Of a stretch of 60,496 bases of DNA, positions 1 through 60,496 are shown piece after piece; within the stretch, counting starts at the first letter, position 1, and each line of letters begins with the position of its first letter. Below the pieces are notes generated by a model. It saw only the letters and a list, made by a program, of their open reading frames with translations. It made no database searches and was not told the DNA's origin. Source of the DNA: Pyrinomonadaceae bacterium (GTDB lineage Bacteria > Acidobacteriota > Blastocatellia > Pyrinomonadales > Pyrinomonadaceae); contig DASYKW010000043.1 of assembly GCA_035995005.1 (NCBI GenBank), forward strand, positions 1-60,496, read 5' to 3'. The position numbers were made by a program, and so were the translations under genes.

Positions 1-1
1 C

Positions 2-1972
2 GCGTTCATTTTCCTACGCAGCATTATCAAGCTGGTGCGGGAGCGCCGGACGTTCGAGCTTGGGGCAAAGATCAAGACAAGATTGCTGGTCTATTTTGTC
101 GCGTTGAGCCTGCTGCCGATCATCGCGATGGCAGTTTTCTCGTATCTGTTTATGAATCGCGCGCTTGAGAAATGGTTCTCGCAGATACCTCAGAACGTGA
201 TCGCCCAAGCTCGCGAGATGCAACGTTCGGCGGTCGAGGAGCATTCGGCCACTCTCGCGTCATCTGCGATGATGCTTGCCTCCACGCTGGAAAAGGGAGA
301 TATAAAAGACAGCACGTTGGCCGAGATCGCGACGGCCGGCGGCCTCTCGCATATCGAGGTTCTCTCAGCCGATAACACGACGCTCGCGGTGAATGAACGC
401 GAGGTGCCGGCAGAATCGCGTGGCGAGCTCGATCAGATCGTCGCAAGCGTACGAGGTGGAAACACCGCTGACGCGAGCTTTGCTGATCGCCGGGGTTATG
501 ACGCAGCCCTCGCACCAATGTCTGGCGGCCGGCGTCTGCTCATCGTTCCCGATCCCATTAATGAAAAGAATGTCGGCCAGATCGTCGATAACTCGGTGGC
601 CGAGCTCAATCGCCTCGGCGAGCAGCAGGTGACGATCCGCCGCGTCGGGTTGTTAACGCTGGGCGTACTGACGTTCCTGCTCATCTTTGCATCGACATGG
701 ATCGCTTTTTACGTTGCTCGCGGGCTGACTTTTCCGATCAAGGCCCTGGCGGAAGGGGCAGGTGAGATCGCAGGCGGAAATCTCGGCTATCAGGTCGAGG
801 TTCTCGCTGAGGACGAGCTGGGCCTGCTGGTTACGGCATTTAACGAGATGTCGGCACGTCTTGAGGCAAATTCGACTGAGCTTCGCGTACGCCGCCGCTA
901 CATCGAGACGGTGCTCGAAACGCTGCCGACTGGAATCGTCTCATTTGACGACGAGCTAAACATTACTACGATCAACTCGTCGGCGATCAGCATATTGCGC
1001 GTAGGTAAGGCAGGTCGCGTCGGTTCGCCGCTCGACGAGATAGTGTCGGCCGAGAATAAAGCGTCCGTTGAGCGGCTGCTAGCTCGGGCCCGCCGAACCG
1101 GGCACGCGTCTGACCAGATCGTCCTTCGTGGCGTTGCGGCGAACGGTAACGCGGACACGGAACTAACCGTTTCGCTGACGGCCGCGAAGCTGCCGTCGGA
1201 TGCAGGTGTCGTACTTGTTATCGAAGACCTTTCGCAGCTGATCTCCGCTCAGAGGGCGTCGGCATGGCAGGAGGTGGCACGCCGAATGGCGCACGAGATC
1301 AAGAATCCGCTGACACCTATCCAGCTTTCCGCCGAACGTATTGCCAAGCGATTTGACCGCTCCGGTCATGTCGAAAAAGGGGTCGGTAAACGCATAGACG
1401 ACAGAGGCCCGATAGGCGACGTTGTTCACGAGAGCACGGCGACGATACTTCGAGAGGTCTCGTCGCTCAAGGCGATGGTAGACGAATTCTCGCGTTTTGC
1501 ACGGCTGCCGGAGGCAAAGCTCGAGCCCGAGGGCGTCAACGAGATAATCGAGCAGGCGGTCGCGGCGGTCGAAGGAAGGTTTCCAAATATCGAATTTCGG
1601 ACCGAGCTGTCTAACGATATTCCGTCGGGGAATGCCGACGCCGAGCAGCTAAAACGTGTCTTCGTCAACCTGTTGGACAATGCAGCCGAGGCTTTCGCTA
1701 AGGACGATGAGGACGGTCGTGTCTCGTTAACGTCGCGTCACGATGCCGCACGCGACCTGATCGTTGTTGAGGTCTCCGACAACGGCCGCGGGATCGATCC
1801 GGCGAATTTGCCAAAACTCTTTCAGCCATATTTCTCGACAAAGGGCCGAGGCACCGGTCTCGGCCTCGCGATCGTCAACCGGATCATCGTCGATCACAAG
1901 GGCCGCATCCACGCTGCCCAAAACCAGCCTAAAGGTGCTAAATTCATCATCGAGCTGCCCACGGCAGGTTAG
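2..1972 (+). CDS. NtrY-like sensor histidine kinase (TM-HAMP-PAS-HisKA-HATPase_c), probably 5'-truncated by the window edge
   Basis: ORF 35..1972 stays open in frame back to nt 2. HAMP-like FPIKALAEGAGEIAGGNLGY..AFNEMSARL follows a TM segment. H-box HEIKNPLTPIQLSAERI, N-box VFVNLLDNAAEA, G-boxes DNGRGI and GRGTGLGLAIV. Stop lies 3 nt before the partner regulator. Confidence 0.9.
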   Translation, partial: AFIFLRSIIKLVRERRTFELGAKIKTRLLVYFVALSLLPIIAMAVFSYLFMNRALEKWFSQIPQNVIAQAREMQRSAVEEHSATLASSAMMLASTLEKGDIKDSTLAEIATAGGLSHIEVLSADNTTLAVNEREVPAESRGELDQIVASVRGGNTADASFADRRGYDAALAPMSGGRRLLIVPDPINEKNVGQIVDNSVAELNRLGEQQVTIRRVGLLTLGVLTFLLIFASTWIAFYVARGLTFPIKALAEGAGEIAGGNLGYQVEVLAEDELGLLVTAFNEMSARLEANSTELRVRRRYIETVLETLPTGIVSFDDELNITTINSSAISILRVGKAGRVGSPLDEIVSAENKASVERLLARARRTGHASDQIVLRGVAANGNADTELTVSLTAAKLPSDAGVVLVIEDLSQLISAQRASAWQEVARRMAHEIKNPLTPIQLSAERIAKRFDRSGHVEKGVGKRIDDRGPIGDVVHESTATILREVSSLKAMVDEFSRFARLPEAKLEPEGVNEIIEQAVAAVEGRFPNIEFRTELSNDIPSGNADAEQLKRVFVNLLDNAAEAFAKDDEDGRVSLTSRHDAARDLIVVEVSDNGRGIDPANLPKLFQPYFSTKGRGTGLGLAIVNRIIVDHKGRIHAAQNQPKGAKFIIELPTAG

Positions 1973-1975
1973 TAC

Positions 1976-3325
1976 TTGATGCAAGATTCCATACTGATAG
2001 TCGACGACGAGCCCGGCATACGCGACACGCTGCGAGGCGTGCTCGAGGACGAGGGTTTCGTTGTCGAGACGGTCAAAACGGGTGAGGTATGTCTGGAGAA
2101 GGCCCGCTCGCATCATTACGCGTGCATCCTGCTCGATATTTGGCTGGGCGATGGAATTGACGGGCTCGAGACGTTGCGTATCTTGAAGGACGAGGGTTCC
2201 GACGCTGCGGTCGTAATGATCTCGGGTCACGGAAATATCGAGACGGCGGTGAAGTCTACCAAACTAGGTGCCTTCGATTTTATAGAGAAGCCATTGAGTC
2301 TCGAACGCACCCTGGTCACGGTCAAGAATGCCGTTCGCACGCGCGAGTTGGAACGCGTAAACGAACAGCTCCAAGGCGAGCTTGCTGAGCAGTACGTGAT
2401 GGTCGGAGGATCGATCGCCATGCGAGCACTTCGCAAGCAGATCGCTATCGTCGCACCTACCGAGGGCCGTGTGTTGATCTCGGGCGAGAGCGGCACGGGC
2501 AAGGAGTTGGTCGCTCGAGCGATACACGCACAATCGAAACGCCGCACCGCCCCATTCGTCGAGATCAATTCCGCTGCGATACCGGAGGAGCTAGTTGAGT
2601 CGGAATTGTTCGGCCACGCTAAGGGAGCGTTCTCGGGTGCGACAAGGTCAAAGAAAGGGAAATTCGAGGTCGCCGACGGAGCGACGCTCTTTCTGGATGA
2701 GATCGGCGATATGTCACCGCGTGTGCAGGCAAAGATGCTACGCGTTCTCGAGGAGCAGCGTTTTGAGCCTGTTGGCAGCAACACCGCCGTTTCCGTGGAT
2801 GTTCGCGTGATCTCGGCGACGAATAAACCGCTGGAGAGCCTTATCGACAACGGGCATTTTAGACCCGACCTTTTTTACAGGCTCAATGTCATTCCGTTTC
2901 AAGTGCCGCCCTTACGAGAGCGCAACGAGGATGTGCCGGCCCTCGTTGATCATTTTAATCGACGCTATTCGGCTGAATACGGCAAACCTGCGAAGGAATT
3001 TGCCGAAGACTCGATAGCAAAGCTTCAAGGCCACACTTGGCCCGGCAATGTGCGCGAATTAAAGAACTTCATTGAGCGCGTCGTCATAATGTCCGGGAAG
3101 AAGAAGGTGGCTGCCGACGATCTGCCCGACCTTACCGGCTCGGACGAGGCTGCGGCGATCAGCTTTAGGTTCCCGTCATTTAAGGATGCGACCGACGCTT
3201 ATCAGCGCGAGTTTATCCAGCACAAGCTCGCCGAATTTGGCGGCAATGTGGCAAAAGCCGCCGAGGACATGGGCGTCGACCGCAGCCATCTGTATCGCAG
3301 GATGAGGAATTTGGGGATCAAATAA
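1976..3325 (+). CDS. sigma54-dependent response regulator (NtrC/NtrX family)
   Basis: Receiver domain (ILIVDDEPGIRDTL, ILLDIWL). AAA+ Walker A GESGTGKE, GAFSGA loop (GAFTGA variant), Walker B LFLDEIGD. C-terminal Fis-type HTH GNVAKAAEDMGVDRSHLYRRM. Confidence 0.92.
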   Translation: MMQDSILIVDDEPGIRDTLRGVLEDEGFVVETVKTGEVCLEKARSHHYACILLDIWLGDGIDGLETLRILKDEGSDAAVVMISGHGNIETAVKSTKLGAFDFIEKPLSLERTLVTVKNAVRTRELERVNEQLQGELAEQYVMVGGSIAMRALRKQIAIVAPTEGRVLISGESGTGKELVARAIHAQSKRRTAPFVEINSAAIPEELVESELFGHAKGAFSGATRSKKGKFEVADGATLFLDEIGDMSPRVQAKMLRVLEEQRFEPVGSNTAVSVDVRVISATNKPLESLIDNGHFRPDLFYRLNVIPFQVPPLRERNEDVPALVDHFNRRYSAEYGKPAKEFAEDSIAKLQGHTWPGNVRELKNFIERVVIMSGKKKVAADDLPDLTGSDEAAAISFRFPSFKDATDAYQREFIQHKLAEFGGNVAKAAEDMGVDRSHLYRRMRNLGIK

Positions 3326-3329
3326 AAAA

Positions 3330-3347
3330 GGGCCGCGAAAGCGGCCC
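3330..3347. terminator. bidirectional intrinsic terminator between convergent genes
   Basis: GGGCCGC-GAAA-GCGGCCC hairpin with an A-run on the left. Read on the minus strand it is followed by TTTTTTAT, so it serves dcp. On the plus strand it is followed by TTATGGTT. Confidence 0.75.
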
Positions 3348-3370
3348 TTATGGTTCCAGGTCAAAACAGC

Positions 3371-5536
3371 CTACTTTGGAACGGGAAATCCGCGTTCTTC
3401 CATGAGTGCCTTGACCTGCGGATCGCGCCCGCGGAAGAAACGGAAGCCCTCATCCTGCGGAATGGTATTGCCTACAGAGAAAACGTACTTCACGAGGCGT
3501 GCAGCAACCTTCTTATCGTACGGGCCGCCGGCCTCGGTAAACGCGGTGTATGCGTCGGCCTTGAGGACGTCGGACCACAAATAGCTATAGTAACCGGCCG
3601 AATAGTCGTCGCTCGCAAAGATGTGACGAAACTGCGTCGGGCGGTGCCGCATGACGATCTCGCTTGGCATCCCGATCGAACCGAGATAATCCTTTTCAAA
3701 TTTGCTCGGGTCAAGGTCCTTGTCTCCTTCAAGATGGATCTTCATGTCGTAAAGAGCACTCGACAGATACTCGAGGGTCGCGAAGCCTTGATTGAATTTT
3801 GATGCCTTGTTGATCTTGTCGATCAGCGTTTGGGGCATCGGTTTGCCGGTCTGGTAATGAAGCGCGAAACGATTCAGAACCTGAGGAGTACCGACCCAGT
3901 GCTCGAGCAGTTGGGAAGGAAACTCGACATAATCTGTCGCTACGGCCGTCCCCGACAGAGCGGGATAGGTCACGTTTGACGAGAGGCCGTGCAGGGCATG
4001 CCCGAATTCGTGAAACATCGTCTCGGCGTCGTCCCATGATATGAGGACGGGTTCGCCGGGCTTGCCTTTGACGAAGTTAGCGTTGTTGGAGACGATCGTC
4101 GTGATGTCACCATTGACGCGGGCCTGATTGCGGTACTGGCTCATCCACGCGCCGCTGTCCTTGCCGTCACGGGCGTACGGGTCGAAGTACCAGACTCCCA
4201 CATGCTTGCCGGTCGTCTTGTTGGTCACCTCGTAGACGACCATGTCAGGATTGAAGGTCGCGATCCCGTCGAGCTTTTTGAAGTTAAAGTTAAAAAGCTC
4301 GCCAGCGACCCACATCATCGCCTCGCGCATCTTGTCGAGCTGCAGATAAGGCTTGACCTCATTTTGATCGAGATCGTACTTGTCCTTACGGACCTTTTCC
4401 ATGTAGTAGCGATAGTCCCAGGCCTCGATCTTGATCTTTGCACCCTGCTTATTAGCGAGGGCCTGCATGTCGGCGACCTCCTCCTTGACGCGGGCGACCG
4501 CAGCCGGCCAGACCTGAAGCATAAGCTTCATCGCGTTCTCGGGATCCTTCGCCATCTTTTGCTGCAGGATCCAATGTGCGTGTGTCGGCAGCCCAAAGAG
4601 GTGTGCCCGTTCGGCGCGAAGCTTCAGGATTTTTTTGATCGGTTCCTTGTTGTCGCGAGCGTCTCCGTTGTCGCCGCGCATGATGAACATCCTCCATGCC
4701 TTTTCGCGCAGGTCGCGACGGTCCGAATAGGTAAGGAACGGATCGACGGACGAGCGCGTATTACGGATGATCCATTTGCCGGGCATGTTCTTAGACGCCG
4801 CGGCCTCGGCCGCGGAGTCGATCAACGACTGCGGCAGCCCTGCGAGACTGTCCCTGTGGTCGATGACCATATAGACGCCGCTCTCCTCGCCCTGGAGATT
4901 TTGGTTAAACGTCGTGAAAAGTCCGGCGAGCTCCTGGTTGATCTCGGCGAGCCGTGTCTTCTTGGCGGGGTCGAGCGCCGCACCGGCGTGGACAAAATTC
5001 TCGTAATAGACCCGGACGAGACGCTGTTGTTCGATCGTCAAACGCTTTTTCGCCGGCGAGTTGTAAACCGCCTCGATACGTTTGAAGAGGGCCCCGTTCT
5101 GGACGATCTTGTCATTGTGAGCCGCGAGCTTAGGCTGCATCTCGGCCTGGACGGGCTGAAAATCAGGCGTGTTCATGTTTGACGCCCAAATGCCAAAGAT
5201 AACTCCGACGCGGTTGAGGGTGTCACCGGCCTTCTCTAACGGGACGAAAGTGTTCTCGAATGTCGGCGCCGCCTTGTTGCTGGCGATCGCGTCGATCTCG
5301 GCAAGGTTCTCGACCATGGCAGCCTCGAGAGCGGGCTTGAAATAGCTCACGTTTATCTTGTCGAACGGCGGCAAACCGCCATACGGGCCAGACCATTTTG
5401 TGAGAAGCGGATTGGCAGCAGGCGTCGCCACGGCGTCGACCGCGGCGTCGGTTCTCGGTACTTTGGGCTCAAACATAAAGAATGCTGCACCCGCGAGGGC
5501 TATCAGCCCGAGACGGGCGAAAGTTTGTTGGAACAT
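3371..5536 (-). CDS. dcp: M3-family peptidyl-dipeptidase (Dcp-like), secreted
   Basis: HEFGHALHG zincin motif in a 721-aa M3-sized protein. Signal-peptide-like N-terminus MFQQTFARLGLIALAGAAFF. Confidence 0.85.
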   Translation of the reverse strand: MFQQTFARLGLIALAGAAFFMFEPKVPRTDAAVDAVATPAANPLLTKWSGPYGGLPPFDKINVSYFKPALEAAMVENLAEIDAIASNKAAPTFENTFVPLEKAGDTLNRVGVIFGIWASNMNTPDFQPVQAEMQPKLAAHNDKIVQNGALFKRIEAVYNSPAKKRLTIEQQRLVRVYYENFVHAGAALDPAKKTRLAEINQELAGLFTTFNQNLQGEESGVYMVIDHRDSLAGLPQSLIDSAAEAAASKNMPGKWIIRNTRSSVDPFLTYSDRRDLREKAWRMFIMRGDNGDARDNKEPIKKILKLRAERAHLFGLPTHAHWILQQKMAKDPENAMKLMLQVWPAAVARVKEEVADMQALANKQGAKIKIEAWDYRYYMEKVRKDKYDLDQNEVKPYLQLDKMREAMMWVAGELFNFNFKKLDGIATFNPDMVVYEVTNKTTGKHVGVWYFDPYARDGKDSGAWMSQYRNQARVNGDITTIVSNNANFVKGKPGEPVLISWDDAETMFHEFGHALHGLSSNVTYPALSGTAVATDYVEFPSQLLEHWVGTPQVLNRFALHYQTGKPMPQTLIDKINKASKFNQGFATLEYLSSALYDMKIHLEGDKDLDPSKFEKDYLGSIGMPSEIVMRHRPTQFRHIFASDDYSAGYYSYLWSDVLKADAYTAFTEAGGPYDKKVAARLVKYVFSVGNTIPQDEGFRFFRGRDPQVKALMEERGFPVPK

Positions 5537-5626
5537 TGTGATCGAAAGTCTCCTCAGAAAGTCGGTTCGTTGGATTCTATCTCTTTGGGCGTGAGTTGGA
5601 CAAGATGTGAGGCGGACAGGTGAGAT

Positions 5627-6781
5627 TTAAAAGTCGATCGAGGTTTTGTCGAAGTCCCACTCTCGGCGCCAGGAAAGGGTCTTATGCTCATCGGTGAACC
5701 GTGAATAGCTGTTCCAGTCGAAAAAGCCGCGCTGGTCTGGAACTAGTCTCATATCCGGGCCGAACATGTCCCTGATCCCGCGATCGGGGAAGAAGTCAAA
5801 GTCTTTGCAGCCGTATCGTTCCTGCCGCAGGCGATGGATCAGGCCCGTAAAGGTGCTGCGATAGGTCCCGATAAAATTCAGTCCGGCGGCGGCAATGAGT
5901 TGGTTAAGCACGGTAAGCACGTTAAAGTCCCGGAACGGTAATTCGAAATAACGCCCCCGAAACTCATCCATTATGAGCTCGTCGATAAAGATGATCTTTC
6001 GTCCCTCGAATATTTGGGAAAACATCAAACGCTGGTGAAGAGCGTCGGTCGCAATGACCACGGGCAGCGAGGCGTCGGGGAAGATGGTTTCGATCGATCG
6101 GCGGTAGATATCCCGATCGATGCCGTAATCCTCGTAATTCATTACGAAATCACCCAGGCGTGTATGCACCGAATAGAACGAACCAAGCTGGGCGAGTATC
6201 TCGGTCGCCAACGACTCTATGGGTGCGATGAAGCGGACCGCTGCGTCCTTTAACAACTTTTCCTTGTCGGCCCGACGGAGAAAATAGAAAACGCTCAAAT
6301 GTGCCAGGCTCGGATGTGTCCATTCGACGACATCGTATTGCTGCATCTCCTCGACCGTAACTCCGACGCGACCGATGCTAAAAAAGTCCCAGATCGGCGT
6401 GTGCTCGAATTTACCCTTTATCTCCTCGGTCGTAACGAAATGACTATGCAAAAGCTGTATCTCGAGCTTGTTGGGCCTCGCCGGGTCGTATTCCCAGACA
6501 CGGTCCGCAGGCATATCGACGAGATTTGAGACAAGACTTCGAGGACTGCGCAGCAGGAAGCCGTATTTGTCGCGAAAGTCGGGTAGCGACGCATATTCGG
6601 GCGGCGTCGAGGCAGGGACCTCCCATCCCAGATAAAATGGCCTGCCGAGCAGGGAAGACAGCGAGACTGCAGTCGTATACGTCATGACATGGGTCGTAAA
6701 ACCATCGATACCTCTGGTCGGTGGTTCGAGATACAACACCTGATCGGAGCCGGGAGGAGATGCACTGGCGGTACGGGTCAT
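5627..6781 (-). CDS. hypothetical protein, possibly O-fucosyltransferase-like (GT23/65/68-type) glycosyltransferase
   Basis: 384-aa ORF with good coding composition. HTRLGD (HxRxGD-like) and C-terminal FIGTYRSTFTGLIHRLR resemble the donor-binding motifs of GDP-fucose O-FucT-like enzymes. The assignment is tentative. Confidence 0.6.
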   Translation of the reverse strand: MTRTASASPPGSDQVLYLEPPTRGIDGFTTHVMTYTTAVSLSSLLGRPFYLGWEVPASTPPEYASLPDFRDKYGFLLRSPRSLVSNLVDMPADRVWEYDPARPNKLEIQLLHSHFVTTEEIKGKFEHTPIWDFFSIGRVGVTVEEMQQYDVVEWTHPSLAHLSVFYFLRRADKEKLLKDAAVRFIAPIESLATEILAQLGSFYSVHTRLGDFVMNYEDYGIDRDIYRRSIETIFPDASLPVVIATDALHQRLMFSQIFEGRKIIFIDELIMDEFRGRYFELPFRDFNVLTVLNQLIAAAGLNFIGTYRSTFTGLIHRLRQERYGCKDFDFFPDRGIRDMFGPDMRLVPDQRGFFDWNSYSRFTDEHKTLSWRREWDFDKTSIDF

Positions 6782-6858
6782 GAAACTTGTTTGGCGGAAG
6801 TGTCTGGAATAAACTTATTACTAATCTAGATATCCGAGGCTGAAATTAAAAACGACCA

Positions 6859-7815
6859 ATGAAAATAGTAGGCATATTAGTGGGACGCGAGCAGACGTTT
6901 CCCGAGTCAATAATCAAGAGCATTAATGAGAAAGGCGGCGGCGAGGTCACCGCCGAGATGGTCACGATCGGCGGCATCACTCTGGATGAAGACAAGCGTT
7001 ACGATGTCATTATCGATCGTATATCGCACGAGATCCCTTATTACAGGGCGACGCTCAAGCGATTTGCGCTCGAGGGTACATACATCATCAACAACCCGTT
7101 CTGGTGGTCGGCGGACGACAAATTCTTTAATTTTGCTCTTGCGACCAAGCTCGGCGTGGCAATTCCGAAGACCGTCCTTCTGCCGCAGCAAGAATACATC
7201 AAGGACGTCACATCCGAATCTCTTCGTAACCTCGAATTCCCTCTCGATTGGGAAGGGATCGTCGAACACGTCGGCTTTCCCTCGTTCCTGAAACCGTTCG
7301 ACGGCGGCGGGTGGAAGAATGTGTCTAAGATCCACAACGCTGAAGAACTGATGACCGAATACAACCGATCCGGCACGCTCTGCATGACGCTGCAGCAGGG
7401 CATCGAGTACGACCAGTTCGTTCGCTGTTACTGCGTGGGCAAAGAAAAGGTCCTGATCATGCCTTACGACCCGTCAAAGCCGTACCTCTCGGGTATGCAA
7501 TATGTAAACGTCGACGATTACCTCTCGCCCGAGCTGCATGCTCGCGTCGAACAGGATGTCAAAACTATCTGCACCGCGCTTGGCTATGATCTCAACACCG
7601 TCGAATTCGCTATCAAGGATGGCGTCCCCTACGCGATCGACTTTATGAATCCTGCACCGGATGCGGAGCTCGCCTCGGTCGGCGAACATAACCACCGCTG
7701 GATCGTCGACAACATGACCGACTTTATCCTCAAGAAGCTTGAGACAGGCTGGGAAATGCCGGAGTATCGCTGGTCGGCGATGCTCAATCCGCCGGAAAGG
7801 GCTACGGCAAAATAA
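6859..7815 (+). CDS. ATP-grasp domain protein (RimK/glutathione-synthetase-like ligase)
   Basis: 318 aa. Central FPSFLKPFDGGGWKNVSKIHNAEEL and C-terminal VEFAIKDGVPYAIDFMNPAPD fit the ATP-grasp phosphate-binding and Mg-binding segments. Divergent from 5627..6781 across 77 nt. Confidence 0.75.
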   Translation: MKIVGILVGREQTFPESIIKSINEKGGGEVTAEMVTIGGITLDEDKRYDVIIDRISHEIPYYRATLKRFALEGTYIINNPFWWSADDKFFNFALATKLGVAIPKTVLLPQQEYIKDVTSESLRNLEFPLDWEGIVEHVGFPSFLKPFDGGGWKNVSKIHNAEELMTEYNRSGTLCMTLQQGIEYDQFVRCYCVGKEKVLIMPYDPSKPYLSGMQYVNVDDYLSPELHARVEQDVKTICTALGYDLNTVEFAIKDGVPYAIDFMNPAPDAELASVGEHNHRWIVDNMTDFILKKLETGWEMPEYRWSAMLNPPERATAK

Positions 7816-7844
7816 GGGTAGAAGAGCTGTCCCGAGCCTGCTTT

Positions 7845-9263
7845 TTAGTCCTCGGACGCCAGCATATCGTATGGAATTCGCCTCGAGAGCATTCGCGACG
7901 TCATCATCAATCCTACCCAGATGAGGAGTGTGACGGTCGATACGACCCAGCCGATCTGCGCTACAAAATCATCTTCAAACAAGACGCCGATCGCCACAAA
8001 GGGAAAAGCAAAGAATGAGATCTTGAGGGCTGTCGACTTTGACCGTTCGACGGTGTCGAGCGTGTTTACGCGGCTGATCTCCATCTCCATGTATTCGTCG
8101 TCGGCGTTGAGCCGGGCGAAGTAGTCCGCCTCGCTCTTTGACCAGCGACGCAGGGCAGGTGTCTTCGCGACACGATTCGCGGCGAAGAAATGATGAATTA
8201 CGTGGGCGATCTTGCCTTCGCGAAGTGCTATTTCGGCAAGCCCGCGGGCGGCACGAAAATTCTCACCGAGCTTATCTCGTACCGCTTCAAAGACATCGGC
8301 CGCACGTTTATGGTCGCCAAGCGAGAAATACCATTCGCCAAGCCGTGCGAGAAGGTCGGCATCGCCACACGCACGGCGTTCGGATAGTCGAAGAAGGGCG
8401 AGAGCCCGACGCTCGAGCCTCGGCTGACGATTGATACCGGCAAAGGCATGCATGCAGCGCGCGAATTCAAACAGCAGCCACCCGTCACGCGGCTGAAGCA
8501 CGATCGCACGGCGAAACGCCTCAAGCGCTTGAGCGAGGTGGCCTGAGACGCGAAGCTCGTTGGCAAGCTCGCGCAGGTCTTCAGCCTTCTCTTCCTCGTC
8601 GACGGAGGAAACGTGAGCAAAACGGTGTCGCCGGCCGATCGGTTTTTTGAAGACTGATTCGAGTGCCTCGGCGGACGGTATGCGCGAGAACTCGGCTTTC
8701 ATCAGCATTTCCTTAGTGTCGCCGAGATGATCCCGAAGCTCGGTCGACCGGGTGTCGAGAATGCTGTCGTCCAGTTTTGGAAGGATAGCGTGCACCATTC
8801 GGCGATAGTCTTCGCCACCGGAGGCAAAGGCAATGCTGAGCCCTTTGCCCCGAAAAACGGTCCTGTAGCGATAGTGCACAACGCCGCCGCGTTTGATCGC
8901 GCGGATCGATTGCGTCTCGACCTGCTCGACATCGTTCAGCTTAAGGCGTCTCCGCGAGGAGTTGAGCCAGGCCCATAGCCGTGGTATCGAACCGTTGCGT
9001 TCGAGCCTGCGGCCGTCGAAACTTATCCTGTCGTTCAAAGCGAAAAAGGGAATGAGTATCCAGGACACCGCAAATAATGCGAAGCCGGCGATATCCAATT
9101 CCAAATAGAAGAAAAGGGCAGAGAAGAACGTCGATAGAAAAAGGGCGGTGAAGTATCCGTGTGGCGAGACACGGATCGAAACGCCGTCAGTCGGTGATGC
9201 CTCGGCCGAGCAATCGGTGCCCAGTTCTGCGGACTCTTCGCGTTGTGTTTGTTGGGTCTCCAT
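7845..9263 (-). CDS. membrane protein with TPR-like repeats (N-terminal TM hairpin, C-terminal TM pair)
   Basis: ORF 7845..9323. I prefer ATG 9263 (METQQTQ...) because the first 60 nt overlap the upstream terminator hairpin. TM pair YFTALFLSTFFSALFFYLELDIAGFALFAVSWILIPFF, TPR-like helices (ALEAFRRAIVLQPRDGW.., LGDHKRAADVFEAV..), two C-terminal TM helices. Confidence 0.7.
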   Translation of the reverse strand: METQQTQREESAELGTDCSAEASPTDGVSIRVSPHGYFTALFLSTFFSALFFYLELDIAGFALFAVSWILIPFFALNDRISFDGRRLERNGSIPRLWAWLNSSRRRLKLNDVEQVETQSIRAIKRGGVVHYRYRTVFRGKGLSIAFASGGEDYRRMVHAILPKLDDSILDTRSTELRDHLGDTKEMLMKAEFSRIPSAEALESVFKKPIGRRHRFAHVSSVDEEEKAEDLRELANELRVSGHLAQALEAFRRAIVLQPRDGWLLFEFARCMHAFAGINRQPRLERRALALLRLSERRACGDADLLARLGEWYFSLGDHKRAADVFEAVRDKLGENFRAARGLAEIALREGKIAHVIHHFFAANRVAKTPALRRWSKSEADYFARLNADDEYMEMEISRVNTLDTVERSKSTALKISFFAFPFVAIGVLFEDDFVAQIGWVVSTVTLLIWVGLMMTSRMLSRRIPYDMLASED

Positions 9264-9322
9264 CGTCCGACAGTTCCTTTTTACCACAAAGCTAGTCGTG
9301 TGACGCACATCGCACATAAACA

Positions 9323-9346
9323 AAGGCCGGCATGATCGCCGGCCTT
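9323..9346 (-). terminator. intrinsic terminator after 9369..10214
   Basis: AAGGCCGGC-ATGATC-GCCGGCCTT hairpin. On the minus strand it is followed by TGTTTATGTG. Confidence 0.55.
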
Positions 9347-9368
9347 AACCTTAAATATATTGCGTTTC

Positions 9369-10214
9369 CTACGATCCGAAAGGCGAGGCCGGCTCGGGCT
9401 CGGGTATTTCCTTTGCCTTGTCAGGAGCGAGTTCCTTGACCTTGTCCTTGGCGTCGTTGGCGTTCTGCGACATACGGACAGGTTTGCCGTCCATGTCTTT
9501 GGCCTCGGCGGCGGTCTTTGCGATGTTGAAATAGATGTCTGCTGCTTCCTGCTTCTTGCCCTGCTTTTCGTAGACTTTCGCGAGGTTAAAGTTGATCGTG
9601 TCCTTCGCCACCACAGGATCACTCATGCTCGCCAGTTCCTGGTACAGGGTGGCTGCGTCGTCGAGACGATTGTCGTCGACTCGCGTCTGGGCAAGCGCAA
9701 ATTTCGCGAGTTTGGCAGTGTCCGAGCTTCCGTTTGCGATACCTTCCAGCTCCTGGATCGCCGCCTGGCGATCAACAAAGAGCTTGTTGGTTGCGATGAA
9801 ATACCTTGCCTTATCAGCCGCGGCGCCGCCGTACTGGTCGACGACGTTCTGGAATTGGGCGATCGCGGTCTCAGCTCGCTCCTTCTCGGTCTTGTAGGTC
9901 TTTTGGGTCGAGGTCGCCGGTTGGGGGGCATCTGTGACCTGCGCCTGCGACGTCTCGATAGCCTTTCCGAGTGCTGCCTGTGCCGCACCGCCGGATCTCG
10001 AATTCCACCGCATCACAAGCGCGGCAATAATGATCAGTACGACGATCGCCGCGATGCCATAGAGGATCGTTTTGCCCTTGCCCTCAAGCTTCTTGCCTGC
10101 CTGCTCGAGGCGCGGGACGACCTGCTGTTGAAACGGGTCAACGTAGGTCTTCTTCTCTTGTGGGGCCGAGGCTGCGGCCTCGAGCTGTTCAAATCGTCTC
10201 TTTTTACGTGCCAT
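9369..10214 (-). CDS. single-pass membrane TPR protein (YfgM-like architecture)
   Basis: Basic N-tail MARKKRRFEQ, one TM (ILYGIAAIVVLIIIAALVM), then TPR-like helices (LAKVYEKQGKKQEAADIYFNIAK). The fully overlapping + strand ORF 9360..10217 has junk-like composition. Confidence 0.75.
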   Translation of the reverse strand: MARKKRRFEQLEAAASAPQEKKTYVDPFQQQVVPRLEQAGKKLEGKGKTILYGIAAIVVLIIIAALVMRWNSRSGGAAQAALGKAIETSQAQVTDAPQPATSTQKTYKTEKERAETAIAQFQNVVDQYGGAAADKARYFIATNKLFVDRQAAIQELEGIANGSSDTAKLAKFALAQTRVDDNRLDDAATLYQELASMSDPVVAKDTINFNLAKVYEKQGKKQEAADIYFNIAKTAAEAKDMDGKPVRMSQNANDAKDKVKELAPDKAKEIPEPEPASPFGS

Positions 10215-10354
10215 TAGCTAAAAAATTGCAATTGTGAGCCATCGCGAGCGTTATATAATCGGGCTGACCCGCCATTTCACAAAAGTATAAATGTAGCCTA
10301 ATTTACGGGTCAGGGCAAATAATCAGTCGACTTACAGTGACGGAAAGATTTCTT

Positions 10355-10383
10355 GGAACAAAGTTTGAAACGACGGTGTCTAA
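10355..10383 (+). promoter_or_regulatory. candidate ECF (sigmaE-type) autoregulated promoter
   Basis: GGAAC (10355-10359), 19-nt spacer, TCTAA (10379-10383), about 65 nt upstream of the ECF sigma start. From memory it resembles the GGAACTT-N16-TCTAA class. The spacer is about 1 nt long. Confidence 0.3.
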
Positions 10384-10448
10384 ACAAATAGCCCGCAAGT
10401 TGCTTGATACGCGGGAGGTTGACAGCACCTGAAGGGTGAAAACGGGCG

Positions 10449-11096
10449 ATGATCTTTAGCGAGTCGATCACATATGACGATGCAGGGCACAGTCGGACTC
10501 GAGGGTCCGTCGCCGCTGTGGGCTCGCGTGAAGATACAGATTACCTTGACGCCCTGCGAGCCGGAGAGGCCGCAGCATTTGAAACACTAGTCGACCGGTA
10601 TTCCGGTGATATATACGCCCTGCTGTATCGCCTGACCGATAACCCGGACGATGCGAGCGACCTGACGCAGGACACGTTCCTGCGAGCTCTGAGGTCGGTG
10701 AAGGGATTTCGCGGAGACGCGAGTTTGAAAACCTGGCTTTTTCGCATCGCGATAAACGAATCGCGAAACCGGTTTCGCTGGTGGAAGCGAAGACGGCGTG
10801 ACGTGACGGTCTCGCTTGACGTCGCGATCGGCGATACCGACCGGACGATCTTTGATACGCTTGCGGACCGCGGCGAGAGTCCTGAGGATTCAGCTATCGC
10901 CCGCGAGAGGGAAGCAAGCTTGAGCGAGGCTCTTGCGCAGCTTGCCGATATTTACCGGGAGGCCGTCGTGCTTTGCGACATCGAGGGACTCTCATATGAG
11001 GAAACCGCCGCCGCCCTCGGAATCGGGCTCGGAACGGTGAAATCGCGGATCTCCCGCGGACGCGACGAGCTGAGAAAACGGCTCAAGGATATTTGA
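10449..11096 (+). CDS. ECF-family RNA polymerase sigma factor
   Basis: Region 2 (DASDLTQDTFLRALRSVKGFRGDASLKTWLFRIAINESRN) and region 4 HTH (YREAVVLCDIEGLSYEETAAALGIGLGTVKSRISRGRDEL). Confidence 0.92.
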   Translation: MIFSESITYDDAGHSRTRGSVAAVGSREDTDYLDALRAGEAAAFETLVDRYSGDIYALLYRLTDNPDDASDLTQDTFLRALRSVKGFRGDASLKTWLFRIAINESRNRFRWWKRRRRDVTVSLDVAIGDTDRTIFDTLADRGESPEDSAIAREREASLSEALAQLADIYREAVVLCDIEGLSYEETAAALGIGLGTVKSRISRGRDELRKRLKDI

Positions 11097-11107
11097 TAAC
11101 CGACGAA

Positions 11108-11333
11108 TGAAAGGCTGACTCACCCCGGACTCGGTAGACTAAAGATCGGTGCCAAACGACAGGTCAAGAGAGCGAAGGTTGAGGAACGGCGAAGTGAGGA
11201 ACGATGCAAAGCACAGAATTTGAAACGACCAGCAACATCGGATCAAATGCGGCGGATCGATCGGATCGAATCCTGACAGCAGCTAACGCGACTGTTTTCG
11301 TTAAGGAAGCAGCCGGGGTCAGTGAGCCTTTCG
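11108..11333. repeat. long-range inverted repeat closing the sigma/anti-sigma spacer
   Basis: 11108-11128 TGAAAGGCTGACTCACCCCGG pairs with 11313-11333 CCGGGGTCAGTGAGCCTTTCG. That is 18 Watson-Crick pairs plus 1 G-U out of 21, with two mismatches, enclosing about 184 nt. Confidence 0.7.
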
Positions 11334-11361
11334 CTTTTCGGTTAGGTTGAGCAATAAAGCG

Positions 11362-12183
11362 ATGAAGTGCTCAAATTTACATTCCGATCTTGCGGTATAC
11401 GCCGACGGCCTCCTGTCCGAAAAGGAAGCGGCCTCGGTCGCGGCGCATCTTGAGACCTGCCCGGTGTGCCGTATCGCTCAAAGCGAAATAGTTGAGTTGC
11501 GATCGGCGCTTCGGCGGATGCAGCGGCCTGAGATGCCATCCGCGATGCGAAAGCAGCTGCAAGCGGCGGTTACCTCCGAGCGTCGTGCGACCAAGCACTC
11601 ATGGCTACCGTTCACCGCGGATATTCGCGAGTGGCTTACGCTGCGAGTGATGCCGTATGGTGTTGGCGTCGCAGCTACCGTAATGCTCGGGCTTGGACTT
11701 CTTTTGATGATCAATTCGAGCGGAGGCCGTTATACGCAGTTTGCCGCGGCCCCCGGTGAGTCCGGCATTCTGCTCGCATCTAACCACGATCCGCTTGCAG
11801 ATGTTACGGTTGACGGCATCTCGCCGGCAGCCTTTGCCCGCTCGCGTAATGACGTGTCGCGCGAGAGTCCCAGTATCAATCCAAAAGGTGCTCTTGTAGC
11901 ACTGACCCGGTCGCTTGTTCGCGGGAATATGAAGGATGACGAGGTCGTCGTCGTAGCGGATGTTTTTGGCAATGGCCTTGCGCAGATCGCCGAGGTTATC
12001 GAGCCGTCGCGTGACCGTAACGCCGTCGAGGAGCTTCAAAAGGCGCTGGGGACGGACCCCTCTTATGCTCCTTTCGTTCCTGCGACTATGGAGAATCGCC
12101 CGCAATCGATGCGCGTGGTGCTCCGCTTTCAGAGCGTAAACGTTAATACCAATCTAAAGAAGATCGGGCGGACCAAGCTCTAA
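11362..12183 (+). CDS. anti-sigma factor (zf-HC2 type), single-pass membrane
   Basis: HLETCPVCR = HxxxCxxC zinc motif near the N-terminus, with a TM (VMPYGVGVAATVMLGLGLLLMI). ATG 11362 is preferred over TTG 11347. Confidence 0.85.
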   Translation: MKCSNLHSDLAVYADGLLSEKEAASVAAHLETCPVCRIAQSEIVELRSALRRMQRPEMPSAMRKQLQAAVTSERRATKHSWLPFTADIREWLTLRVMPYGVGVAATVMLGLGLLLMINSSGGRYTQFAAAPGESGILLASNHDPLADVTVDGISPAAFARSRNDVSRESPSINPKGALVALTRSLVRGNMKDDEVVVVADVFGNGLAQIAEVIEPSRDRNAVEELQKALGTDPSYAPFVPATMENRPQSMRVVLRFQSVNVNTNLKKIGRTKL

Positions 12184-12186
12184 GTT

Positions 12187-13569
12187 TTACATCTTATCGA
12201 TCTCGGCCTTGAGGAGGGCGGCGATCTTCGGGTCGAGCTCGAGGAGCTTGTTGTATTGCTCTTGCGCAGCGGGCTTCATCTTTTTGCGCGTGTAGATAAT
12301 ACCGAGGTTGTATCGGGCCTTAGCGTATTTGGGACTTATCTGCAGGCATTTCAGATACGCCTCGCCCGCCTTGTCACGCTGATTGTCGGCGAAGTAGGCA
12401 TTCCCCAGCAGATACCAGCCGTCCGAGTAATCGGGCAGCTTGGTGACGTAATCTTCGAGCCCCTTAACGGCCAGCGAATACATCTTGGTCGCTTCGACGT
12501 TCTTCCCCGTGAGATTCATAGCCCGGCCGAGGTAGAAGTATGTTTCGCCGTCACCCGGTGCGATACGGAGCGCCGTATTGCATGCGTTTATCGCAAGATC
12601 GTACTGCTTGTTGTCATTATAAGCACGGCAAAGATTGGTGTAGCCAAGGTATTCTTTCGGCAGGAATATGACCGCTGCCTTTGCGGCCTCCACGGCATCC
12701 TGTGGGCGGTCGGCAAGGCTGTAATACCAGCTAACGTCAGTAAATAACGCTCCGCTGTTCGGGTATGTCCTGAGGCCCTGCTTCATCGCGTTGATGGCAT
12801 CCGTGTAGCGGCCCTCGCTGCGATATGCCTCGCCAAGGTTGCGATAGACGTTGACATTGTCCTGCTTCGCGGCGATGGCGCGGGTATAAGCGTCTATGGA
12901 AGCAGACCAGTTATGCTGCTTGTCGTGGGCCCCGCCCAGAAGGATGTACGTCTCGCCTACGAACCGCGTACCTTTTTTTAATGCGTTCTCAGCCGCGGTT
13001 TGCGTCGAAGCGGGGTTGCCCACGGCCGCGTATGTACGGGCAAGGTAATAGTCGACGTCGGCGTCATTCGGGGCGATCGTCGACGCTTGCCGGAGAGCTT
13101 CGAGGGCCCCCGCCGGATCATTCTTTGCGAGATCGACCTCGCCGAGGCCTTTCAGCAATAGCAGATCGCTCGGAGCTAGCTGCAGCCCGGCGCGTATGTC
13201 CTGAGCGGCTCGCTCGTAATCCAGTATCTGGTAGTAAATGAACGCACGGACGCGGTATATCTCGAGCGGTTTAAAGCCCTGAGTCAACGCGGTCGAGAAT
13301 TCATTAAGGGCCTCGACATTTTGCTTCAGCTCGAGATGAGCAAAGGCCTTGCGATAGTGCGCATACGGATTCGTGGCGACTACGGCGATCGACTGGCCGT
13401 ATTTGTCGATCGCATCCTGAAAGTTCTTTGCGACGAAAGATTTGTCGCCGAGGTCTTGAAGCTTTTTGGCTTGTTCCCTCTGCTTCTTATTCTGCGCTCC
13501 GAGCGGCGTTGCCACTGCGACCAGCAGGAGGAGAAGGGCGATCGGTCTTAACGAATTGATCTTGATCAT
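12187..13569 (-). CDS. secreted TPR-repeat protein
   Basis: Signal peptide MIKINSLRPIALLLLLVAVATPLGAQ followed by about 10 TPR-like units. Its start overlaps the kinase stop (ATGA). Confidence 0.85.
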   Translation of the reverse strand: MIKINSLRPIALLLLLVAVATPLGAQNKKQREQAKKLQDLGDKSFVAKNFQDAIDKYGQSIAVVATNPYAHYRKAFAHLELKQNVEALNEFSTALTQGFKPLEIYRVRAFIYYQILDYERAAQDIRAGLQLAPSDLLLLKGLGEVDLAKNDPAGALEALRQASTIAPNDADVDYYLARTYAAVGNPASTQTAAENALKKGTRFVGETYILLGGAHDKQHNWSASIDAYTRAIAAKQDNVNVYRNLGEAYRSEGRYTDAINAMKQGLRTYPNSGALFTDVSWYYSLADRPQDAVEAAKAAVIFLPKEYLGYTNLCRAYNDNKQYDLAINACNTALRIAPGDGETYFYLGRAMNLTGKNVEATKMYSLAVKGLEDYVTKLPDYSDGWYLLGNAYFADNQRDKAGEAYLKCLQISPKYAKARYNLGIIYTRKKMKPAAQEQYNKLLELDPKIAALLKAEIDKM

Positions 13570-15134
13570 TGCAGTATCGTGGTGCGGTCGTCCGACTTTT
13601 TAGGCGTTGATTTTGTTGTCGGTGGCTTTGTAGCGCCTGGTGTCGATTTGGCGACCACCTGCGGCGTCGGCCGGATCGTCGGACCGCCTGTGGTGACGTC
13701 ACGGTTATCGCCGGCGGGTGTCGTATTCGTGTCGCTCGTGACGGCTGTGTTTGACTCAGGAGTCGAGGTTTCGACGACGTTCACAGTCGGTATCGGGGTT
13801 GGCTCAACGCTTGGAGCCGGTGTCGGCGTGGCGTCCACCTTAACGGCGTAGTAATTCTTGTAATAATACCAGCCCCCGCCACCGGCGATGCCCGCGATCA
13901 GCAAGAGACCGATAAGGGCTCCGACGATGAGAGGTATCTTTGATGCTTTTTTCTCCTGCGTCGGAGCGACCAGTGAGTGCCCCGTTGTACCAGTAGCCTG
14001 TTCGCCTCCGGCTGCCGCCGCCGCAACGATTGGCTGCTGCGTTTGTTGAGGAGTCGGCAGGATCGCCGTCTGGATGCCGGCTTGCTCGGCAGCCGCTGAT
14101 GGTTCCATGCGGGCTGTTACATCGGCTGGCGGAGCGGAGATATGTATACGTTCCGCCGTCGCCATCTCCGGCAGCGATGATGCCATGGGATCGATCGTAT
14201 CTATCGGCACCGTTGCCGCTAGCGGCGGGGCCGTTTCAATCATCCTCGTCTTTGCTTCGCTGGCTGGCTTGGCGTCGCTCGCGGCGTTCTTTGGTGCGTT
14301 GAAGGCCCGACGTAGCGCCTTTTGCATGTCTAGGGCACTCGCCCAACGCTGGTCTTGGCGGACAGAAAGTCCATGCAGAATTGCGTCCGAGATCGGTTTT
14401 GTGACCTCGTCATTAACGCCGGTCAGCGGTTTTATCGGATCGTCGTTACCGCCTAGGATCGCCTCGGCCCGCGTAAGTGCGTCAGGCGGGACGAGATTGC
14501 TCAGGAACTGGTAAAGGGTCGCCGACAGCGAATAGATATCACTGCGAGCGTCGGTACCAGTGCCGCGGACCTGCTCCATCGACGCAAAGTGCGGCGAGTA
14601 TCCGACGACGCTTCCGGTCGCGGGAGCCTCTTTAGAGCCGGTCTCAAAGTCCTTCGAGAGTCCGAAATCCAGTAAGATGATGTGATTCTCATCAGTCAGC
14701 TTAAGATTCTCCGGTTTGATGTCGCGATGAATGATCGGCGGCTCATGCGAGTGAAGATAGTTAAGCGCGTCGAGTAGCTGGTCGGCCCAGAACATCACCC
14801 AGCTGAGAGGAAAGGGCTTGTTGGCATTTGCGAGACGCTTACCGAGATCGTCACCGGAGATATTCTCCATCACGAGGAATTGTCCCTCGCCCTCGATAAA
14901 GTGATCGATCACTTTTGGCAGGACAGGATGTCGGAGTCGCGCGAGAATGCGCGCTTCGCGCTCGAAGGCATTGCCGAGCGTCGAATCCGATTCGAACCTC
15001 GTGCGCTTGAGAGCGACGGCGCTTCCCAAACGCTGATCGACAGCGAGGTACACTTCACCCATTCCGCCCTTGCCGATCGATTGAACGACAAGATAGCGGC
15101 TCCCGATCATCGTGTTGGGGGCGAGCTGTTTCAT
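13566..15134 (-). CDS. Hanks-type Ser/Thr protein kinase, single-pass membrane
   Basis: G-loop GKGGMGEVY, VALK, catalytic loop HRDIKPENL, DFGLS. A TM (IPLIVGALIGLLLIAGIAGGGGW) and a Thr/Pro-rich extracellular tail follow. Confidence 0.92.
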   Translation of the reverse strand: MKQLAPNTMIGSRYLVVQSIGKGGMGEVYLAVDQRLGSAVALKRTRFESDSTLGNAFEREARILARLRHPVLPKVIDHFIEGEGQFLVMENISGDDLGKRLANANKPFPLSWVMFWADQLLDALNYLHSHEPPIIHRDIKPENLKLTDENHIILLDFGLSKDFETGSKEAPATGSVVGYSPHFASMEQVRGTGTDARSDIYSLSATLYQFLSNLVPPDALTRAEAILGGNDDPIKPLTGVNDEVTKPISDAILHGLSVRQDQRWASALDMQKALRRAFNAPKNAASDAKPASEAKTRMIETAPPLAATVPIDTIDPMASSLPEMATAERIHISAPPADVTARMEPSAAAEQAGIQTAILPTPQQTQQPIVAAAAAGGEQATGTTGHSLVAPTQEKKASKIPLIVGALIGLLLIAGIAGGGGWYYYKNYYAVKVDATPTPAPSVEPTPIPTVNVVETSTPESNTAVTSDTNTTPAGDNRDVTTGGPTIRPTPQVVAKSTPGATKPPTTKSTPKKSDDRTTILQ

Positions 15135-15144
15135 AAGCAGGTAT

Positions 15145-15663
15145 CTAGCTAACTCTCAATTTTTCTTGTGGCAGCATCGCCGGCATTCCCAGGTGCTGAT
15201 AGCACCGGATAGGTCCATGAACGCGACGCGAGCACGGCGTGCCTTTCTTTGTCTGTGCTCCGCACACATAAACAACGTCCTGAGGCGTCGTTCTTGCAGC
15301 CGAAATTTGCGGCGGCACGGCCGCAACGTTTTTTGGCTGCACGGCCATATTGCTCATCGGAGCGGCTTGGATCGCAGGTGGTGGCGGCTGAGCGGTCAAC
15401 TGAGCGCCTGATGCCGGTCTTTCTATCGGTTGCTGCGCTAGCTTGACCAGACGCGTCTCCGCTGCGTTCCCGCTTTTCAAATAACTTCCAAGTCCAAGGA
15501 CCCCGATAAGTACGCCGGCCGCCACTATCGCCCGCGGAATGAGGTCCAGGCCTTTGAATTCACTTTCGCAGACGGGACAGAAGCGGCGGCTGGTGAATAT
15601 TCCCCAGTCGCTGCGCTCGATCTTCTCTCCGCAATTTGCGCAAAAGCTTGGGCGAAAGAGCAT
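15145..15663 (-). CDS. zinc-ribbon membrane protein (hypothetical)
   Basis: N-terminal CANCGEK..FCPVCE (CxxC-N17-CxxC), one TM (AIVAAGVLIGVLGLGSYL), C-terminal C-x9-C-x9-C-x2-H (CGAQTKKGTPCSRRVHGPIRCYQH). ATG 15663 is preferred over TTG 15705 because of the promoter at 15694-15722. Confidence 0.7.
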   Translation of the reverse strand: MLFRPSFCANCGEKIERSDWGIFTSRRFCPVCESEFKGLDLIPRAIVAAGVLIGVLGLGSYLKSGNAAETRLVKLAQQPIERPASGAQLTAQPPPPAIQAAPMSNMAVQPKNVAAVPPQISAARTTPQDVVYVCGAQTKKGTPCSRRVHGPIRCYQHLGMPAMLPQEKLRVS

Positions 15664-15693
15664 TTGTCCGTGTCCGTCGAGAGGTTGGGAACG

Positions 15694-15722
15694 ATTATAG
15701 CCCAAAACCCGTATTCTGTTAA
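15694..15722 (-). promoter_or_regulatory. sigma70-like promoter for the Zn-ribbon/kinase/TPR operon
   Basis: On the minus strand: TTAACA (15722-15717), 17 nt, TATAAT (15699-15694), about 30 nt before ATG 15663. A 7-bp inverted repeat AAAACCC/GGGTTTT (15705-15711 / 15724-15730) flanks the -35. Confidence 0.5.
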
Positions 15723-15796
15723 GGGTTTTGCGTTGCGGCGGTCAATATACAACGGCATTTCCCGTCACGGCGTCAAACAAGCTAACATTTTCTCGC

Positions 15797-16786
15797 ATGA
15801 AGTTTCTAAAGTTCCTGTTCACGATCATATTTATTCTGTCCGCGGTGGTCGCGGTCTCGGCTCAGGACGATGAGACGATCAAGGTCGACACATCGCTTGT
15901 TCGGCTGAATATCGGTGTCGTCGACCACAAAGGCCATCCGCGGGTCGATCTCGCTCAAGGGAACTTCGACGTCTTTGAGGACGGCGTAAAGCAGCAGATC
16001 ACGAGATTTGAGCCCACCGAGGCTCCGTTCAGCCTTGTGTTGATGCTCGATATGAGCGGCTCAACTCTCGGGTTTCGGCAAGTTTTGAAGCAGTCAGCGA
16101 CACGTTTTCTCGACGTGTTGTCGCCACAGGACCGGGTCGCCGTCGTCGAGTTTAACGAGAAGCCGTCTTTAAGGAACGATTTCACGACGGATCGCCGAAC
16201 GATCGCAAATTCGATCGCGGTCTCGAATGGGCAAGGGAAAACTCAGCTCTATAAGGCTATAGATTTTGCATTGGACAAGCTCTCTAAGGAGAAGAGCCGT
16301 CGCAAGGCGATCATTGTGCTGACCGACGGCATGGATACGTCTGTCCGCGACCAGGACCGCACGATCCTCGAGCGTGCCGGCGACGCGCAGGCGGCGACCG
16401 CGATCAAGCCTGAATCAAGCGAACTGCTGAACCGCATTCTCAACCGCTCGGACGCGCAGGGCGTGACCATTTACCCGCTGGCGTTGCCGACCGGCGATCC
16501 CGAGAAACTCGCCGATCCAACCCCGCTACAGGTCGCGATGTTCAAGGCCGCGAGGGACAGGCTGCAGATCGTCGCAATGCGAACAGGGGGCCGTCTCAAT
16601 ACGATCAACCGTCTCGAGGAGATGGGCCGACTTTACGCCGAGGTCGCCGCCGACATTCGCACGCTCTACACGATCGAATACATCTCGCCCAACGACAAAC
16701 GCGACGGCAAATGGCGCGACATCCGCATCGACGTCCGCGATCCCGAGCTGATCTCTCGAACTCGGCAGGGCTATTACGCTAAGTAG
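15797..16786 (+). CDS. VWA-domain protein, acidobacterial VWFA-related type, secreted
   Basis: Signal peptide MKFLKFLFTIIFILSAVVAVSAQ and MIDAS DMSGS. The conserved N-terminal beta segment (VDTSLVRLNIGVVD..FDVFEDGVKQQI) and C-terminal YTIEYISPND..WRDIRIDV match my recollection of TIGR03436. Paralogous to 37530..38708. Confidence 0.88.
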   Translation: MKFLKFLFTIIFILSAVVAVSAQDDETIKVDTSLVRLNIGVVDHKGHPRVDLAQGNFDVFEDGVKQQITRFEPTEAPFSLVLMLDMSGSTLGFRQVLKQSATRFLDVLSPQDRVAVVEFNEKPSLRNDFTTDRRTIANSIAVSNGQGKTQLYKAIDFALDKLSKEKSRRKAIIVLTDGMDTSVRDQDRTILERAGDAQAATAIKPESSELLNRILNRSDAQGVTIYPLALPTGDPEKLADPTPLQVAMFKAARDRLQIVAMRTGGRLNTINRLEEMGRLYAEVAADIRTLYTIEYISPNDKRDGKWRDIRIDVRDPELISRTRQGYYAK

Positions 16787-16870
16787 TTGAGATATGGGAG
16801 CGGCGAATTAAGAAGGCCGGAGCTTCTGACGCTTCGACGCTTCAATTCTCCATTCAATTGGGCCTCTCTC

Positions 16871-16899
16871 TTGACGGAAACGCGTCGAGTCGGTAGCCT
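16871..16899 (+). promoter_or_regulatory. candidate promoter of tRNA-Arg
   Basis: TTGACG (16871-16876), 17 nt, TAGCCT (16894-16899), 15 nt before the mature tRNA 5' end. Confidence 0.35.
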
Positions 16900-16914
16900 A
16901 GTAATTCGCGTTTC

Positions 16915-16991
16915 GCACCCGTAGCTCAGCTGGATAGAGTACTTGACTACGAATCAAGGGGTCGCATGTTCGAATCATGCCGGGTGTACCA
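16915..16991 (+). tRNA. tRNA-Arg (anticodon ACG), CCA encoded
   Basis: Hand-folded cloverleaf of 77 nt. Acceptor GCACCCG/CGGGTGT, D-arm GCTC..GAGT, anticodon arm CTTGA-CTACGAA-TCAAG, T-arm GCATG-TTCGAAT-CATGC, discriminator A plus CCA. Confidence 0.92.
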
Positions 16992-17030
16992 CTCATTACG
17001 TAAGTAAACAGGACGTTTACGAGAAAAAAA

Positions 17031-17056
17031 AGACAGGCTTTTGGCCTGTCTTTTTC
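17031..17056. terminator. intrinsic terminator after tRNA-Arg (bidirectional shape)
   Basis: An A8 run, then AGACAGGC-TTTTG-GCCTGTCT, then TTTTC. Confidence 0.8.
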
Positions 17057-17086
17057 AATGTGGGAGCGGAAGCGTCTAATTCAGCT

Positions 17087-17118
17087 GGTTCGAACGCCTC
17101 GTGGGCGACGTTCGAACC
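17087..17118. repeat. perfect 10-bp inverted repeat
   Basis: GGTTCGAACG (17087-17096), 12-nt loop, CGTTCGAACC (17109-17118). It lies between the tRNA terminator and the sigma/CHAT module. Confidence 0.6.
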
Positions 17119-17251
17119 GACTTCCCCCCGGCTAGAAAATAAAGTCCCTTTGATTGCTAATGCGAAAACCGTCGAAAACCTTTCAACCGTTCTCGCCGAG
17201 ACCTAAAAAGATAAGTAATTGCGAAAGTTAATATCGATCGCGGGCAGGCCT

Positions 17252-17281
17252 TTGCTAATATTTCAGCTCTTGCCCCATAAT
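17252..17281 (+). promoter_or_regulatory. candidate sigma70-like promoter of the sigma/CHAT module
   Basis: TTGCTA (17252-17257), 18 nt, CATAAT (17276-17281), 42 nt upstream of ATG 17324. Confidence 0.35.
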
Positions 17282-17323
17282 GGCGAAATCGCTTGGCAAG
17301 GTTAATCCTTCCACTCGTTCCTG

Positions 17324-17902
17324 ATGCACCAAAATCCGACGATCACGCCCGAGAGCTTTAGCCAGCTTCTAAGGTGGCTCGGTCTCAACGCGGAGTCGGG
17401 TGGCGTTGAATATGAAATGATCCGCAAGCGCTTGATCCGGTTCTTTGCGTTCCGTGGGTGCTACGAAGCGGACCGCTTGGCCGATGTCGCGATCGACCGT
17501 GTCTTGGCAAGAATTGCGACTCTGGAAGACACCTATGTCGGTGATCCGGTTTGGTACTTTCTTGGCGTTGCCACAAAGGTGCATCTCGAATGGACGCGTC
17601 AACAAAACCGGACCGTTGATCTGGAAGAGATCTCACAGGCACCGGTCCTGGACCAATCGGAGGACGAGCCTGAATTCCGCTGTCTGGACGCGTGTCTCGA
17701 TTCGCTGCCAAGCGAAACTCGCGACCTGATCCTCAGTTACTACACCTCAGAGAATAAAGACCACATAACATCGCGCAAGCACCTGGCTAAGGAGCTGGGA
17801 ATCTCAATAAGTGCTCTGCATATCCGCGCCAGCCGCATCCGCAGCAGACTTGCCGAATGCGTCGCAAAGTGTTTAGAGGAACGTGGCGGAAAGGTTTCTT
17901 AG
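17324..17902 (+). CDS. ECF-like sigma-70 family factor
   Basis: Region-2-like YEMIRKRLIRFFAFRGCYEADRLADVAIDRVLARI..WYFLGVATKVHLEW and region-4 HTH LPSETRDLILSYY..RKHLAKELGISISALHIRASRIRSRL. It ends 18 nt before the CHAT gene. Confidence 0.8.
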   Translation: MHQNPTITPESFSQLLRWLGLNAESGGVEYEMIRKRLIRFFAFRGCYEADRLADVAIDRVLARIATLEDTYVGDPVWYFLGVATKVHLEWTRQQNRTVDLEEISQAPVLDQSEDEPEFRCLDACLDSLPSETRDLILSYYTSENKDHITSRKHLAKELGISISALHIRASRIRSRLAECVAKCLEERGGKVS

Positions 17903-17920
17903 ATTTTAGACATTAAGTAT

Positions 17921-20900
17921 ATGGGGCCTATCGATCCTAATCAGCCAGAATTCAGCGTCGAGCCTGGGACGCTCAGAAGGTATCTTTTAGGAACATTGGA
18001 GGCCGGGCCTCTCTTGGATAGGTTTGAGATCGACTTGATCAAGAGCGAGGAACTCGGCGACCTTCTGAGCGTAGCTGAGGGCGAATTGATCGAGGAGTAT
18101 CTCGATGGTCGTCTAAGCGTGGACGATCTCGTCCGTTTCGAGAGAACGTTCCTGTCTACGTCCGAACGCCGGCTGGAGGTCAGACTTGTTTCAAAGCTGC
18201 GCCAAACCGCACGGAACAATGCCTCTGACAATCGAGCCATATCGCGATCTGCTCCCCGACCCTTTACAGGTTATTTCTCCTCAGTTCGACTCGCGATCAT
18301 TGCCCTAATTTGTGTCGGCGTCGCCTTTGGCGTTTGGTGGATGCGATCGAGTCTAGGAATGGCCGACGCTGGCATTGTAGAGTTGGCACAAGCATACCGA
18401 GGACAACGGCCGACGCGATCGCGCGTGAGCGCTTTTCCTGAATATGCGCCGTTCACCGAGGTTCGAGGTAGTGCGGTCACGACGCCCACTGACCCGATAG
18501 CCCGCGACCGAGCAGAACGATACCTTTTTGATGCGGTAACGGAGACAGGAGATATAAAGGCTCACCGCGGCCTCGCCTCGTTGTACTTGGTCGATAAGAA
18601 ATACGAGAAGGCCCTAATTGAGCTCGAGAGTGCGCACGATCTAAACCCAAATGACGACACAGTCGAAAGCGATCTCGGGGCCCTTTATCTTGAGATGGCT
18701 TTACAGGCCGGGGCAAAGAATGATGCGGCAGGGTCCATGGTGTCGATCGAAAAGAGCCTTGAGCATTTAGACCATGCCCTCGAATTGGATCCGCGTCTTC
18801 CTGCCGCCCTTTTTAACAGGGCACTATGTTTGCAACTTGCGCTTAACACCGATCAGGCGAGACAGGCTTGGCGAGCCTATTTGGCCGTCGATCCGGAAAC
18901 ACAATGGGCAGTCGAAGCCCGATATAACCTGCAGCAGCTCGAGTCAAAAGCCTATAGTGACCGATCGGCCAAGGACGTTGAGGAGGAGTTCCTGAATGCA
19001 ATGAAGTCGGGCGACGAGTCTCAGGCAAGGGATCTCCTGGTCAATAATCGCGAGCTAATACGGGAAAAGTATCTCCCTCAGCGTCTCGCCATGTCTTTCG
19101 TGCAGGACCGCGATCGCCGACCCGAGTTGACGGAAGCTCTTCACTACGCGGGTCGTCTTGAAAAAGGCGCGACCGGTGATGAATTTGCAGAGGGTATTGC
19201 CGGCTTTTACACGAGTGCCTCCACGACCCAGCTCGCCACGATCGAGAAAGCTCATGCCGATATTCGGGCAGGTTACGAGTTGTGTCTGTCCTCACATTAC
19301 GAGCCTGCTCGTGTGCTCTTTGAGCAAGGTCGACAATCGTTCGTTAGCGTCAACGATGAATGGGAAGCAGCCCTTGCCGGTTATTTCATCGGCTACACGC
19401 TCGCGAATACGGGTCAGGTGGACCGGACTTTGAGCGAATTAGAGAGCGTGGCGGCCTACGCGCGAAAACACAAATATCTTTGGCTCGATGCGACCGCGAC
19501 ATATTGGATAGCCGGAGCCCATCTACAACGCGGAGAACATACAAATGCGTCGGAATCGTTTAAGCGAGCCCTTTCTTTAGCCGAGGGGATAAAGGACTCA
19601 TATGCCATACAACGAAATCTGCTAGAGCTCGCAAAACTTAGCTCCGAAGCCGGGCAACGGGACGATTGTCTTGCCTACATCTCCCGGATCCTGCAGGAGT
19701 CCGCGAGCCACGGCAGTAGTCTTCGTCAGCAATACCGGAATCATTCGCTCGTTTTTGAAATGCTTTCTCAAATGGAGATGCCTCATCTCGCGAGAGCGGT
19801 CGCCGTTGAGTGCGTGACGCTCGCCGACGCCGCCGACGACAAGGCATGGATGAGTGAATCGCGGAGTCAAGCTGGAGCCGCCTTCACCCGGACCGGCGCA
19901 TTTCAGAATGCACAACAGTGGATCGACGAGGCAACGCAAAGTGTGCTGGCCGTCGATGACGCCGATACGCGTCGGCGGCTGCAGGCATTTGCGTCGCTAA
20001 GACGCGGCGATCTTCGGTTCGCCACTCGGGACTTTGACGGCTCGCAACAGGCGTATGCCGACGCTATCGAATATTACGACGCGTCAGGATTGCCATCTTT
20101 CCGACAACAAGGACATATGGGTCTGCTGAAATCGCTGGTCGCGCTCGATCGCGCCGATGAATTGCAGACGCAGATCCCGGCAAGCATCCAAATCATCGAG
20201 CAGGGCAGAAAGCAGATACTCGACGAGCGCGAGCGCTCGGGCTTTCTTGATGAGCACGAGAACGTCTATGACATTGCCACCGGATTCGAGTTCGATCGTG
20301 CGAATTACGAAAAGGCATTCGAATATGCTGAGTCGTCGAGTTCCCGAGCGTTGCTTGACTGGCTCGAGAAGGGCAACTCGTACAACGAATCGACCAGTCG
20401 AGCTGAGTTTCTAACCAGCGACACGGCCACGCCGCTGTCGCTCGGCGAGATAAGGGCACGGATACCGTCGAATGTCCAGGTTGTTAAATATGCGGAGCTC
20501 GACGACAAGCTTTTGATCTGGGTTATCTCGGGCGAACAGTTTGCAACGGTCAGCATTGCTATTCCTGAGGCGGAGCTCGAAAAGAAGATCGACGCTTACT
20601 CAAAGCTGATTACCTCAAATACTGCGGTCTCCGCTGACGAAAGAGATAAGCTCGGCAGAGAACTCTACAGCCTTGTCTTGGCGCCGATCGAAAAAGTTTT
20701 GGTGGCGGACAAACGCATATGCCTTGTACCCAGCAAGGGCCTTTTTCGCTTGCCGTTCGCCGCAATTCCATTGCCGGATGGAACCACGGTCATTTCAAGG
20801 TTCACGATCCTTTACTCGCCCAGCTTGAGTGTATTCCTGCATTGCACGAAGACAGCGGAGGAAAAAGGAGCTCAAAAGGGTGAAAGCCTCCTGGCAGTCG

Positions 20901-21514
20901 GCAACCCGGCGTTTGACCGCGTGAAATTCGCGGATCTGGCCTATTTGCCAAATACCGAGGAGGAAGTGAAGAACATTTCCAAGCAGTATGACAATGCCCG
21001 AATACTCCTCGGGGCCAATGCAACTAAACGACAATTCCTGTCGAGCGTAAAGAACGCTGATGTCGTTCATTTTGCGGGACATTACGTGATGGTGCCGGGA
21101 GCCCCGACCTCTTCATACCTGCTCCTGGCGAAGAATGGCGACATGCCGGGTTCTGACGCGCTTACGAACAATGAATTGGGAAAATACCGGCTGGACAACA
21201 CCAAGCTCATTGTTCTTGCGGCTTGCCGTTCTGGCATCGAGGGTTCGTCGGTTGGGGAAGGATTAGTAGGCCTCTCCCGCACATTTATAGCAGCCGGTGT
21301 TCCGGTTGTGCTGGGGGCTGCGTGGGATGTCGAAAGCCACGCGACCGCGCTGCTAATGAAAGAGTTTCATTCGAATCGACGCAACTACCACATGGCTACC
21401 GCCGAGGCATTGCAGAACGCTCAGCTTGCGGTCGCAAACGATCCAAGTGGAATGTTCAAGGATCCGTATTACTGGGCCGGGTTCATCACGATAGGCGGCT
21501 CAACCAGTTTCTAA
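17921..21514 (+). CDS. membrane-anchored anti-sigma-like / TPR / CHAT (caspase-like peptidase) fusion protein
   Basis: 1197 aa. Helical N-domain LRRYLLGTLEAGPLLDRFE.. with no His/Cys zinc motif, one TM at aa ~122-141 (VRLAIIALICVGVAFGVWWM), about 700 aa of TPR-like repeats. The C-terminal CHAT-like region has HFAGH (nt 21068-21082) and LAACRSG (Cys codon 21224-21226). Confidence 0.85.
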   Translation: MGPIDPNQPEFSVEPGTLRRYLLGTLEAGPLLDRFEIDLIKSEELGDLLSVAEGELIEEYLDGRLSVDDLVRFERTFLSTSERRLEVRLVSKLRQTARNNASDNRAISRSAPRPFTGYFSSVRLAIIALICVGVAFGVWWMRSSLGMADAGIVELAQAYRGQRPTRSRVSAFPEYAPFTEVRGSAVTTPTDPIARDRAERYLFDAVTETGDIKAHRGLASLYLVDKKYEKALIELESAHDLNPNDDTVESDLGALYLEMALQAGAKNDAAGSMVSIEKSLEHLDHALELDPRLPAALFNRALCLQLALNTDQARQAWRAYLAVDPETQWAVEARYNLQQLESKAYSDRSAKDVEEEFLNAMKSGDESQARDLLVNNRELIREKYLPQRLAMSFVQDRDRRPELTEALHYAGRLEKGATGDEFAEGIAGFYTSASTTQLATIEKAHADIRAGYELCLSSHYEPARVLFEQGRQSFVSVNDEWEAALAGYFIGYTLANTGQVDRTLSELESVAAYARKHKYLWLDATATYWIAGAHLQRGEHTNASESFKRALSLAEGIKDSYAIQRNLLELAKLSSEAGQRDDCLAYISRILQESASHGSSLRQQYRNHSLVFEMLSQMEMPHLARAVAVECVTLADAADDKAWMSESRSQAGAAFTRTGAFQNAQQWIDEATQSVLAVDDADTRRRLQAFASLRRGDLRFATRDFDGSQQAYADAIEYYDASGLPSFRQQGHMGLLKSLVALDRADELQTQIPASIQIIEQGRKQILDERERSGFLDEHENVYDIATGFEFDRANYEKAFEYAESSSSRALLDWLEKGNSYNESTSRAEFLTSDTATPLSLGEIRARIPSNVQVVKYAELDDKLLIWVISGEQFATVSIAIPEAELEKKIDAYSKLITSNTAVSADERDKLGRELYSLVLAPIEKVLVADKRICLVPSKGLFRLPFAAIPLPDGTTVISRFTILYSPSLSVFLHCTKTAEEKGAQKGESLLAVGNPAFDRVKFADLAYLPNTEEEVKNISKQYDNARILLGANATKRQFLSSVKNADVVHFAGHYVMVPGAPTSSYLLLAKNGDMPGSDALTNNELGKYRLDNTKLIVLAACRSGIEGSSVGEGLVGLSRTFIAAGVPVVLGAAWDVESHATALLMKEFHSNRRNYHMATAEALQNAQLAVANDPSGMFKDPYYWAGFITIGGSTSF

Positions 21515-21535
21515 GACCGCAGGAGGAATGATCCA

Positions 21536-22237
21536 ATGACAATGAAGGTAGAAGTCGATCTCAGAGGTCTTGCGTTTTGCTTTGCCAAAGATATGGCCTG
21601 GAATGTCTACATGGTTTGCGATCCAGATCATCCGGCTAACTATTCCGCCAACGGATCGGCACAGGTCCCACTTCATCAGAATGGCATTGACCGGGAATTG
21701 ATCTTCGAAAGCGAGGGCATGGTGTTCGACGTTCCAAAGCATGGATCCGGGTATGAGCAGATCTTTAACATGGCCGCTGATTATGCTCATGGCCCGAACG
21801 CACTCAAGTTTTTTAGAACAGGAGCAACGGATCTGGTCTCAGCCAGAGTGCCATCGGCGATCGTCAGCGCGAACGAGTTTACTGCCCGAAGTTACTACGT
21901 TCAGGACATAACCACGTATGTCGGAGCTCCACCTAAGATCATACCGCCGGTGGCGATGCGGATAAAAGCCACATTCGAGGTCTCGCACGATCTCAAGGTT
22001 TCGATCAGCGATGCATCGGGGACAAGGCCGTTAGATACGTTCCCTTATCGCGACGGGACGACGATCAAGATCCAGTTGGATAATGATTGCCGTGTGGAGC
22101 AGCAACGAAACGATTTTCTCGATATCTATGAGTTCGTACAGGATCGTCGAGGAGTAAGATTCGCGACCGGTCAGGTGAGGAACTCACCTTCGACCGGAGA
22201 CTGTGACCCGGTAGATATCGATCCTCCGCCCGTATGA
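21536..22237 (+). CDS. hypothetical protein (233 aa, no recognisable motif)
   Basis: AGGAGG at 21521-21526 sits 9 nt before the ATG and 21 nt after the CHAT stop. No signal peptide or TM. Pro-rich C-terminal tail DPVDIDPPPV. Confidence 0.7.
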   Translation: MTMKVEVDLRGLAFCFAKDMAWNVYMVCDPDHPANYSANGSAQVPLHQNGIDRELIFESEGMVFDVPKHGSGYEQIFNMAADYAHGPNALKFFRTGATDLVSARVPSAIVSANEFTARSYYVQDITTYVGAPPKIIPPVAMRIKATFEVSHDLKVSISDASGTRPLDTFPYRDGTTIKIQLDNDCRVEQQRNDFLDIYEFVQDRRGVRFATGQVRNSPSTGDCDPVDIDPPPV

Positions 22238-22420
22238 TCGATCTGCTGACGCTCGTTTCTTTGTACGCAAGCTTCTTTGCAACTCCAAAACTCAATGGAA
22301 AATTAAGGCAGGTTGACTGCTCCTGCGTTTTCCATTACGTTGCTTAAGTCGCCTTACCAGCCTCCCGGCTAGTGAGCGACAAAAGGCGACGGGTGTTTGT
22401 GGGAACGCACGTCTGCCCTT

Positions 22421-22454
22421 GGAGTCGCCCTTTCGGGGGCGACTCTTTGCGTTT
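22421..22454 (+). terminator. intrinsic terminator-like hairpin
   Basis: GAGTCGCCC-TTTCGG-GGGCGACTC (9 bp) followed by TTTGCGTTT. It lies about 185 nt after the stop of the 233-aa gene. Confidence 0.6.
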
Positions 22455-22604
22455 ACGATCCTACGCGCGATCGGCGAGCGGTTTGTAAACACTGATATCA
22501 GCTCGGATCGGATTTTCTCAGGACCCAAGCGGCCATCTGCTGCTTTTTTCATTTCTAAAATCGAGGGTCGAATAGCCGTTTATTCAGGCATCACGACGAC
22601 GGGG

Positions 22605-22643
22605 GAAAACAGGCGGTTAAGGCCTCTGTTTTCTGTTGCTTTT
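22605..22643 (+). terminator. second terminator/attenuator-like hairpin upstream of lon
   Basis: GAAAACAG(GC)-loop-(GC)CTCTGTTTTC followed by TGTTGCTTTTG. It lies about 90 nt before the lon ATG. Confidence 0.4.
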
Positions 22644-22732
22644 GCAAGGCGTTTTTGCGTAAATAGGATTATTCGTACCCGACAACCTCATGTCAGGAAC
22701 CCGCCCGGGGGTTTTGCCGTTTTACAAGCTAT

Positions 22733-25159
22733 ATGCAGGAATTTACAGACCAGATGCCCTCGGACATCGAGCGTTTTCCGATGGTGCCCATCCGGGACGT
22801 CGTCATATTTCCGTTTACCAAGGTCGCATTCAAGATCGGCCGGCCGTCGTCGGTCCGGGCTCTTGAGCAGGCGATGTCTGGCGAGAGGCAGATATTCCTT
22901 GCAACTCAACACGACGCGACCGTCGACGAGCCAACGCCCGATCAGGTCTATCGGATCGGCACGCTGGGACGCATCCTGCAGGCGCAGCGGCTGGAGAACG
23001 GCCAGATAAAGGTCGTCGTCGAGGGCAGGGAGCGCGGACGTTCGCTTCGTATCGAGCAGGAATCGGACGGGATGTTTTACGCTCACGTCCGTCGCGTGGC
23101 GTCGACCGATGAATCCGGTTATCGCACGGATGGCCTGCTGCAAAAGATCCACTCGCTCGTCGAGCAGTTTCTCAAGGTCTCGCCAGATGCATACGCAGAC
23201 GCTCTGCACGCGAGTCTTCGCGGTGTATCGAGCGCGCAGATCGCGGACTCAATGTCGTCTCATTTGCGGATTAGCGTCGAAGACAAGCAGGCCTTACTCG
23301 AAACGATCTCCGTTCAGGAACGCCTGCAAAAGCTGGCCGACGCCCTCACGGCGGAGATCGAGAAGCGACAGCTCGACCGCAATATTCACTCGCGCACCAA
23401 AAAGCAGATGGACAAACATCAGCGCGAGTACTACCTGAACGAGCAGATCAAGGCCATTCATAAGGAACTTGGCCGCAAGGACGAGAAGGCCGAGCTGGAC
23501 GACCTCAAGAAAAAGATCGCCGACGCGGGCATGACCGAGGAGGCCAGCGACAAAGCGATGCAGGAATTCTCGCGGCTCGAGGCAATGCCGCCGATGTCGG
23601 CCGAGGGCACCGTCGCCCGCAGCTATATCGACTGGCTGGTCAACGTGCCGTGGCAGGCACGCTCCGAGGAGATCGAGGATCTTGGCGCAGCCGAGAAAAC
23701 GCTTAACGAGGACCACTACGGACTCGAAAAGATCAAGGAACGCATCCTCGAGTTTCTCGCGGTCCGGCAGCTTGTAAAGAACCCAAAAGGCACGATCCTG
23801 TGCTTTGCAGGCCCTCCGGGAGTTGGTAAAACGTCTCTCGGGAAATCGATCGCCAACGCCACCGGGCGCAAATTCGTTCGGCTCGCGCTCGGCGGCGTCC
23901 ATGACGAGGCCGAGATCCGCGGCCACCGACGCACGTACATAGGCTCAATGCCGGGACAGATCATTCAGCTGATGAAGCGGGCGGGGACGACAAATCCCGT
24001 GATCCTGCTCGATGAGGTCGATAAGCTTGGGCGTGACTTCCGTGGCGATCCGTCGGCGGCCTTATTGGAAGTACTCGATCCCGAGCAGAACCACACCTTC
24101 CGCGATCACTATCTCGATGTCGATTACGACCTCTCACATGTTTTCTTTATCGCGACGGCGAACGTGCTTCACACCATCCCGCCCGCGTTACAGGACCGTC
24201 TCGAGATCCTCAGTCTCGGTGGCTACACTGAGCGTGAAAAGGTTGAGATCGCCAAGCGGCACCTGATCGTCAAGCAATGCGAGAGCAATGGCATTGCCGG
24301 CGAGACCGTTGCTTTTACCGACGACGGCATCCTGGAGATAATTCGCCACTACACGCGTGAGGCGGGAGTCCGCAATCTCGAACGCGAGATCGGGTCGTGT
24401 CTGCGCAAGATCGCAAGAAAATTTGTCGGCACCGAGGACAAGACGGATTTCAAGATCGTGATCGATGCCGAGAAAGTGCAGGAACTGCTTGGGATCATAC
24501 GCTTTCGCAAGCAGGACATCGCTCGCAAAAGCGAGATCGGTCTCGTCAATGGCCTAGCATGGACCGAGGTCGGCGGCGACGTGCTTCAGATCGAGGCAAC
24601 GCTCGTAAAAGGCAAGGGCGAGGTCACGCTAACCGGCAAGCTCGGCGAGGTCATGCAGGAATCGGCGAAGGCTGCTCTTACATGCGTTCGTTCGCGCGCC
24701 GAAGAACTTGGCATCGATCCGGCCGACTTTAAGGAAAAAGACCTGCATATCCACGTGCCCGAGGGAGCGATCCCGAAAGACGGACCTTCAGCCGGCATTA
24801 CGATGGCGACGGCGATGGTCTCGGCTTTGACGAAAAAAGCTGCTCGGCACGACGTCGCTATGACAGGCGAGATCACGCTTCGCGGCAAGGTGCTGCCCAT
24901 CGGCGGCGTTAAGGAAAAGCTGCTGGCGGCGCACCGCTTCGGGCTAAAGACGATCATTCTCTCTAAGGAGAACGAGAAAGACCTGGTGGACATTCCCGAT
25001 GAGGTGCGCGACGAGCTGACGATCCATGTCGTGGATATGATCGATGAGGTGCTGAGATACGCGATGGAGCCCGACGCCGTGCTTGAACCGCTGGCGCCGC
25101 CGCAAGTTTGGAACCCCGATGCGGGCCCGACCGGTGACCAGCCGACTGTGATCGAATAG
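22733..25159 (+). CDS. lon: ATP-dependent Lon protease (LonA)
   Basis: Lon N-domain ([13 protein letters not shown]), Walker [10 protein letters not shown], Walker B ILLDEVDK, proteolytic [14 protein letters not shown] catalytic-Ser motif. Confidence 0.97.
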
Positions 25160-25165
25160 AGACCA

Positions 25166-25612
25166 ATGAGCCGAGAAAGCGAATCAGCCGACCTGATAAT
25201 GAAGCTTTACGAGCTTCGACGCGAGGAGAAGATGCGTGATGCCCGCCGCTGGGTGATAACGTTTTTTCCAGAGTCGTTCGACGATGTGATGCAGACAGTC
25301 GTTGATGAAAAGACGAGCGCGAATTTTCGCATGCTCACGACATACTGGGACATGGCCGCGAGCTTTGTGAACCGCGGCGCGATCGACGAGGCGATGTTCC
25401 TCGATTCGGCGGGCGAGTCGTGGGTCGTGTTTGCCAAGGTCCAGCCTTACCTCAACGAGTACCGCGAGGCGATCAAAAATCCCGGCTTTATGAAGCAGCT
25501 TGAGGACTTGCTGATGCGGCAGCCTAACGCGCAGGAAATGCTCGATATTCGTCGTGAGTCGATGAAACGCTGGATGGCGGCACGCGCGGAACTGCAGGCG
25601 AAATCGGCCTAG
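25166..25612 (+). CDS. hypothetical protein (148 aa)
   Basis: Well-formed helical ORF starting 6 nt after the lon stop. No motif recognised. Confidence 0.7.
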
Positions 25613-26061
25613 AAACAGCGGTGCAGCCGGCCTGAGAGCCCCTGAGTGAGCGTGAAGGTCGATATTAGGTCGCCGGTTTTTCTATCGGTCAGCGTCAGGG
25701 TCATCTTCTTTCCCGAAACCTTTCCTTTAAATATCACCGCCCGAGCGGATGGCTGCCGGTCTATGCGGATCGGTCCGGGGCCGTTTGGCGTGAAAGTCCC
25801 GACGGCTTCGAACGTGCCATTCCCCTTTACTCTTAGCTGCCGATTTATCTGGCCCGTTGCACAATCGAAGTCAACGCTAACGGCGTCGCTATCGACCGTC
25901 ATAGCGATCCCGGTACCGCCCCAGGCTCCACGTGAGATCGCCTTCGTTCGCTGAGCAGCGGCTGTGCCGGTAACGGCGGCAATGGCGAACATTGCGGCCA
26001 CAAGAATAGTCAGGCGGACTAATAGTGGCTTTGCTCCGGACCGTGGTAGTATTTCTGTCAT
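25609..26061 (-). CDS. small secreted hypothetical protein
   Basis: ORF 25609..26331 trimmed to ATG 26061 (MTEILPRSGAKPLLVRLTILVAAMFAIAAVTGTAAAQ, a signal peptide). The longer form would overlap the divergent gene at 26126. Confidence 0.6.
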   Translation of the reverse strand: MTEILPRSGAKPLLVRLTILVAAMFAIAAVTGTAAAQRTKAISRGAWGGTGIAMTVDSDAVSVDFDCATGQINRQLRVKGNGTFEAVGTFTPNGPGPIRIDRQPSARAVIFKGKVSGKKMTLTLTDRKTGDLISTFTLTQGLSGRLHRCF

Positions 26062-26125
26062 AAATGTTCTCGGGATAGCACCCTCCACGCTAGCAGTCCT
26101 GCGAAGTTTTCCAAAGGAGTAAACA

Positions 26126-28546
26126 ATGAAAAGCTTTGAGCCCGTTATGAGGAGCAGCGCGCTTGTTTTGATGTTTCTTTCGGCGATAACGGTGTTAACA
26201 ATCGACGGATCCGCCCAACGCGCGGGCCGTCGCGTAGCAGGCGGCGGCAACTCGGGCAAGAGACCCGCTGCCACTCGATCGGAGAATAAACAGGTTCCCG
26301 ATGGCAAAGGGATCAAGGGTGTCACGACCACGGGCGAAATGGGCGTTCAACGCGTCAATGCCGAAGTACAGCAGACAATGCTTTTTGCGGCCCCCTCTAA
26401 ACGTCCGCCCCTCAAGCCCGAGCGGGAAACCCGAGATAGAGACGATCCCAAGGCGGCCAATCCGTTCGCCCCGAATGTCGCTCAGTGGCCGATCCCGGCG
26501 AAAGGAGCTCGACTCGCGGCCCCCTCGATAATTTCCCCATCGATCCACACCGTCGGGACCTCCTTTGATGGGGCTACCCTTACCGATACAGGGGCCTTCC
26601 CACCGGATTCGATGGGCGCCGTCGGGCCGACCCAGTATATAGCGTTCGAGAACGGGCGTATACGGTCGTTTACGAAGGCAGGGGCTCCCGATGCCGTGAT
26701 GAATGCAGATCCGGATGTTTTCTTCGCGTCGGTGATGACACCGGTCTCGCCGCCGGTCGTTCTCAACTTCACGAGCGATCCGCAGATCAGATACGATCGG
26801 TTTACGGGTCGCTGGTACATGTCGATCATCGACGTACCGTGCACCAATGCGACTTGCACCACGACCGCGGCGAACCGATGGATGATCGCGGTCAGCGATG
26901 CGGCGAGTAACGGCACGATCTCCGGAAGCACCGTCTGGACCTTCTTTTCCGTGCAGACCGATCCGGCTAATTTTTGTGATTACCCATCGCTCGGCGTCGA
27001 CGTGAGCGCTCTGTATTTCGGGTGCAATATGTTTACCGGGGCCGGCTCATTCGTTGGTACGAATGGGTACGTGGTGCGCAAAAGCTCGATCCTCGGTGCG
27101 GGCCCGATCACATTTACGGCATTCGCGAATATGGCCCTCGGTGCGGGCGCCGGGCCTGAATCGCCTCGCGGTGTTGATAATTACGACCCCGCAGCGACCG
27201 AAGGATATTTTGTGGGGCCGGACAATGCGACTTTTAGCACTATCATGTTTCGGAGGGTTAGCAATCCGGGCGCACTGACGCCCACGATGTCAGCTAATAT
27301 CAGTGTCATCGTACCGACTACAACGATTAGTCCAACTAACTATGCTGTCGATCATGCGGGCAACACAGGCGGCAATAATGGGCGGATCGATATGCTCGAT
27401 GATCGTTTTTTTGCCGCGATGATCCGTAACGGACGGCTTTGGTCTGCTCACAACTTCACGGTGTCGGCTGCAGGTGTCGCGAGCACCTCGGCGACCTCAC
27501 GAACTGGTGTGCGGTGGTACGAATTTCAAAATCTCACAACGACACCGACGGTCGTGCAGTCCGGCACCGTATTCGACAATGCGGCGACAAGGGCATTGGC
27601 CCGTCAATACTCGATACCGTCTGTCGCCGTTACCGGTCAGGGACATTCGGTCCTCGGCATGACTATGGCCGGCACCCCGGTCGGGACAACGCCCGCGTTT
27701 GTCGGACGTCTATCCGGCGATACTCTCGGAACGATGACCGGGCCTCCGACTGATGCAGCTGTTCCTTTTGGGACGACGACAGCGAATTATAATCCGCCGT
27801 CCGACCCCGGCGGCGGCAGCGGACGCAGGTGGGGCGATTATTCTTATACGACGGTCGATCCGATCGATGATATGACCGTCTGGACGATCCAAGAATACAA
27901 CCAGGCTCTCAACAGCTATGCGGTGCGGGTAGCACGCTTACTCGCCCCATTGCCCGCAACGCCAACCAGTGCGGCTCCGAGTAGTGTGAACGCTGGCATA
28001 GCATCGACGAACATCGTTGTCACCGGCACGTCAACCGCGGGGTCGGGATTCTACGATCCCGGTGCGAATCTTGCTCCCCCTGCGTTGCCTTTTTCCCACA
28101 TTGCGGCATCATTCACCGGTGGGGTCACGGTAAATAGCGTTACATACAACACTCCGACGCAGATTACGATCAACGTCTCAACTGTCGGGGCATCCGGCGG
28201 CCAGAAGAACCTGACCGTTAACAATCCGGATGGGCAGAGCGTCACGGCTAACAACTTCCTAACCGTTAACGTTCTGACCGCCGCCGGAGCAGACATCTCG
28301 GGCCGCGTGTTGACCGCCAGCGGCGGCGGCGTTAGGAACGTACTGATCAAGATCACGGACGGCAATGGATTTCTACGCACGGCAATCACCAACAGCTTTG
28401 GCTATTACACCTTGTCCGGGATTCCGACCGGAGCTTCTTACGTCATAACGCCGTCGGCGAAGGGGTACGGATTCGACCCGGCGAATACGTTTTACAATCA
28501 TGTCGACACCTTTGGCGATATGAATTTTACCGCGGGACGGCCCTAG
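26126..28546 (+). CDS. large secreted protein with C-terminal Ig-like and carboxypeptidase-regulatory-like domains
   Basis: Signal peptide MKSFEPVMRSSALVLMFLSAITVLTIDGSAQ. About 550 aa of unrecognised N-terminal region. C-terminus ISGRVLTASGGGVRNVLIKITDGNGFLRTAITNSFGYYTLSGIPTG matches the CarboxypepD_reg pattern. Confidence 0.8.
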   Translation: MKSFEPVMRSSALVLMFLSAITVLTIDGSAQRAGRRVAGGGNSGKRPAATRSENKQVPDGKGIKGVTTTGEMGVQRVNAEVQQTMLFAAPSKRPPLKPERETRDRDDPKAANPFAPNVAQWPIPAKGARLAAPSIISPSIHTVGTSFDGATLTDTGAFPPDSMGAVGPTQYIAFENGRIRSFTKAGAPDAVMNADPDVFFASVMTPVSPPVVLNFTSDPQIRYDRFTGRWYMSIIDVPCTNATCTTTAANRWMIAVSDAASNGTISGSTVWTFFSVQTDPANFCDYPSLGVDVSALYFGCNMFTGAGSFVGTNGYVVRKSSILGAGPITFTAFANMALGAGAGPESPRGVDNYDPAATEGYFVGPDNATFSTIMFRRVSNPGALTPTMSANISVIVPTTTISPTNYAVDHAGNTGGNNGRIDMLDDRFFAAMIRNGRLWSAHNFTVSAAGVASTSATSRTGVRWYEFQNLTTTPTVVQSGTVFDNAATRALARQYSIPSVAVTGQGHSVLGMTMAGTPVGTTPAFVGRLSGDTLGTMTGPPTDAAVPFGTTTANYNPPSDPGGGSGRRWGDYSYTTVDPIDDMTVWTIQEYNQALNSYAVRVARLLAPLPATPTSAAPSSVNAGIASTNIVVTGTSTAGSGFYDPGANLAPPALPFSHIAASFTGGVTVNSVTYNTPTQITINVSTVGASGGQKNLTVNNPDGQSVTANNFLTVNVLTAAGADISGRVLTASGGGVRNVLIKITDGNGFLRTAITNSFGYYTLSGIPTGASYVITPSAKGYGFDPANTFYNHVDTFGDMNFTAGRP

Positions 28547-28568
28547 CTTCTCTCACTTGACCTGGGCG

Positions 28569-28599
28569 GCGCCTGAGCAGTACGCTCGGGCGCTTTTTT
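28569..28599 (+). terminator. intrinsic terminator
   Basis: GCGCCTGAGC-AGTAC-GCTCGGGCGC (10 bp including one G-U) followed by TTTTTTG. Confidence 0.75.
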
Positions 28600-28623
28600 G
28601 CTTTGCTCCTGTATCCTTTAACC

Positions 28624-29196
28624 ATGAAGATCACGTCCGCCGAGTTCATCCGCAGTGCGTTCGAGAAGCTTCACTGGCTGGCTGACGGCCGGCCGGAGGT
28701 GGCATTTCTCGGACGATCCAATGTTGGTAAGTCGTCGGTGATCAACTCTCTGCTGCTGCGGAAAGGACTTGCCCGCACTTCGAATACGCCGGGCCGGACG
28801 CAGAGCATAAACTTCTTTCTGATCAACGACCAGTTCTACTTCGCCGACCTGCCCGGTTACGGCTACGCAAAGGTTTCAAAGACAATGCGTGCCGACTGGG
28901 GCAAGATGGCCGAGGAGTATCTCTCTGACAGGAAAGAGCTCGCGTTGTGCGTACAGCTCATTGATGCGAGGCATGAACCGTCGAAGCTCGATATCCAGTT
29001 AAATGAGTGGCTGATCTTCCACGAGAAGCCGCACGTCGTGGTCGCAACCAAGGCAGACAAGCTCTCGCGCAATGAGCTGGGCAGATCACTGAACGTCATT
29101 CAGCAAACATTCGCGGTGAGCAAAGTTATTGCATACTCGTCACACAAGGGCCTCGGTCGGGAACAGCTTTGGTCGCGGATCTTTGAAGCGGTATGA
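28624..29196 (+). CDS. engB: ribosome-biogenesis GTPase EngB/YihA/YsxC
   Basis: G1 GRSNVGKSS, G3 DLPGYG, G4 TKADK. ATG 28624 is preferred because the ORF-track start at 28603 abuts the terminator T-run. Confidence 0.9.
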   Translation: MKITSAEFIRSAFEKLHWLADGRPEVAFLGRSNVGKSSVINSLLLRKGLARTSNTPGRTQSINFFLINDQFYFADLPGYGYAKVSKTMRADWGKMAEEYLSDRKELALCVQLIDARHEPSKLDIQLNEWLIFHEKPHVVVATKADKLSRNELGRSLNVIQQTFAVSKVIAYSSHKGLGREQLWSRIFEAV

Positions 29197-29446
29197 GCGC
29201 TGATTTTTTGTTATTTTCAGTTGATTTTGTGTATCTAAAACTGCAATAATGATTTTTCCCCGGAAATTTGGGATTTCTGGAAGTAGCTTTTGAGCTATTT
29301 CACCGGCTTACTACATTAAATCCATACGATTTTCTCCGCCTTTTCCTTCTTCAGATAGTTACGCGTAAGTGCGCGAGAAGATCTCATAACTACTTTCCCG
29401 GATGTTGTTCCGTTACAACCGATTCTATCTTTCAGTTTGAACTGAC

Positions 29447-30871
29447 ATGGCTACCAAAACACAAACCCGCAGGCCCAAGGCTGGGCTTCCCGACGAGGAT
29501 ACTGAGATCGCAGCGATAGATGGTGAAGAATCGCCCTCCAATGGCGACGGCGACAGCACTCAGGCGTCCCCGGCTCCCGCACCCGCGCGATCTGGCAGGG
29601 GCGATTCGGCTGAGATCCTCAACCTCGCCGGCCTCAAAGACAAATCCATTAGCGAGCTAACCCACATCGCTAAGGAAATGGGTATTGAGGGAGCGACGGG
29701 TCTGCGTAAGCAGGAATTGATCTTTAAGGTGCTCGCGGCACAGACCGAGAAGAGCGGACTTATCTTCTCCGAGGGCGTCCTAGAGACGCTGCCTGACGGC
29801 TTCGGATTTCTGCGCGCTCCCGAGTACAACTACCTTCCGGGCCCGGATGACATCTACGTCAGCCCGTCGCAGATCCGCAAATTCGACCTTCGCACCGGCG
29901 ATACCGTTTCGGGACAGATTCGGCCGCCAAAAGAAGGCGAGCGTTACTTTGCCCTCATCAAGGTCGAGGCGATCAATTTTGAGGATCCAGGGCAGGCCCG
30001 TGAAAAGGTATTCTTCGATAACCTGACGCCCCTTTATCCCGACGAGCAGCTCAAGATGGAGATCGAGGGTGATCCGGACAAGATCGCGGCCCGCGTGATG
30101 GATCTCGTAACGCCGATCGGCAAAGGCCAGCGTGCGGTCATCGTCGCACCGCCCCGAACGGGTAAGACGATGCTGCTCCAAACGATCGCTAATTCCGTCA
30201 CGGAAAATCATCCGGAAGTTACTCTCATCGTTCTGCTTATCGATGAGCGTCCCGAGGAAGTCACGGATATGCAGCGGACGGTCAAGGGCGAAGTGATCAG
30301 TTCGACCTTTGACGAGCCGCCGACGCGGCACGTTCAGGTGGCGGACATGGTCATCGAAAAGGCGAAGCGCCTCGTCGAGCATAAACGCGATGTTGTTATC
30401 CTGCTCGACTCGATCACGCGCCTCGCACGTGCACACAACGCGGTCGTTCCGCCGTCGGGCAAGATCCTGTCGGGTGGTATCGACTCGAACGCTCTGCAGC
30501 GTCCTAAGCGTTTCTTCGGAGCGGCCCGCAATATCGAAGAAGGCGGCAGCCTCACGATCATCGCCACGGCATTGATCGACACCGGGTCGCGTATGGACGA
30601 TGTGATCTTTGAGGAGTTTAAGGGGACCGGTAACTCCGAGATCTACCTCGATCGCAAATTGTCCGACAAACGACTGTATCCTGCGATCGATCTTCAGCGT
30701 TCCGGCACTCGGAAGGAAGAACTGCTCATTGACAAGGAAAACCTCAACCGCATCTGGGTCATGCGTCGCGTGCTCAATCCGCTTTCGCCGGTCGAGCAGA
30801 TGGAGGTCGTACTTGAGCGTCTTAGCAAGACCAAGACGAACGCCGAATTCCTGGCGTCTATGCAATCCTAA
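29447..30871 (+). CDS. rho: transcription termination factor Rho with a ~55-aa disordered N-terminal extension
   Basis: Rho N-terminal helix bundle ([29 protein letters not shown]), CSD-like RNA-binding part, Walker [13 protein letters not shown]-terminal RecA-type ATPase domain. Confidence 0.97.
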
Positions 30872-30923
30872 ACGGCTGTTCAGAACGCACAGCGCGAAAT
30901 GCACTGCGCTTATTGCTCAGGCA

Positions 30924-30958
30924 TAATGGAGAACGGAAAATATTCTGTTCTCCATTTT
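30924..30958 (+). terminator. intrinsic terminator after rho
   Basis: AATGGAGAACGG-AAAATATT-CTGTTCTCCATT (12 bp, one G-U) followed by TTGCATTGTT. Confidence 0.65.
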
Positions 30959-30993
30959 GCATTGTTGCATCGTGCGCTTTGCGTTGAGTGTCT

Positions 30994-32418
30994 ATGCGGG
31001 TAGCCGTCATTTCTGCCGAAGCAGTTCCATACTCGAAGACCGGCGGTCTTGGAGACGTAGCCGGTGCATTGCCCAAGGCGCTGAAACAGGTCGGCGTCGA
31101 TTCGCTGCTAATTACTCCATGCTATTGGCAGACCAAGGGCGAGTATTTGTGGAAGACCGCTATCGACGATCTATGGATCAGTTGGAAGGGAAAACCTTAT
31201 CATGCACGGGCCTTTTATAGTGAGGCTAACGGTTCACCGACATTCCTGATAGACGCTCCGTCGTTATTTCACCGTGATTCGATCTACGGATACACCGAGG
31301 ATTACGAAAGATTTGCCTTCTTTAACCATGCGGCGCTTGCCCTGCTGCAGCGGATCGGTCCGGCTCCTGACATCGTCCACCTCAACGACTGGCATTGCGG
31401 ATTCGCAGCAGCGGAGATAGCCTCGCGACGGCGTCACGAAGCCTATTGGCAACGCACGCGGACCGTTTTTTCGATTCACAACATGGCCTATCAGGGCGGC
31501 TTTGGCCTTGGCCAGTTGGGCGAGCTCGGTTTTACCTCGCAGTTCGCTAGAAATGCCTTTAGTTCTAACGGTTACGCTTCGGCAATGAAGGCAGGACTTG
31601 AGGTCTCGGACACGCTCTCGACCGTCTCGAAACGGTACGCGCAGGAGATCCAAACGTCCGAGAACGGCTATGGTCTCGACTGGCTCGCCCGACAGCGGGC
31701 GAATAGACTTATCGGTATTACGAACGGTGTCGATTACGACGTTTGGAACCCGGAAACCGACGCAGAGCTGCCCGCTCATTTCTCCATCGACGATCTCTCG
31801 GGCAAGCGCGAGTGCAAGCGTGCGTTGCTCGACCAATTTCAGCTCCCGCACGACCTTGAACGACCGATATTTGCAAGTGTTACACGTCTAACCGCGCAAA
31901 AGGGTGTCGAGCTCATTCGACAGGGGCCCGGCGATATTTTGGCGGCGGGCGGCTTTTTTATTGCCCTCGGATCGGGCGAAAAAGAGTCGGAACAATTCCT
32001 TCAGGCAATGCGCAACTATGCCCCTTCGCGGGTGGGTGTATACATCGGCTACAATGAGAAACTGGCCCATTTGATCGAGGCGGGAGCAGACATGTTCCTG
32101 ATGCCGTCGAAATTCGAGCCGTGCGGGCTGAATCAGATGTATTCGCTACGATACGGAACGGTCCCGATCGTGCGCGCGGTCGGCGGACTTGATGACACGG
32201 TGCAGAATTGGGACGCGGTGAAGGGGACCGGTAATGGTTTCAAATTTGGTCCCTATCGGGCGGACAAGCTGCTCGAAAAACTTTATGAAGCCCGATTCGC
32301 CTACGAGGACAAGGAGATGTGGGCAAAGATACAGCGAAACGGAATGTCGGTCGATAATTCGTGGGAGAATGCGGCGCGCAACTACGTCGGGCTTTACGAA
32401 TGGACACTGAGGAATTGA
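30994..32418 (+). CDS. glgA: glycogen synthase
   Basis: N-terminal MRVAVISAEAVPYSKTGGLGDV (KTGGL motif). GT5 size and C-terminal EPCGLNQMY. Confidence 0.95.
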   Translation: MRVAVISAEAVPYSKTGGLGDVAGALPKALKQVGVDSLLITPCYWQTKGEYLWKTAIDDLWISWKGKPYHARAFYSEANGSPTFLIDAPSLFHRDSIYGYTEDYERFAFFNHAALALLQRIGPAPDIVHLNDWHCGFAAAEIASRRRHEAYWQRTRTVFSIHNMAYQGGFGLGQLGELGFTSQFARNAFSSNGYASAMKAGLEVSDTLSTVSKRYAQEIQTSENGYGLDWLARQRANRLIGITNGVDYDVWNPETDAELPAHFSIDDLSGKRECKRALLDQFQLPHDLERPIFASVTRLTAQKGVELIRQGPGDILAAGGFFIALGSGEKESEQFLQAMRNYAPSRVGVYIGYNEKLAHLIEAGADMFLMPSKFEPCGLNQMYSLRYGTVPIVRAVGGLDDTVQNWDAVKGTGNGFKFGPYRADKLLEKLYEARFAYEDKEMWAKIQRNGMSVDNSWENAARNYVGLYEWTLRN

Positions 32419-32969
32419 CGATAGGTCTCGGTGACGGCATTATCATGCGTCCTGTGCGGGCGAGCGACGTTGACGCCGTGTTCGATATCGTCACTAAAAA
32501 CTACGATCACCTACGCACATTTATGGAATGGGCAAAGCCGGATTACTCTCGCAAAGATGCAGAGGAGTGGGTTCTAAAAGCAGTGCCCGCCGCCGCGGAC
32601 GGCACGACCCTGAATTTTTGTATTCTCCGCGACGACAAGATGATCGGAACGATCGGCTTCGCTTACTTTGACAAGGCCGCGAGAGTTACAGAGATCGGCT
32701 ACTGGATCGACGCGGCTGAGGAAGGGAAAGGCATCATGGGCCGCGCGACGGAGAAACTCATTGACCTCGCCTTTAATGATCTCGACATGAATCGCGTTCA
32801 GATCCGCTGTGCGGACGCGAACGTGCGGAGTGCGGGGATCCCACAGAGGCTTGGCTTCAGAAAAGAAGGCGTGCAGCGTCAACATATAGAGCGTGACGGA
32901 AAGGTCTACGATTTCCTGATCTTCGGTCTGCTTCGCGACGAATGGCAGCAACGGAATTCTAATCAATGA
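32400..32969 (+). CDS. GNAT N-acetyltransferase (RimJ/RimL-like)
   Basis: GNAT core (EIGYWIDAAEEGKGIMGRATEKLIDLAF; NVRSAGIPQRLGFRKEG). ATG 32400 overlaps the glgA end by 19 nt. The stop overlaps the purA start (ATGA). Confidence 0.85.
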   Translation: MDTEELTIGLGDGIIMRPVRASDVDAVFDIVTKNYDHLRTFMEWAKPDYSRKDAEEWVLKAVPAAADGTTLNFCILRDDKMIGTIGFAYFDKAARVTEIGYWIDAAEEGKGIMGRATEKLIDLAFNDLDMNRVQIRCADANVRSAGIPQRLGFRKEGVQRQHIERDGKVYDFLIFGLLRDEWQQRNSNQ

Positions 32970-34276
32970 TAATTGTCATAATCGGTGCCCAGTGGGGCGA
33001 TGAGGGAAAGGGAAAGGTCGTCGATCTGCTAGCTGATCGATTCGATATCGTGTCGCGATATCAAGGTGGTCACAACGCAGGCCATAGCGTATATGTCGGC
33101 GATAAAGCCTTTGTTCTTAGGTTGTTACCGTCCGGGATCATTCACCCGGACAAGACATGTGTGCTTGGCAACGGCATGGTTATCGACCCTAAGGCTTTTT
33201 TTGAGGAGGTCGATCAGATAGCCGCGAAAGGCATCTCGGTTACGCCCGATAGGCTCAAGGTTTCGAGCCGCGCACACTTGATAATGCCCTATCATCGTGC
33301 GCTAGATCACACATCAGAGGAGCGTCTCGGCAACGAAAAGATCGGAACGACGCTTCGCGGTATCGGTCCGGCATATGAGGATAAGGCAGGAAGGCGCGGC
33401 ATTCGCGTGGCCGATGCACTTTCGCCGGACGTCTTGCGGATGCGGATCGAGCGAAATCTCGAGGAGGCAAATCGGATCATCGTCCTTTATGGCCAGCAGC
33501 CGCTGCGGGCCGACGAGATCTACGACGAGATCGCTCCGCTCGTCGAGCGTTTGCGGCCCTTTGTTACCGAGACGTCGCACTTCCTTTCAGAAGCCCGCAA
33601 GGCTAACAAAAAGATCTTGCTCGAGGGAGCACAGGCAACGCTTCTCGATGTCGACCACGGGACGTACCCGTATGTAACGTCGTCCAATCCGACAGCCGGC
33701 GGTGCGTCGGTTGGTGCAGGCATTCCGCCTCATCATATTACCGGTGTTCTTGGGATCGTCCGGACGTACGCTACTCGTGTCGGTGAGGGGCCTTTTCCGA
33801 CCGAGATGCTGGACGATGAAGAAGATATAGCTCATCTTATTCGCGAACGGGGCAACGAATACGGCTCGGTGACGCGACGACCGAGGCGCTGCGGGTGGTT
33901 TGACGCTGTGGCGACACGATATGCAGCGGAATTGAACGGCTTTGACTCTGTCGCGTTGACGAAGCTGGACGTGCTGGACGCTATGGATGAGATCAAGATC
34001 TGCACAAGCTACGAGATCGACGGCAAGAGCGTCGAGACGTTCCCAGCGGTTTCGAGCGATCTTCGCCAGATCAAGCCCGTTTATGAGACGCTGCCCGGCT
34101 GGAAGAGCGACACGCTTGGTGTGACCTCGTTTGATAAATTGCCGGAAAACGCTCGTAGATATGTCGAGTTTCTCTCCGCCCAGATCGGTGTCGAGATAGG
34201 CCTGATCTCGACCGGTCCCGAACGCGATCAGACGATCCTTCTCGGCGAGTCGATCATGGAGGGCTGGTTTCGATAG
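32966..34276 (+). CDS. purA: adenylosuccinate synthetase
   Basis: GAQWGDEGKGK P-loop, GGHNAGH, GTTLRGIGPAYEDK, TKLDVLD. Confidence 0.97.
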   Translation: MIIVIIGAQWGDEGKGKVVDLLADRFDIVSRYQGGHNAGHSVYVGDKAFVLRLLPSGIIHPDKTCVLGNGMVIDPKAFFEEVDQIAAKGISVTPDRLKVSSRAHLIMPYHRALDHTSEERLGNEKIGTTLRGIGPAYEDKAGRRGIRVADALSPDVLRMRIERNLEEANRIIVLYGQQPLRADEIYDEIAPLVERLRPFVTETSHFLSEARKANKKILLEGAQATLLDVDHGTYPYVTSSNPTAGGASVGAGIPPHHITGVLGIVRTYATRVGEGPFPTEMLDDEEDIAHLIRERGNEYGSVTRRPRRCGWFDAVATRYAAELNGFDSVALTKLDVLDAMDEIKICTSYEIDGKSVETFPAVSSDLRQIKPVYETLPGWKSDTLGVTSFDKLPENARRYVEFLSAQIGVEIGLISTGPERDQTILLGESIMEGWFR

Positions 34277-34278
34277 GC

Positions 34279-34752
34279 ATGGTGGAGATCGTCCGGCATG
34301 AGCGCGGCTACGCCGAGTCTTTCGCTGCTTTGAACTATGAATGGATCGAAAAATTCTTTGCGGTCGAGACCCACGACCGAGATATACTCGACGACCCGGA
34401 GCGATGGGTCATCGAGCCCGGCGGCGAGATATTCATGGCCGTCGCCGATGGGCTTGCGGTCGGAACCGTGGCACTGATCCCGGCGGCCGATGGGATCCTC
34501 GAGCTTACAAAGATGGCTGTCTCGCCGGCATTTCAAGGGCAAGGCATCGCGGACAGGCTTATCGATGCCTGCATCGGGTTCGCCCAGGACACGGGAACGC
34601 TTACGATCTTCCTCGAGTCCCACACCAAGCTCGCACCTGCACTTAACCTTTACCGAAAGCACGGATTCATCGAGGTGCCCGGCGACCCGGATTCGCTCTA
34701 TTCGCGAGCCGACATTCGGATGGAACTTGCTATAGACCCGACCACTCGCTAA
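34279..34752 (+). CDS. GNAT family acetyltransferase
   Basis: AVSPAFQGQGIADRLI (Q/RxxGxG/A acetyl-CoA motif). 157 aa. Starts 2 nt after the purA stop. Confidence 0.85.
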   Translation: MVEIVRHERGYAESFAALNYEWIEKFFAVETHDRDILDDPERWVIEPGGEIFMAVADGLAVGTVALIPAADGILELTKMAVSPAFQGQGIADRLIDACIGFAQDTGTLTIFLESHTKLAPALNLYRKHGFIEVPGDPDSLYSRADIRMELAIDPTTR

Positions 34753-34765
34753 AATTCTGATTCAC

Positions 34766-34841
34766 GGTCCGATAGCTCAGTCGGTAGAGCAAGTGGCTTT
34801 TAACCACTGGGTCGCAGGTTCGAGTCCTGCTCGGATCACCA
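34766..34841 (+). tRNA. tRNA-Lys (anticodon TTT), CCA encoded
   Basis: Hand-folded 76-nt cloverleaf. Acceptor GGTCCGA/TCGGATC, anticodon arm AGTGG-CTTTTAA-CCACT, T-arm GCAGG-TTCGAGT-CCTGC. Confidence 0.92.
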
Positions 34842-34855
34842 ATTTCGTTGAAAGG

Positions 34856-34881
34856 AGGCACTTTTTCGGGTGCCTTTTTTC
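34856..34881 (+). terminator. intrinsic terminator after tRNA-Lys
   Basis: AGGCAC-TTTTTCGG-GTGCCT followed by TTTTTC. Confidence 0.65.
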
Positions 34882-34934
34882 ATTTGCTGGTATACGATGT
34901 CGGGCAGACGACGGGGCACGTCGTTGCCGACATT

Positions 34935-37487
34935 ATGGCTATACTCCGCAACTCACGACGAATGACGGTCAGGGCGATCATGGTCTTGTATTTCGCTCTC
35001 ACCCTTCTGGCCGTAAGTGCAGTCGGTCAAAATGCCGATGAGAAGCGTGATCTTACCGAGACATCCTGGGACGAGACGGGTTTTCGCAAGGAAAACACCC
35101 TCCAGAACGATGCCCAATTGAACGATTTTGGGATCGCGACGCGGCGTGTCCTCAAGGTCACTGAAGGCGTTCCCGATAAGCCGGCACGCGGTACGCTGCA
35201 GCTGATCCGCGTAGATAATGACGCATTGATCCGCGAGCTAAAGATGGATGGGACCTGGGACGGCGTTACCCTTGTCCTTTCCTACGTCGTCACAGAAGCC
35301 GACTGGGGTTATAACGGCAAGGAGACGTTGCGGCTAAAACTTGTGGTCAAGGACAAGGAGCCAACCCGCTTGATCGGAAAAGCCGAGGCGATGGTCAATA
35401 CCGCGAACGGCCCACTTGCTTCGCCCGATCGCGATATCACGCTCGAAGAATCAAGCGAACGGCTACCCGTGATCTTCCTACCGGGCGTTGCCGGGACGAT
35501 CCTCACGAGCAATAAATTCGAGGTATGGCCTGTTTCGATAGTTGAGAAGCGGGCTGACCTTGCGCTTGAACCCGACGGCATCACGCCGGCCTTAGGCAAT
35601 TCTATCGGTGTCGGAGACATTCTTCGTCGAGCTGGCATGAATTTCTACGGTACGTTTATCGAAGCCCTCGAGGCAACCGGTTACAAGAGCGGCACCGACC
35701 TGTTTGCGTTTCCGTATGACTGGCGGATGAGTAACGACGCTCACTACGAGCGTCTGGACCGCCTGATCGATGACGCACTCAAAGGATCGAAGAAGAAGAA
35801 GGTGATCCTGACGGCCCACAGCATGGGCGGCGTGATCGCTCGCGGCTACATTTACTCGCGCGCCGATCGTGCCGCGAAGGTCGAAATGCTGATCACGATG
35901 GGAACACCCTATTGGGGATCGCCCAAGGTTTACTACGGGGTGACGAGCGGCTATCAATTCGGAAACTTCACGGCCCGCCAGCAGCTGATGAAAATCCTAA
36001 TGCAGAATTTTCCGGCTGCGTATCAGCTGTTGCCACAAGCCCCGTTTGTGGTGGACAAGAAGACCGGCCAGATGCTCGACCTTGATCTCACGAACACCAT
36101 TCGCTACAAGTGGTTCACGAACGTGGAAGAACGCAGGATCGCTGAGGACATTTACACTGAGACGCAAACGAACGACCGAGTTTTCAATCCTGGGTTAATG
36201 GCGAGGGCAAAAGCCTTTTACGCTCAAGTCGGATCGCCCGGGCGTCCAAATCCTTTACCGGGCGGCGTGAGGCAGTACGCGATCATCGGTACTGGAGTCA
36301 GCACGGTAAGGCAGTTCGAAATGGAGGACTGGTCGCCGAGCTCTCTCGACTCGCTTATGGGCTGGAAAACCTATCTTGACTTGGGCGATGGAAGAAAGGT
36401 CGTCATGCATCCGATCATCGGCGACGGTGACGGGACGGTGCCGATCTGGAGTCTGGAGACGGCGGCTTCGACGGCCAATTACTATGTTCCGCATACGGCC
36501 TACGCATCGAGTGCCCACGGGGAGCTTCCCGCTAATCCGACTGTCCAGGCTATCGCTTTGAGCATCATCAAGCACAAGCCCCTGAAACCGGAAGCGTATC
36601 CGCGCCCTCTTTACTACATGGACATACCCCTTAAACGCGGTGTCGAAGTCGAGGACAATACGCAGTTCGAACTTCACTCCGACGCGCATCTCCGAGTTAC
36701 GGATGCGGCTGGCCGCTCGCTCGGTTTCAACAGCCGGGGTGAGATAGACGAAAGTTTGGCGGGCACATTCCTCGCCTACGAGGGCGTCGAGTTTGCCTCG
36801 GTTTCGGGCCTAAGCATCCCGCTAAAGGTCACGGTCGACGGCATTCGAACCGGCAAGTTCACACTTAACGTAAAAGGGCAATCGGGAGGGAAGCCGTCGG
36901 GCGAGTTTATGTACAAGGAGGTTCCGGTTTTGGCCGGCACTAAAACCGAATTTGTCTTTACGCCGGGGGCAACGACGCAGCCGCCTGTATTGCAGGTGAC
37001 CAGCGGCGGAGCAATAACCACCGTGCAGGCAGTCGTCATCCAGCCCTGGACGGCTCGCTCCAAACCAGGCGGCGGAGCACAAATCGTAGGTGACGGTAAT
37101 TTTCTTGGCAATATTCCGGCCGTGGGCGGCACCGTCACCTCGTTCAAGGTTTTCGATAACAATGCCGATGAGCTTCCACCGATCGGCTTGAGGGCGTATA
37201 AGACCCGCTTTGTCGGCGCAACGCTCAAGGCCGTCTATTACGAGATGTCGGTTTCGTACGCCGCGGATAGCCCCGTTGTCTTCGCTCTCCGTTCGATCTG
37301 GAAGAAGGGCGACCAGATTTTCGCCCAGCAGGATCTGTCTGTCTCGAAGCCCGCGAACCTCAATACGAGCACAAAGACGTATGGTTATGTCATTCCTCCC
37401 CCTGGCCGATGGGAACCGGGCAATTACACTGTCGAGATAGAGGTTGATGGCCGAAAGGTCGCATCGGCAGTTTTCACCGTGGATTGA
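34935..37487 (+). CDS. secreted alpha/beta-hydrolase, LCAT/PGAP1-like lipase/esterase with a long C-terminal extension
   Basis: PVIFLPGVAGT, nucleophile elbow AHSMGG, GDGDGTVP and HGELP (Asp/His candidates). Signal peptide MTVRAIMVLYFALTLLAVSAVGQ. The start is trimmed (34935 or 34962) because 34848-34881 is the tRNA terminator. Confidence 0.8.
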   Translation: MAILRNSRRMTVRAIMVLYFALTLLAVSAVGQNADEKRDLTETSWDETGFRKENTLQNDAQLNDFGIATRRVLKVTEGVPDKPARGTLQLIRVDNDALIRELKMDGTWDGVTLVLSYVVTEADWGYNGKETLRLKLVVKDKEPTRLIGKAEAMVNTANGPLASPDRDITLEESSERLPVIFLPGVAGTILTSNKFEVWPVSIVEKRADLALEPDGITPALGNSIGVGDILRRAGMNFYGTFIEALEATGYKSGTDLFAFPYDWRMSNDAHYERLDRLIDDALKGSKKKKVILTAHSMGGVIARGYIYSRADRAAKVEMLITMGTPYWGSPKVYYGVTSGYQFGNFTARQQLMKILMQNFPAAYQLLPQAPFVVDKKTGQMLDLDLTNTIRYKWFTNVEERRIAEDIYTETQTNDRVFNPGLMARAKAFYAQVGSPGRPNPLPGGVRQYAIIGTGVSTVRQFEMEDWSPSSLDSLMGWKTYLDLGDGRKVVMHPIIGDGDGTVPIWSLETAASTANYYVPHTAYASSAHGELPANPTVQAIALSIIKHKPLKPEAYPRPLYYMDIPLKRGVEVEDNTQFELHSDAHLRVTDAAGRSLGFNSRGEIDESLAGTFLAYEGVEFASVSGLSIPLKVTVDGIRTGKFTLNVKGQSGGKPSGEFMYKEVPVLAGTKTEFVFTPGATTQPPVLQVTSGGAITTVQAVVIQPWTARSKPGGGAQIVGDGNFLGNIPAVGGTVTSFKVFDNNADELPPIGLRAYKTRFVGATLKAVYYEMSVSYAADSPVVFALRSIWKKGDQIFAQQDLSVSKPANLNTSTKTYGYVIPPPGRWEPGNYTVEIEVDGRKVASAVFTVD

Positions 37488-37529
37488 TTCGAAGCAATCC
37501 GAGAGGACGTCAGGTCGTCATTCCGTCAG

Positions 37530-38708
37530 TCATTTTGGTTTGGGCAGATCGGGAGCCGTTGTGGAGATTGCCGCTCCGACGATATAGCTGTCGCGTGAGC
37601 GGATGATGAGGCCGGGGCGGTTGACGCGGACCTTGATCATCCTACGCTGGCCGCGTTTGCCCTCGGTATCGGGGACGTAGCCGATGTTGTACTGGCGGCG
37701 AAGCTCCTCGGCGATTCCCTCGAAAGCTCGCGTCAATCCGCCGGGCGTCGATTCAGGCCGGAATACACGGCCGCCGGTCACCTCCGCCAATTCCTCAAGA
37801 TATTTCTTACCCACCGCATAGTCGGACGCAGAGGTCCCGGCGCTTATACCGCCGCCGAAGATTATTCCGGGCCATCCACCGCCGCTCATCGAGCGGTTGT
37901 CCGCGTAGGTGTTGAAATAGATCGGGAAGACGAGGGAATCGGACTCCTCGGCGTAGGCGACTGTGCCGTCGTAGTTATTCTTTCGTGAGGTCGTGTCGAC
38001 GCCGTCAGTAAAGAGCACGACAGCCTTACGGCCCTCGATCTTCGACAGTTGTTTCCTGAGTGCTTCATCGACCGCGTTGTAGAGTGACGTTCCATCACCG
38101 AACTTTGCCTTCTGAATACCCTTGTAGATCTTTTGGCGGTCGGTCGTTCGCTGAGTCTGGATCTTTACGCTGCTATTGAACTCGATCACGATGACGCTGT
38201 CATTCGGCCCCAGCTGGTCGATGAAAGCCTCGGCCGCGCGGTGGATCTCGTCGATCTTGTATTGCGTCGATGGGCTCGTATCGAGTAAAAGAGCGACGGT
38301 GAACGGTTTGTCCTGAGCTCCGAAATACGCGATCTGCTGCTCGCGGCCATCCTCGAATATTTTGAAATCCTCCGTTCTCAACCCCGGGATGTACAGTCCA
38401 TTCCTGTCAAAAACCGAGACCGGTATGGTCACGAGATTTGTCTCGACCTTTACCACTTCGCCATCATCTGAGCCTGACGAGCCGATAACAGGCGCGAGAA
38501 CGGCCGGGTCGATCGGCTGGCTCGGCGAAGCCGGTCGAGCGTAGCGACGAGTGCCGGGGTTGGACTCGGAATACTGCTCGGGCTCCTCAATCGTCGCTCC
38601 TGTTCCAGGCGTCGGAGTCGGTGTCGCGGGCGCGCGCCTGCCCGATTGCGGCGATGACGCAACCGTGAGAGCGAGAACGATGGCCAGCGAGTAGATCCCG
38701 AACTTCAT
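37530..38708 (-). CDS. VWA-domain protein, acidobacterial VWFA-related type (paralog of 15797..16786)
   Basis: Trimmed to ATG 38708 (MKFGIYSLAIVLALTVAS signal). VKVETNLVTIPVSVFD..FKIFEDGREQQI, MIDAS DTSPS, C-terminal YNIGYVPDTEGKRGQRRMIKVRVNRPGL. Confidence 0.88.
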   Translation of the reverse strand: MKFGIYSLAIVLALTVASSPQSGRRAPATPTPTPGTGATIEEPEQYSESNPGTRRYARPASPSQPIDPAVLAPVIGSSGSDDGEVVKVETNLVTIPVSVFDRNGLYIPGLRTEDFKIFEDGREQQIAYFGAQDKPFTVALLLDTSPSTQYKIDEIHRAAEAFIDQLGPNDSVIVIEFNSSVKIQTQRTTDRQKIYKGIQKAKFGDGTSLYNAVDEALRKQLSKIEGRKAVVLFTDGVDTTSRKNNYDGTVAYAEESDSLVFPIYFNTYADNRSMSGGGWPGIIFGGGISAGTSASDYAVGKKYLEELAEVTGGRVFRPESTPGGLTRAFEGIAEELRRQYNIGYVPDTEGKRGQRRMIKVRVNRPGLIIRSRDSYIVGAAISTTAPDLPKPK

Positions 38709-38773
38709 GAATGCGAACCTCGAAACGAATAGATTTCCTGCATTTGGATGCCGTCCCGGAGTGGCGGGTTTTA

Positions 38774-39523
38774 TCATCTTTCGCACGAGATAGCTTCGAC
38801 CGTGACACCCACGGCGAACAGGGCGGACCTGATCGAGCGTGCGAACTCGACCGCGCGGGTCCCGTCCCCGTGCAAACATATCGTCTGGGCCCGCACCGGA
38901 ATTGCCGTACCATCGGTCGCGGTGACCGAACTCTCCCGGACCATTCGTAACGCTTGAGTAACGGCCTGCGCGTCGTCGGTTATTAGAGCGTTCGCCTCCC
39001 GTCTTGGGGTCAACGATCCATCTGCCCGATAAGTGCGATCTGCAAATACCTCCGACGCCGCGGTGAGCCCGATTCGCTCGGCTTCGGCAATGCAGACAGT
39101 GCCGGACAGGCCGAATAGCACAAGATCCTTATCAAAAGCCGCGACTGCCTCAGCGACTGCGGCGGCGAGTTCACCGTCGCGTGCGGCCTGATTGTAGAGG
39201 GCACCGTGAGGCTTTACATGATTCAGACGCCCTCCGGCAGCGAGCGCGTGACCCTTCATAATAGCGATCTGCTCGGTTACCAGGTCAAAGACGTCTTTCG
39301 ATGAAAGAGACATCTCGGTGCGGCCAAAATTCTCGCGGTCTTTATAGCCTGGATGAGCGCCTATCGCAACGCCTTTCTCGACGGCCAACTCGGACGTTAC
39401 TCGCATTGTCTCGGCGTCACCGGCGTGAAAGCCGCAGGCTATATTTGCCGACGAGACAAGATCGAGCAGTTCGGCGTCGTGCCCACAGCCCTCGCCCATG
39501 TCGCAGTTGAGATCGATCTTCAT
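38774..39523 (-). CDS. pxpA: 5-oxoprolinase subunit A (LamB/YcsF family)
   Basis: MKIDLNCDMGEG N-terminus typical of the family. 249 aa. Last gene of the pxpBCA run. Confidence 0.9.
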   Translation of the reverse strand: MKIDLNCDMGEGCGHDAELLDLVSSANIACGFHAGDAETMRVTSELAVEKGVAIGAHPGYKDRENFGRTEMSLSSKDVFDLVTEQIAIMKGHALAAGGRLNHVKPHGALYNQAARDGELAAAVAEAVAAFDKDLVLFGLSGTVCIAEAERIGLTAASEVFADRTYRADGSLTPRREANALITDDAQAVTQALRMVRESSVTATDGTAIPVRAQTICLHGDGTRAVEFARSIRSALFAVGVTVEAISCER

Positions 39524-40473
39524 CTGCTTTGAAATCTACACGCGACGCGAAGCAAACTCAATTCCTCTTCCAAGTGAAGCATGAGTCTCTCGGCGTCCGT
39601 GTATTCGACCATGTGGAACGCGACCTTATCACCTGCGCCAAGTTGGCCAACCAATGGCAGGTCGTACGAGATCACGTGAGCGATCCGCGGATAACCGCCG
39701 GCGGTCTGCTGGTCGGCCATCAGGACGATCAATTGGCCGTCGGGAAGCAACTGAATGGTACCGAATGTCACCGCGGACGAGATCAATTCTCGCGGCTCGC
39801 CGAGCGACAGCGGTTCACCATCGAGTTGAAAGCCCATTCGATTCGATCGAGGCGAGATCGTGAAGTTTTGCGAAGTGAGGGCTTTGCGGCTCGACTTGCT
39901 CAAGTATTCGTACTCCGGTCCGGGGACGATCCGCACGGTGGGAAAGCGGCTGTAATGGGGCAGCAGATACGGAGACACAGCCCGGACTGGACTGTGCTGT
40001 GCCTCGGCGTTCCTTAGACCGATGCGTTCGCCAGCTTGCAGCTTTCGCCCGTCGAGTCCGCCGACGCGAGCGTTGAGGTTCGTGCTTGCGCTGCCCAGCC
40101 AGAGTGGGATGTCGAGACCGCCGCGGACTGCAAGATAGGAACGCTCGCCGGTCATCTTGCCAGTGAAATGTAGGGTCGAGCCTTTCGTGGCGAGGAACGA
40201 CCTCCAATTCCCGACGGGCTCGCGGTCGAGCTCGGCGCTAAAGTCACCGCCGCAGATCGCAAAAGTGACAGCACTGTCGAAGCGGATCTCGGCAGCAGGA
40301 AAATGCATTTCGAGTAGCGCGTTGTTTTCGTCGTTACCCGCGAGTAGATTCGCTACGCGTGCCGCGACCGGGTCCATCGGGCCGTTCGGATTGATCCCAC
40401 AGCGGCGCCAGCCGCTGCGCCCGAGGTCCTGAACGGTGGTAAGAATGCCGGCTCTGAGAAGCGTGAGACTCAT
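39520..40473 (-). CDS. pxpC: 5-oxoprolinase subunit C (KipA / allophanate-hydrolase-subunit-2-like)
   Basis: 317 aa. LRAGILTTVQDLGR.. N-terminus and the QTAGGYPRIA motif typical of the family. 4-nt overlaps on both sides. Confidence 0.88.
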   Translation of the reverse strand: MSLTLLRAGILTTVQDLGRSGWRRCGINPNGPMDPVAARVANLLAGNDENNALLEMHFPAAEIRFDSAVTFAICGGDFSAELDREPVGNWRSFLATKGSTLHFTGKMTGERSYLAVRGGLDIPLWLGSASTNLNARVGGLDGRKLQAGERIGLRNAEAQHSPVRAVSPYLLPHYSRFPTVRIVPGPEYEYLSKSSRKALTSQNFTISPRSNRMGFQLDGEPLSLGEPRELISSAVTFGTIQLLPDGQLIVLMADQQTAGGYPRIAHVISYDLPLVGQLGAGDKVAFHMVEYTDAERLMLHLEEELSLLRVACRFQSR

Positions 40474-41153
40474 TTCGCGGGGACGAATCGCACCTGATCG
40501 CCGGGCTGCAGGAGCGTAGGTCGTTTGGCATGGGGCGTAAAAACCTCGACGTCAGTGCGGCCGACGATCTGCCAGCCGCCGGGTGATTCGAGCGAATAAA
40601 TTCCGGTCTGTTTGCCGGCGATACCGACGCTGCCGTTTGGGACGGATGCTCGCGGTGCATCCTTTCGAGGTGTCGCGATCCGCTTATCGACCTCAGCCAT
40701 ATATGTGAATCCTGGCAGGAAACCGAGCATGAAAACCCGATAGGTCCGCCCGGTAAAGAGCTCGATCACTTTGTTCTCACCCAGGCCTGATTGTTTAGCA
40801 ACGAATGCGAGGTCCGGTGCAGAAGTCGAATCGAAATGCACCGGAATCTCGACCACTCGCGACTCAGCGACGAGTGTCGTCTTTATCGTCTTGAGGGCGG
40901 CGTCGGCGAGAGATCTTACGGTATCGAACGACGAGGCAGACTCCGGAAACCCTCGTCGGACCTGTGCAACGTCGTAAAAGATCGTAGCCGACGCATAAGC
41001 CGGAACGCTCTCGATAAATCCCGGGAAAGGGTGAGACTCGAAATGGTCCGAGAGAGCGATCGAGCGCTGATTTAGGTCGACGGAGATCTCATTGCCAAAC
41101 TCGACGGTCAGAGCCGAGTCGCCGAGCGGGAAGATCCTAAAGCCGTCCGCCAT
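40470..41153 (-). CDS. pxpB: 5-oxoprolinase subunit B (KipI-like)
   Basis: 227 aa. FRIFPLGDSALTVEFG.. start and cyclophilin-like C-terminal GSVGIAGKQTGIY. Confidence 0.88.
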   Translation of the reverse strand: MADGFRIFPLGDSALTVEFGNEISVDLNQRSIALSDHFESHPFPGFIESVPAYASATIFYDVAQVRRGFPESASSFDTVRSLADAALKTIKTTLVAESRVVEIPVHFDSTSAPDLAFVAKQSGLGENKVIELFTGRTYRVFMLGFLPGFTYMAEVDKRIATPRKDAPRASVPNGSVGIAGKQTGIYSLESPGGWQIVGRTDVEVFTPHAKRPTLLQPGDQVRFVPAK

Positions 41154-41155
41154 CT

Positions 41156-41965
41156 CTATCTGCTCCGTTGTTTTGGATCGAGATATTCACGCAGGCCATC
41201 GCCTATGAAGTTGAACGCAAGGACCGTCAGTGCGATCGCAACACCCGGGAAAAAGAGCACGTGTGGTGAGAATGTGTAGAATTGCCGCGCCTCCTCGATC
41301 ATCGTTCCCCAGCTCGGAGCCGGCGGCGGAATGCCAAGACCAAGAAATGACAGTGACGCCTCCGAAAGGACGGCACCGGCCATTCCAAGCGAAGACTGCA
41401 CAATTAGAGGCTGAATAGCGTTCGGCAGAATGTGTGTGAAAAGAATGCGTAGATTTCCCGCACCAAGCGCACGCGCGGCCTGGACGTAGTCGTATTCGCG
41501 CACCTTCAGCACCTGTCCTCGCATAACGCGTGCATAGCCGACCCATCCGATGATGCAAAGAGCGAGAATGAGCTTGCCTTGGCCTGCCCCAAGAAACGCG
41601 ACGAGCGCGATCGCCAGCAGCAGTCCGGGAAACGCGAGAAAAACATTGAAGACATAACCCGACAGGAATTTGTCGACAAATCCACCATAGAAACCCGCGA
41701 TCGCCCCAATGATCGTGCCAATAATAGCAGATACGGCGACGACCGTGATCCCGACCTCAAGCGAGATCCGCGCTCCATAAACGACACGCGAAAAGACGTC
41801 CCGCCCGAGACCATCCGTTCCGAACCAATGTTCCGCCGACGGTGATGCGTAGCGATGAAGCAGGTCCTGGACGACGACATCGTGCGTCGCGATAAACGGC
41901 GCGAATATTGCAGCGAGGATCACCAACGCCGCGATAAAAAGACCGATGTAGCCGAGTCTGCTCAA
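41156..41965 (-). CDS. ABC peptide-transporter permease (DppC/OppC type)
   Basis: Six-TM BPD_transp_1 pattern with EAA-like loop YVQAARALGAGNLRILFTHILPNA. Confidence 0.9.
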   Translation of the reverse strand: MSRLGYIGLFIAALVILAAIFAPFIATHDVVVQDLLHRYASPSAEHWFGTDGLGRDVFSRVVYGARISLEVGITVVAVSAIIGTIIGAIAGFYGGFVDKFLSGYVFNVFLAFPGLLLAIALVAFLGAGQGKLILALCIIGWVGYARVMRGQVLKVREYDYVQAARALGAGNLRILFTHILPNAIQPLIVQSSLGMAGAVLSEASLSFLGLGIPPPAPSWGTMIEEARQFYTFSPHVLFFPGVAIALTVLAFNFIGDGLREYLDPKQRSR

Positions 41966-42942
41966 GAGAGTCTTATCCTTGGGTCAAGTTTTCGATAGAC
42001 GAAATCGGTCAGCGAATTCGCCAAAATATAGGTGACGCTGATGACGAGGACGCAGCCCTGGACCAGTCGATAATCGCGCTTGCCGATGCCGTCCTCGAGC
42101 AGCAAGAGGCCGAGGCCCTGCCAGTTAAAGATCTTTTCCGTGATGATCGCCCCGGCGAGCAATACGCCGAGCTGGAGGCCGAGAATGGTGACGACTGGAA
42201 TAAGCCCGTTCTTGAGTACGTGTTTGAACAACACCTTTCGTTCGTTCACGCCTTTGGCACGAGCGGTGCGGACGTAGTCTTCACCGAGCTCCTCAATGAC
42301 GCTGGAGCGGATCATTCGGGTGAGAATAGCGGAGAGTGCGGCTCCGAGCGTTACGGCCGGCAAAACAATGTCCTCGGGATAATAGCTGCCTGTCGGCGAA
42401 AACCATCCCAGCTTAACGGCAAAAATGTAGACAAGAAATGGGCCGATCACGAACGTCGGCAAGGAGATTCCCAACAGCGCAAAAACGGACGCCGAATTGT
42501 CCATCAGCGAGTTTTTTCGCGAGCCGGCGAGCACACCCAGTGGAAGAGCAATGCCGATAGCGACGAGCATCGCTGCGATCGCAAGCTCGATCGTCGCGGG
42601 ATACCGCTCGAAGATCATGTCGCGCACCGGCCTATCGGTGCGCATCGAGCGGCCGAGGTCACCTTGTAATAGACCGAGCCAGTAATCGGCGTATCGGTTG
42701 TCCGCACCGTTCCAAACGAGACCGTTGTCGGAGCTATAGGAGACGAAGAATGCCGGACGGTCCAAACCGTGTTTGTGTCGAAAATTATCGAGTTGTTCCT
42801 GCGTTGCGGTCTCGCCGAGAATGATCGTCGCGGGGTCGCCGGGGACGATCTCGATAAGGAAGGTCACCAGCGAGACTACCGTCCAGATTACGAGCAGCAT
42901 CAGGCCGAGCTGACGAGCAAAGTTGAGAAGGTTGTACTTCAA
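41962..42942 (-). CDS. ABC peptide-transporter permease (DppB/OppB type)
   Basis: 326 aa. EAA-like loop YVRTARAKGVNERKVLFKHVLKNGLIP. 4-nt overlap with the next permease. Confidence 0.9.
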   Translation of the reverse strand: MKYNLLNFARQLGLMLLVIWTVVSLVTFLIEIVPGDPATIILGETATQEQLDNFRHKHGLDRPAFFVSYSSDNGLVWNGADNRYADYWLGLLQGDLGRSMRTDRPVRDMIFERYPATIELAIAAMLVAIGIALPLGVLAGSRKNSLMDNSASVFALLGISLPTFVIGPFLVYIFAVKLGWFSPTGSYYPEDIVLPAVTLGAALSAILTRMIRSSVIEELGEDYVRTARAKGVNERKVLFKHVLKNGLIPVVTILGLQLGVLLAGAIITEKIFNWQGLGLLLLEDGIGKRDYRLVQGCVLVISVTYILANSLTDFVYRKLDPRIRLS

Positions 42943-43048
42943 GCCGCGTCCTCCGCGAGACCCGTATTCTGCTCCCGCGAAAGAGCCTGTATTTCGTGAT
43001 AAACATGCATCCGGGCGATCAAGTTAAGATGGGCGAGCAGATACGACT

Positions 43049-43765
43049 TTAGCCCGATTTCGTGCCCGAATGCAAAGCGGCGATACCGCCCGTGAGATTT
43101 TGGAATTCGACTGATGTAAGGCCCGCAGTTTCCATCATCGTGGCAAGCGTTTTCTGGTCGGGAAACTTGGAAACGCTGTCCGGCAGATACTCATACGCCC
43201 CGCGAGAGCCGCTCACCATCCCGCCGATCCGCGGCAGGACCGTGCTGAAATAGAGCTCGTAGAGCTGGCGAAACACGGGTAGTCGCGGCTTAGAGCACTC
43301 GAGAATTACGAGGCGTCCGCCGGGTTTCAGAATGCGATGCATCTCTGCGATTCCGTCGGCGTGATGCGGAAGGTTCCTAAGACCGAACGCGATCGTCACG
43401 GCGTCGAATATGCGATCTGGAAACGAGAGCTTCATTGCGTCGGCCTCAACGTAGGGAATTGAGGCCTCCTTATCGCGAGCGACGGCGAGCATCGGACGGC
43501 AAAAGTCGGTCGCTATTACCGTTGCGGCTGAATCGTGCTGCAATTCGATCGCAAGGTCGCCTGTGCCGCATGCAACGTCGAGGACCAGAGAATCGGGGCA
43601 AGCCAGAACGTCGGCCAGTTCTCGACGGACGCTTCGCCGCCAGCCTTTGTCGATATTCAGTGAGAGAACGTGATTTAAGAGATCGTATCGACGGGCAATG
43701 CCGGAAAACATCTCCTTGACTGCCCGAGAATGTGCGGCCTCTTTGTCAGTAAGAACACGGTCCAT
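43049..43765 (-). CDS. ubiE: demethylmenaquinone/ubiquinone C-methyltransferase (UbiE/MenG)
   Basis: MFSGIARRYDLLNHVLS, SAM motif VLDVACGTGD, FGLRN. Trimmed to ATG 43765, which overlaps the upstream stop (TAATG). Confidence 0.9.
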   Translation of the reverse strand: MDRVLTDKEAAHSRAVKEMFSGIARRYDLLNHVLSLNIDKGWRRSVRRELADVLACPDSLVLDVACGTGDLAIELQHDSAATVIATDFCRPMLAVARDKEASIPYVEADAMKLSFPDRIFDAVTIAFGLRNLPHHADGIAEMHRILKPGGRLVILECSKPRLPVFRQLYELYFSTVLPRIGGMVSGSRGAYEYLPDSVSKFPDQKTLATMMETAGLTSVEFQNLTGGIAALHSGTKSG

Positions 43766-45036
43766 TATTTGGGCGTGTTCACGAGCACAGTCACGGATGG
43801 CTGCGTCGCGACCCATAGTGCAAAGTCCCGAACGTCGCCGATAGTGACGGTGTCGAATGCCGCGCGATCGGTCTGCGGAACTGTGCTGTAGGTATCGACG
43901 TCGAGCCAGAATTGATCCGCACCGCGACCGGACCAATTAATAACAGCCGCTGCCCGAGCGGACCGAAATTCGGCGTCCGTGATCGCGTCGCCTAAAGCCT
44001 TTGCGATCAGCTCATTTGCCTCGATCTTGCCATTTCCGGCGCCGATGTCATTTTTGGCACCCGAGAAGCCGATCACGACCCAACCGGGCAAAACGTTGGC
44101 GTCGGCCCTTGCAAACACGCTTGCCGAGAGCGCCACGGGCACGCGTGTCTTCAGCCGGGCTTCCATAATTCGGGCGAATACGTCCGCTGCGGCCATGTCC
44201 TTGGCGTAACGGCTCGTGCCTCGCATCGCATAGCGAATAGCGAACCTGTCCGCGATCGGCGATACGAGCGTCTGCACTCCAACAGGTGGAATCTCCGGCT
44301 GCGCAAAGGTCGAGGGCACGCGTTTGTCAGCCTTAACCCAGCCGCCGAAGAATCGTTTGACGCCCCTAATGGCAAGGCTCCGGTCAAAGTTCCCTGAGAT
44401 CGTGATCGTTGCATCGTCAGCCGTAAGAAATCGACTCTTCGCCTCCATGAGGTCAACAAAATCGATCTTATTCAGCGACGCCTCGGTGCCCATCAGTGGC
44501 CGTCCATATGGGAACGTGCCGAACAATCTTTTTGCCGCAGCCGCATCCGCAACGCGATCCGGATCGGCCTCGAGAGTTTTGACCTTTACGAGCATCTCGG
44601 CCTTGAGGCGCGCGGTCGTCTCTTTGTCGATCACGGGATTGGAGACAGCACCGCCGAGCGTTTCGAGCGCTGCAATGAGGTTGCCGGGTGCGGCCGAAAT
44701 ATCGATCTCGATGTAATCGTAATTTGTGGTCACGTCGAGACCACCGCCCAAGTCCTGGGAAAAGTAATCGTGAGCGGCATCGGTCGGGAAGATGTTCATC
44801 GCGAGCATCTGCATCACACCTTCTTTGCCCCGCGGGTCGAAAGCCGAGCCCGCATGTACGCGAAGTTTTATCCAGACCTTGCCTGCCTTCGGGTCATTGA
44901 ATGTCAGGACTTTAAGGCCATTAAGGAGCGATTCCTTGCGCGGCTGCTGCAACGCCTGGGTCGATGCGACGACGCCAAGCGAGCCTGTCAGTAGAGCGAT
45001 AAACGCGAGTTTTTTGATGAGAAAGCTAAATTTCAT
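43765..45036 (-). CDS. M16 (pitrilysin/insulinase) family protein, non-catalytic type, secreted
   Basis: Signal peptide MKFSFLIKKLAFIALLTGSLGVVAS. M16 fold-like N-terminus, but the HxxEH position reads GVMQMLAMNIF with no His/Glu. Confidence 0.8.
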   Translation of the reverse strand: MKFSFLIKKLAFIALLTGSLGVVASTQALQQPRKESLLNGLKVLTFNDPKAGKVWIKLRVHAGSAFDPRGKEGVMQMLAMNIFPTDAAHDYFSQDLGGGLDVTTNYDYIEIDISAAPGNLIAALETLGGAVSNPVIDKETTARLKAEMLVKVKTLEADPDRVADAAAAKRLFGTFPYGRPLMGTEASLNKIDFVDLMEAKSRFLTADDATITISGNFDRSLAIRGVKRFFGGWVKADKRVPSTFAQPEIPPVGVQTLVSPIADRFAIRYAMRGTSRYAKDMAAADVFARIMEARLKTRVPVALSASVFARADANVLPGWVVIGFSGAKNDIGAGNGKIEANELIAKALGDAITDAEFRSARAAAVINWSGRGADQFWLDVDTYSTVPQTDRAAFDTVTIGDVRDFALWVATQPSVTVLVNTPK

Positions 45037-45311
45037 CGTATAGATAATTGCGACCAGCGGTTTTCATAGGTTAGTTGCCGAAGATCCGCCGTTTGTTGTC
45101 GCCCGGTGCGGCACGCTTGATAACAGAAAATATTAGGTCGTAGTGGGCATCGCGTCAAACTATTGTCGCATCTATGAGACGTAAGCGAAAACGGGCTCCG
45201 CAAGCGGTCTGGAACCCTATCTTAATTTCGCTAAACTTCTGAAAAAACCGCGGTATAATCGTTTTATTGGCTGTGCCGCTCTTGCTTGAGCGTGAGATCA
45301 GAGGCTAGAAG

Positions 45312-46643
45312 ATGGGAAAGATTTTAAAGTATTGCGGATCGTGTGACGAGGGGTTTGCCGAGAAGTTCGGCTTTTGCCCCAATTGCGGTGCAACACTGCA
45401 AGCTTTTGAGATGAATCCGCTTACGGGTGAGTCCGAGGCACCGGCTACGCTGGAAGCCGCAGCCGAGCCGCCCGCACCCGCATTCATTGCCGAGCCTGCC
45501 GAGGCGGCTACTCCTGAGATAAAGGCTTCGGCTCCCGATGAGGACCTGCTCGAGATTGAGGCTGCTCCTCCGCAGGAAGCTGAAGTTTACGACGAACCGG
45601 CGGCCGAGACACCTGAGATCGGGGAGCCCATGGCCGAGGAAGCGATTCCCGCAGCAGCAGCACCGGTGTTCTATCAGACATCGCCGATGTACGCGGACGC
45701 AAAGCCCGCTTCATTTGAGGACGCTCACAGCCAGGCCCAAAAAGAAGGCGAATACTACCTCACGGTCATTGAAGAGAAGAACGTGGGAACGCGCAACGGT
45801 CTTTTAGGCGGTGCGGCTGTCCTCATGGTCGGCATTCTGCTGACCGGGCTTGTGGTCAATATCTTTAGTCACGACCTCGATATCGGATCGATCAACGACG
45901 ACATTTTTAATGCCGTTCTCGTTGACGATATTCCCGCAGTCGTTGAGGACACGCCGCAGGAAAAGAAAGACAAGGATGCCGGCGGCGGCGGCGGCGGCGG
46001 CCGTCAGCAGGACGAGACCACACAAGGCGATCTCGCCAATCAAACCAAGAATCCGCAGCGTGCCCCTGAGGCGGTCCCTAGGATGGAGAATCCGTCCCTC
46101 GTACTTCCTCCAGCATCGACGCAGGGCAACAAGACATTTGAGCAGACGCACGATCGCTTTGGCGATCCGAACGGTCGCTTTACCAACTGGAACAACGGGA
46201 CTGGCTCGGGCGGCGGCCAAGGGAGCGGCACAGGCACGGGCCAGGGCAGCGGCCGCGGAACGGGAGCCGGCTCGGGTATCGGTTCGGGCTATGGCAGCGG
46301 AAATGGAAATGGCAATGGCAACGGGACCGGAGATGGCGATGACGGTAACGGTGCTCCGCCGCGTGCCGTAGGCGTCACCCAGGGTATCAAGATCATTTCG
46401 AAGCCGCGTCCCGGCTACACCGATACCGCTCGTCAGCAGAACATACAGGGCACCGTTATCCTTCGTGTCACATTCCTCGCGAATGGCTCGATCGGTGGCG
46501 TTTCCGCGGTCAAGGGCCTCGGGAGCGGTCTCACGGAACAGGCGATCGCTGCGGCGAAACGAATATCGTTCGAGCCGGCGAAGATCAACGGCGTTGCCCA
46601 GTCGGTCACAAAGCAGATCGAATACTCGTTCTCGATCTATTAA
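45312..46643 (+). CDS. TonB-family protein with N-terminal zinc ribbon and Gly-rich linker
   Basis: CGSCDEGFAEKFGFCPNCG, Pro/Glu/Ala-rich segment, TM (LLGGAAVLMVGILLTGLVVNIF), Gly/Asn-Gly repeats. C-terminal TonB_C (PGYTDTARQQNIQGTVILRVTFLANGSIG..). Confidence 0.88.
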   Translation: MGKILKYCGSCDEGFAEKFGFCPNCGATLQAFEMNPLTGESEAPATLEAAAEPPAPAFIAEPAEAATPEIKASAPDEDLLEIEAAPPQEAEVYDEPAAETPEIGEPMAEEAIPAAAAPVFYQTSPMYADAKPASFEDAHSQAQKEGEYYLTVIEEKNVGTRNGLLGGAAVLMVGILLTGLVVNIFSHDLDIGSINDDIFNAVLVDDIPAVVEDTPQEKKDKDAGGGGGGGRQQDETTQGDLANQTKNPQRAPEAVPRMENPSLVLPPASTQGNKTFEQTHDRFGDPNGRFTNWNNGTGSGGGQGSGTGTGQGSGRGTGAGSGIGSGYGSGNGNGNGNGTGDGDDGNGAPPRAVGVTQGIKIISKPRPGYTDTARQQNIQGTVILRVTFLANGSIGGVSAVKGLGSGLTEQAIAAAKRISFEPAKINGVAQSVTKQIEYSFSIY

Positions 46644-46663
46644 AACCTTGCTTTTGAAATAGA

Positions 46664-46692
46664 AAAGGCTGCCGTAATGGCAGCCTTTTTTG
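46664..46692 (+). terminator. intrinsic terminator after the TonB-like gene
   Basis: AAAGGCTGCC-GTAAT-GGCAGCCTTT followed by TTTTG. Confidence 0.85.
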
Positions 46693-46746
46693 TTGATAAC
46701 GACGCTGATCGAGCGTTAGTCCTAAACAGGGATGCTCGTCCTCCAG

Positions 46747-47130
46747 TCAGATCATGTCGCCTTCTTCTTTTGAATCCTCGTCCAGCTCAAAGCGGTCGCG
46801 ATCGCGCTTCTCCATCTTTTCGATAAAATCGAGCGGCTCATTGTCCTGAAAGTCGATACCCATCGCGTGTGCGTTTGCCTCGACATCCGATTGGTCGGGC
46901 GTTGGCTGAGATCCGCCGACGGATTCCTCGCCGGTGCTGTCGGTGTCCTCCCAGCGTGCGTCAATGTCACCGCCCGATTCCGCGGGTGAAGTCTCATGAT
47001 TTAGGTCGAGCCGTTCAAGAAGCTCGGCCGAGTCGGCGGGCTGGCTTGCGATCTCCTCGTCGATCTCGGCCTGAAACTCCTCGCTAATAACATTCGCGTC
47101 TTCGTAGATCTCTGGCAGTTCACCGTTCAT
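46747..47130 (-). CDS. highly acidic hypothetical protein (127 aa)
   Basis: Trimmed to ATG 47130, which has AGGGG 7 nt upstream and lies 13 nt after the upstream stop. Asp/Glu-rich throughout. Confidence 0.6.
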   Translation of the reverse strand: MNGELPEIYEDANVISEEFQAEIDEEIASQPADSAELLERLDLNHETSPAESGGDIDARWEDTDSTGEESVGGSQPTPDQSDVEANAHAMGIDFQDNEPLDFIEKMEKRDRDRFELDEDSKEEGDMI

Positions 47131-47143
47131 ATCATCCCCTCGT

Positions 47144-47416
47144 TTAGATAAAGACCACGGACTGCGACGACGGTATCTCAAACCGCTTGCGGCATCGCAT
47201 GTTGCTGCACATCAGCATGTCATCCATCCGGACCATGTAATCGCGTGACTTTGCGAGCTGTGCCCGCTCCTGTTCGTTCAGATTCCTTGGCGCGTTCTTC
47301 TTTTTTGTCCGCTTCATCCATCGAACGTCGTAATCGGCACGTTCCCGACAGTGTGGACAAGAGAAACTGGCCTTCTTGACCTCTTGCCTCTCATCAAAAA
47401 TATCGCGTTCTTGCAT
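47144..47416 (-). CDS. small zinc-ribbon protein (90 aa, hypothetical)
   Basis: CPHC..(48 aa)..CSNMRC cysteine pairs. Basic central helix. Confidence 0.6.
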   Translation of the reverse strand: MQERDIFDERQEVKKASFSCPHCRERADYDVRWMKRTKKKNAPRNLNEQERAQLAKSRDYMVRMDDMLMCSNMRCRKRFEIPSSQSVVFI

Positions 47417-47517
47417 AACCTAGTGTCCGCCTGACGACATTATACACCTTGGCTAGATAGCGACGGATCAGATGGATCGACACCAATAGCAAAAGACTGC
47501 GTATCTGCGACGTCGTG

Positions 47518-47826
47518 CTATCTGTTACTAAGTTCCCTTAGATATTTGAAGCTGAAGATGCCGGTGTCATGGCCGTCCGAGAATATAAAGTTGAGTGCGT
47601 AACGGCCGACGATGGCGGTGGACGATATAGTCAAGTCGTCGGGAATCTTTGCTGAGTCAAGTGTCTTTTCGCCGGTCCACTCGTTTACGCAGCCGGCGCA
47701 TGGGCAGACACGACGAAGTTCCGCCGCGCGATAGCGGTATTCCGTATCATCTGACCACTTTATTGAGATCTCACTATCGGATTCCTCGACTATTTGTGTA
47801 GGCTCTAGCATGGGAGATTCGATCAA
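47518..47826 (-). CDS. DUF971-type protein (gamma-butyrobetaine-hydroxylase-like N-terminal domain)
   Basis: 102 aa. ISIKWSDD..YRAAELRRVCPCAGCVNEWTGE..GRYALNFIFSDGHDTGIFSFKYLREL matches the DUF971 pattern as I remember it. Confidence 0.8.
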   Translation of the reverse strand: MIESPMLEPTQIVEESDSEISIKWSDDTEYRYRAAELRRVCPCAGCVNEWTGEKTLDSAKIPDDLTISSTAIVGRYALNFIFSDGHDTGIFSFKYLRELSNR

Positions 47827-48545
47827 ACGGTCGGTGGCGGTGGGCCAAAACCGGACGGGTGGATCCGGGGAAAGACTTTTCTATAGGCGACGACATTAGC
47901 CGCCGTAATGATCGGAATGACCAGATACATCCCGACGCAGAGAGCGAGATAGCCAGCGATGGCGAGGCAGAAATTTACCGCGATCAGTCCACCGATACCG
48001 CCTACATTCTTTAATGCTGCGCGTGCGCTGAGCTTGATCGCATCGACGCTTGAGAGTCCCCGATCGACGATCAGCGGAAACGCAAATATCAGCAACGAAT
48101 GGATCAAGACCATTCCGATCGCTATAACGACGTCGACCACGAGTGCTACGCCGACCGTAGTCAGGAGTTCATCGTCGCTCACCCGGCTGCCGCCTACGGC
48201 CTTCATGATTATCGGCAGATAGATCGTCCCAAAAGCCGCGACCATATAGACCACAATCGGGACGACGAACAAGATCGTTACGAACAAACTGCGGCCAAAA
48301 TACTTGAATCCCAGCCAAAGGTCGTCAAAAGCTACACGACCGCCGTCGATCTTTTTCAGGTAGCAGATAAAGATGCCGCAAACCATCGCGCCGATCAAGA
48401 TGTACATGGATGCGCCGCCGATCATAGCACCGACGATCGACACGGCAAAGAGCATCCAGTACTCATCCTTGATGAGCGCCCACGCCTCTTTGACGCACTC
48501 TATCGGACGTATTTGCCCGCTCGTAAATTCCTGTTGAGGTGTCAT
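47823..48545 (-). CDS. multi-pass membrane protein (hypothetical)
   Basis: ORF 47823..48917 trimmed to ATG 48545 (MTPQQEF..), which forms an ATGA overlap with the glgP stop. About six hydrophobic helices. Confidence 0.7.
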   Translation of the reverse strand: MTPQQEFTSGQIRPIECVKEAWALIKDEYWMLFAVSIVGAMIGGASMYILIGAMVCGIFICYLKKIDGGRVAFDDLWLGFKYFGRSLFVTILFVVPIVVYMVAAFGTIYLPIIMKAVGGSRVSDDELLTTVGVALVVDVVIAIGMVLIHSLLIFAFPLIVDRGLSSVDAIKLSARAALKNVGGIGGLIAVNFCLAIAGYLALCVGMYLVIPIITAANVVAYRKVFPRIHPSGFGPPPPTV

Positions 48546-50728
48546 TTGGCGGCGATAGAATAAATGTCGGTCATGTAATCGTGCAGCATACGGTCGCTGG
48601 AGAATTGTGGCGTTAGGGTCGCGATCGAGTTTCGCATTCGGGCGATCCATTCGCGTGGCAGGCCGCCGGCATCGGCGGAATAGTAGGTTGGAATTACCTC
48701 GTTTTCCAGCGTTGCATATAGGGCCGCCGAATCTGCCGCGTCCGTTTCTGCGTCTGTAAGGTCTTTTTCCAGATCGCCAATGCCAAAGCCGTTCTCGCCG
48801 TTGTAACCCTCGATCCACCATCCGTCGAGGATCGAGCAGTTGAGGACGCCGTTCATCGCGGCCTTCATCCCGCTCGTTCCGCTGGCCTCCATCGGACGCC
48901 GCGGGACGTTGAGCCATACATCGACGCCATGCGTCAGATAGCGTGCGACCTCCTGGTCATAATCCTGTATAAACACGGCCCGCTGCTGCCAGCCTGAATC
49001 GTGATTAATACTCATCAGCTTTTGCAGGATCGTCTTTGCGGTATTGTCCTGCGGATGGGCTTTACCGGCAAAAATGAACTGCACGGGCCGTTTCGGATCG
49101 TCGACCATCTTCAACAATCGCTCGAGATCGCGAAAGAGCAGGTCCCATCGTTTATAGGCCGCGACACGACGAGCAAAGCCGATGGTCAACGCATGCGGTG
49201 CCAGCAGGAGTGACGTGTCCTCGTGCTCGTTGATGGTTTCTTGCTGGCCGGCATCTTTCGTGAATACCCGTTCACGAACATACGCGACGAGGAGCTCCTT
49301 GAGTGACAGATGCGCGTTCCAAATGTCCTCATCCAACAGGGAATCGACAGCGGAACGCCAGCCATCGGCGTCTCGCATCAACTCGTGCCAATCGCTTCCA
49401 AACCGGTCGTTGAACAAGCCCTGGAATGCTGGTGCGATCCACGTCGGAGCGTGAACGCCATTTGTGACGGACGTGATCGGAACAGCGCCAGAGTCGCTAA
49501 GATCCGGAAACATTTTGAGCCATAGATCGCGCGATACCTCGCCGTGCTTGGCACTCACTCCATTCGTCGAGCGGCACATTCGGATCGCGAGCGGCGTCAT
49601 TCCGAAGAACTCCTTGTCGTCCGCAAGGTCGGCACGGCCGAGAGCGAGAAATTCGCTGGGCGTGAGCTTGAGTGAATCGACAAAGCCCTTGCTGAAACAT
49701 TCGATCAGCAGCTTAGGATCAAAAACGTCATTACCCGCGGCGACCGGCGTGTGCGTCGTGAAAACACACTTCTCACGCACCACTTTGGCTGCTATGGCAA
49801 AATCGTCATCGGCGAACTTTTCGAGATGCTCCCGCACGAGCTCGAGCGTAGAGAATGCCGCGTGGCCCTCATTTAGGTGATAAACATCGGGCTCGATGCC
49901 GAGCTTCCTCAGCAGCCGAACGCCGCCGAGACCCAGCACCTTTTCCTGAACGATCCGCGTCTCGGTGTCGCCACCATAAAGATGCCCTGTTATCAGGCGG
50001 TCTACGCGATCGTTCTCGGGGACATTGGTGTCCAGCAAATAGAGCGAGATCCGTCCGACGCGGGCCAGCCATGCCTGGGCGACGACGTCACGGCCGCGAA
50101 TATGCACGGTCACAGCAACGCGCTCTCCGGCGTCGTCGAATACTGGCGTCAGAGCAAGCTCCGAATCAAACCCGTCTGCGTAGCGTTCCTTTTGCCACCC
50201 GTCGTGACCGATCGTTTGGCGAAAATAGCCAAAGCGATACAGCAGCCCGATCGCGACCAGCGGCAAATTGAGATCGCTCGCCGATTTCAAATGGTCGCCC
50301 GCGAGGATGCCGAGACCCCCGGAATAATTGGGTAGGGAATTGTGGATGCCGTACTCTGCACAAAAGTACGCGATGCGGGCCTCGCTCGCGGGTTTTGCGG
50401 AGGACAGGTAATCATCAAACAGCCGTTCAAAGCAGGCGAGGCGCGCAACGTATGCCGGATCGGCAGCACGCTGCCAAAGCCGCAGATCGCTGATCTTTTT
50501 GAGTAAGACACGCGGATTCTGCTCAACGTCGTGCCAAAGACCCGGCGAGAGGTCGCGGAAAAGGTCCCTTCCGTGAGGCTGCCATGACCAGTAAAAGTTC
50601 TTAGAGATGCCTTCTAACGGCAAAAGTGCGGTTGGCAGCACACGTTGCAGTTCAAAATCGGACCTAAAAATGTCCTCGGCTTGTGTGCTTACAGCTTGGG
50701 CGGTGATATCTGTCGTTGCCTCCGTCAT
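48542..50728 (-). CDS. glgP: alpha-glucan (glycogen/maltodextrin) phosphorylase, GT35
   Basis: 728 aa. PLP-lysine motif EASGTSGMKAAMNG. N-terminal YFCAEYGIH..GGLGILAGDHLKSASD. Confidence 0.93.
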   Translation of the reverse strand: MTEATTDITAQAVSTQAEDIFRSDFELQRVLPTALLPLEGISKNFYWSWQPHGRDLFRDLSPGLWHDVEQNPRVLLKKISDLRLWQRAADPAYVARLACFERLFDDYLSSAKPASEARIAYFCAEYGIHNSLPNYSGGLGILAGDHLKSASDLNLPLVAIGLLYRFGYFRQTIGHDGWQKERYADGFDSELALTPVFDDAGERVAVTVHIRGRDVVAQAWLARVGRISLYLLDTNVPENDRVDRLITGHLYGGDTETRIVQEKVLGLGGVRLLRKLGIEPDVYHLNEGHAAFSTLELVREHLEKFADDDFAIAAKVVREKCVFTTHTPVAAGNDVFDPKLLIECFSKGFVDSLKLTPSEFLALGRADLADDKEFFGMTPLAIRMCRSTNGVSAKHGEVSRDLWLKMFPDLSDSGAVPITSVTNGVHAPTWIAPAFQGLFNDRFGSDWHELMRDADGWRSAVDSLLDEDIWNAHLSLKELLVAYVRERVFTKDAGQQETINEHEDTSLLLAPHALTIGFARRVAAYKRWDLLFRDLERLLKMVDDPKRPVQFIFAGKAHPQDNTAKTILQKLMSINHDSGWQQRAVFIQDYDQEVARYLTHGVDVWLNVPRRPMEASGTSGMKAAMNGVLNCSILDGWWIEGYNGENGFGIGDLEKDLTDAETDAADSAALYATLENEVIPTYYSADAGGLPREWIARMRNSIATLTPQFSSDRMLHDYMTDIYSIAAK

Positions 50729-50788
50729 GTATTTCCTGAAGGTTGTGAATATAAACTATGCGGCGGCGGACGGCAAAATGGCTGCTTT

Positions 50789-51328
50789 TTAGAAGACGTG
50801 GTGGCTGAGAAAGATCGCTGCGTCGCTCGATGTGTGAAAAACGAGTCTAACTTCAATAATTAGCGTATTAACAGCAAGAAAGTCGGCGATCGTACGGGAC
50901 GAGATCTCGGCCGATTGGGCCTTTGGGTAGCCATACACACCGGTCGATATCGCCGGGAATGCGATCGTCGTTAACCCATGCTCGGATGCGAGTGCGAGAG
51001 AATTCTCGTAACACGCCGCAAGGAGCTCGGCGGCGGGATGGTCGTGTCCGTATATCGGCCCGACGGTGTGAATGACGTGCCTTGCTGGCAGCTGTCCACC
51101 GGTTGTGATCACCGCTTCGCCTGTCGGCAGGCCGTCCGAATGGCTTGTTCGCCGGATCTCACGGCACGCGGCTAATATCTCGGGGCCGCCGCGGCGATGG
51201 ATCGCACCATCGACGCCTCCACCGCCGAGCAAGGTTGAGTTCGCGGCATTGACGATCGCATCGACGACTTCTTCAGTGATGTCGCCGACCTTAACGATGA
51301 CGCGATTATTTAGAAATGAGCCGGGCAT
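50789..51328 (-). CDS. macro-domain protein (O-acetyl-ADP-ribose deacetylase, YmdB-like)
   Basis: [35 protein letters not shown] and ISTGVYGYP motifs. Confidence 0.92.
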
Positions 51329-51347
51329 AGTAACATTTTAGCGAAGT

Positions 51348-52403
51348 ATGAACCTGAATATCATTCCCGTTCGCTGGTCCGATGACGGCGTTGAAATGCT
51401 CGACCAGCGGCTGCTGCCGACCGAGGAAAAATGGCTGACGCTCAAGACCTACGACGAGGTCGCAAAGGGCATCAAGGACATGGTCGTTCGCGGTGCACCC
51501 GCGATCGGCGTGTCGGCGGCCTATGGCGTCGCTCTCGCGGCCAAGAATTTTGTCGGCACAAGCGTCGCTGACCTCGAGGAAGATCTTGATTACGCGTCTG
51601 AGGTGCTCGGGGCGACACGACCCACGGCCGTGAACCTCTTTTGGGCGCTAGATCGAATGAAGCGCACTTTCCGAAAGGCAAAAGACGAAGGAAAGTCGGT
51701 CAGCGAGATCAAGGACATTCTAAAGATCGACGCCAAGGCGGTCCATGACGAGGACATAGAATCGCAGCGGCTGATCGCCAAATTCGGCGGTGAGCTGCTC
51801 GCGGACAACGATACGGTCCTCACGCACTGCAACGCCGGAGCTCTCGCGACCGGCGGCGTTTGGGGGACTGCTCTTGGCGTTATTCGCGGTGCGGTCGATG
51901 CCGGTAAGCATATCTCAGTGATCGCCGACGAGACGCGGCCTTACCTGCAGGGAGCACGCCTCACTGCGTGGGAGCTGATGCAGGACGACATTCCGGTCAC
52001 GCTCATCACCGACAACATGAGCGGCCACGTCATGAAAAAAGGCCGCGTCCAGGCCGTCGTCGTCGGCTCCGACCGCATCGCCGCCAACGGCGACGTCGCC
52101 AACAAGATCGGGACCTACATGGTCGCCGTTCTCGCGCGCCGTCACGGTATCCCGTTCTACGTCGCCGCTCCACTCTCGACAGTGGATCTCAACTGCCCGA
52201 CCGGCGACGAGATCCCGATCGAGGAACGCGACATCCGCGAGGTCACCCACATGAAGGACATCCAACTTGCGCCGGACGACGCCTTGGTGAGTAACTACGC
52301 CTTTGACGTCACGCCAAACGACCTCGTCACCGCGATCATCACCGAAAAGGGAGTGGCGAGGGCGCCGTATACGGAGAGTTTGAAGGCTCAGTTCGAGGGT
52401 TAG
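51348..52403 (+). CDS. mtnA: S-methyl-5-thioribose-1-phosphate isomerase
   Basis: eIF-2B alpha/beta/delta-like family. VRGAPAIGV, THCNAGALAT, GADRIAANGDVANKIGTY-type motif (VVGSDRIAANGDVANKIGTY). Confidence 0.93.
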   Translation: MNLNIIPVRWSDDGVEMLDQRLLPTEEKWLTLKTYDEVAKGIKDMVVRGAPAIGVSAAYGVALAAKNFVGTSVADLEEDLDYASEVLGATRPTAVNLFWALDRMKRTFRKAKDEGKSVSEIKDILKIDAKAVHDEDIESQRLIAKFGGELLADNDTVLTHCNAGALATGGVWGTALGVIRGAVDAGKHISVIADETRPYLQGARLTAWELMQDDIPVTLITDNMSGHVMKKGRVQAVVVGSDRIAANGDVANKIGTYMVAVLARRHGIPFYVAAPLSTVDLNCPTGDEIPIEERDIREVTHMKDIQLAPDDALVSNYAFDVTPNDLVTAIITEKGVARAPYTESLKAQFEG

Positions 52404-53059
52404 AATCGGCTGTATAACGGGTCGATGTTTTCGTTCACCCATTGCTGGATTTCGGGGCATTCATATTCGCCCCCGGTAAACCCTGCGTATTGAGGCATCA
52501 CAACCTGTCTTGACCCTTTCATGGTCGACTTTTTGTAGACCCTAAGAGCCAAAAGCGACGGCGCACGGTCTATGTTTATCTCCAATAGATATCCGTCGTA
52601 CAAGGTATCGTGCTGGTGAGAAATACTTTTGCATCCTGCGAGCAATGTGAGCGCCGTTCGGGCCGCTGCCACATCTGAGAATTGTACGTCCGGGCCCCGG
52701 GGCACCGCGTCCGCAACACTCTCCTCATCCCTATCCAATCGACGTATTGTTAATCCTGAAACCCTTGAAAGATCTAGGGTTCGATATTGTCTAACCGTAA
52801 GAAACGAAGGTACTCCCAGTATCGCCCCAAAGCTCATCCCGATTACGGTGATTACGAGGAAGATCGGATGCCATTTCATGGGCCAACGGACGACATCCGG
52901 CGTAGGATTCACGATCGAATCAACAGCCACAAAACGCTTTGCTCCGATCCGAAATCCGACAAAACGACCAAAGATAAGCGACACCACACTTAGGCAGATA
53001 CCGGCCATTGCGAACGCAATGCCGCCGGTAACAAATTCCGAATACGGGAGATCTATCAT
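52400..53059 (-). CDS. hypothetical membrane protein
   Basis: Trimmed to ATG 53059 (ATGA overlap with the upstream stop). Two TM helices (GIAFAMAGICLSVVSLIFGRFVGF; IFLVITVIGMSFGAILGV). Confidence 0.6.
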   Translation of the reverse strand: MIDLPYSEFVTGGIAFAMAGICLSVVSLIFGRFVGFRIGAKRFVAVDSIVNPTPDVVRWPMKWHPIFLVITVIGMSFGAILGVPSFLTVRQYRTLDLSRVSGLTIRRLDRDEESVADAVPRGPDVQFSDVAAARTALTLLAGCKSISHQHDTLYDGYLLEINIDRAPSLLALRVYKKSTMKGSRQVVMPQYAGFTGGEYECPEIQQWVNENIDPLYSRF

Positions 53060-53838
53060 CTGAGTTTGGCGAGATCTTCCCTCACCCACGGCGTATTTTT
53101 AAAATAGTACATCCTCCGCCCAGCCTTCATCCCATCAATATGCCCTTCCTCGATCGAGATACCATAACTGCCGCGGCAGAGAGGTTCGCGCCAGTCATTG
53201 CCATTGCGGAGGTAGGTCTTGATCTTGTCGCTGTCGCCCCCCATCTGAAAGACCATCGGTACGGCCTCGTCAACGGGGAAGTCGTTAAACCAAGCATCGC
53301 CGGTACACCAGGATGCGAGCGAGGTCATCGTCAACGGAACGCGGACACTCTTGCCCGCAGACGCTTGATCTAAATCCAACCGCAGGTCGCGCATGAGCCT
53401 GCGGTAAAATTCTCGCTCCGAAACGACCGCGTCAAAATCGACCTGTATCGCCTTCACATTCGGCAGATCGAGCGTCGAGCGGATGAGCAAAGCGGTTTGC
53501 CTCACCATGTCGTGCGAAAACGTCGGGCGGCTTGCCGTCTCTTTGTTCGTTTCGATCCGCGTGACGGCGATGACGTATGCGCCATCGGCGACTTTGATCG
53601 GCTGTCGTCGTGGTTTTGGAATGACGCGGTCGTTTTCCAGTAGGATCGTCTGTGCGAGCAGGGCGACCCCGAATTGGTTTGCATCGGCAAAGCTCAAGTC
53701 CTCAGGGCGTTCCCAGGCCCAGAGGATCTTCTGCGGCATCTCATCGGCCAGGCGCGGGTTGACGGTATTCTGACGGGCAGAACAACCCGACAAGACGGTT
53801 GCAATGATAAAGACCGATGCTGTTCGGCTTCCTAACAC
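53056..53838 (-). CDS. hypothetical lipoprotein
   Basis: Lipobox-like VFIIATVLSGC. 260 aa. No motif recognised. Confidence 0.65.
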   Translation of the reverse strand: MLGSRTASVFIIATVLSGCSARQNTVNPRLADEMPQKILWAWERPEDLSFADANQFGVALLAQTILLENDRVIPKPRRQPIKVADGAYVIAVTRIETNKETASRPTFSHDMVRQTALLIRSTLDLPNVKAIQVDFDAVVSEREFYRRLMRDLRLDLDQASAGKSVRVPLTMTSLASWCTGDAWFNDFPVDEAVPMVFQMGGDSDKIKTYLRNGNDWREPLCRGSYGISIEEGHIDGMKAGRRMYYFKNTPWVREDLAKLR

Positions 53839-53992
53839 GTTGCGAGTCTAGCATCACTTTGCCGGCTCCGCGTCTTTGCGTGAAAACGGGTCGGAGTCAA
53901 GCGAAGACGCCAAGAACGCAATGTTGCTGAAGTGAGTTTCAACCCTCTGTTTGTTATACTCTGCCTTTACTGAATGGCCATTCATTTTGAAT

Positions 53993-55693
53993 ATGACTGA
54001 ACGCGAACAGATCCCGATGGATGTCGTCTTTGTTGGTGCCGGACCGGCAAATCTGGCGGCGGCGCTGCACCTAAAGAACGAGATCAAGAAGCACAATGAC
54101 CTTGTCGCAAAAGGGTTGAAGCACGCTGCCGTGATTGCCGATCTTGAGATCGCGATCGTCGAGAAGGGCTCGTTCGTCGGCGCTCATATCCTGTCTGGCG
54201 CGGTGATGGACCCGATCGCTATTCGCGAACTGATGCCGGATTTTATCGCCGAGGGCTGTCCGGTCGACGCGGTCGTGACGGAGGATGCATTCTGGTATCT
54301 CACGAAGAAAGGCGGCATAAATACACCGCTCGTGCCGCCGCCGCTAAAGAACAAGGGAAAGTACATAATTTCGCTCTCGAAGGTCTGCGAATGGCTTGGG
54401 CAAAAATGTGAAGAGGCGGGCATAAACATCTTTCCCGAGTTTCCAGCGGCCGAGGTGCTCTACGACGAGAACGATGCCGTCATCGGCATTCGTACGGGCG
54501 ATAAGGGCATCGACAAGGAAGGTCATAAGAAACCCAACTACGAGCCGGGCGTCGACCTGCTCGCAAAGGTCACGGTCCTTGGCGAGGGCTCACGCGGTTC
54601 ACTCGCAAAGCAACTGACCGCACGGCTCGGCCTCAATAAGGGCAAGGAATCGCAGGTCTTCTCGCTTGGTGTAAAAGAGCTGTGGGAAATTCCGGCAGAG
54701 AATTTCCCGGCAGGCAAAGTTGTCCATACGCTTGGCTTTCCGTCCGACACGCGGACCTACGGCGGCGGCTGGATCTACGGCCTGAAAAACAACACGATCA
54801 GCATCGGCTACGTGACGGGCCTCGATTACGAGGACCCGATGCTCGATCCCCACGCGGAGTTTCAAAAATTCAAAACCAATCCAAAGGTCGCTGCGGTTCT
54901 CGCGGGCGGCAAGATGATCAAGTACGGAGCAAAGACGATAAATGCGGGCGGCTGGTTCACGATGCCGCAGCTGTACGCCGATGGAGTTTTGCTGGTAGGT
55001 GACTGCGCGTCATTTCTTAACGGCCAGCGGATCAAGGGCATTCACACGGCGATTAAGAGCGGGATGCTCGCCGCCGAGACCATCGTGGACGCGTTCGGAC
55101 ATGAGGACTTTTCGTCAAAGACGCTCAAGCACTACGAAGAGCGGGTCAACATGTCGTGGATCTATGACGAGTTGCATGCCGTGCGTAACTTCCACGGTGC
55201 ATTCCAAAAGGGACGCTGGTCGGCACTGATCAATACTGGCCTGCAATTCCTGACGGGCGGCCTCGCATGGGGCTTTATGCCGAAGGAGCATCATGTCGCG
55301 GGTCACGAACGCATGACGCCGCTCGCGGACGGCAAGATCGACGAGACTCGATACGCAGATCTCAGATTCGACAAGGAGCTGACTTTCGACAAGGTGACCG
55401 ACGTATTTTACGGAGCAGTCGCACACGATGAAGACCAGCCGTCGCACCTGCACATTCTCGAGACTGAGATCTGTGCCACGCGATGTGCCGAGGAGTACGG
55501 CAACCCGTGTCAACGGTTCTGTCCCGCGGCCGTGTACGAGATGGAAGAGAACGCCGCTATGGGCCGCCAAGAGCTAAAGGTGAACTTCTCTAACTGCGTC
55601 CATTGCAAGACGTGCGATATCGCCGACCCGTACCAGATCATCAATTGGGTCACCCCCGAGGGCGGCGGCGGACCAAATTACAAGGGAATGTAG
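53993..55693 (+). CDS. electron-transfer flavoprotein:ubiquinone oxidoreductase (ETF-QO)
   Basis: FAD fold VVFVGAGPANLAAA. C-terminal 4Fe-4S ferredoxin-like CxxC..CP..NCVHCKTCDI. ATG 53993 is preferred over TTG 53951. Confidence 0.92.
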   Translation: MTEREQIPMDVVFVGAGPANLAAALHLKNEIKKHNDLVAKGLKHAAVIADLEIAIVEKGSFVGAHILSGAVMDPIAIRELMPDFIAEGCPVDAVVTEDAFWYLTKKGGINTPLVPPPLKNKGKYIISLSKVCEWLGQKCEEAGINIFPEFPAAEVLYDENDAVIGIRTGDKGIDKEGHKKPNYEPGVDLLAKVTVLGEGSRGSLAKQLTARLGLNKGKESQVFSLGVKELWEIPAENFPAGKVVHTLGFPSDTRTYGGGWIYGLKNNTISIGYVTGLDYEDPMLDPHAEFQKFKTNPKVAAVLAGGKMIKYGAKTINAGGWFTMPQLYADGVLLVGDCASFLNGQRIKGIHTAIKSGMLAAETIVDAFGHEDFSSKTLKHYEERVNMSWIYDELHAVRNFHGAFQKGRWSALINTGLQFLTGGLAWGFMPKEHHVAGHERMTPLADGKIDETRYADLRFDKELTFDKVTDVFYGAVAHDEDQPSHLHILETEICATRCAEEYGNPCQRFCPAAVYEMEENAAMGRQELKVNFSNCVHCKTCDIADPYQIINWVTPEGGGGPNYKGM

Positions 55694-55702
55694 ACGCAAA
55701 AA

Positions 55703-55727
55703 AGCCGCCAGCGAATGGCGGCTTTTT
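55703..55727. terminator. bidirectional intrinsic terminator
   Basis: AAAAAAGCCGCC-AGCGAAT-GGCGGCTTTTT between the convergent ETF-QO and rpoZ genes. Confidence 0.85.
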
Positions 55728-55747
55728 ATATGCGGCAGAGCCGTAAA

Positions 55748-55984
55748 TTAGTCGTCGAAGGTGAAGTTGACCTTCTTCTGCTCAAACTCCTTCATCGCGA
55801 TGCGGGTCGATTTGGTTTTACGCGGGTCCATATCGACACGCGGATTTGCACCACGCTGGAGCTGCTTGCTGCGTTGGGCGGCAAGGATGATCATTCGGTA
55901 TTTTGAGTCGATCTCGGGCGGGTCGATGATCTCTACTTCCTCAACGACCTCTGGTTCCTCGACTATCTCATCTTTCTTGGCCAT
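55748..55984 (-). CDS. rpoZ: RNA polymerase omega subunit
   Basis: 78 aa. SKYRMIILAAQRSKQLQRGA core. Its start overlaps the gmk stop. Confidence 0.88.
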   Translation of the reverse strand: MAKKDEIVEEPEVVEEVEIIDPPEIDSKYRMIILAAQRSKQLQRGANPRVDMDPRKTKSTRIAMKEFEQKKVNFTFDD

Positions 55985-56619
55985 TATTCTCCTTCGAAGC
56001 GATGCTTACTGGCATCGAAACTATCAAGAATACCCTGAATGGCCTCGGTTTGTCTATTAAGGAGCTGTCTCTCGGCGAGAATGATCGACGCGATCTGACG
56101 CGCAGCCGTCGCGATCGACTCGTTGACGATAATGTATTTGAAGTGGTCGAACTGCACGACCTCATTGAAAGCGTTTCTCAGGCGTGTCCGCAGTTCGTCC
56201 GTGTCCTCTGTCGCCCTCGATGTCAGACGTGCCTCAAGTACCTCGAACGACGGCGGCAGGATAAAGATCGTGACACAATCCGGGGCTTTTTCCGCGATCT
56301 GCAGCGCACCCTGCACATCCACCTCGACGATCAGGTCCTTGCCGCTAGACGCTATCTTCTCTGCCTCGATTAAGGACGTGCCATAAAGATTGCCGTGGAC
56401 GTTGGCATACTCGAGAAACTCGTTTGCCGCGATCTTTTGCTCGAACCGGTCACGCGTGATGAAGTGATACTCGCGTCCGTTCTCCTCGCCAAATCTCTGC
56501 GCGCGCGTCGTGTGCGACACCGAGTAGCCAAGCTCCGGCAGCATGCCGCGCACCTCGCTTATCAGCGTGCCTTTCCCACCGCCGGACGGACTGCTGATGA
56601 TGATGAGGTTGCCTTTCAT
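55984..56619 (-). CDS. gmk: guanylate kinase
   Basis: P-loop ISSPSGGGKGTL, SVSHTTRAQRFGEENGREYHF, and the classic yicC-gmk-rpoZ context. Confidence 0.95.
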   Translation of the reverse strand: MKGNLIIISSPSGGGKGTLISEVRGMLPELGYSVSHTTRAQRFGEENGREYHFITRDRFEQKIAANEFLEYANVHGNLYGTSLIEAEKIASSGKDLIVEVDVQGALQIAEKAPDCVTIFILPPSFEVLEARLTSRATEDTDELRTRLRNAFNEVVQFDHFKYIIVNESIATAARQIASIILAERQLLNRQTEAIQGILDSFDASKHRFEGE

Positions 56620-57498
56620 CTACTCGACATTTTGGACTTGCTCGCGGATCTTTTCAATCTCACTTTTGATCGCAAGGGCGTTCTCTTTGACGATCATGTT
56701 GTTCGTTTTTGATGCGATGGTGTTGGCCTCGCGATTGAGCTCCTGCGTGAGAAAGTCGAGCCGTTTGCCGACATCGCGATCCTCGCTCATGATCCCGCGA
56801 AAATGCTCGATGTGCGTTCGCAGCCGGGCGATCTCCTCCGAGATATCGGAACGGTCCGCGAGGTACGCGACCTCTTGTGCAAGCCGGCCCTGATCGACCT
56901 CGACCTGCGAATCGGTTTTAGCGAGCATGTCGCTGACACGTTTTGTAAGACGCGCAAGGAATTCGTCGCCGACAGCCGCTGACTGCGTTTCGATCGCCGG
57001 CATGCGTGACTCGATCTCGTCGATCCGTGACGCCAGTTCCTTGCCAAGTAACTCACCCTCCTTGGAACGCATAACCTCAAGGTCGTCGAGCGCGGCGTTG
57101 AACGTTTGCTCAACGGCATCGAGAAACCCCTCGCTTGGCTCTTCCTTTTTGGTCTGTACAACGTTCGGCAGGCGAGCGACGACGTTGATGTCGGGTTCTC
57201 CCGTGAGACCAAATTCGTCCTGCATCTCCTTCATCGCGGCGAGGAATCCCGTGATCATCGGCCGATTGATCTCCATAGTGACCTGATCGTTGCGGTCGTA
57301 TTGGAGGTTGACCTCTACACGACCGCGGGTGAGCCGCGCACTCACGACCTTTTTGATCGTCGATTCAAGGCCCTGCAATTCGGACGGCACGCGTAGATTA
57401 ACATCGAGAAATCGGTTGTTTACGGTTTTCAATTCGACGTTGATCGAGAATTGATCGGTGCTTGTTGTGCCTCGGCCAAAGCCGGTCATACTTTTCAT
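56620..57498 (-). CDS. yicC: YicC-family stress-induced protein / endoribonuclease
   Basis: MKSMTGFGR start. C-terminal DISEEIARLRTHIEHF..GKRLDFLTQELNREANTIASK is typical of YicC_N/DUF1732. Confidence 0.9.
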   Translation of the reverse strand: MKSMTGFGRGTTSTDQFSINVELKTVNNRFLDVNLRVPSELQGLESTIKKVVSARLTRGRVEVNLQYDRNDQVTMEINRPMITGFLAAMKEMQDEFGLTGEPDINVVARLPNVVQTKKEEPSEGFLDAVEQTFNAALDDLEVMRSKEGELLGKELASRIDEIESRMPAIETQSAAVGDEFLARLTKRVSDMLAKTDSQVEVDQGRLAQEVAYLADRSDISEEIARLRTHIEHFRGIMSEDRDVGKRLDFLTQELNREANTIASKTNNMIVKENALAIKSEIEKIREQVQNVE

Positions 57499-59303
57499 AC
57501 AGTTACGCCTTGTACGAGGTCCTCACTCGCAAATTGCATCTCATAGAGCCGCTTGTACACGCCAGCGTGGGCTAGCAGGTCGTCGTGTGTGCCAGTCTCG
57601 ACGATGCGGCCTTTTTCCATCACTACGATAAGATCGGCCATTCGAATGGTCGAGAGACGGTGTGCGATGACGATCGAGGTGCGATTCTGCATCAGGTTGC
57701 CGATAGCCTTTTGAACGAGCGATTCGCTCTCGGTGTCGAGCGCTGAGGTCGCCTCATCGAGAATGAGCACCGGCGCGTTCAAGAGAACGGCACGTGCGAT
57801 CGCGACGCGTTGACGCTGTCCGCCGGAGAGCAGAGTACCGCGTTCGCCGACGAGCGTGTCGTAGCCGTTTGGCAGCTGTTCGATAAAATCGGCCGCAAAC
57901 GCTATACGTGCGGCTTCGCGGATATCGGCGTCCGACGCATCGGGTCGGCCGTAGGCGATATTGTTGCGGACGGTGTCGTTAAAGAGCACCGTCTCCTGCG
58001 TCACTAGGGCGATCTGCCGCCGCAGCGTCAGGATCGACGCATCGCGCAGGTCAGTGCCGTCCCAAGTGATCGTTCCGCTTGAAGGGTCATAGAGCCGCTG
58101 CACGAGCCTCGTTAGACTCGATTTGCCACCGCCGCTCTGACCGACAAGAGCGACCATCTCACCTTTTTTCACCGTCAGGTCGATATTCTCCAGGATCTTG
58201 CGACGGTTATTTCGATAATTAAACGAAAGGTTGTCGATGCGTATCTCGTTCCGGAGCGGGTTCAGGTCAACGGCGTCGGCCTTCTCCGGCAGAGTCTCGT
58301 TTTCGTCGAGAATGCCCCAGACGTCGCGAGCAGCGGCAAAGGCCTTAGAGATCTCGTTATGCTGCCGCGAGATCTTTCGCATTGGATCGTAGCTGCGAAA
58401 TAGAAAGAAAAGGAAGGCGAAAAACTGCGATGCGTCGAGGGCATGGCTATTTATCTCGCGAAGGCCGAAATAGAACAGCGTGCAGATCGCGATTATGCCC
58501 ACCATCTCGAGCGTCGGCGGTGCGGTCGCGGATATTCCGGCGGCACGCATGTTCGCACGAGCGATGAGACCGGCGACATCGAGAAAGCGTCTCTTTTCAC
58601 GAGGCTCGCCATTGTACGCCTTGACGATGACGTGATTCGACAGGGCTTCTTGCGAGGTGTCGCTAAGGGCCTTGTTGCCCTCGAGCGACACGTCAGCGAG
58701 CTTTCTGAGCCGCCGGCTGTAATTGCTGGTAACAAAGCCGATTATCGGCGCGATGATGAGTGAGCCAAGCGTCAAACGCCAGTTGTAATAAAAAGCCGCC
58801 GTAACAAAAAAGACCAGCATGAACGCCTCGCGAAGCACATCGCGAAGATTCGACGAGACGGCCAGTTCGATCGCCGCGCAGCTCACGACAAGACGCGACA
58901 CGAGGAAATTCGTGCGGTGTTTTTCAAAGAACGTTGCCGACTGTTTTAGGAGGTGCTCGTAGAGCTCGCCCCGGAGCTTGAGGATCGCCGATTGGCCGAT
59001 CTTGGCCATTAAATACGACGAAAAATACTCAGCAATGCCCTTCAACACGGTGAAGGTGAGCAACAGGGCCGAGATCGCGATCCAAGCGCGATACCAATCG
59101 TCACGCGGAATTAGGCTGTTGAGGTCAAAAAGTGTCTTGCTTTTTACGCTCGGCTCGCCCAAGAATTGATTAAAGATGGGAACGAGAAGGGCGCCGGTTG
59201 CGGTCTCAAAAACGGCTCCGAGAAGCATCGCGAGGAGCGCAAAAACGAAGATCCCCCAGTAGGGTCGGACATACTTTAATAATCTTGCAAGATCTTTCAT
59301 CAA
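57495..59303 (-). CDS. ABC exporter, fused permease/ATPase (MsbA-like)
   Basis: Six-TM ABC_membrane domain. Walker A GQSGGGKSS, signature LSGGQRQRVAIARA, Walker B ILILDEATSALD. Confidence 0.92.
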   Translation of the reverse strand: MMKDLARLLKYVRPYWGIFVFALLAMLLGAVFETATGALLVPIFNQFLGEPSVKSKTLFDLNSLIPRDDWYRAWIAISALLLTFTVLKGIAEYFSSYLMAKIGQSAILKLRGELYEHLLKQSATFFEKHRTNFLVSRLVVSCAAIELAVSSNLRDVLREAFMLVFFVTAAFYYNWRLTLGSLIIAPIIGFVTSNYSRRLRKLADVSLEGNKALSDTSQEALSNHVIVKAYNGEPREKRRFLDVAGLIARANMRAAGISATAPPTLEMVGIIAICTLFYFGLREINSHALDASQFFAFLFFLFRSYDPMRKISRQHNEISKAFAAARDVWGILDENETLPEKADAVDLNPLRNEIRIDNLSFNYRNNRRKILENIDLTVKKGEMVALVGQSGGGKSSLTRLVQRLYDPSSGTITWDGTDLRDASILTLRRQIALVTQETVLFNDTVRNNIAYGRPDASDADIREAARIAFAADFIEQLPNGYDTLVGERGTLLSGGQRQRVAIARAVLLNAPVLILDEATSALDTESESLVQKAIGNLMQNRTSIVIAHRLSTIRMADLIVVMEKGRIVETGTHDDLLAHAGVYKRLYEMQFASEDLVQGVTV

Positions 59304-59419
59304 CGACGGTAAAGCTTTGAATATACTTCAGTTGAGCGTTGCGACAAAACCATTCGTTTGCAACGCAGGCGCGGCCTGTGGCATCTTTTCTACAACTTAT
59401 TGCTAAGCGGAGAATCGAT

Positions 59420-60496
59420 ATGAAAAAAGCGGATCTTCTCAGAACAGCGGCCCTTTTTGTGCTCGTTACGGTTGGAAGCGTCGCCGCTTTGGCCCAGGTT
59501 GACGTCGGCCGGCGTACGACGGCTGTTACATATCCGCTCGGCGACGCCGTGGACATTCAATTCCGCGGAACGACACGTTTTCCCCGGATGAAGGGCTCGG
59601 CAAGTGTGGAACGCACCACGCGGCGCGGTACCCTCGTCAAGCTGCACGTCGAGAATATGCCGCGCCCCTTTGAGCTAGGTCCCGGCTATGCCACGTATAT
59701 CGTCTGGGCGATCTCGCCCGAGGGACAGGCCGACAATCTTGGCGAGATCAAGCGCAGCGGCTCGTCGTTTATCGACTCCAAGATCGACGTGACGACACCT
59801 CTGCAGACATTCTCGCTCATGATCACCGCCGAGCCACATTTCCTGGTGACGCGTCCGAGCCAGCAGATCATGCTGGAGAACATCGCTCCGGCATCGGCCA
59901 GGAACGGCAAGAGTGTTCAGCTAGTACCCGCGGTTCAATATTTTGGGAATTCGAGCGACTATTTTCGCGATCCTCGCACACCTGAGATCGCGGAGATAGA
60001 CTTTCAGCGCACGCCGCCGTCGATCCTGCAGGCGAAGCAGGCGATCGCGTTGGCACGTTTCGCCGGGGCTGATCGCGATGCGACGACGGAGTTGAATGAA
60101 GCCCAGACGCTAGCCCAAAACGCCGAGAGCGCATGGCAAGCCGGACGCGATTCGGACACGGTCGATATTGCCGCCCGCCGGGCTATCAGCGCGGCCGTGA
60201 AGGCCGAGGGACTTGCCGGCGAGCGAAAGGCGGCACGTGAGAAGCGTAACGAAAAGGTCCGCGCCGACAACGAGATCCGCAGCGCCGAGAATCGTTTCAG
60301 TGACGCCCAGGCCCAGATCGACGACCTAAAGGCTGAGCTTGCGCGCGAAACTCGCAATAGAGAACTCGCCGAGCGCGATGTGCTCAACGCTCAGAATCAA
60401 AATCGCGACCTCAAGGACGAGAACGGACGTCTGCGTGAGGATCTCGGGAAGACGAAATCGGAGCTCGACTCAGCTATGGCCCGGATCGCGGCCGCC
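59420..60496 (+). CDS. secreted protein with C-terminal coiled-coil region, 3'-truncated by the window end
   Basis: Absent from the supplied track because it has no stop. I translated 359 codons from ATG 59420 with no stop. Signal peptide MKKADLLRTAALFVLVTVGSVAALAQ. Later Ala/Arg/Glu-rich heptad-like sequence (AQAQIDDLKAELARETRNRELAERD..). Confidence 0.75.
   Translation, partial: MKKADLLRTAALFVLVTVGSVAALAQVDVGRRTTAVTYPLGDAVDIQFRGTTRFPRMKGSASVERTTRRGTLVKLHVENMPRPFELGPGYATYIVWAISPEGQADNLGEIKRSGSSFIDSKIDVTTPLQTFSLMITAEPHFLVTRPSQQIMLENIAPASARNGKSVQLVPAVQYFGNSSDYFRDPRTPEIAEIDFQRTPPSILQAKQAIALARFAGADRDATTELNEAQTLAQNAESAWQAGRDSDTVDIAARRAISAAVKAEGLAGERKAAREKRNEKVRADNEIRSAENRFSDAQAQIDDLKAELARETRNRELAERDVLNAQNQNRDLKDENGRLREDLGKTKSELDSAMARIAAA

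Follow-up and report, generated by a model that had tools for sequence, protein, structure and literature searches.

In the window, a 60,496-nucleotide stretch of Pyrinomonadaceae DNA that was analysed as a whole, a tRNA-Arg(ACG) gene and a terminator-like hairpin are followed by three genes on the + strand, which encode a sigma-like protein (gene 1), a transmembrane protein with TPR and CHAT domains (gene 2) and an all-beta protein of an unannotated family (gene 3) (Table 1). The gaps between the genes are 18 nt (gene 1/gene 2) and 21 nt (gene 2/gene 3). These co-directional genes and gaps, the AGGAGG 9 nt before the third ATG, the tRNA and the terminator after it had all been described in an initial annotation, and they were confirmed from the open reading frames, by ARAGORN and by RNA folding. 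The start at 17252 given there could not be retained, as this position has no start codon and the frame runs into a TAA at 17303; gene 1 begins at the ATG at 17324, agreeing with the N-termini of its homologues. A sigma-70-like promoter match precedes gene 1, but shuffled sequences give at least as many such matches as the region does. Two-block k-mer enumeration over the 250-300 nt preceding 28-29 sigma genes, aimed at a shared ECF-type promoter, found nothing clearly above shuffles; autoregulation and a regulon are thus unsupported, and no regulon can be predicted. Neighbours of the module in the window encode Lon, a VWA protein, a Ser/Thr kinase, EngB and Rho. The ORFs of gene 3 and the CHAT protein share a frame in the window, and stop-codon readthrough joining the two was considered and rejected; related loci do not consistently keep the two genes in frame, judging from their untallied offsets, and the shared frame was taken as coincidence.

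Table 1. Features of the tRNA-Arg-associated module, in window coordinates
Feature	Position	Strand	Basis or remark
tRNA-Arg(ACG)	16915..16991	+	ARAGORN; left border of inserted segment
5.6-kb segment holding only the three-gene module	16995..22629	.	In window, missing from closest syntenic relative L085
Terminator-like hairpin after tRNA, A-run and T-run on either side	17027..17055	+	RNA fold -17.6 kcal/mol, z -3.4
Sigma-70-like promoter match TTGCTA-18-CATAAT	17252..17281	+	Consensus match only; 43 nt 5' of sigma ATG
Gene 1, divergent ECF-like sigma, 192 aa	17324..17902	+	ORF, below-cut-off sigma-model matches
Gene 2, TM-TPR-CHAT protein, 1197 aa	17921..21514	+	ORF
Gene 2 helical N-domain, aa 15-103, zinc-less, anti-sigma-like, predicted cytoplasmic	17963..18229	+	AF2 helices, zf-HC2 similarity
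Gene 2 single transmembrane helix, aa 120-144	18278..18352	+	Hydropathy, AF2
Gene 2 juxtamembrane linker, aa 159-191, QRPxExR...YAP...TRG (R182-G183)	18395..18493	+	Conserved, low model confidence; candidate cleavage site
Gene 2 helical scaffold and TPR superhelix, aa 192-817, predicted extracytoplasmic	18494..20371	+	Pfam TPR, AF2 helix pairs, HMM alignment to DdvA
Gene 2 CHAT caspase-like domain, aa 820-1197	20378..21514	+	Pfam CHAT; His1054 codon 21080-21082, Cys1102 codon 21224-21226
AGGAGG ribosome-binding site of gene 3	21521..21526	+	Ends 9 nt 5' of third ATG
Gene 3, 233 aa, all-beta protein of unannotated family	21536..22237	+	ORF, AF2
Intrinsic terminator closing operon	22421..22446	+	11-bp stem, 7 GC pairs, T-rich tail; -22.1 kcal/mol, z -3.8

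The module is an insertion at tRNA-Arg

Comparison by blastn with the closest syntenic relative (L085) revealed two colinear blocks, L085 11093-11176 matching window 16911-16994 and L085 11254-14244 matching window 22630-25632, which in L085 are separated by merely 77 nt. Since lon follows the tRNA-Arg there after 77 nt, window 16995-22629 is an indel that contains this module alone. None of ~25 syntenic relatives carries the module, and the tRNA-Arg of the window is 100% identical to the tRNA in the syntenic relatives; in two relatives, L105 and L151, integrases are located directly 3' of this tRNA. Within 16800-22800, neither an integrase ORF nor an att direct repeat (at least 14 nt of the tRNA end) was found. 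The segment is an insertion at tRNA-Arg. Its base composition was compared within the window: the module has a GC content of 54.0% versus 56.1% for the window, the lowest among all segments of the same size (sd 0.9%), and the GC3 values of genes 1, 2 and 3 (0.63, 0.59 and 0.56) are likewise the lowest, compared to 0.676 +/- 0.037 for 28 other ORFs. The GC dip noted in the initial annotation is therefore real, but its size (49% versus 58%) had been overstated.

Gene 1 resembles ECF sigma factors

The best curated matches of gene 1 were TIGR02989 (2.4e-10), TIGR02937 (7e-7; 28.9 versus 42.9 needed) and Sigma70_r4_2 (4e-4; 20.3 versus 25.7 needed). The earlier description of the protein as an ECF-like sigma agrees with alignments to ECF sigmas that span both domains (profile and hhalign, E 2e-4 to 4e-3), but not with the curated sigma models, which all stayed below cut-off, nor with Pfam, which gave no match to region 2. 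The family profile matched the ECF sigmas RpoE (2q1z), SigL and SigE over positions 46-177 (E 4e-4 to 4e-3), and hhalign gave E values of 3.6e-4 against E. coli RpoE and 1.9e-4 against the window's own ECF sigma; the match to the type III-E sigma model was very weak (E 0.024). The cysteines of gene 1 (Cys46/120/124/179/183) include conserved pairs. Judged from these alignments, gene 1 appears to be a divergent ECF-type sigma factor, in which the conserved cysteines are a new feature compared to known systems.

Gene 2 has the architecture of the anti-sigma factor DdvA

[quoted passage not shown] AF2 placed helices in the N-domain of gene 2 at aa 15-22, 29-41, 43-61, 67-75 and 81-103, and the H-x3-C-x2-C motif is absent from this domain, as the initial annotation of a helical domain without a zinc motif had stated; the His/Cys ligands are replaced in every family member. 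PF13490 (zf-HC2) matched 16 of 22 family N-domains (best E 1.8e-4), the match of the window's own domain being weak (E 0.5 at aa 55-75), and the N-domain was also found beside sigma homologues fused to other, unrelated C-terminal domains. By this similarity the N-domain appears to be anti-sigma-like, without zinc ligands. The one transmembrane helix that had been annotated (aa ~122-141) corresponds to the only hydrophobic segment of gene 2 (aa ~120-141; KD19 maximum of 2.19 at aa 120) and to the AF2 helix, and basic residues before this helix in homologues suggest an N-in topology. In the juxtamembrane linker, model confidence falls below a pLDDT of 50 at aa 181-186, while R163, R168, R182 and G183 are each at least 90% conserved. 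This linker aligns with residues 97-143 of DdvA, a linker that is in part turned towards the dyad of the other protomer (PMC11506125).

Pfam TPR models matched gene 2 from aa 213, and in the HMM alignment the scaffold and TPR region is colinear with the DdvA scaffold (97-287) and TPR (422-587). The CHAT model of Pfam (PF12770, clan CD cysteine peptidases) matched aa 910-1192 with an E value of 5.7e-59 and 200.4 bits, as compared to a cut-off of 24, and Pfam C50 (separase) matched weakly (3.7e-6). H1050 and H1054 lie in HFAGH and C1102 in LAACRSG, His1054 being located 48 residues before Cys1102. Across 33 homologues of 23-48% identity, neither H1054 nor C1102 varies, and conservation of H1050 is at least 90%. 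The TPR-like repeats and the CHAT C-terminus with these residues are as first annotated; moreover, the pair is not displaced from the catalytic positions, as it falls on the DdvA dyad H862/C907. A single-sequence PDB search with gene 2 returned only designed TPR proteins. DdvA (8rot_B) came up only with the family profile, as its best non-designed match (E 4.1e-22), along three colinear stretches corresponding to linker/scaffold, TPR and CHAT. As for structure, the full-length AF2 model (pLDDT 88.7) had DdvA 8rw5/8rot as its top Foldseek matches (E 1.2e-19, TM 0.66-0.70, ~1070 aligned columns), ahead of separase (E ~1e-15) and Csx29 (E 6e-14 to 1e-10).

A conserved three-gene unit

In the neighbourhood survey, a sigma homologue was found directly upstream of the CHAT gene, on the same strand and with short gaps, in 29 of the 32 loci with upstream DNA, so that the adjacency of the two genes is recurrent. 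Contigs were scanned with 11 sequences, and the only families conserved over 39 loci were CHAT (39), sigma (32) and gene 3 (31). With few exceptions, the CHAT gene of a related locus is directly followed by a homologue of gene 3, and the family comprises 672 clusters at E<=1e-3, which does away with the earlier view of the third gene as an orphan. Gene 3 was modelled by AF2 as an all-beta protein (pLDDT 89.7), and its conserved residues are G11, H32, N183, C185, D193 and C223. It had no match in Pfam, NCBIfam, PADLOC, PHROGs or a PDB profile search, and Foldseek searches of PDB and BFVD yielded nothing above noise (TM <0.2). Neither gene 3 of the window nor any of the 36 aligned CHAT-adjacent homologues of this clade (36/36) has a signal peptide, and all start directly at the domain; lacking one, gene 3 would be kept apart from the CHAT domain in another compartment and would not meet it. 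Many distant members of the family carry Sec or Tat signal peptides, and one Tat-bearing relative is located directly after a CHAT gene (L156); most contigs with signal-peptide-bearing relatives are too short to show the neighbouring genes. A Peptidase_S8 (subtilase) gene follows gene 3 in ~11 related loci, and no S8 homologue is present in the window. Other peptidases after related CHAT anti-sigma genes are an HExxH protein in L084 and a C39-like protein in L031. The gene after the zinc-type CHAT anti-sigma in L084 had been considered as a gene 3 relative and encodes this secreted HExxH peptidase instead.

Defence genes were found near the module in just a few relatives. The module of the closest relative (L081) adjoins an integrase and a CBASS cyclase and patatin pair, and a type I R-M system lies near the module in 1-2 related loci. 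No defence genes flank the module in the window, and the module proteins have no PADLOC matches.

Discussion

The design of this module is already known from Myxococcus DdvS/DdvA and hence is no new invention; what is new is a clade in the Acidobacteriota, comprising at least 37 loci with the sigma/CHAT anti-sigma module, together with the zinc-less N-domain, the divergent sigma and the gene 3 family. Relatives of DdvA had been reported only from Myxococcota and one Comamonas (PMC11506125). In both systems the sigma gene is directly upstream of the anti-sigma gene, the domain order is the same (N-domain, one TM, flexible linker, scaffold, TPR superhelix, CHAT His-Cys dyad), and genes for unknown proteins lie downstream, with a peptidase gene also in many relatives. 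The two systems differ in that the N-domain of DdvA has a CHCC zinc site (ZASD), which gene 2 lacks, that gene 2 is ~200 aa longer with ~74 more residues before the catalytic His, and that the sigma of gene 1 is far more divergent than DdvS and has conserved Cys pairs. Furthermore, the host is an acidobacterium, and the third gene is from an unannotated family. The CHAT domain of DdvA is without a three-helix motif. The DdvA authors report adjacent antiviral defence genes for a subset of pairs only (PMC11506125); unlike in some of these pairs, no CBASS or CRISPR genes are located beside the module in the window. Type III-E Craspase (Csx29 TPR-CHAT, Csx30, Csx31, RpoE) similarly links a TPR-CHAT protease genetically to an ECF-type sigma with proteolysis as the switch, but it is cytoplasmic and RNA-guided, and its protease and anti-sigma-like substrate are separate proteins, whereas the module joins protease and anti-sigma in one membrane protein and has no CRISPR genes. 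Separase (Peptidase C50) shares the helical repeats followed by a caspase-like His-Cys domain, but is eukaryotic, soluble, monomeric and controlled by securin and phosphorylation.

Canonical ECF anti-sigma proteolysis usually relies on a distinct enzyme for the site-1 cut, and no self-cleaving anti-sigma factor is known to use a caspase-like domain. In RseA/DegS/RseP, similarly, a single-pass anti-sigma holds the sigma, and the loss of its extracytoplasmic domain licenses the site-2 protease (PMC11506125). We consider it likely (probability of roughly 70%) that the module is a sigma/anti-sigma switch of the DdvS/DdvA type, with regulated proteolysis as the means of release. The zinc-less N-domain of gene 2 (aa ~15-103) would hold the gene 1 sigma in the cytoplasm, and the scaffold-TPR-CHAT domain would lie outside the cytoplasmic membrane, joined through the TM (aa 120-144) and the flexible conserved linker. 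By analogy with the DdvA model, a signal from outside the cytoplasm, probably a protein that binds to the TPR/CHAT surface, may activate the His1054/Cys1102 dyad, and the activated CHAT domain could then cut the juxtamembrane linker of the partner molecule, the conserved TRG at 182-183 being a candidate site. After loss of the bulky domain, an RseP-type site-2 protease would cleave in the membrane and release the sigma, consistent with the RseP-dependent degradation of truncated DdvA that forms part of the DdvA model (PMC11506125). The freed sigma presumably would transcribe its own operon and thus gene 3, which as the sole conserved non-regulatory gene of the module would be its most probable output or partner. 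That the CHAT domain makes the site-1 cut by self-cleavage was proposed by the DdvA authors and is undemonstrated even for DdvA, for which no inducing signal is known (PMC11506125); taken alone, we hold this step to be tentative, with somewhat less than even odds. The sigma/anti-sigma-protease switch put forward in the initial annotation was right in kind, apart from the points on precedent, the orphan third gene and the composition contrast corrected above.

It is possible, although unlikely, that the sigma/anti-sigma pair is real and that the CHAT domain acts only in sensing and in sterically hindering the site-2 protease, with a separate site-1 protease such as the subtilase after gene 3 or a general periplasmic protease. 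In DdvA, dyad mutants behaved as wild type, the active site is resting and 'incomplete', and a C25-type peptidase is encoded in the ddv operon (PMC11506125); the subtilase genes and the L084 and L031 peptidases of related loci point in the same direction. However, the invariance of His1054/Cys1102 in divergent homologues argues for a working protease, and with no S8 homologue in the window, the module works without an S8 protease here.

We consider it rather improbable that the CHAT domain cleaves another protein (the gene 3 product, or a foreign or envelope protein) instead of itself, sigma release being secondary or independent. Gene 3 could then be a substrate, a co-sensor or an inhibitor of the kind that securin is for separase, which it holds. 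That gene 3 is almost always co-encoded with the CHAT gene would fit, as would the Sec/Tat signal peptides of its distant relatives, including the Tat-bearing one beside a CHAT gene, and the cleavage by Csx29 of Csx30, the product of an adjacent gene (PMC10028731), but the signal-peptide-less gene 3 of the window and of the 36 aligned homologues would be in another compartment than CHAT. Finally, it is highly improbable that gene 1 encodes a helix-turn-helix regulator or adaptor of another kind, with gene 2 being a membrane CHAT protease that has no part in transcription control: the below-cut-off sigma matches and the missing Pfam region 2 would allow this for gene 1, but gene 2 is homologous to a proven anti-sigma factor, DdvA, and has a zf-HC2-like N-domain.

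A broader reading, speculative and in our estimate unlikely as a whole, joins the sigma, the CHAT anti-sigma and gene 3 into a mobile, self-contained sense-and-respond cassette. The anti-sigma would be its own site-1 protease, and gene 3 (all-beta, with no PDB match and often with a subtilase) would be an effector or ligand of caspase-like signalling that has so far gone unrecognised, with a possible role in envelope or anti-phage defence. In this reading the sigma (CLxxC...CVxxC) would have taken over the zinc/redox site from the anti-sigma.

Among characterised anti-sigma factors, DdvA alone has a TPR-CHAT domain, and its self-cleavage is a proposal. The gain from the present module is incremental and brings no new principle; soil Acidobacteriota (Pyrinomonadaceae) commonly share this design, in the form of a three-gene unit that is compact and mobile and whose putative sigma-binding domain is free of zinc. 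Both the QRPxExR...TRG motif in the flexible linker, where cleavage is predicted, and the conserved partner gene 3, of unknown fold and with a subtilase gene often next to it, may aid the search for the cleavage site, the signal and the output of such switches.

Relationship of gene 2 to the anti-sigma factor DdvA

The three-gene module is of the same kind as DdvS/DdvA of Myxococcus xanthus, which consists of an ECF sigma factor and a membrane anti-sigma (PMC6061681, PMC11506125). Pfam searches of the gene 2 protein returned a CHAT domain (aa 910-1192, E 5.7e-59), TPR matches from aa 213 onwards and, weakly, separase (C50), and hydropathy showed only the single TM segment that the initial annotation had read. 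Full-length homologues (1180-1230 aa, 23-48% identity) number about 90, and those with a named source come from Pyrinomonadaceae, Blastocatellia and other Acidobacteriota; in a 33-sequence alignment, H1054 and C1102 were invariant and H1050 nearly so. The profile of this alignment matched M. xanthus DdvA (PDB 8rot_B/8rw5, E 4.1e-22) in three colinear stretches, listed in the table. The His and Cys that had been proposed as catalytic are at the catalytic positions, H1054/C1102 aligning with the DdvA dyad H862/C907 in the CHAT stretch. The AF2 model of gene 2 (pLDDT 88.7, pTM 0.80) gave DdvA as the best Foldseek match (E 1.2e-19, target TM 0.70, ~1070 columns), followed by separases and Csx29.

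DdvA is built of a CHCC zinc N-domain, a TM helix, a flexible linker, a scaffold, TPR and a CHAT domain, and in its dimer the dyad of each protomer faces the linker of the other (PMC6061681, PMC11506125). Its authors proposed that a signal triggers autoproteolysis by CHAT in trans, as the site-1 step ahead of RseP cleavage, and showed that truncated DdvA was lost in an RseP-dependent manner; mutating the dyad gave no phenotype (PMC6061681, PMC11506125). The initial annotation knew of no characterised example of an anti-sigma carrying its own TPR sensor and caspase-like protease, but since DdvS/DdvA had already been published with the same model, its idea is that published model and the architecture is not new. 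By analogy, gene 2 would undergo self-cleavage and site-2 proteolysis. Its linker carries the motif QRPxExR...YAP...TRG, which is conserved despite low model confidence and aligns with the DdvA linker, suggesting a candidate cleavage or recognition site.

A split arrangement was seen at two related metagenomic loci (L023 7429-13078 and L030 7269-13114), in which the sigma gene is followed by a 275-309-aa protein (N-domain, TM, linker and first scaffold), two unrelated genes and then a 1074-1090-aa TM-scaffold-TPR-CHAT protein that lacks the N-domain. The anti-sigma gene seems here to have been partly duplicated or split.

Features of the module and of related metagenomic loci (L-numbers)
Feature	Position	Strand	Detail
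tRNA-Arg(ACG)	16915-16991	+	ARAGORN
Hairpin with A-run and T-run flanks, 3' of tRNA	17027-17055		-17.6 kcal/mol
Gene 1 ORF	17324-17902	+	192 aa
Gene 2 ORF	17921-21514	+	1197 aa
Gene 3 ORF	21536-22237	+	233 aa
Strong terminator closing the three-gene unit	22421-22446
Gene 2, AF2 helical N-domain	aa 15-103
Gene 2, AF2 disordered stretch	between N-domain and TM helix
Gene 2, AF2 TM helix	aa 120-144
Gene 2, AF2 low-confidence linker	aa 159-191
Gene 2, AF2 helical repeats	to about aa 817
Gene 2, AF2 alpha/beta CHAT domain	after helical repeats
Gene 2, linker and scaffold stretch	query 147-344		DdvA 97-287
Gene 2, TPR stretch	query 508-677		DdvA 422-587
Gene 2, CHAT stretch	query 1028-1142		DdvA 834-943
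N-domain + TM + unrelated C-terminal domain	L023 17016-17801	-
N-domain + TM + unrelated C-terminal domain	L028 14621-15511	-
N-domain + TM + unrelated C-terminal domain	L030 18289-19089	-
Peptidase_S8 after gene 3 homologue	L030 14005-15768
Peptidase_S8 after gene 3 homologue	L023 14047-15585
Peptidase_S8 after gene 3 homologue	L015 14653-16425
Peptidase_S8 after gene 3 homologue	L062 8283-10703
Peptidase_S8 after gene 3 homologue	L004 5342-7825

A probable divergent sigma factor and a zinc-less N-domain

None of the curated sigma models reached threshold for gene 1; its sub-threshold matches were TIGR02989 (2.4e-10), SigZ (7e-7), TIGR02937 (7e-7) and Sigma70_r4_2 (4e-4). The family profile matched the ECF sigmas RpoE (2q1z), SigL and SigE over positions 46-177, and hhalign comparisons of gene 1 with E. 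coli RpoE and with the window's own canonical ECF sigma gave E values of 2-4e-4 across sigma-2 and sigma-4. From these alignments we read gene 1 as a very divergent ECF-type sigma. The protein carries C46, C120, C124, C179 and C183, and its anti-sigma partner is without the usual zinc ligands. The family keeps Cys124 and Cys179 without exception and Cys120 and Cys183 in most members (CLxxCL...CVxxC); with these cysteines the sigma itself may have a metal or redox site.

The N-domain of gene 2 shows the conserved pattern (I/L)RxYLLGxL...IE.RLLTDD.F...E.ELI..YLDG.L...ER..FE..FL..PERR. The zinc anti-sigma domain zf-HC2 was matched by 16 of 22 N-domains (best 1.8e-4; the window's own at 0.5, aa 55-75), and the streptomycete anti-sigma RsrA was a marginal PDB match; zinc ligands are absent from the domain in all members. 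At three loci a small unrelated C-terminal domain is joined to this zinc-less N-domain and TM helix, in proteins of 261-296 aa beside a sigma paralogue. Such reuse with other C-termini beside sigmas is how a portable sigma-binding module should behave, and through it gene 2 would sequester the sigma.

Other candidate sigma and anti-sigma genes were also observed. About 6 kb upstream of the module, a 215-aa ORF (10449-11096, +) that aligns with ECF sigmas by hhalign precedes a 278-aa protein (11347-12183, +) with a clear zf-HC2 domain (E 6.8e-8), and together they may make up a second sigma/anti-sigma pair, of the canonical type. The metagenomic locus L084 (5340-10122) holds a related unit, also of three genes, whose TM-TPR-CHAT anti-sigma is truly of the zinc type (H-x3-C-x2-C); an ECF sigma precedes it at a distance of 7 nt, and a secreted HExxH metallopeptidase follows after 3 nt.

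Conservation of the three-gene unit and its third gene

The three co-directional genes described in the initial annotation were recovered with their spacings (gaps of 18 nt between genes 1 and 2 and 21 nt between genes 2 and 3; 9 nt from the end of AGGAGG to the gene 3 ATG), and the opposite-strand ORFs, which overlap them, are short. The gene 1 start had been placed at 17252, which is no start codon, since that frame reaches TAA at 17303, and which coincides with a sigma-70-like promoter match; the start is the ATG at 17324, in agreement with the N-termini of homologues. Genes 2 and 3 share a reading frame, separated by TAA and 21 nt (21512-21538), which is probably a coincidence, judging from spacings in related loci that are not consistently in frame.

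Of the 79 loci yielded by a genome scan for gene 2 relatives, 37 encode a relative of full or nearly full length, all in Acidobacteriota MAGs. The adjacency of sigma and CHAT genes recurs, with a same-strand sigma homologue directly upstream in 29 of the 32 loci having upstream DNA. When all neighbouring ORFs were clustered, conservation between loci was seen for three families only (CHAT, 39; sigma, 32; gene 3, 31), and the flanks of the module differ between genomes. The three-gene module is real and conserved.

Gene 3 had been called an orphan. A word-seeded search found two relatives only, and an iterative HMM then showed that nearly all loci have a homologue immediately 3' of the CHAT gene, the CHAT-adjacent homologues being 250-320 aa long and sometimes in tandem. 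A profile search of 1.84 billion representatives returned 672 clusters at E<=1e-3, of which 248 reach E<=1e-10, with no annotation for the family in any library searched. The AF2 model is all-beta and confident (pLDDT 89.7, pTM 0.87) and had no match above noise in PDB or BFVD; G11, H32, N183, C185, D193 and C223 are conserved. Many distant family members bear Sec, lipoprotein or Tat signals, and at the metagenomic locus L156 (1-1877) 53 nt separate a CHAT C-terminus from a downstream family member with a twin-arginine signal; therefore, the partner is exported in some systems. The window's copy differs in this: neither it nor any of the 36 CHAT-linked relatives aligned from its clade has a signal peptide. 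A Peptidase_S8 subtilase gene lies 3' of the gene 3 homologue in ~11 module loci, and at L153 (3508-6736) one follows a Tat-signal relative without an adjoining CHAT gene; no S8 gene is present in the window. Since subtilases follow gene 3 relatives with or without an adjoining CHAT gene, the two proteins may work as a pair. Within the module, gene 3 is the likeliest candidate for an output or a partner.

Insertion of the module at tRNA-Arg

ARAGORN found the tRNA-Arg(ACG) reported upstream of the module. The lower GC content that had been noted is real (54.0% for the module vs 56.1% for the window, the lowest among all same-size windows, sd 0.9%), but the dip is far smaller than the 49% vs 58% first estimated; GC3 of genes 1, 2 and 3 was 0.63, 0.59 and 0.56 vs 0.676 +/- 0.037 in 28 other ORFs. 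With synteny anchored on the VWA gene that precedes the tRNA, 68 metagenomic loci were recovered. In the closest syntenic locus (L085; Lon 90% identical) the genes run kinase, 186-aa ORF, VWA, tRNA-Arg and lon, with only 77 nt from the tRNA to the lon block and no counterpart of window positions 16995-22629, and the module was found in 0 of about 25 syntenic relatives. In two of these a tyrosine integrase directly follows the same tRNA-Arg(ACG) (L105 11267-12412, -; L151 308-1582, -); in others unrelated genes do, and the content there varies in nearly every relative. This variable content, together with the integrases, identifies the site as an integration hotspot. Most simply, the module is a horizontally acquired insertion, for which the comparative evidence is stronger than that of composition; ORF and repeat searches found no integrase or att repeat left at the window's insertion.

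Downstream of the tRNA terminator and ahead of the sigma gene, the inserted segment contains a 10-bp perfect inverted repeat, GGTTCGAACG...CGTTCGAACC (17087-17118; fold -18.8 kcal/mol, z -2.4). On the other side of the tRNA, a Ser/Thr protein kinase (13566-15134, -) overlaps by 4 nt a 460-aa TPR protein (12187-13569, -); the kinase's many matches to PADLOC kinase models (PD-T4-6) are probably due to its generic fold.

Defence neighbourhoods and differences from DdvS/DdvA

Only a subset of DdvS/DdvA-type pairs lie near defence genes (PMC6061681, PMC11506125). The closest relative of the module (L081 117-5609, JGI contig Ga0604922_0000013; CHAT 48% and gene 3 63% identical) neighbours a phage-type integrase, a DncV-like cyclase and patatin (CBASS) and an S24 peptidase, which echoes the control of a CBASS-CRISPR island by DdvS/DdvA. 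Among 124 neighbour proteins, PADLOC recognised little beyond this CBASS and, in 1-2 loci, components of type I R-M, and the module's neighbours in the window have housekeeping or signalling functions. A role in defence is possible but is not indicated for the window's copy.

The Acidobacteriota family differs from DdvS/DdvA in phylum, in a far more divergent sigma, in a longer gene 2 protein without the zinc ligands of the DdvA CHCC domain, and in its conserved third gene. The sigma may also control its own operon.
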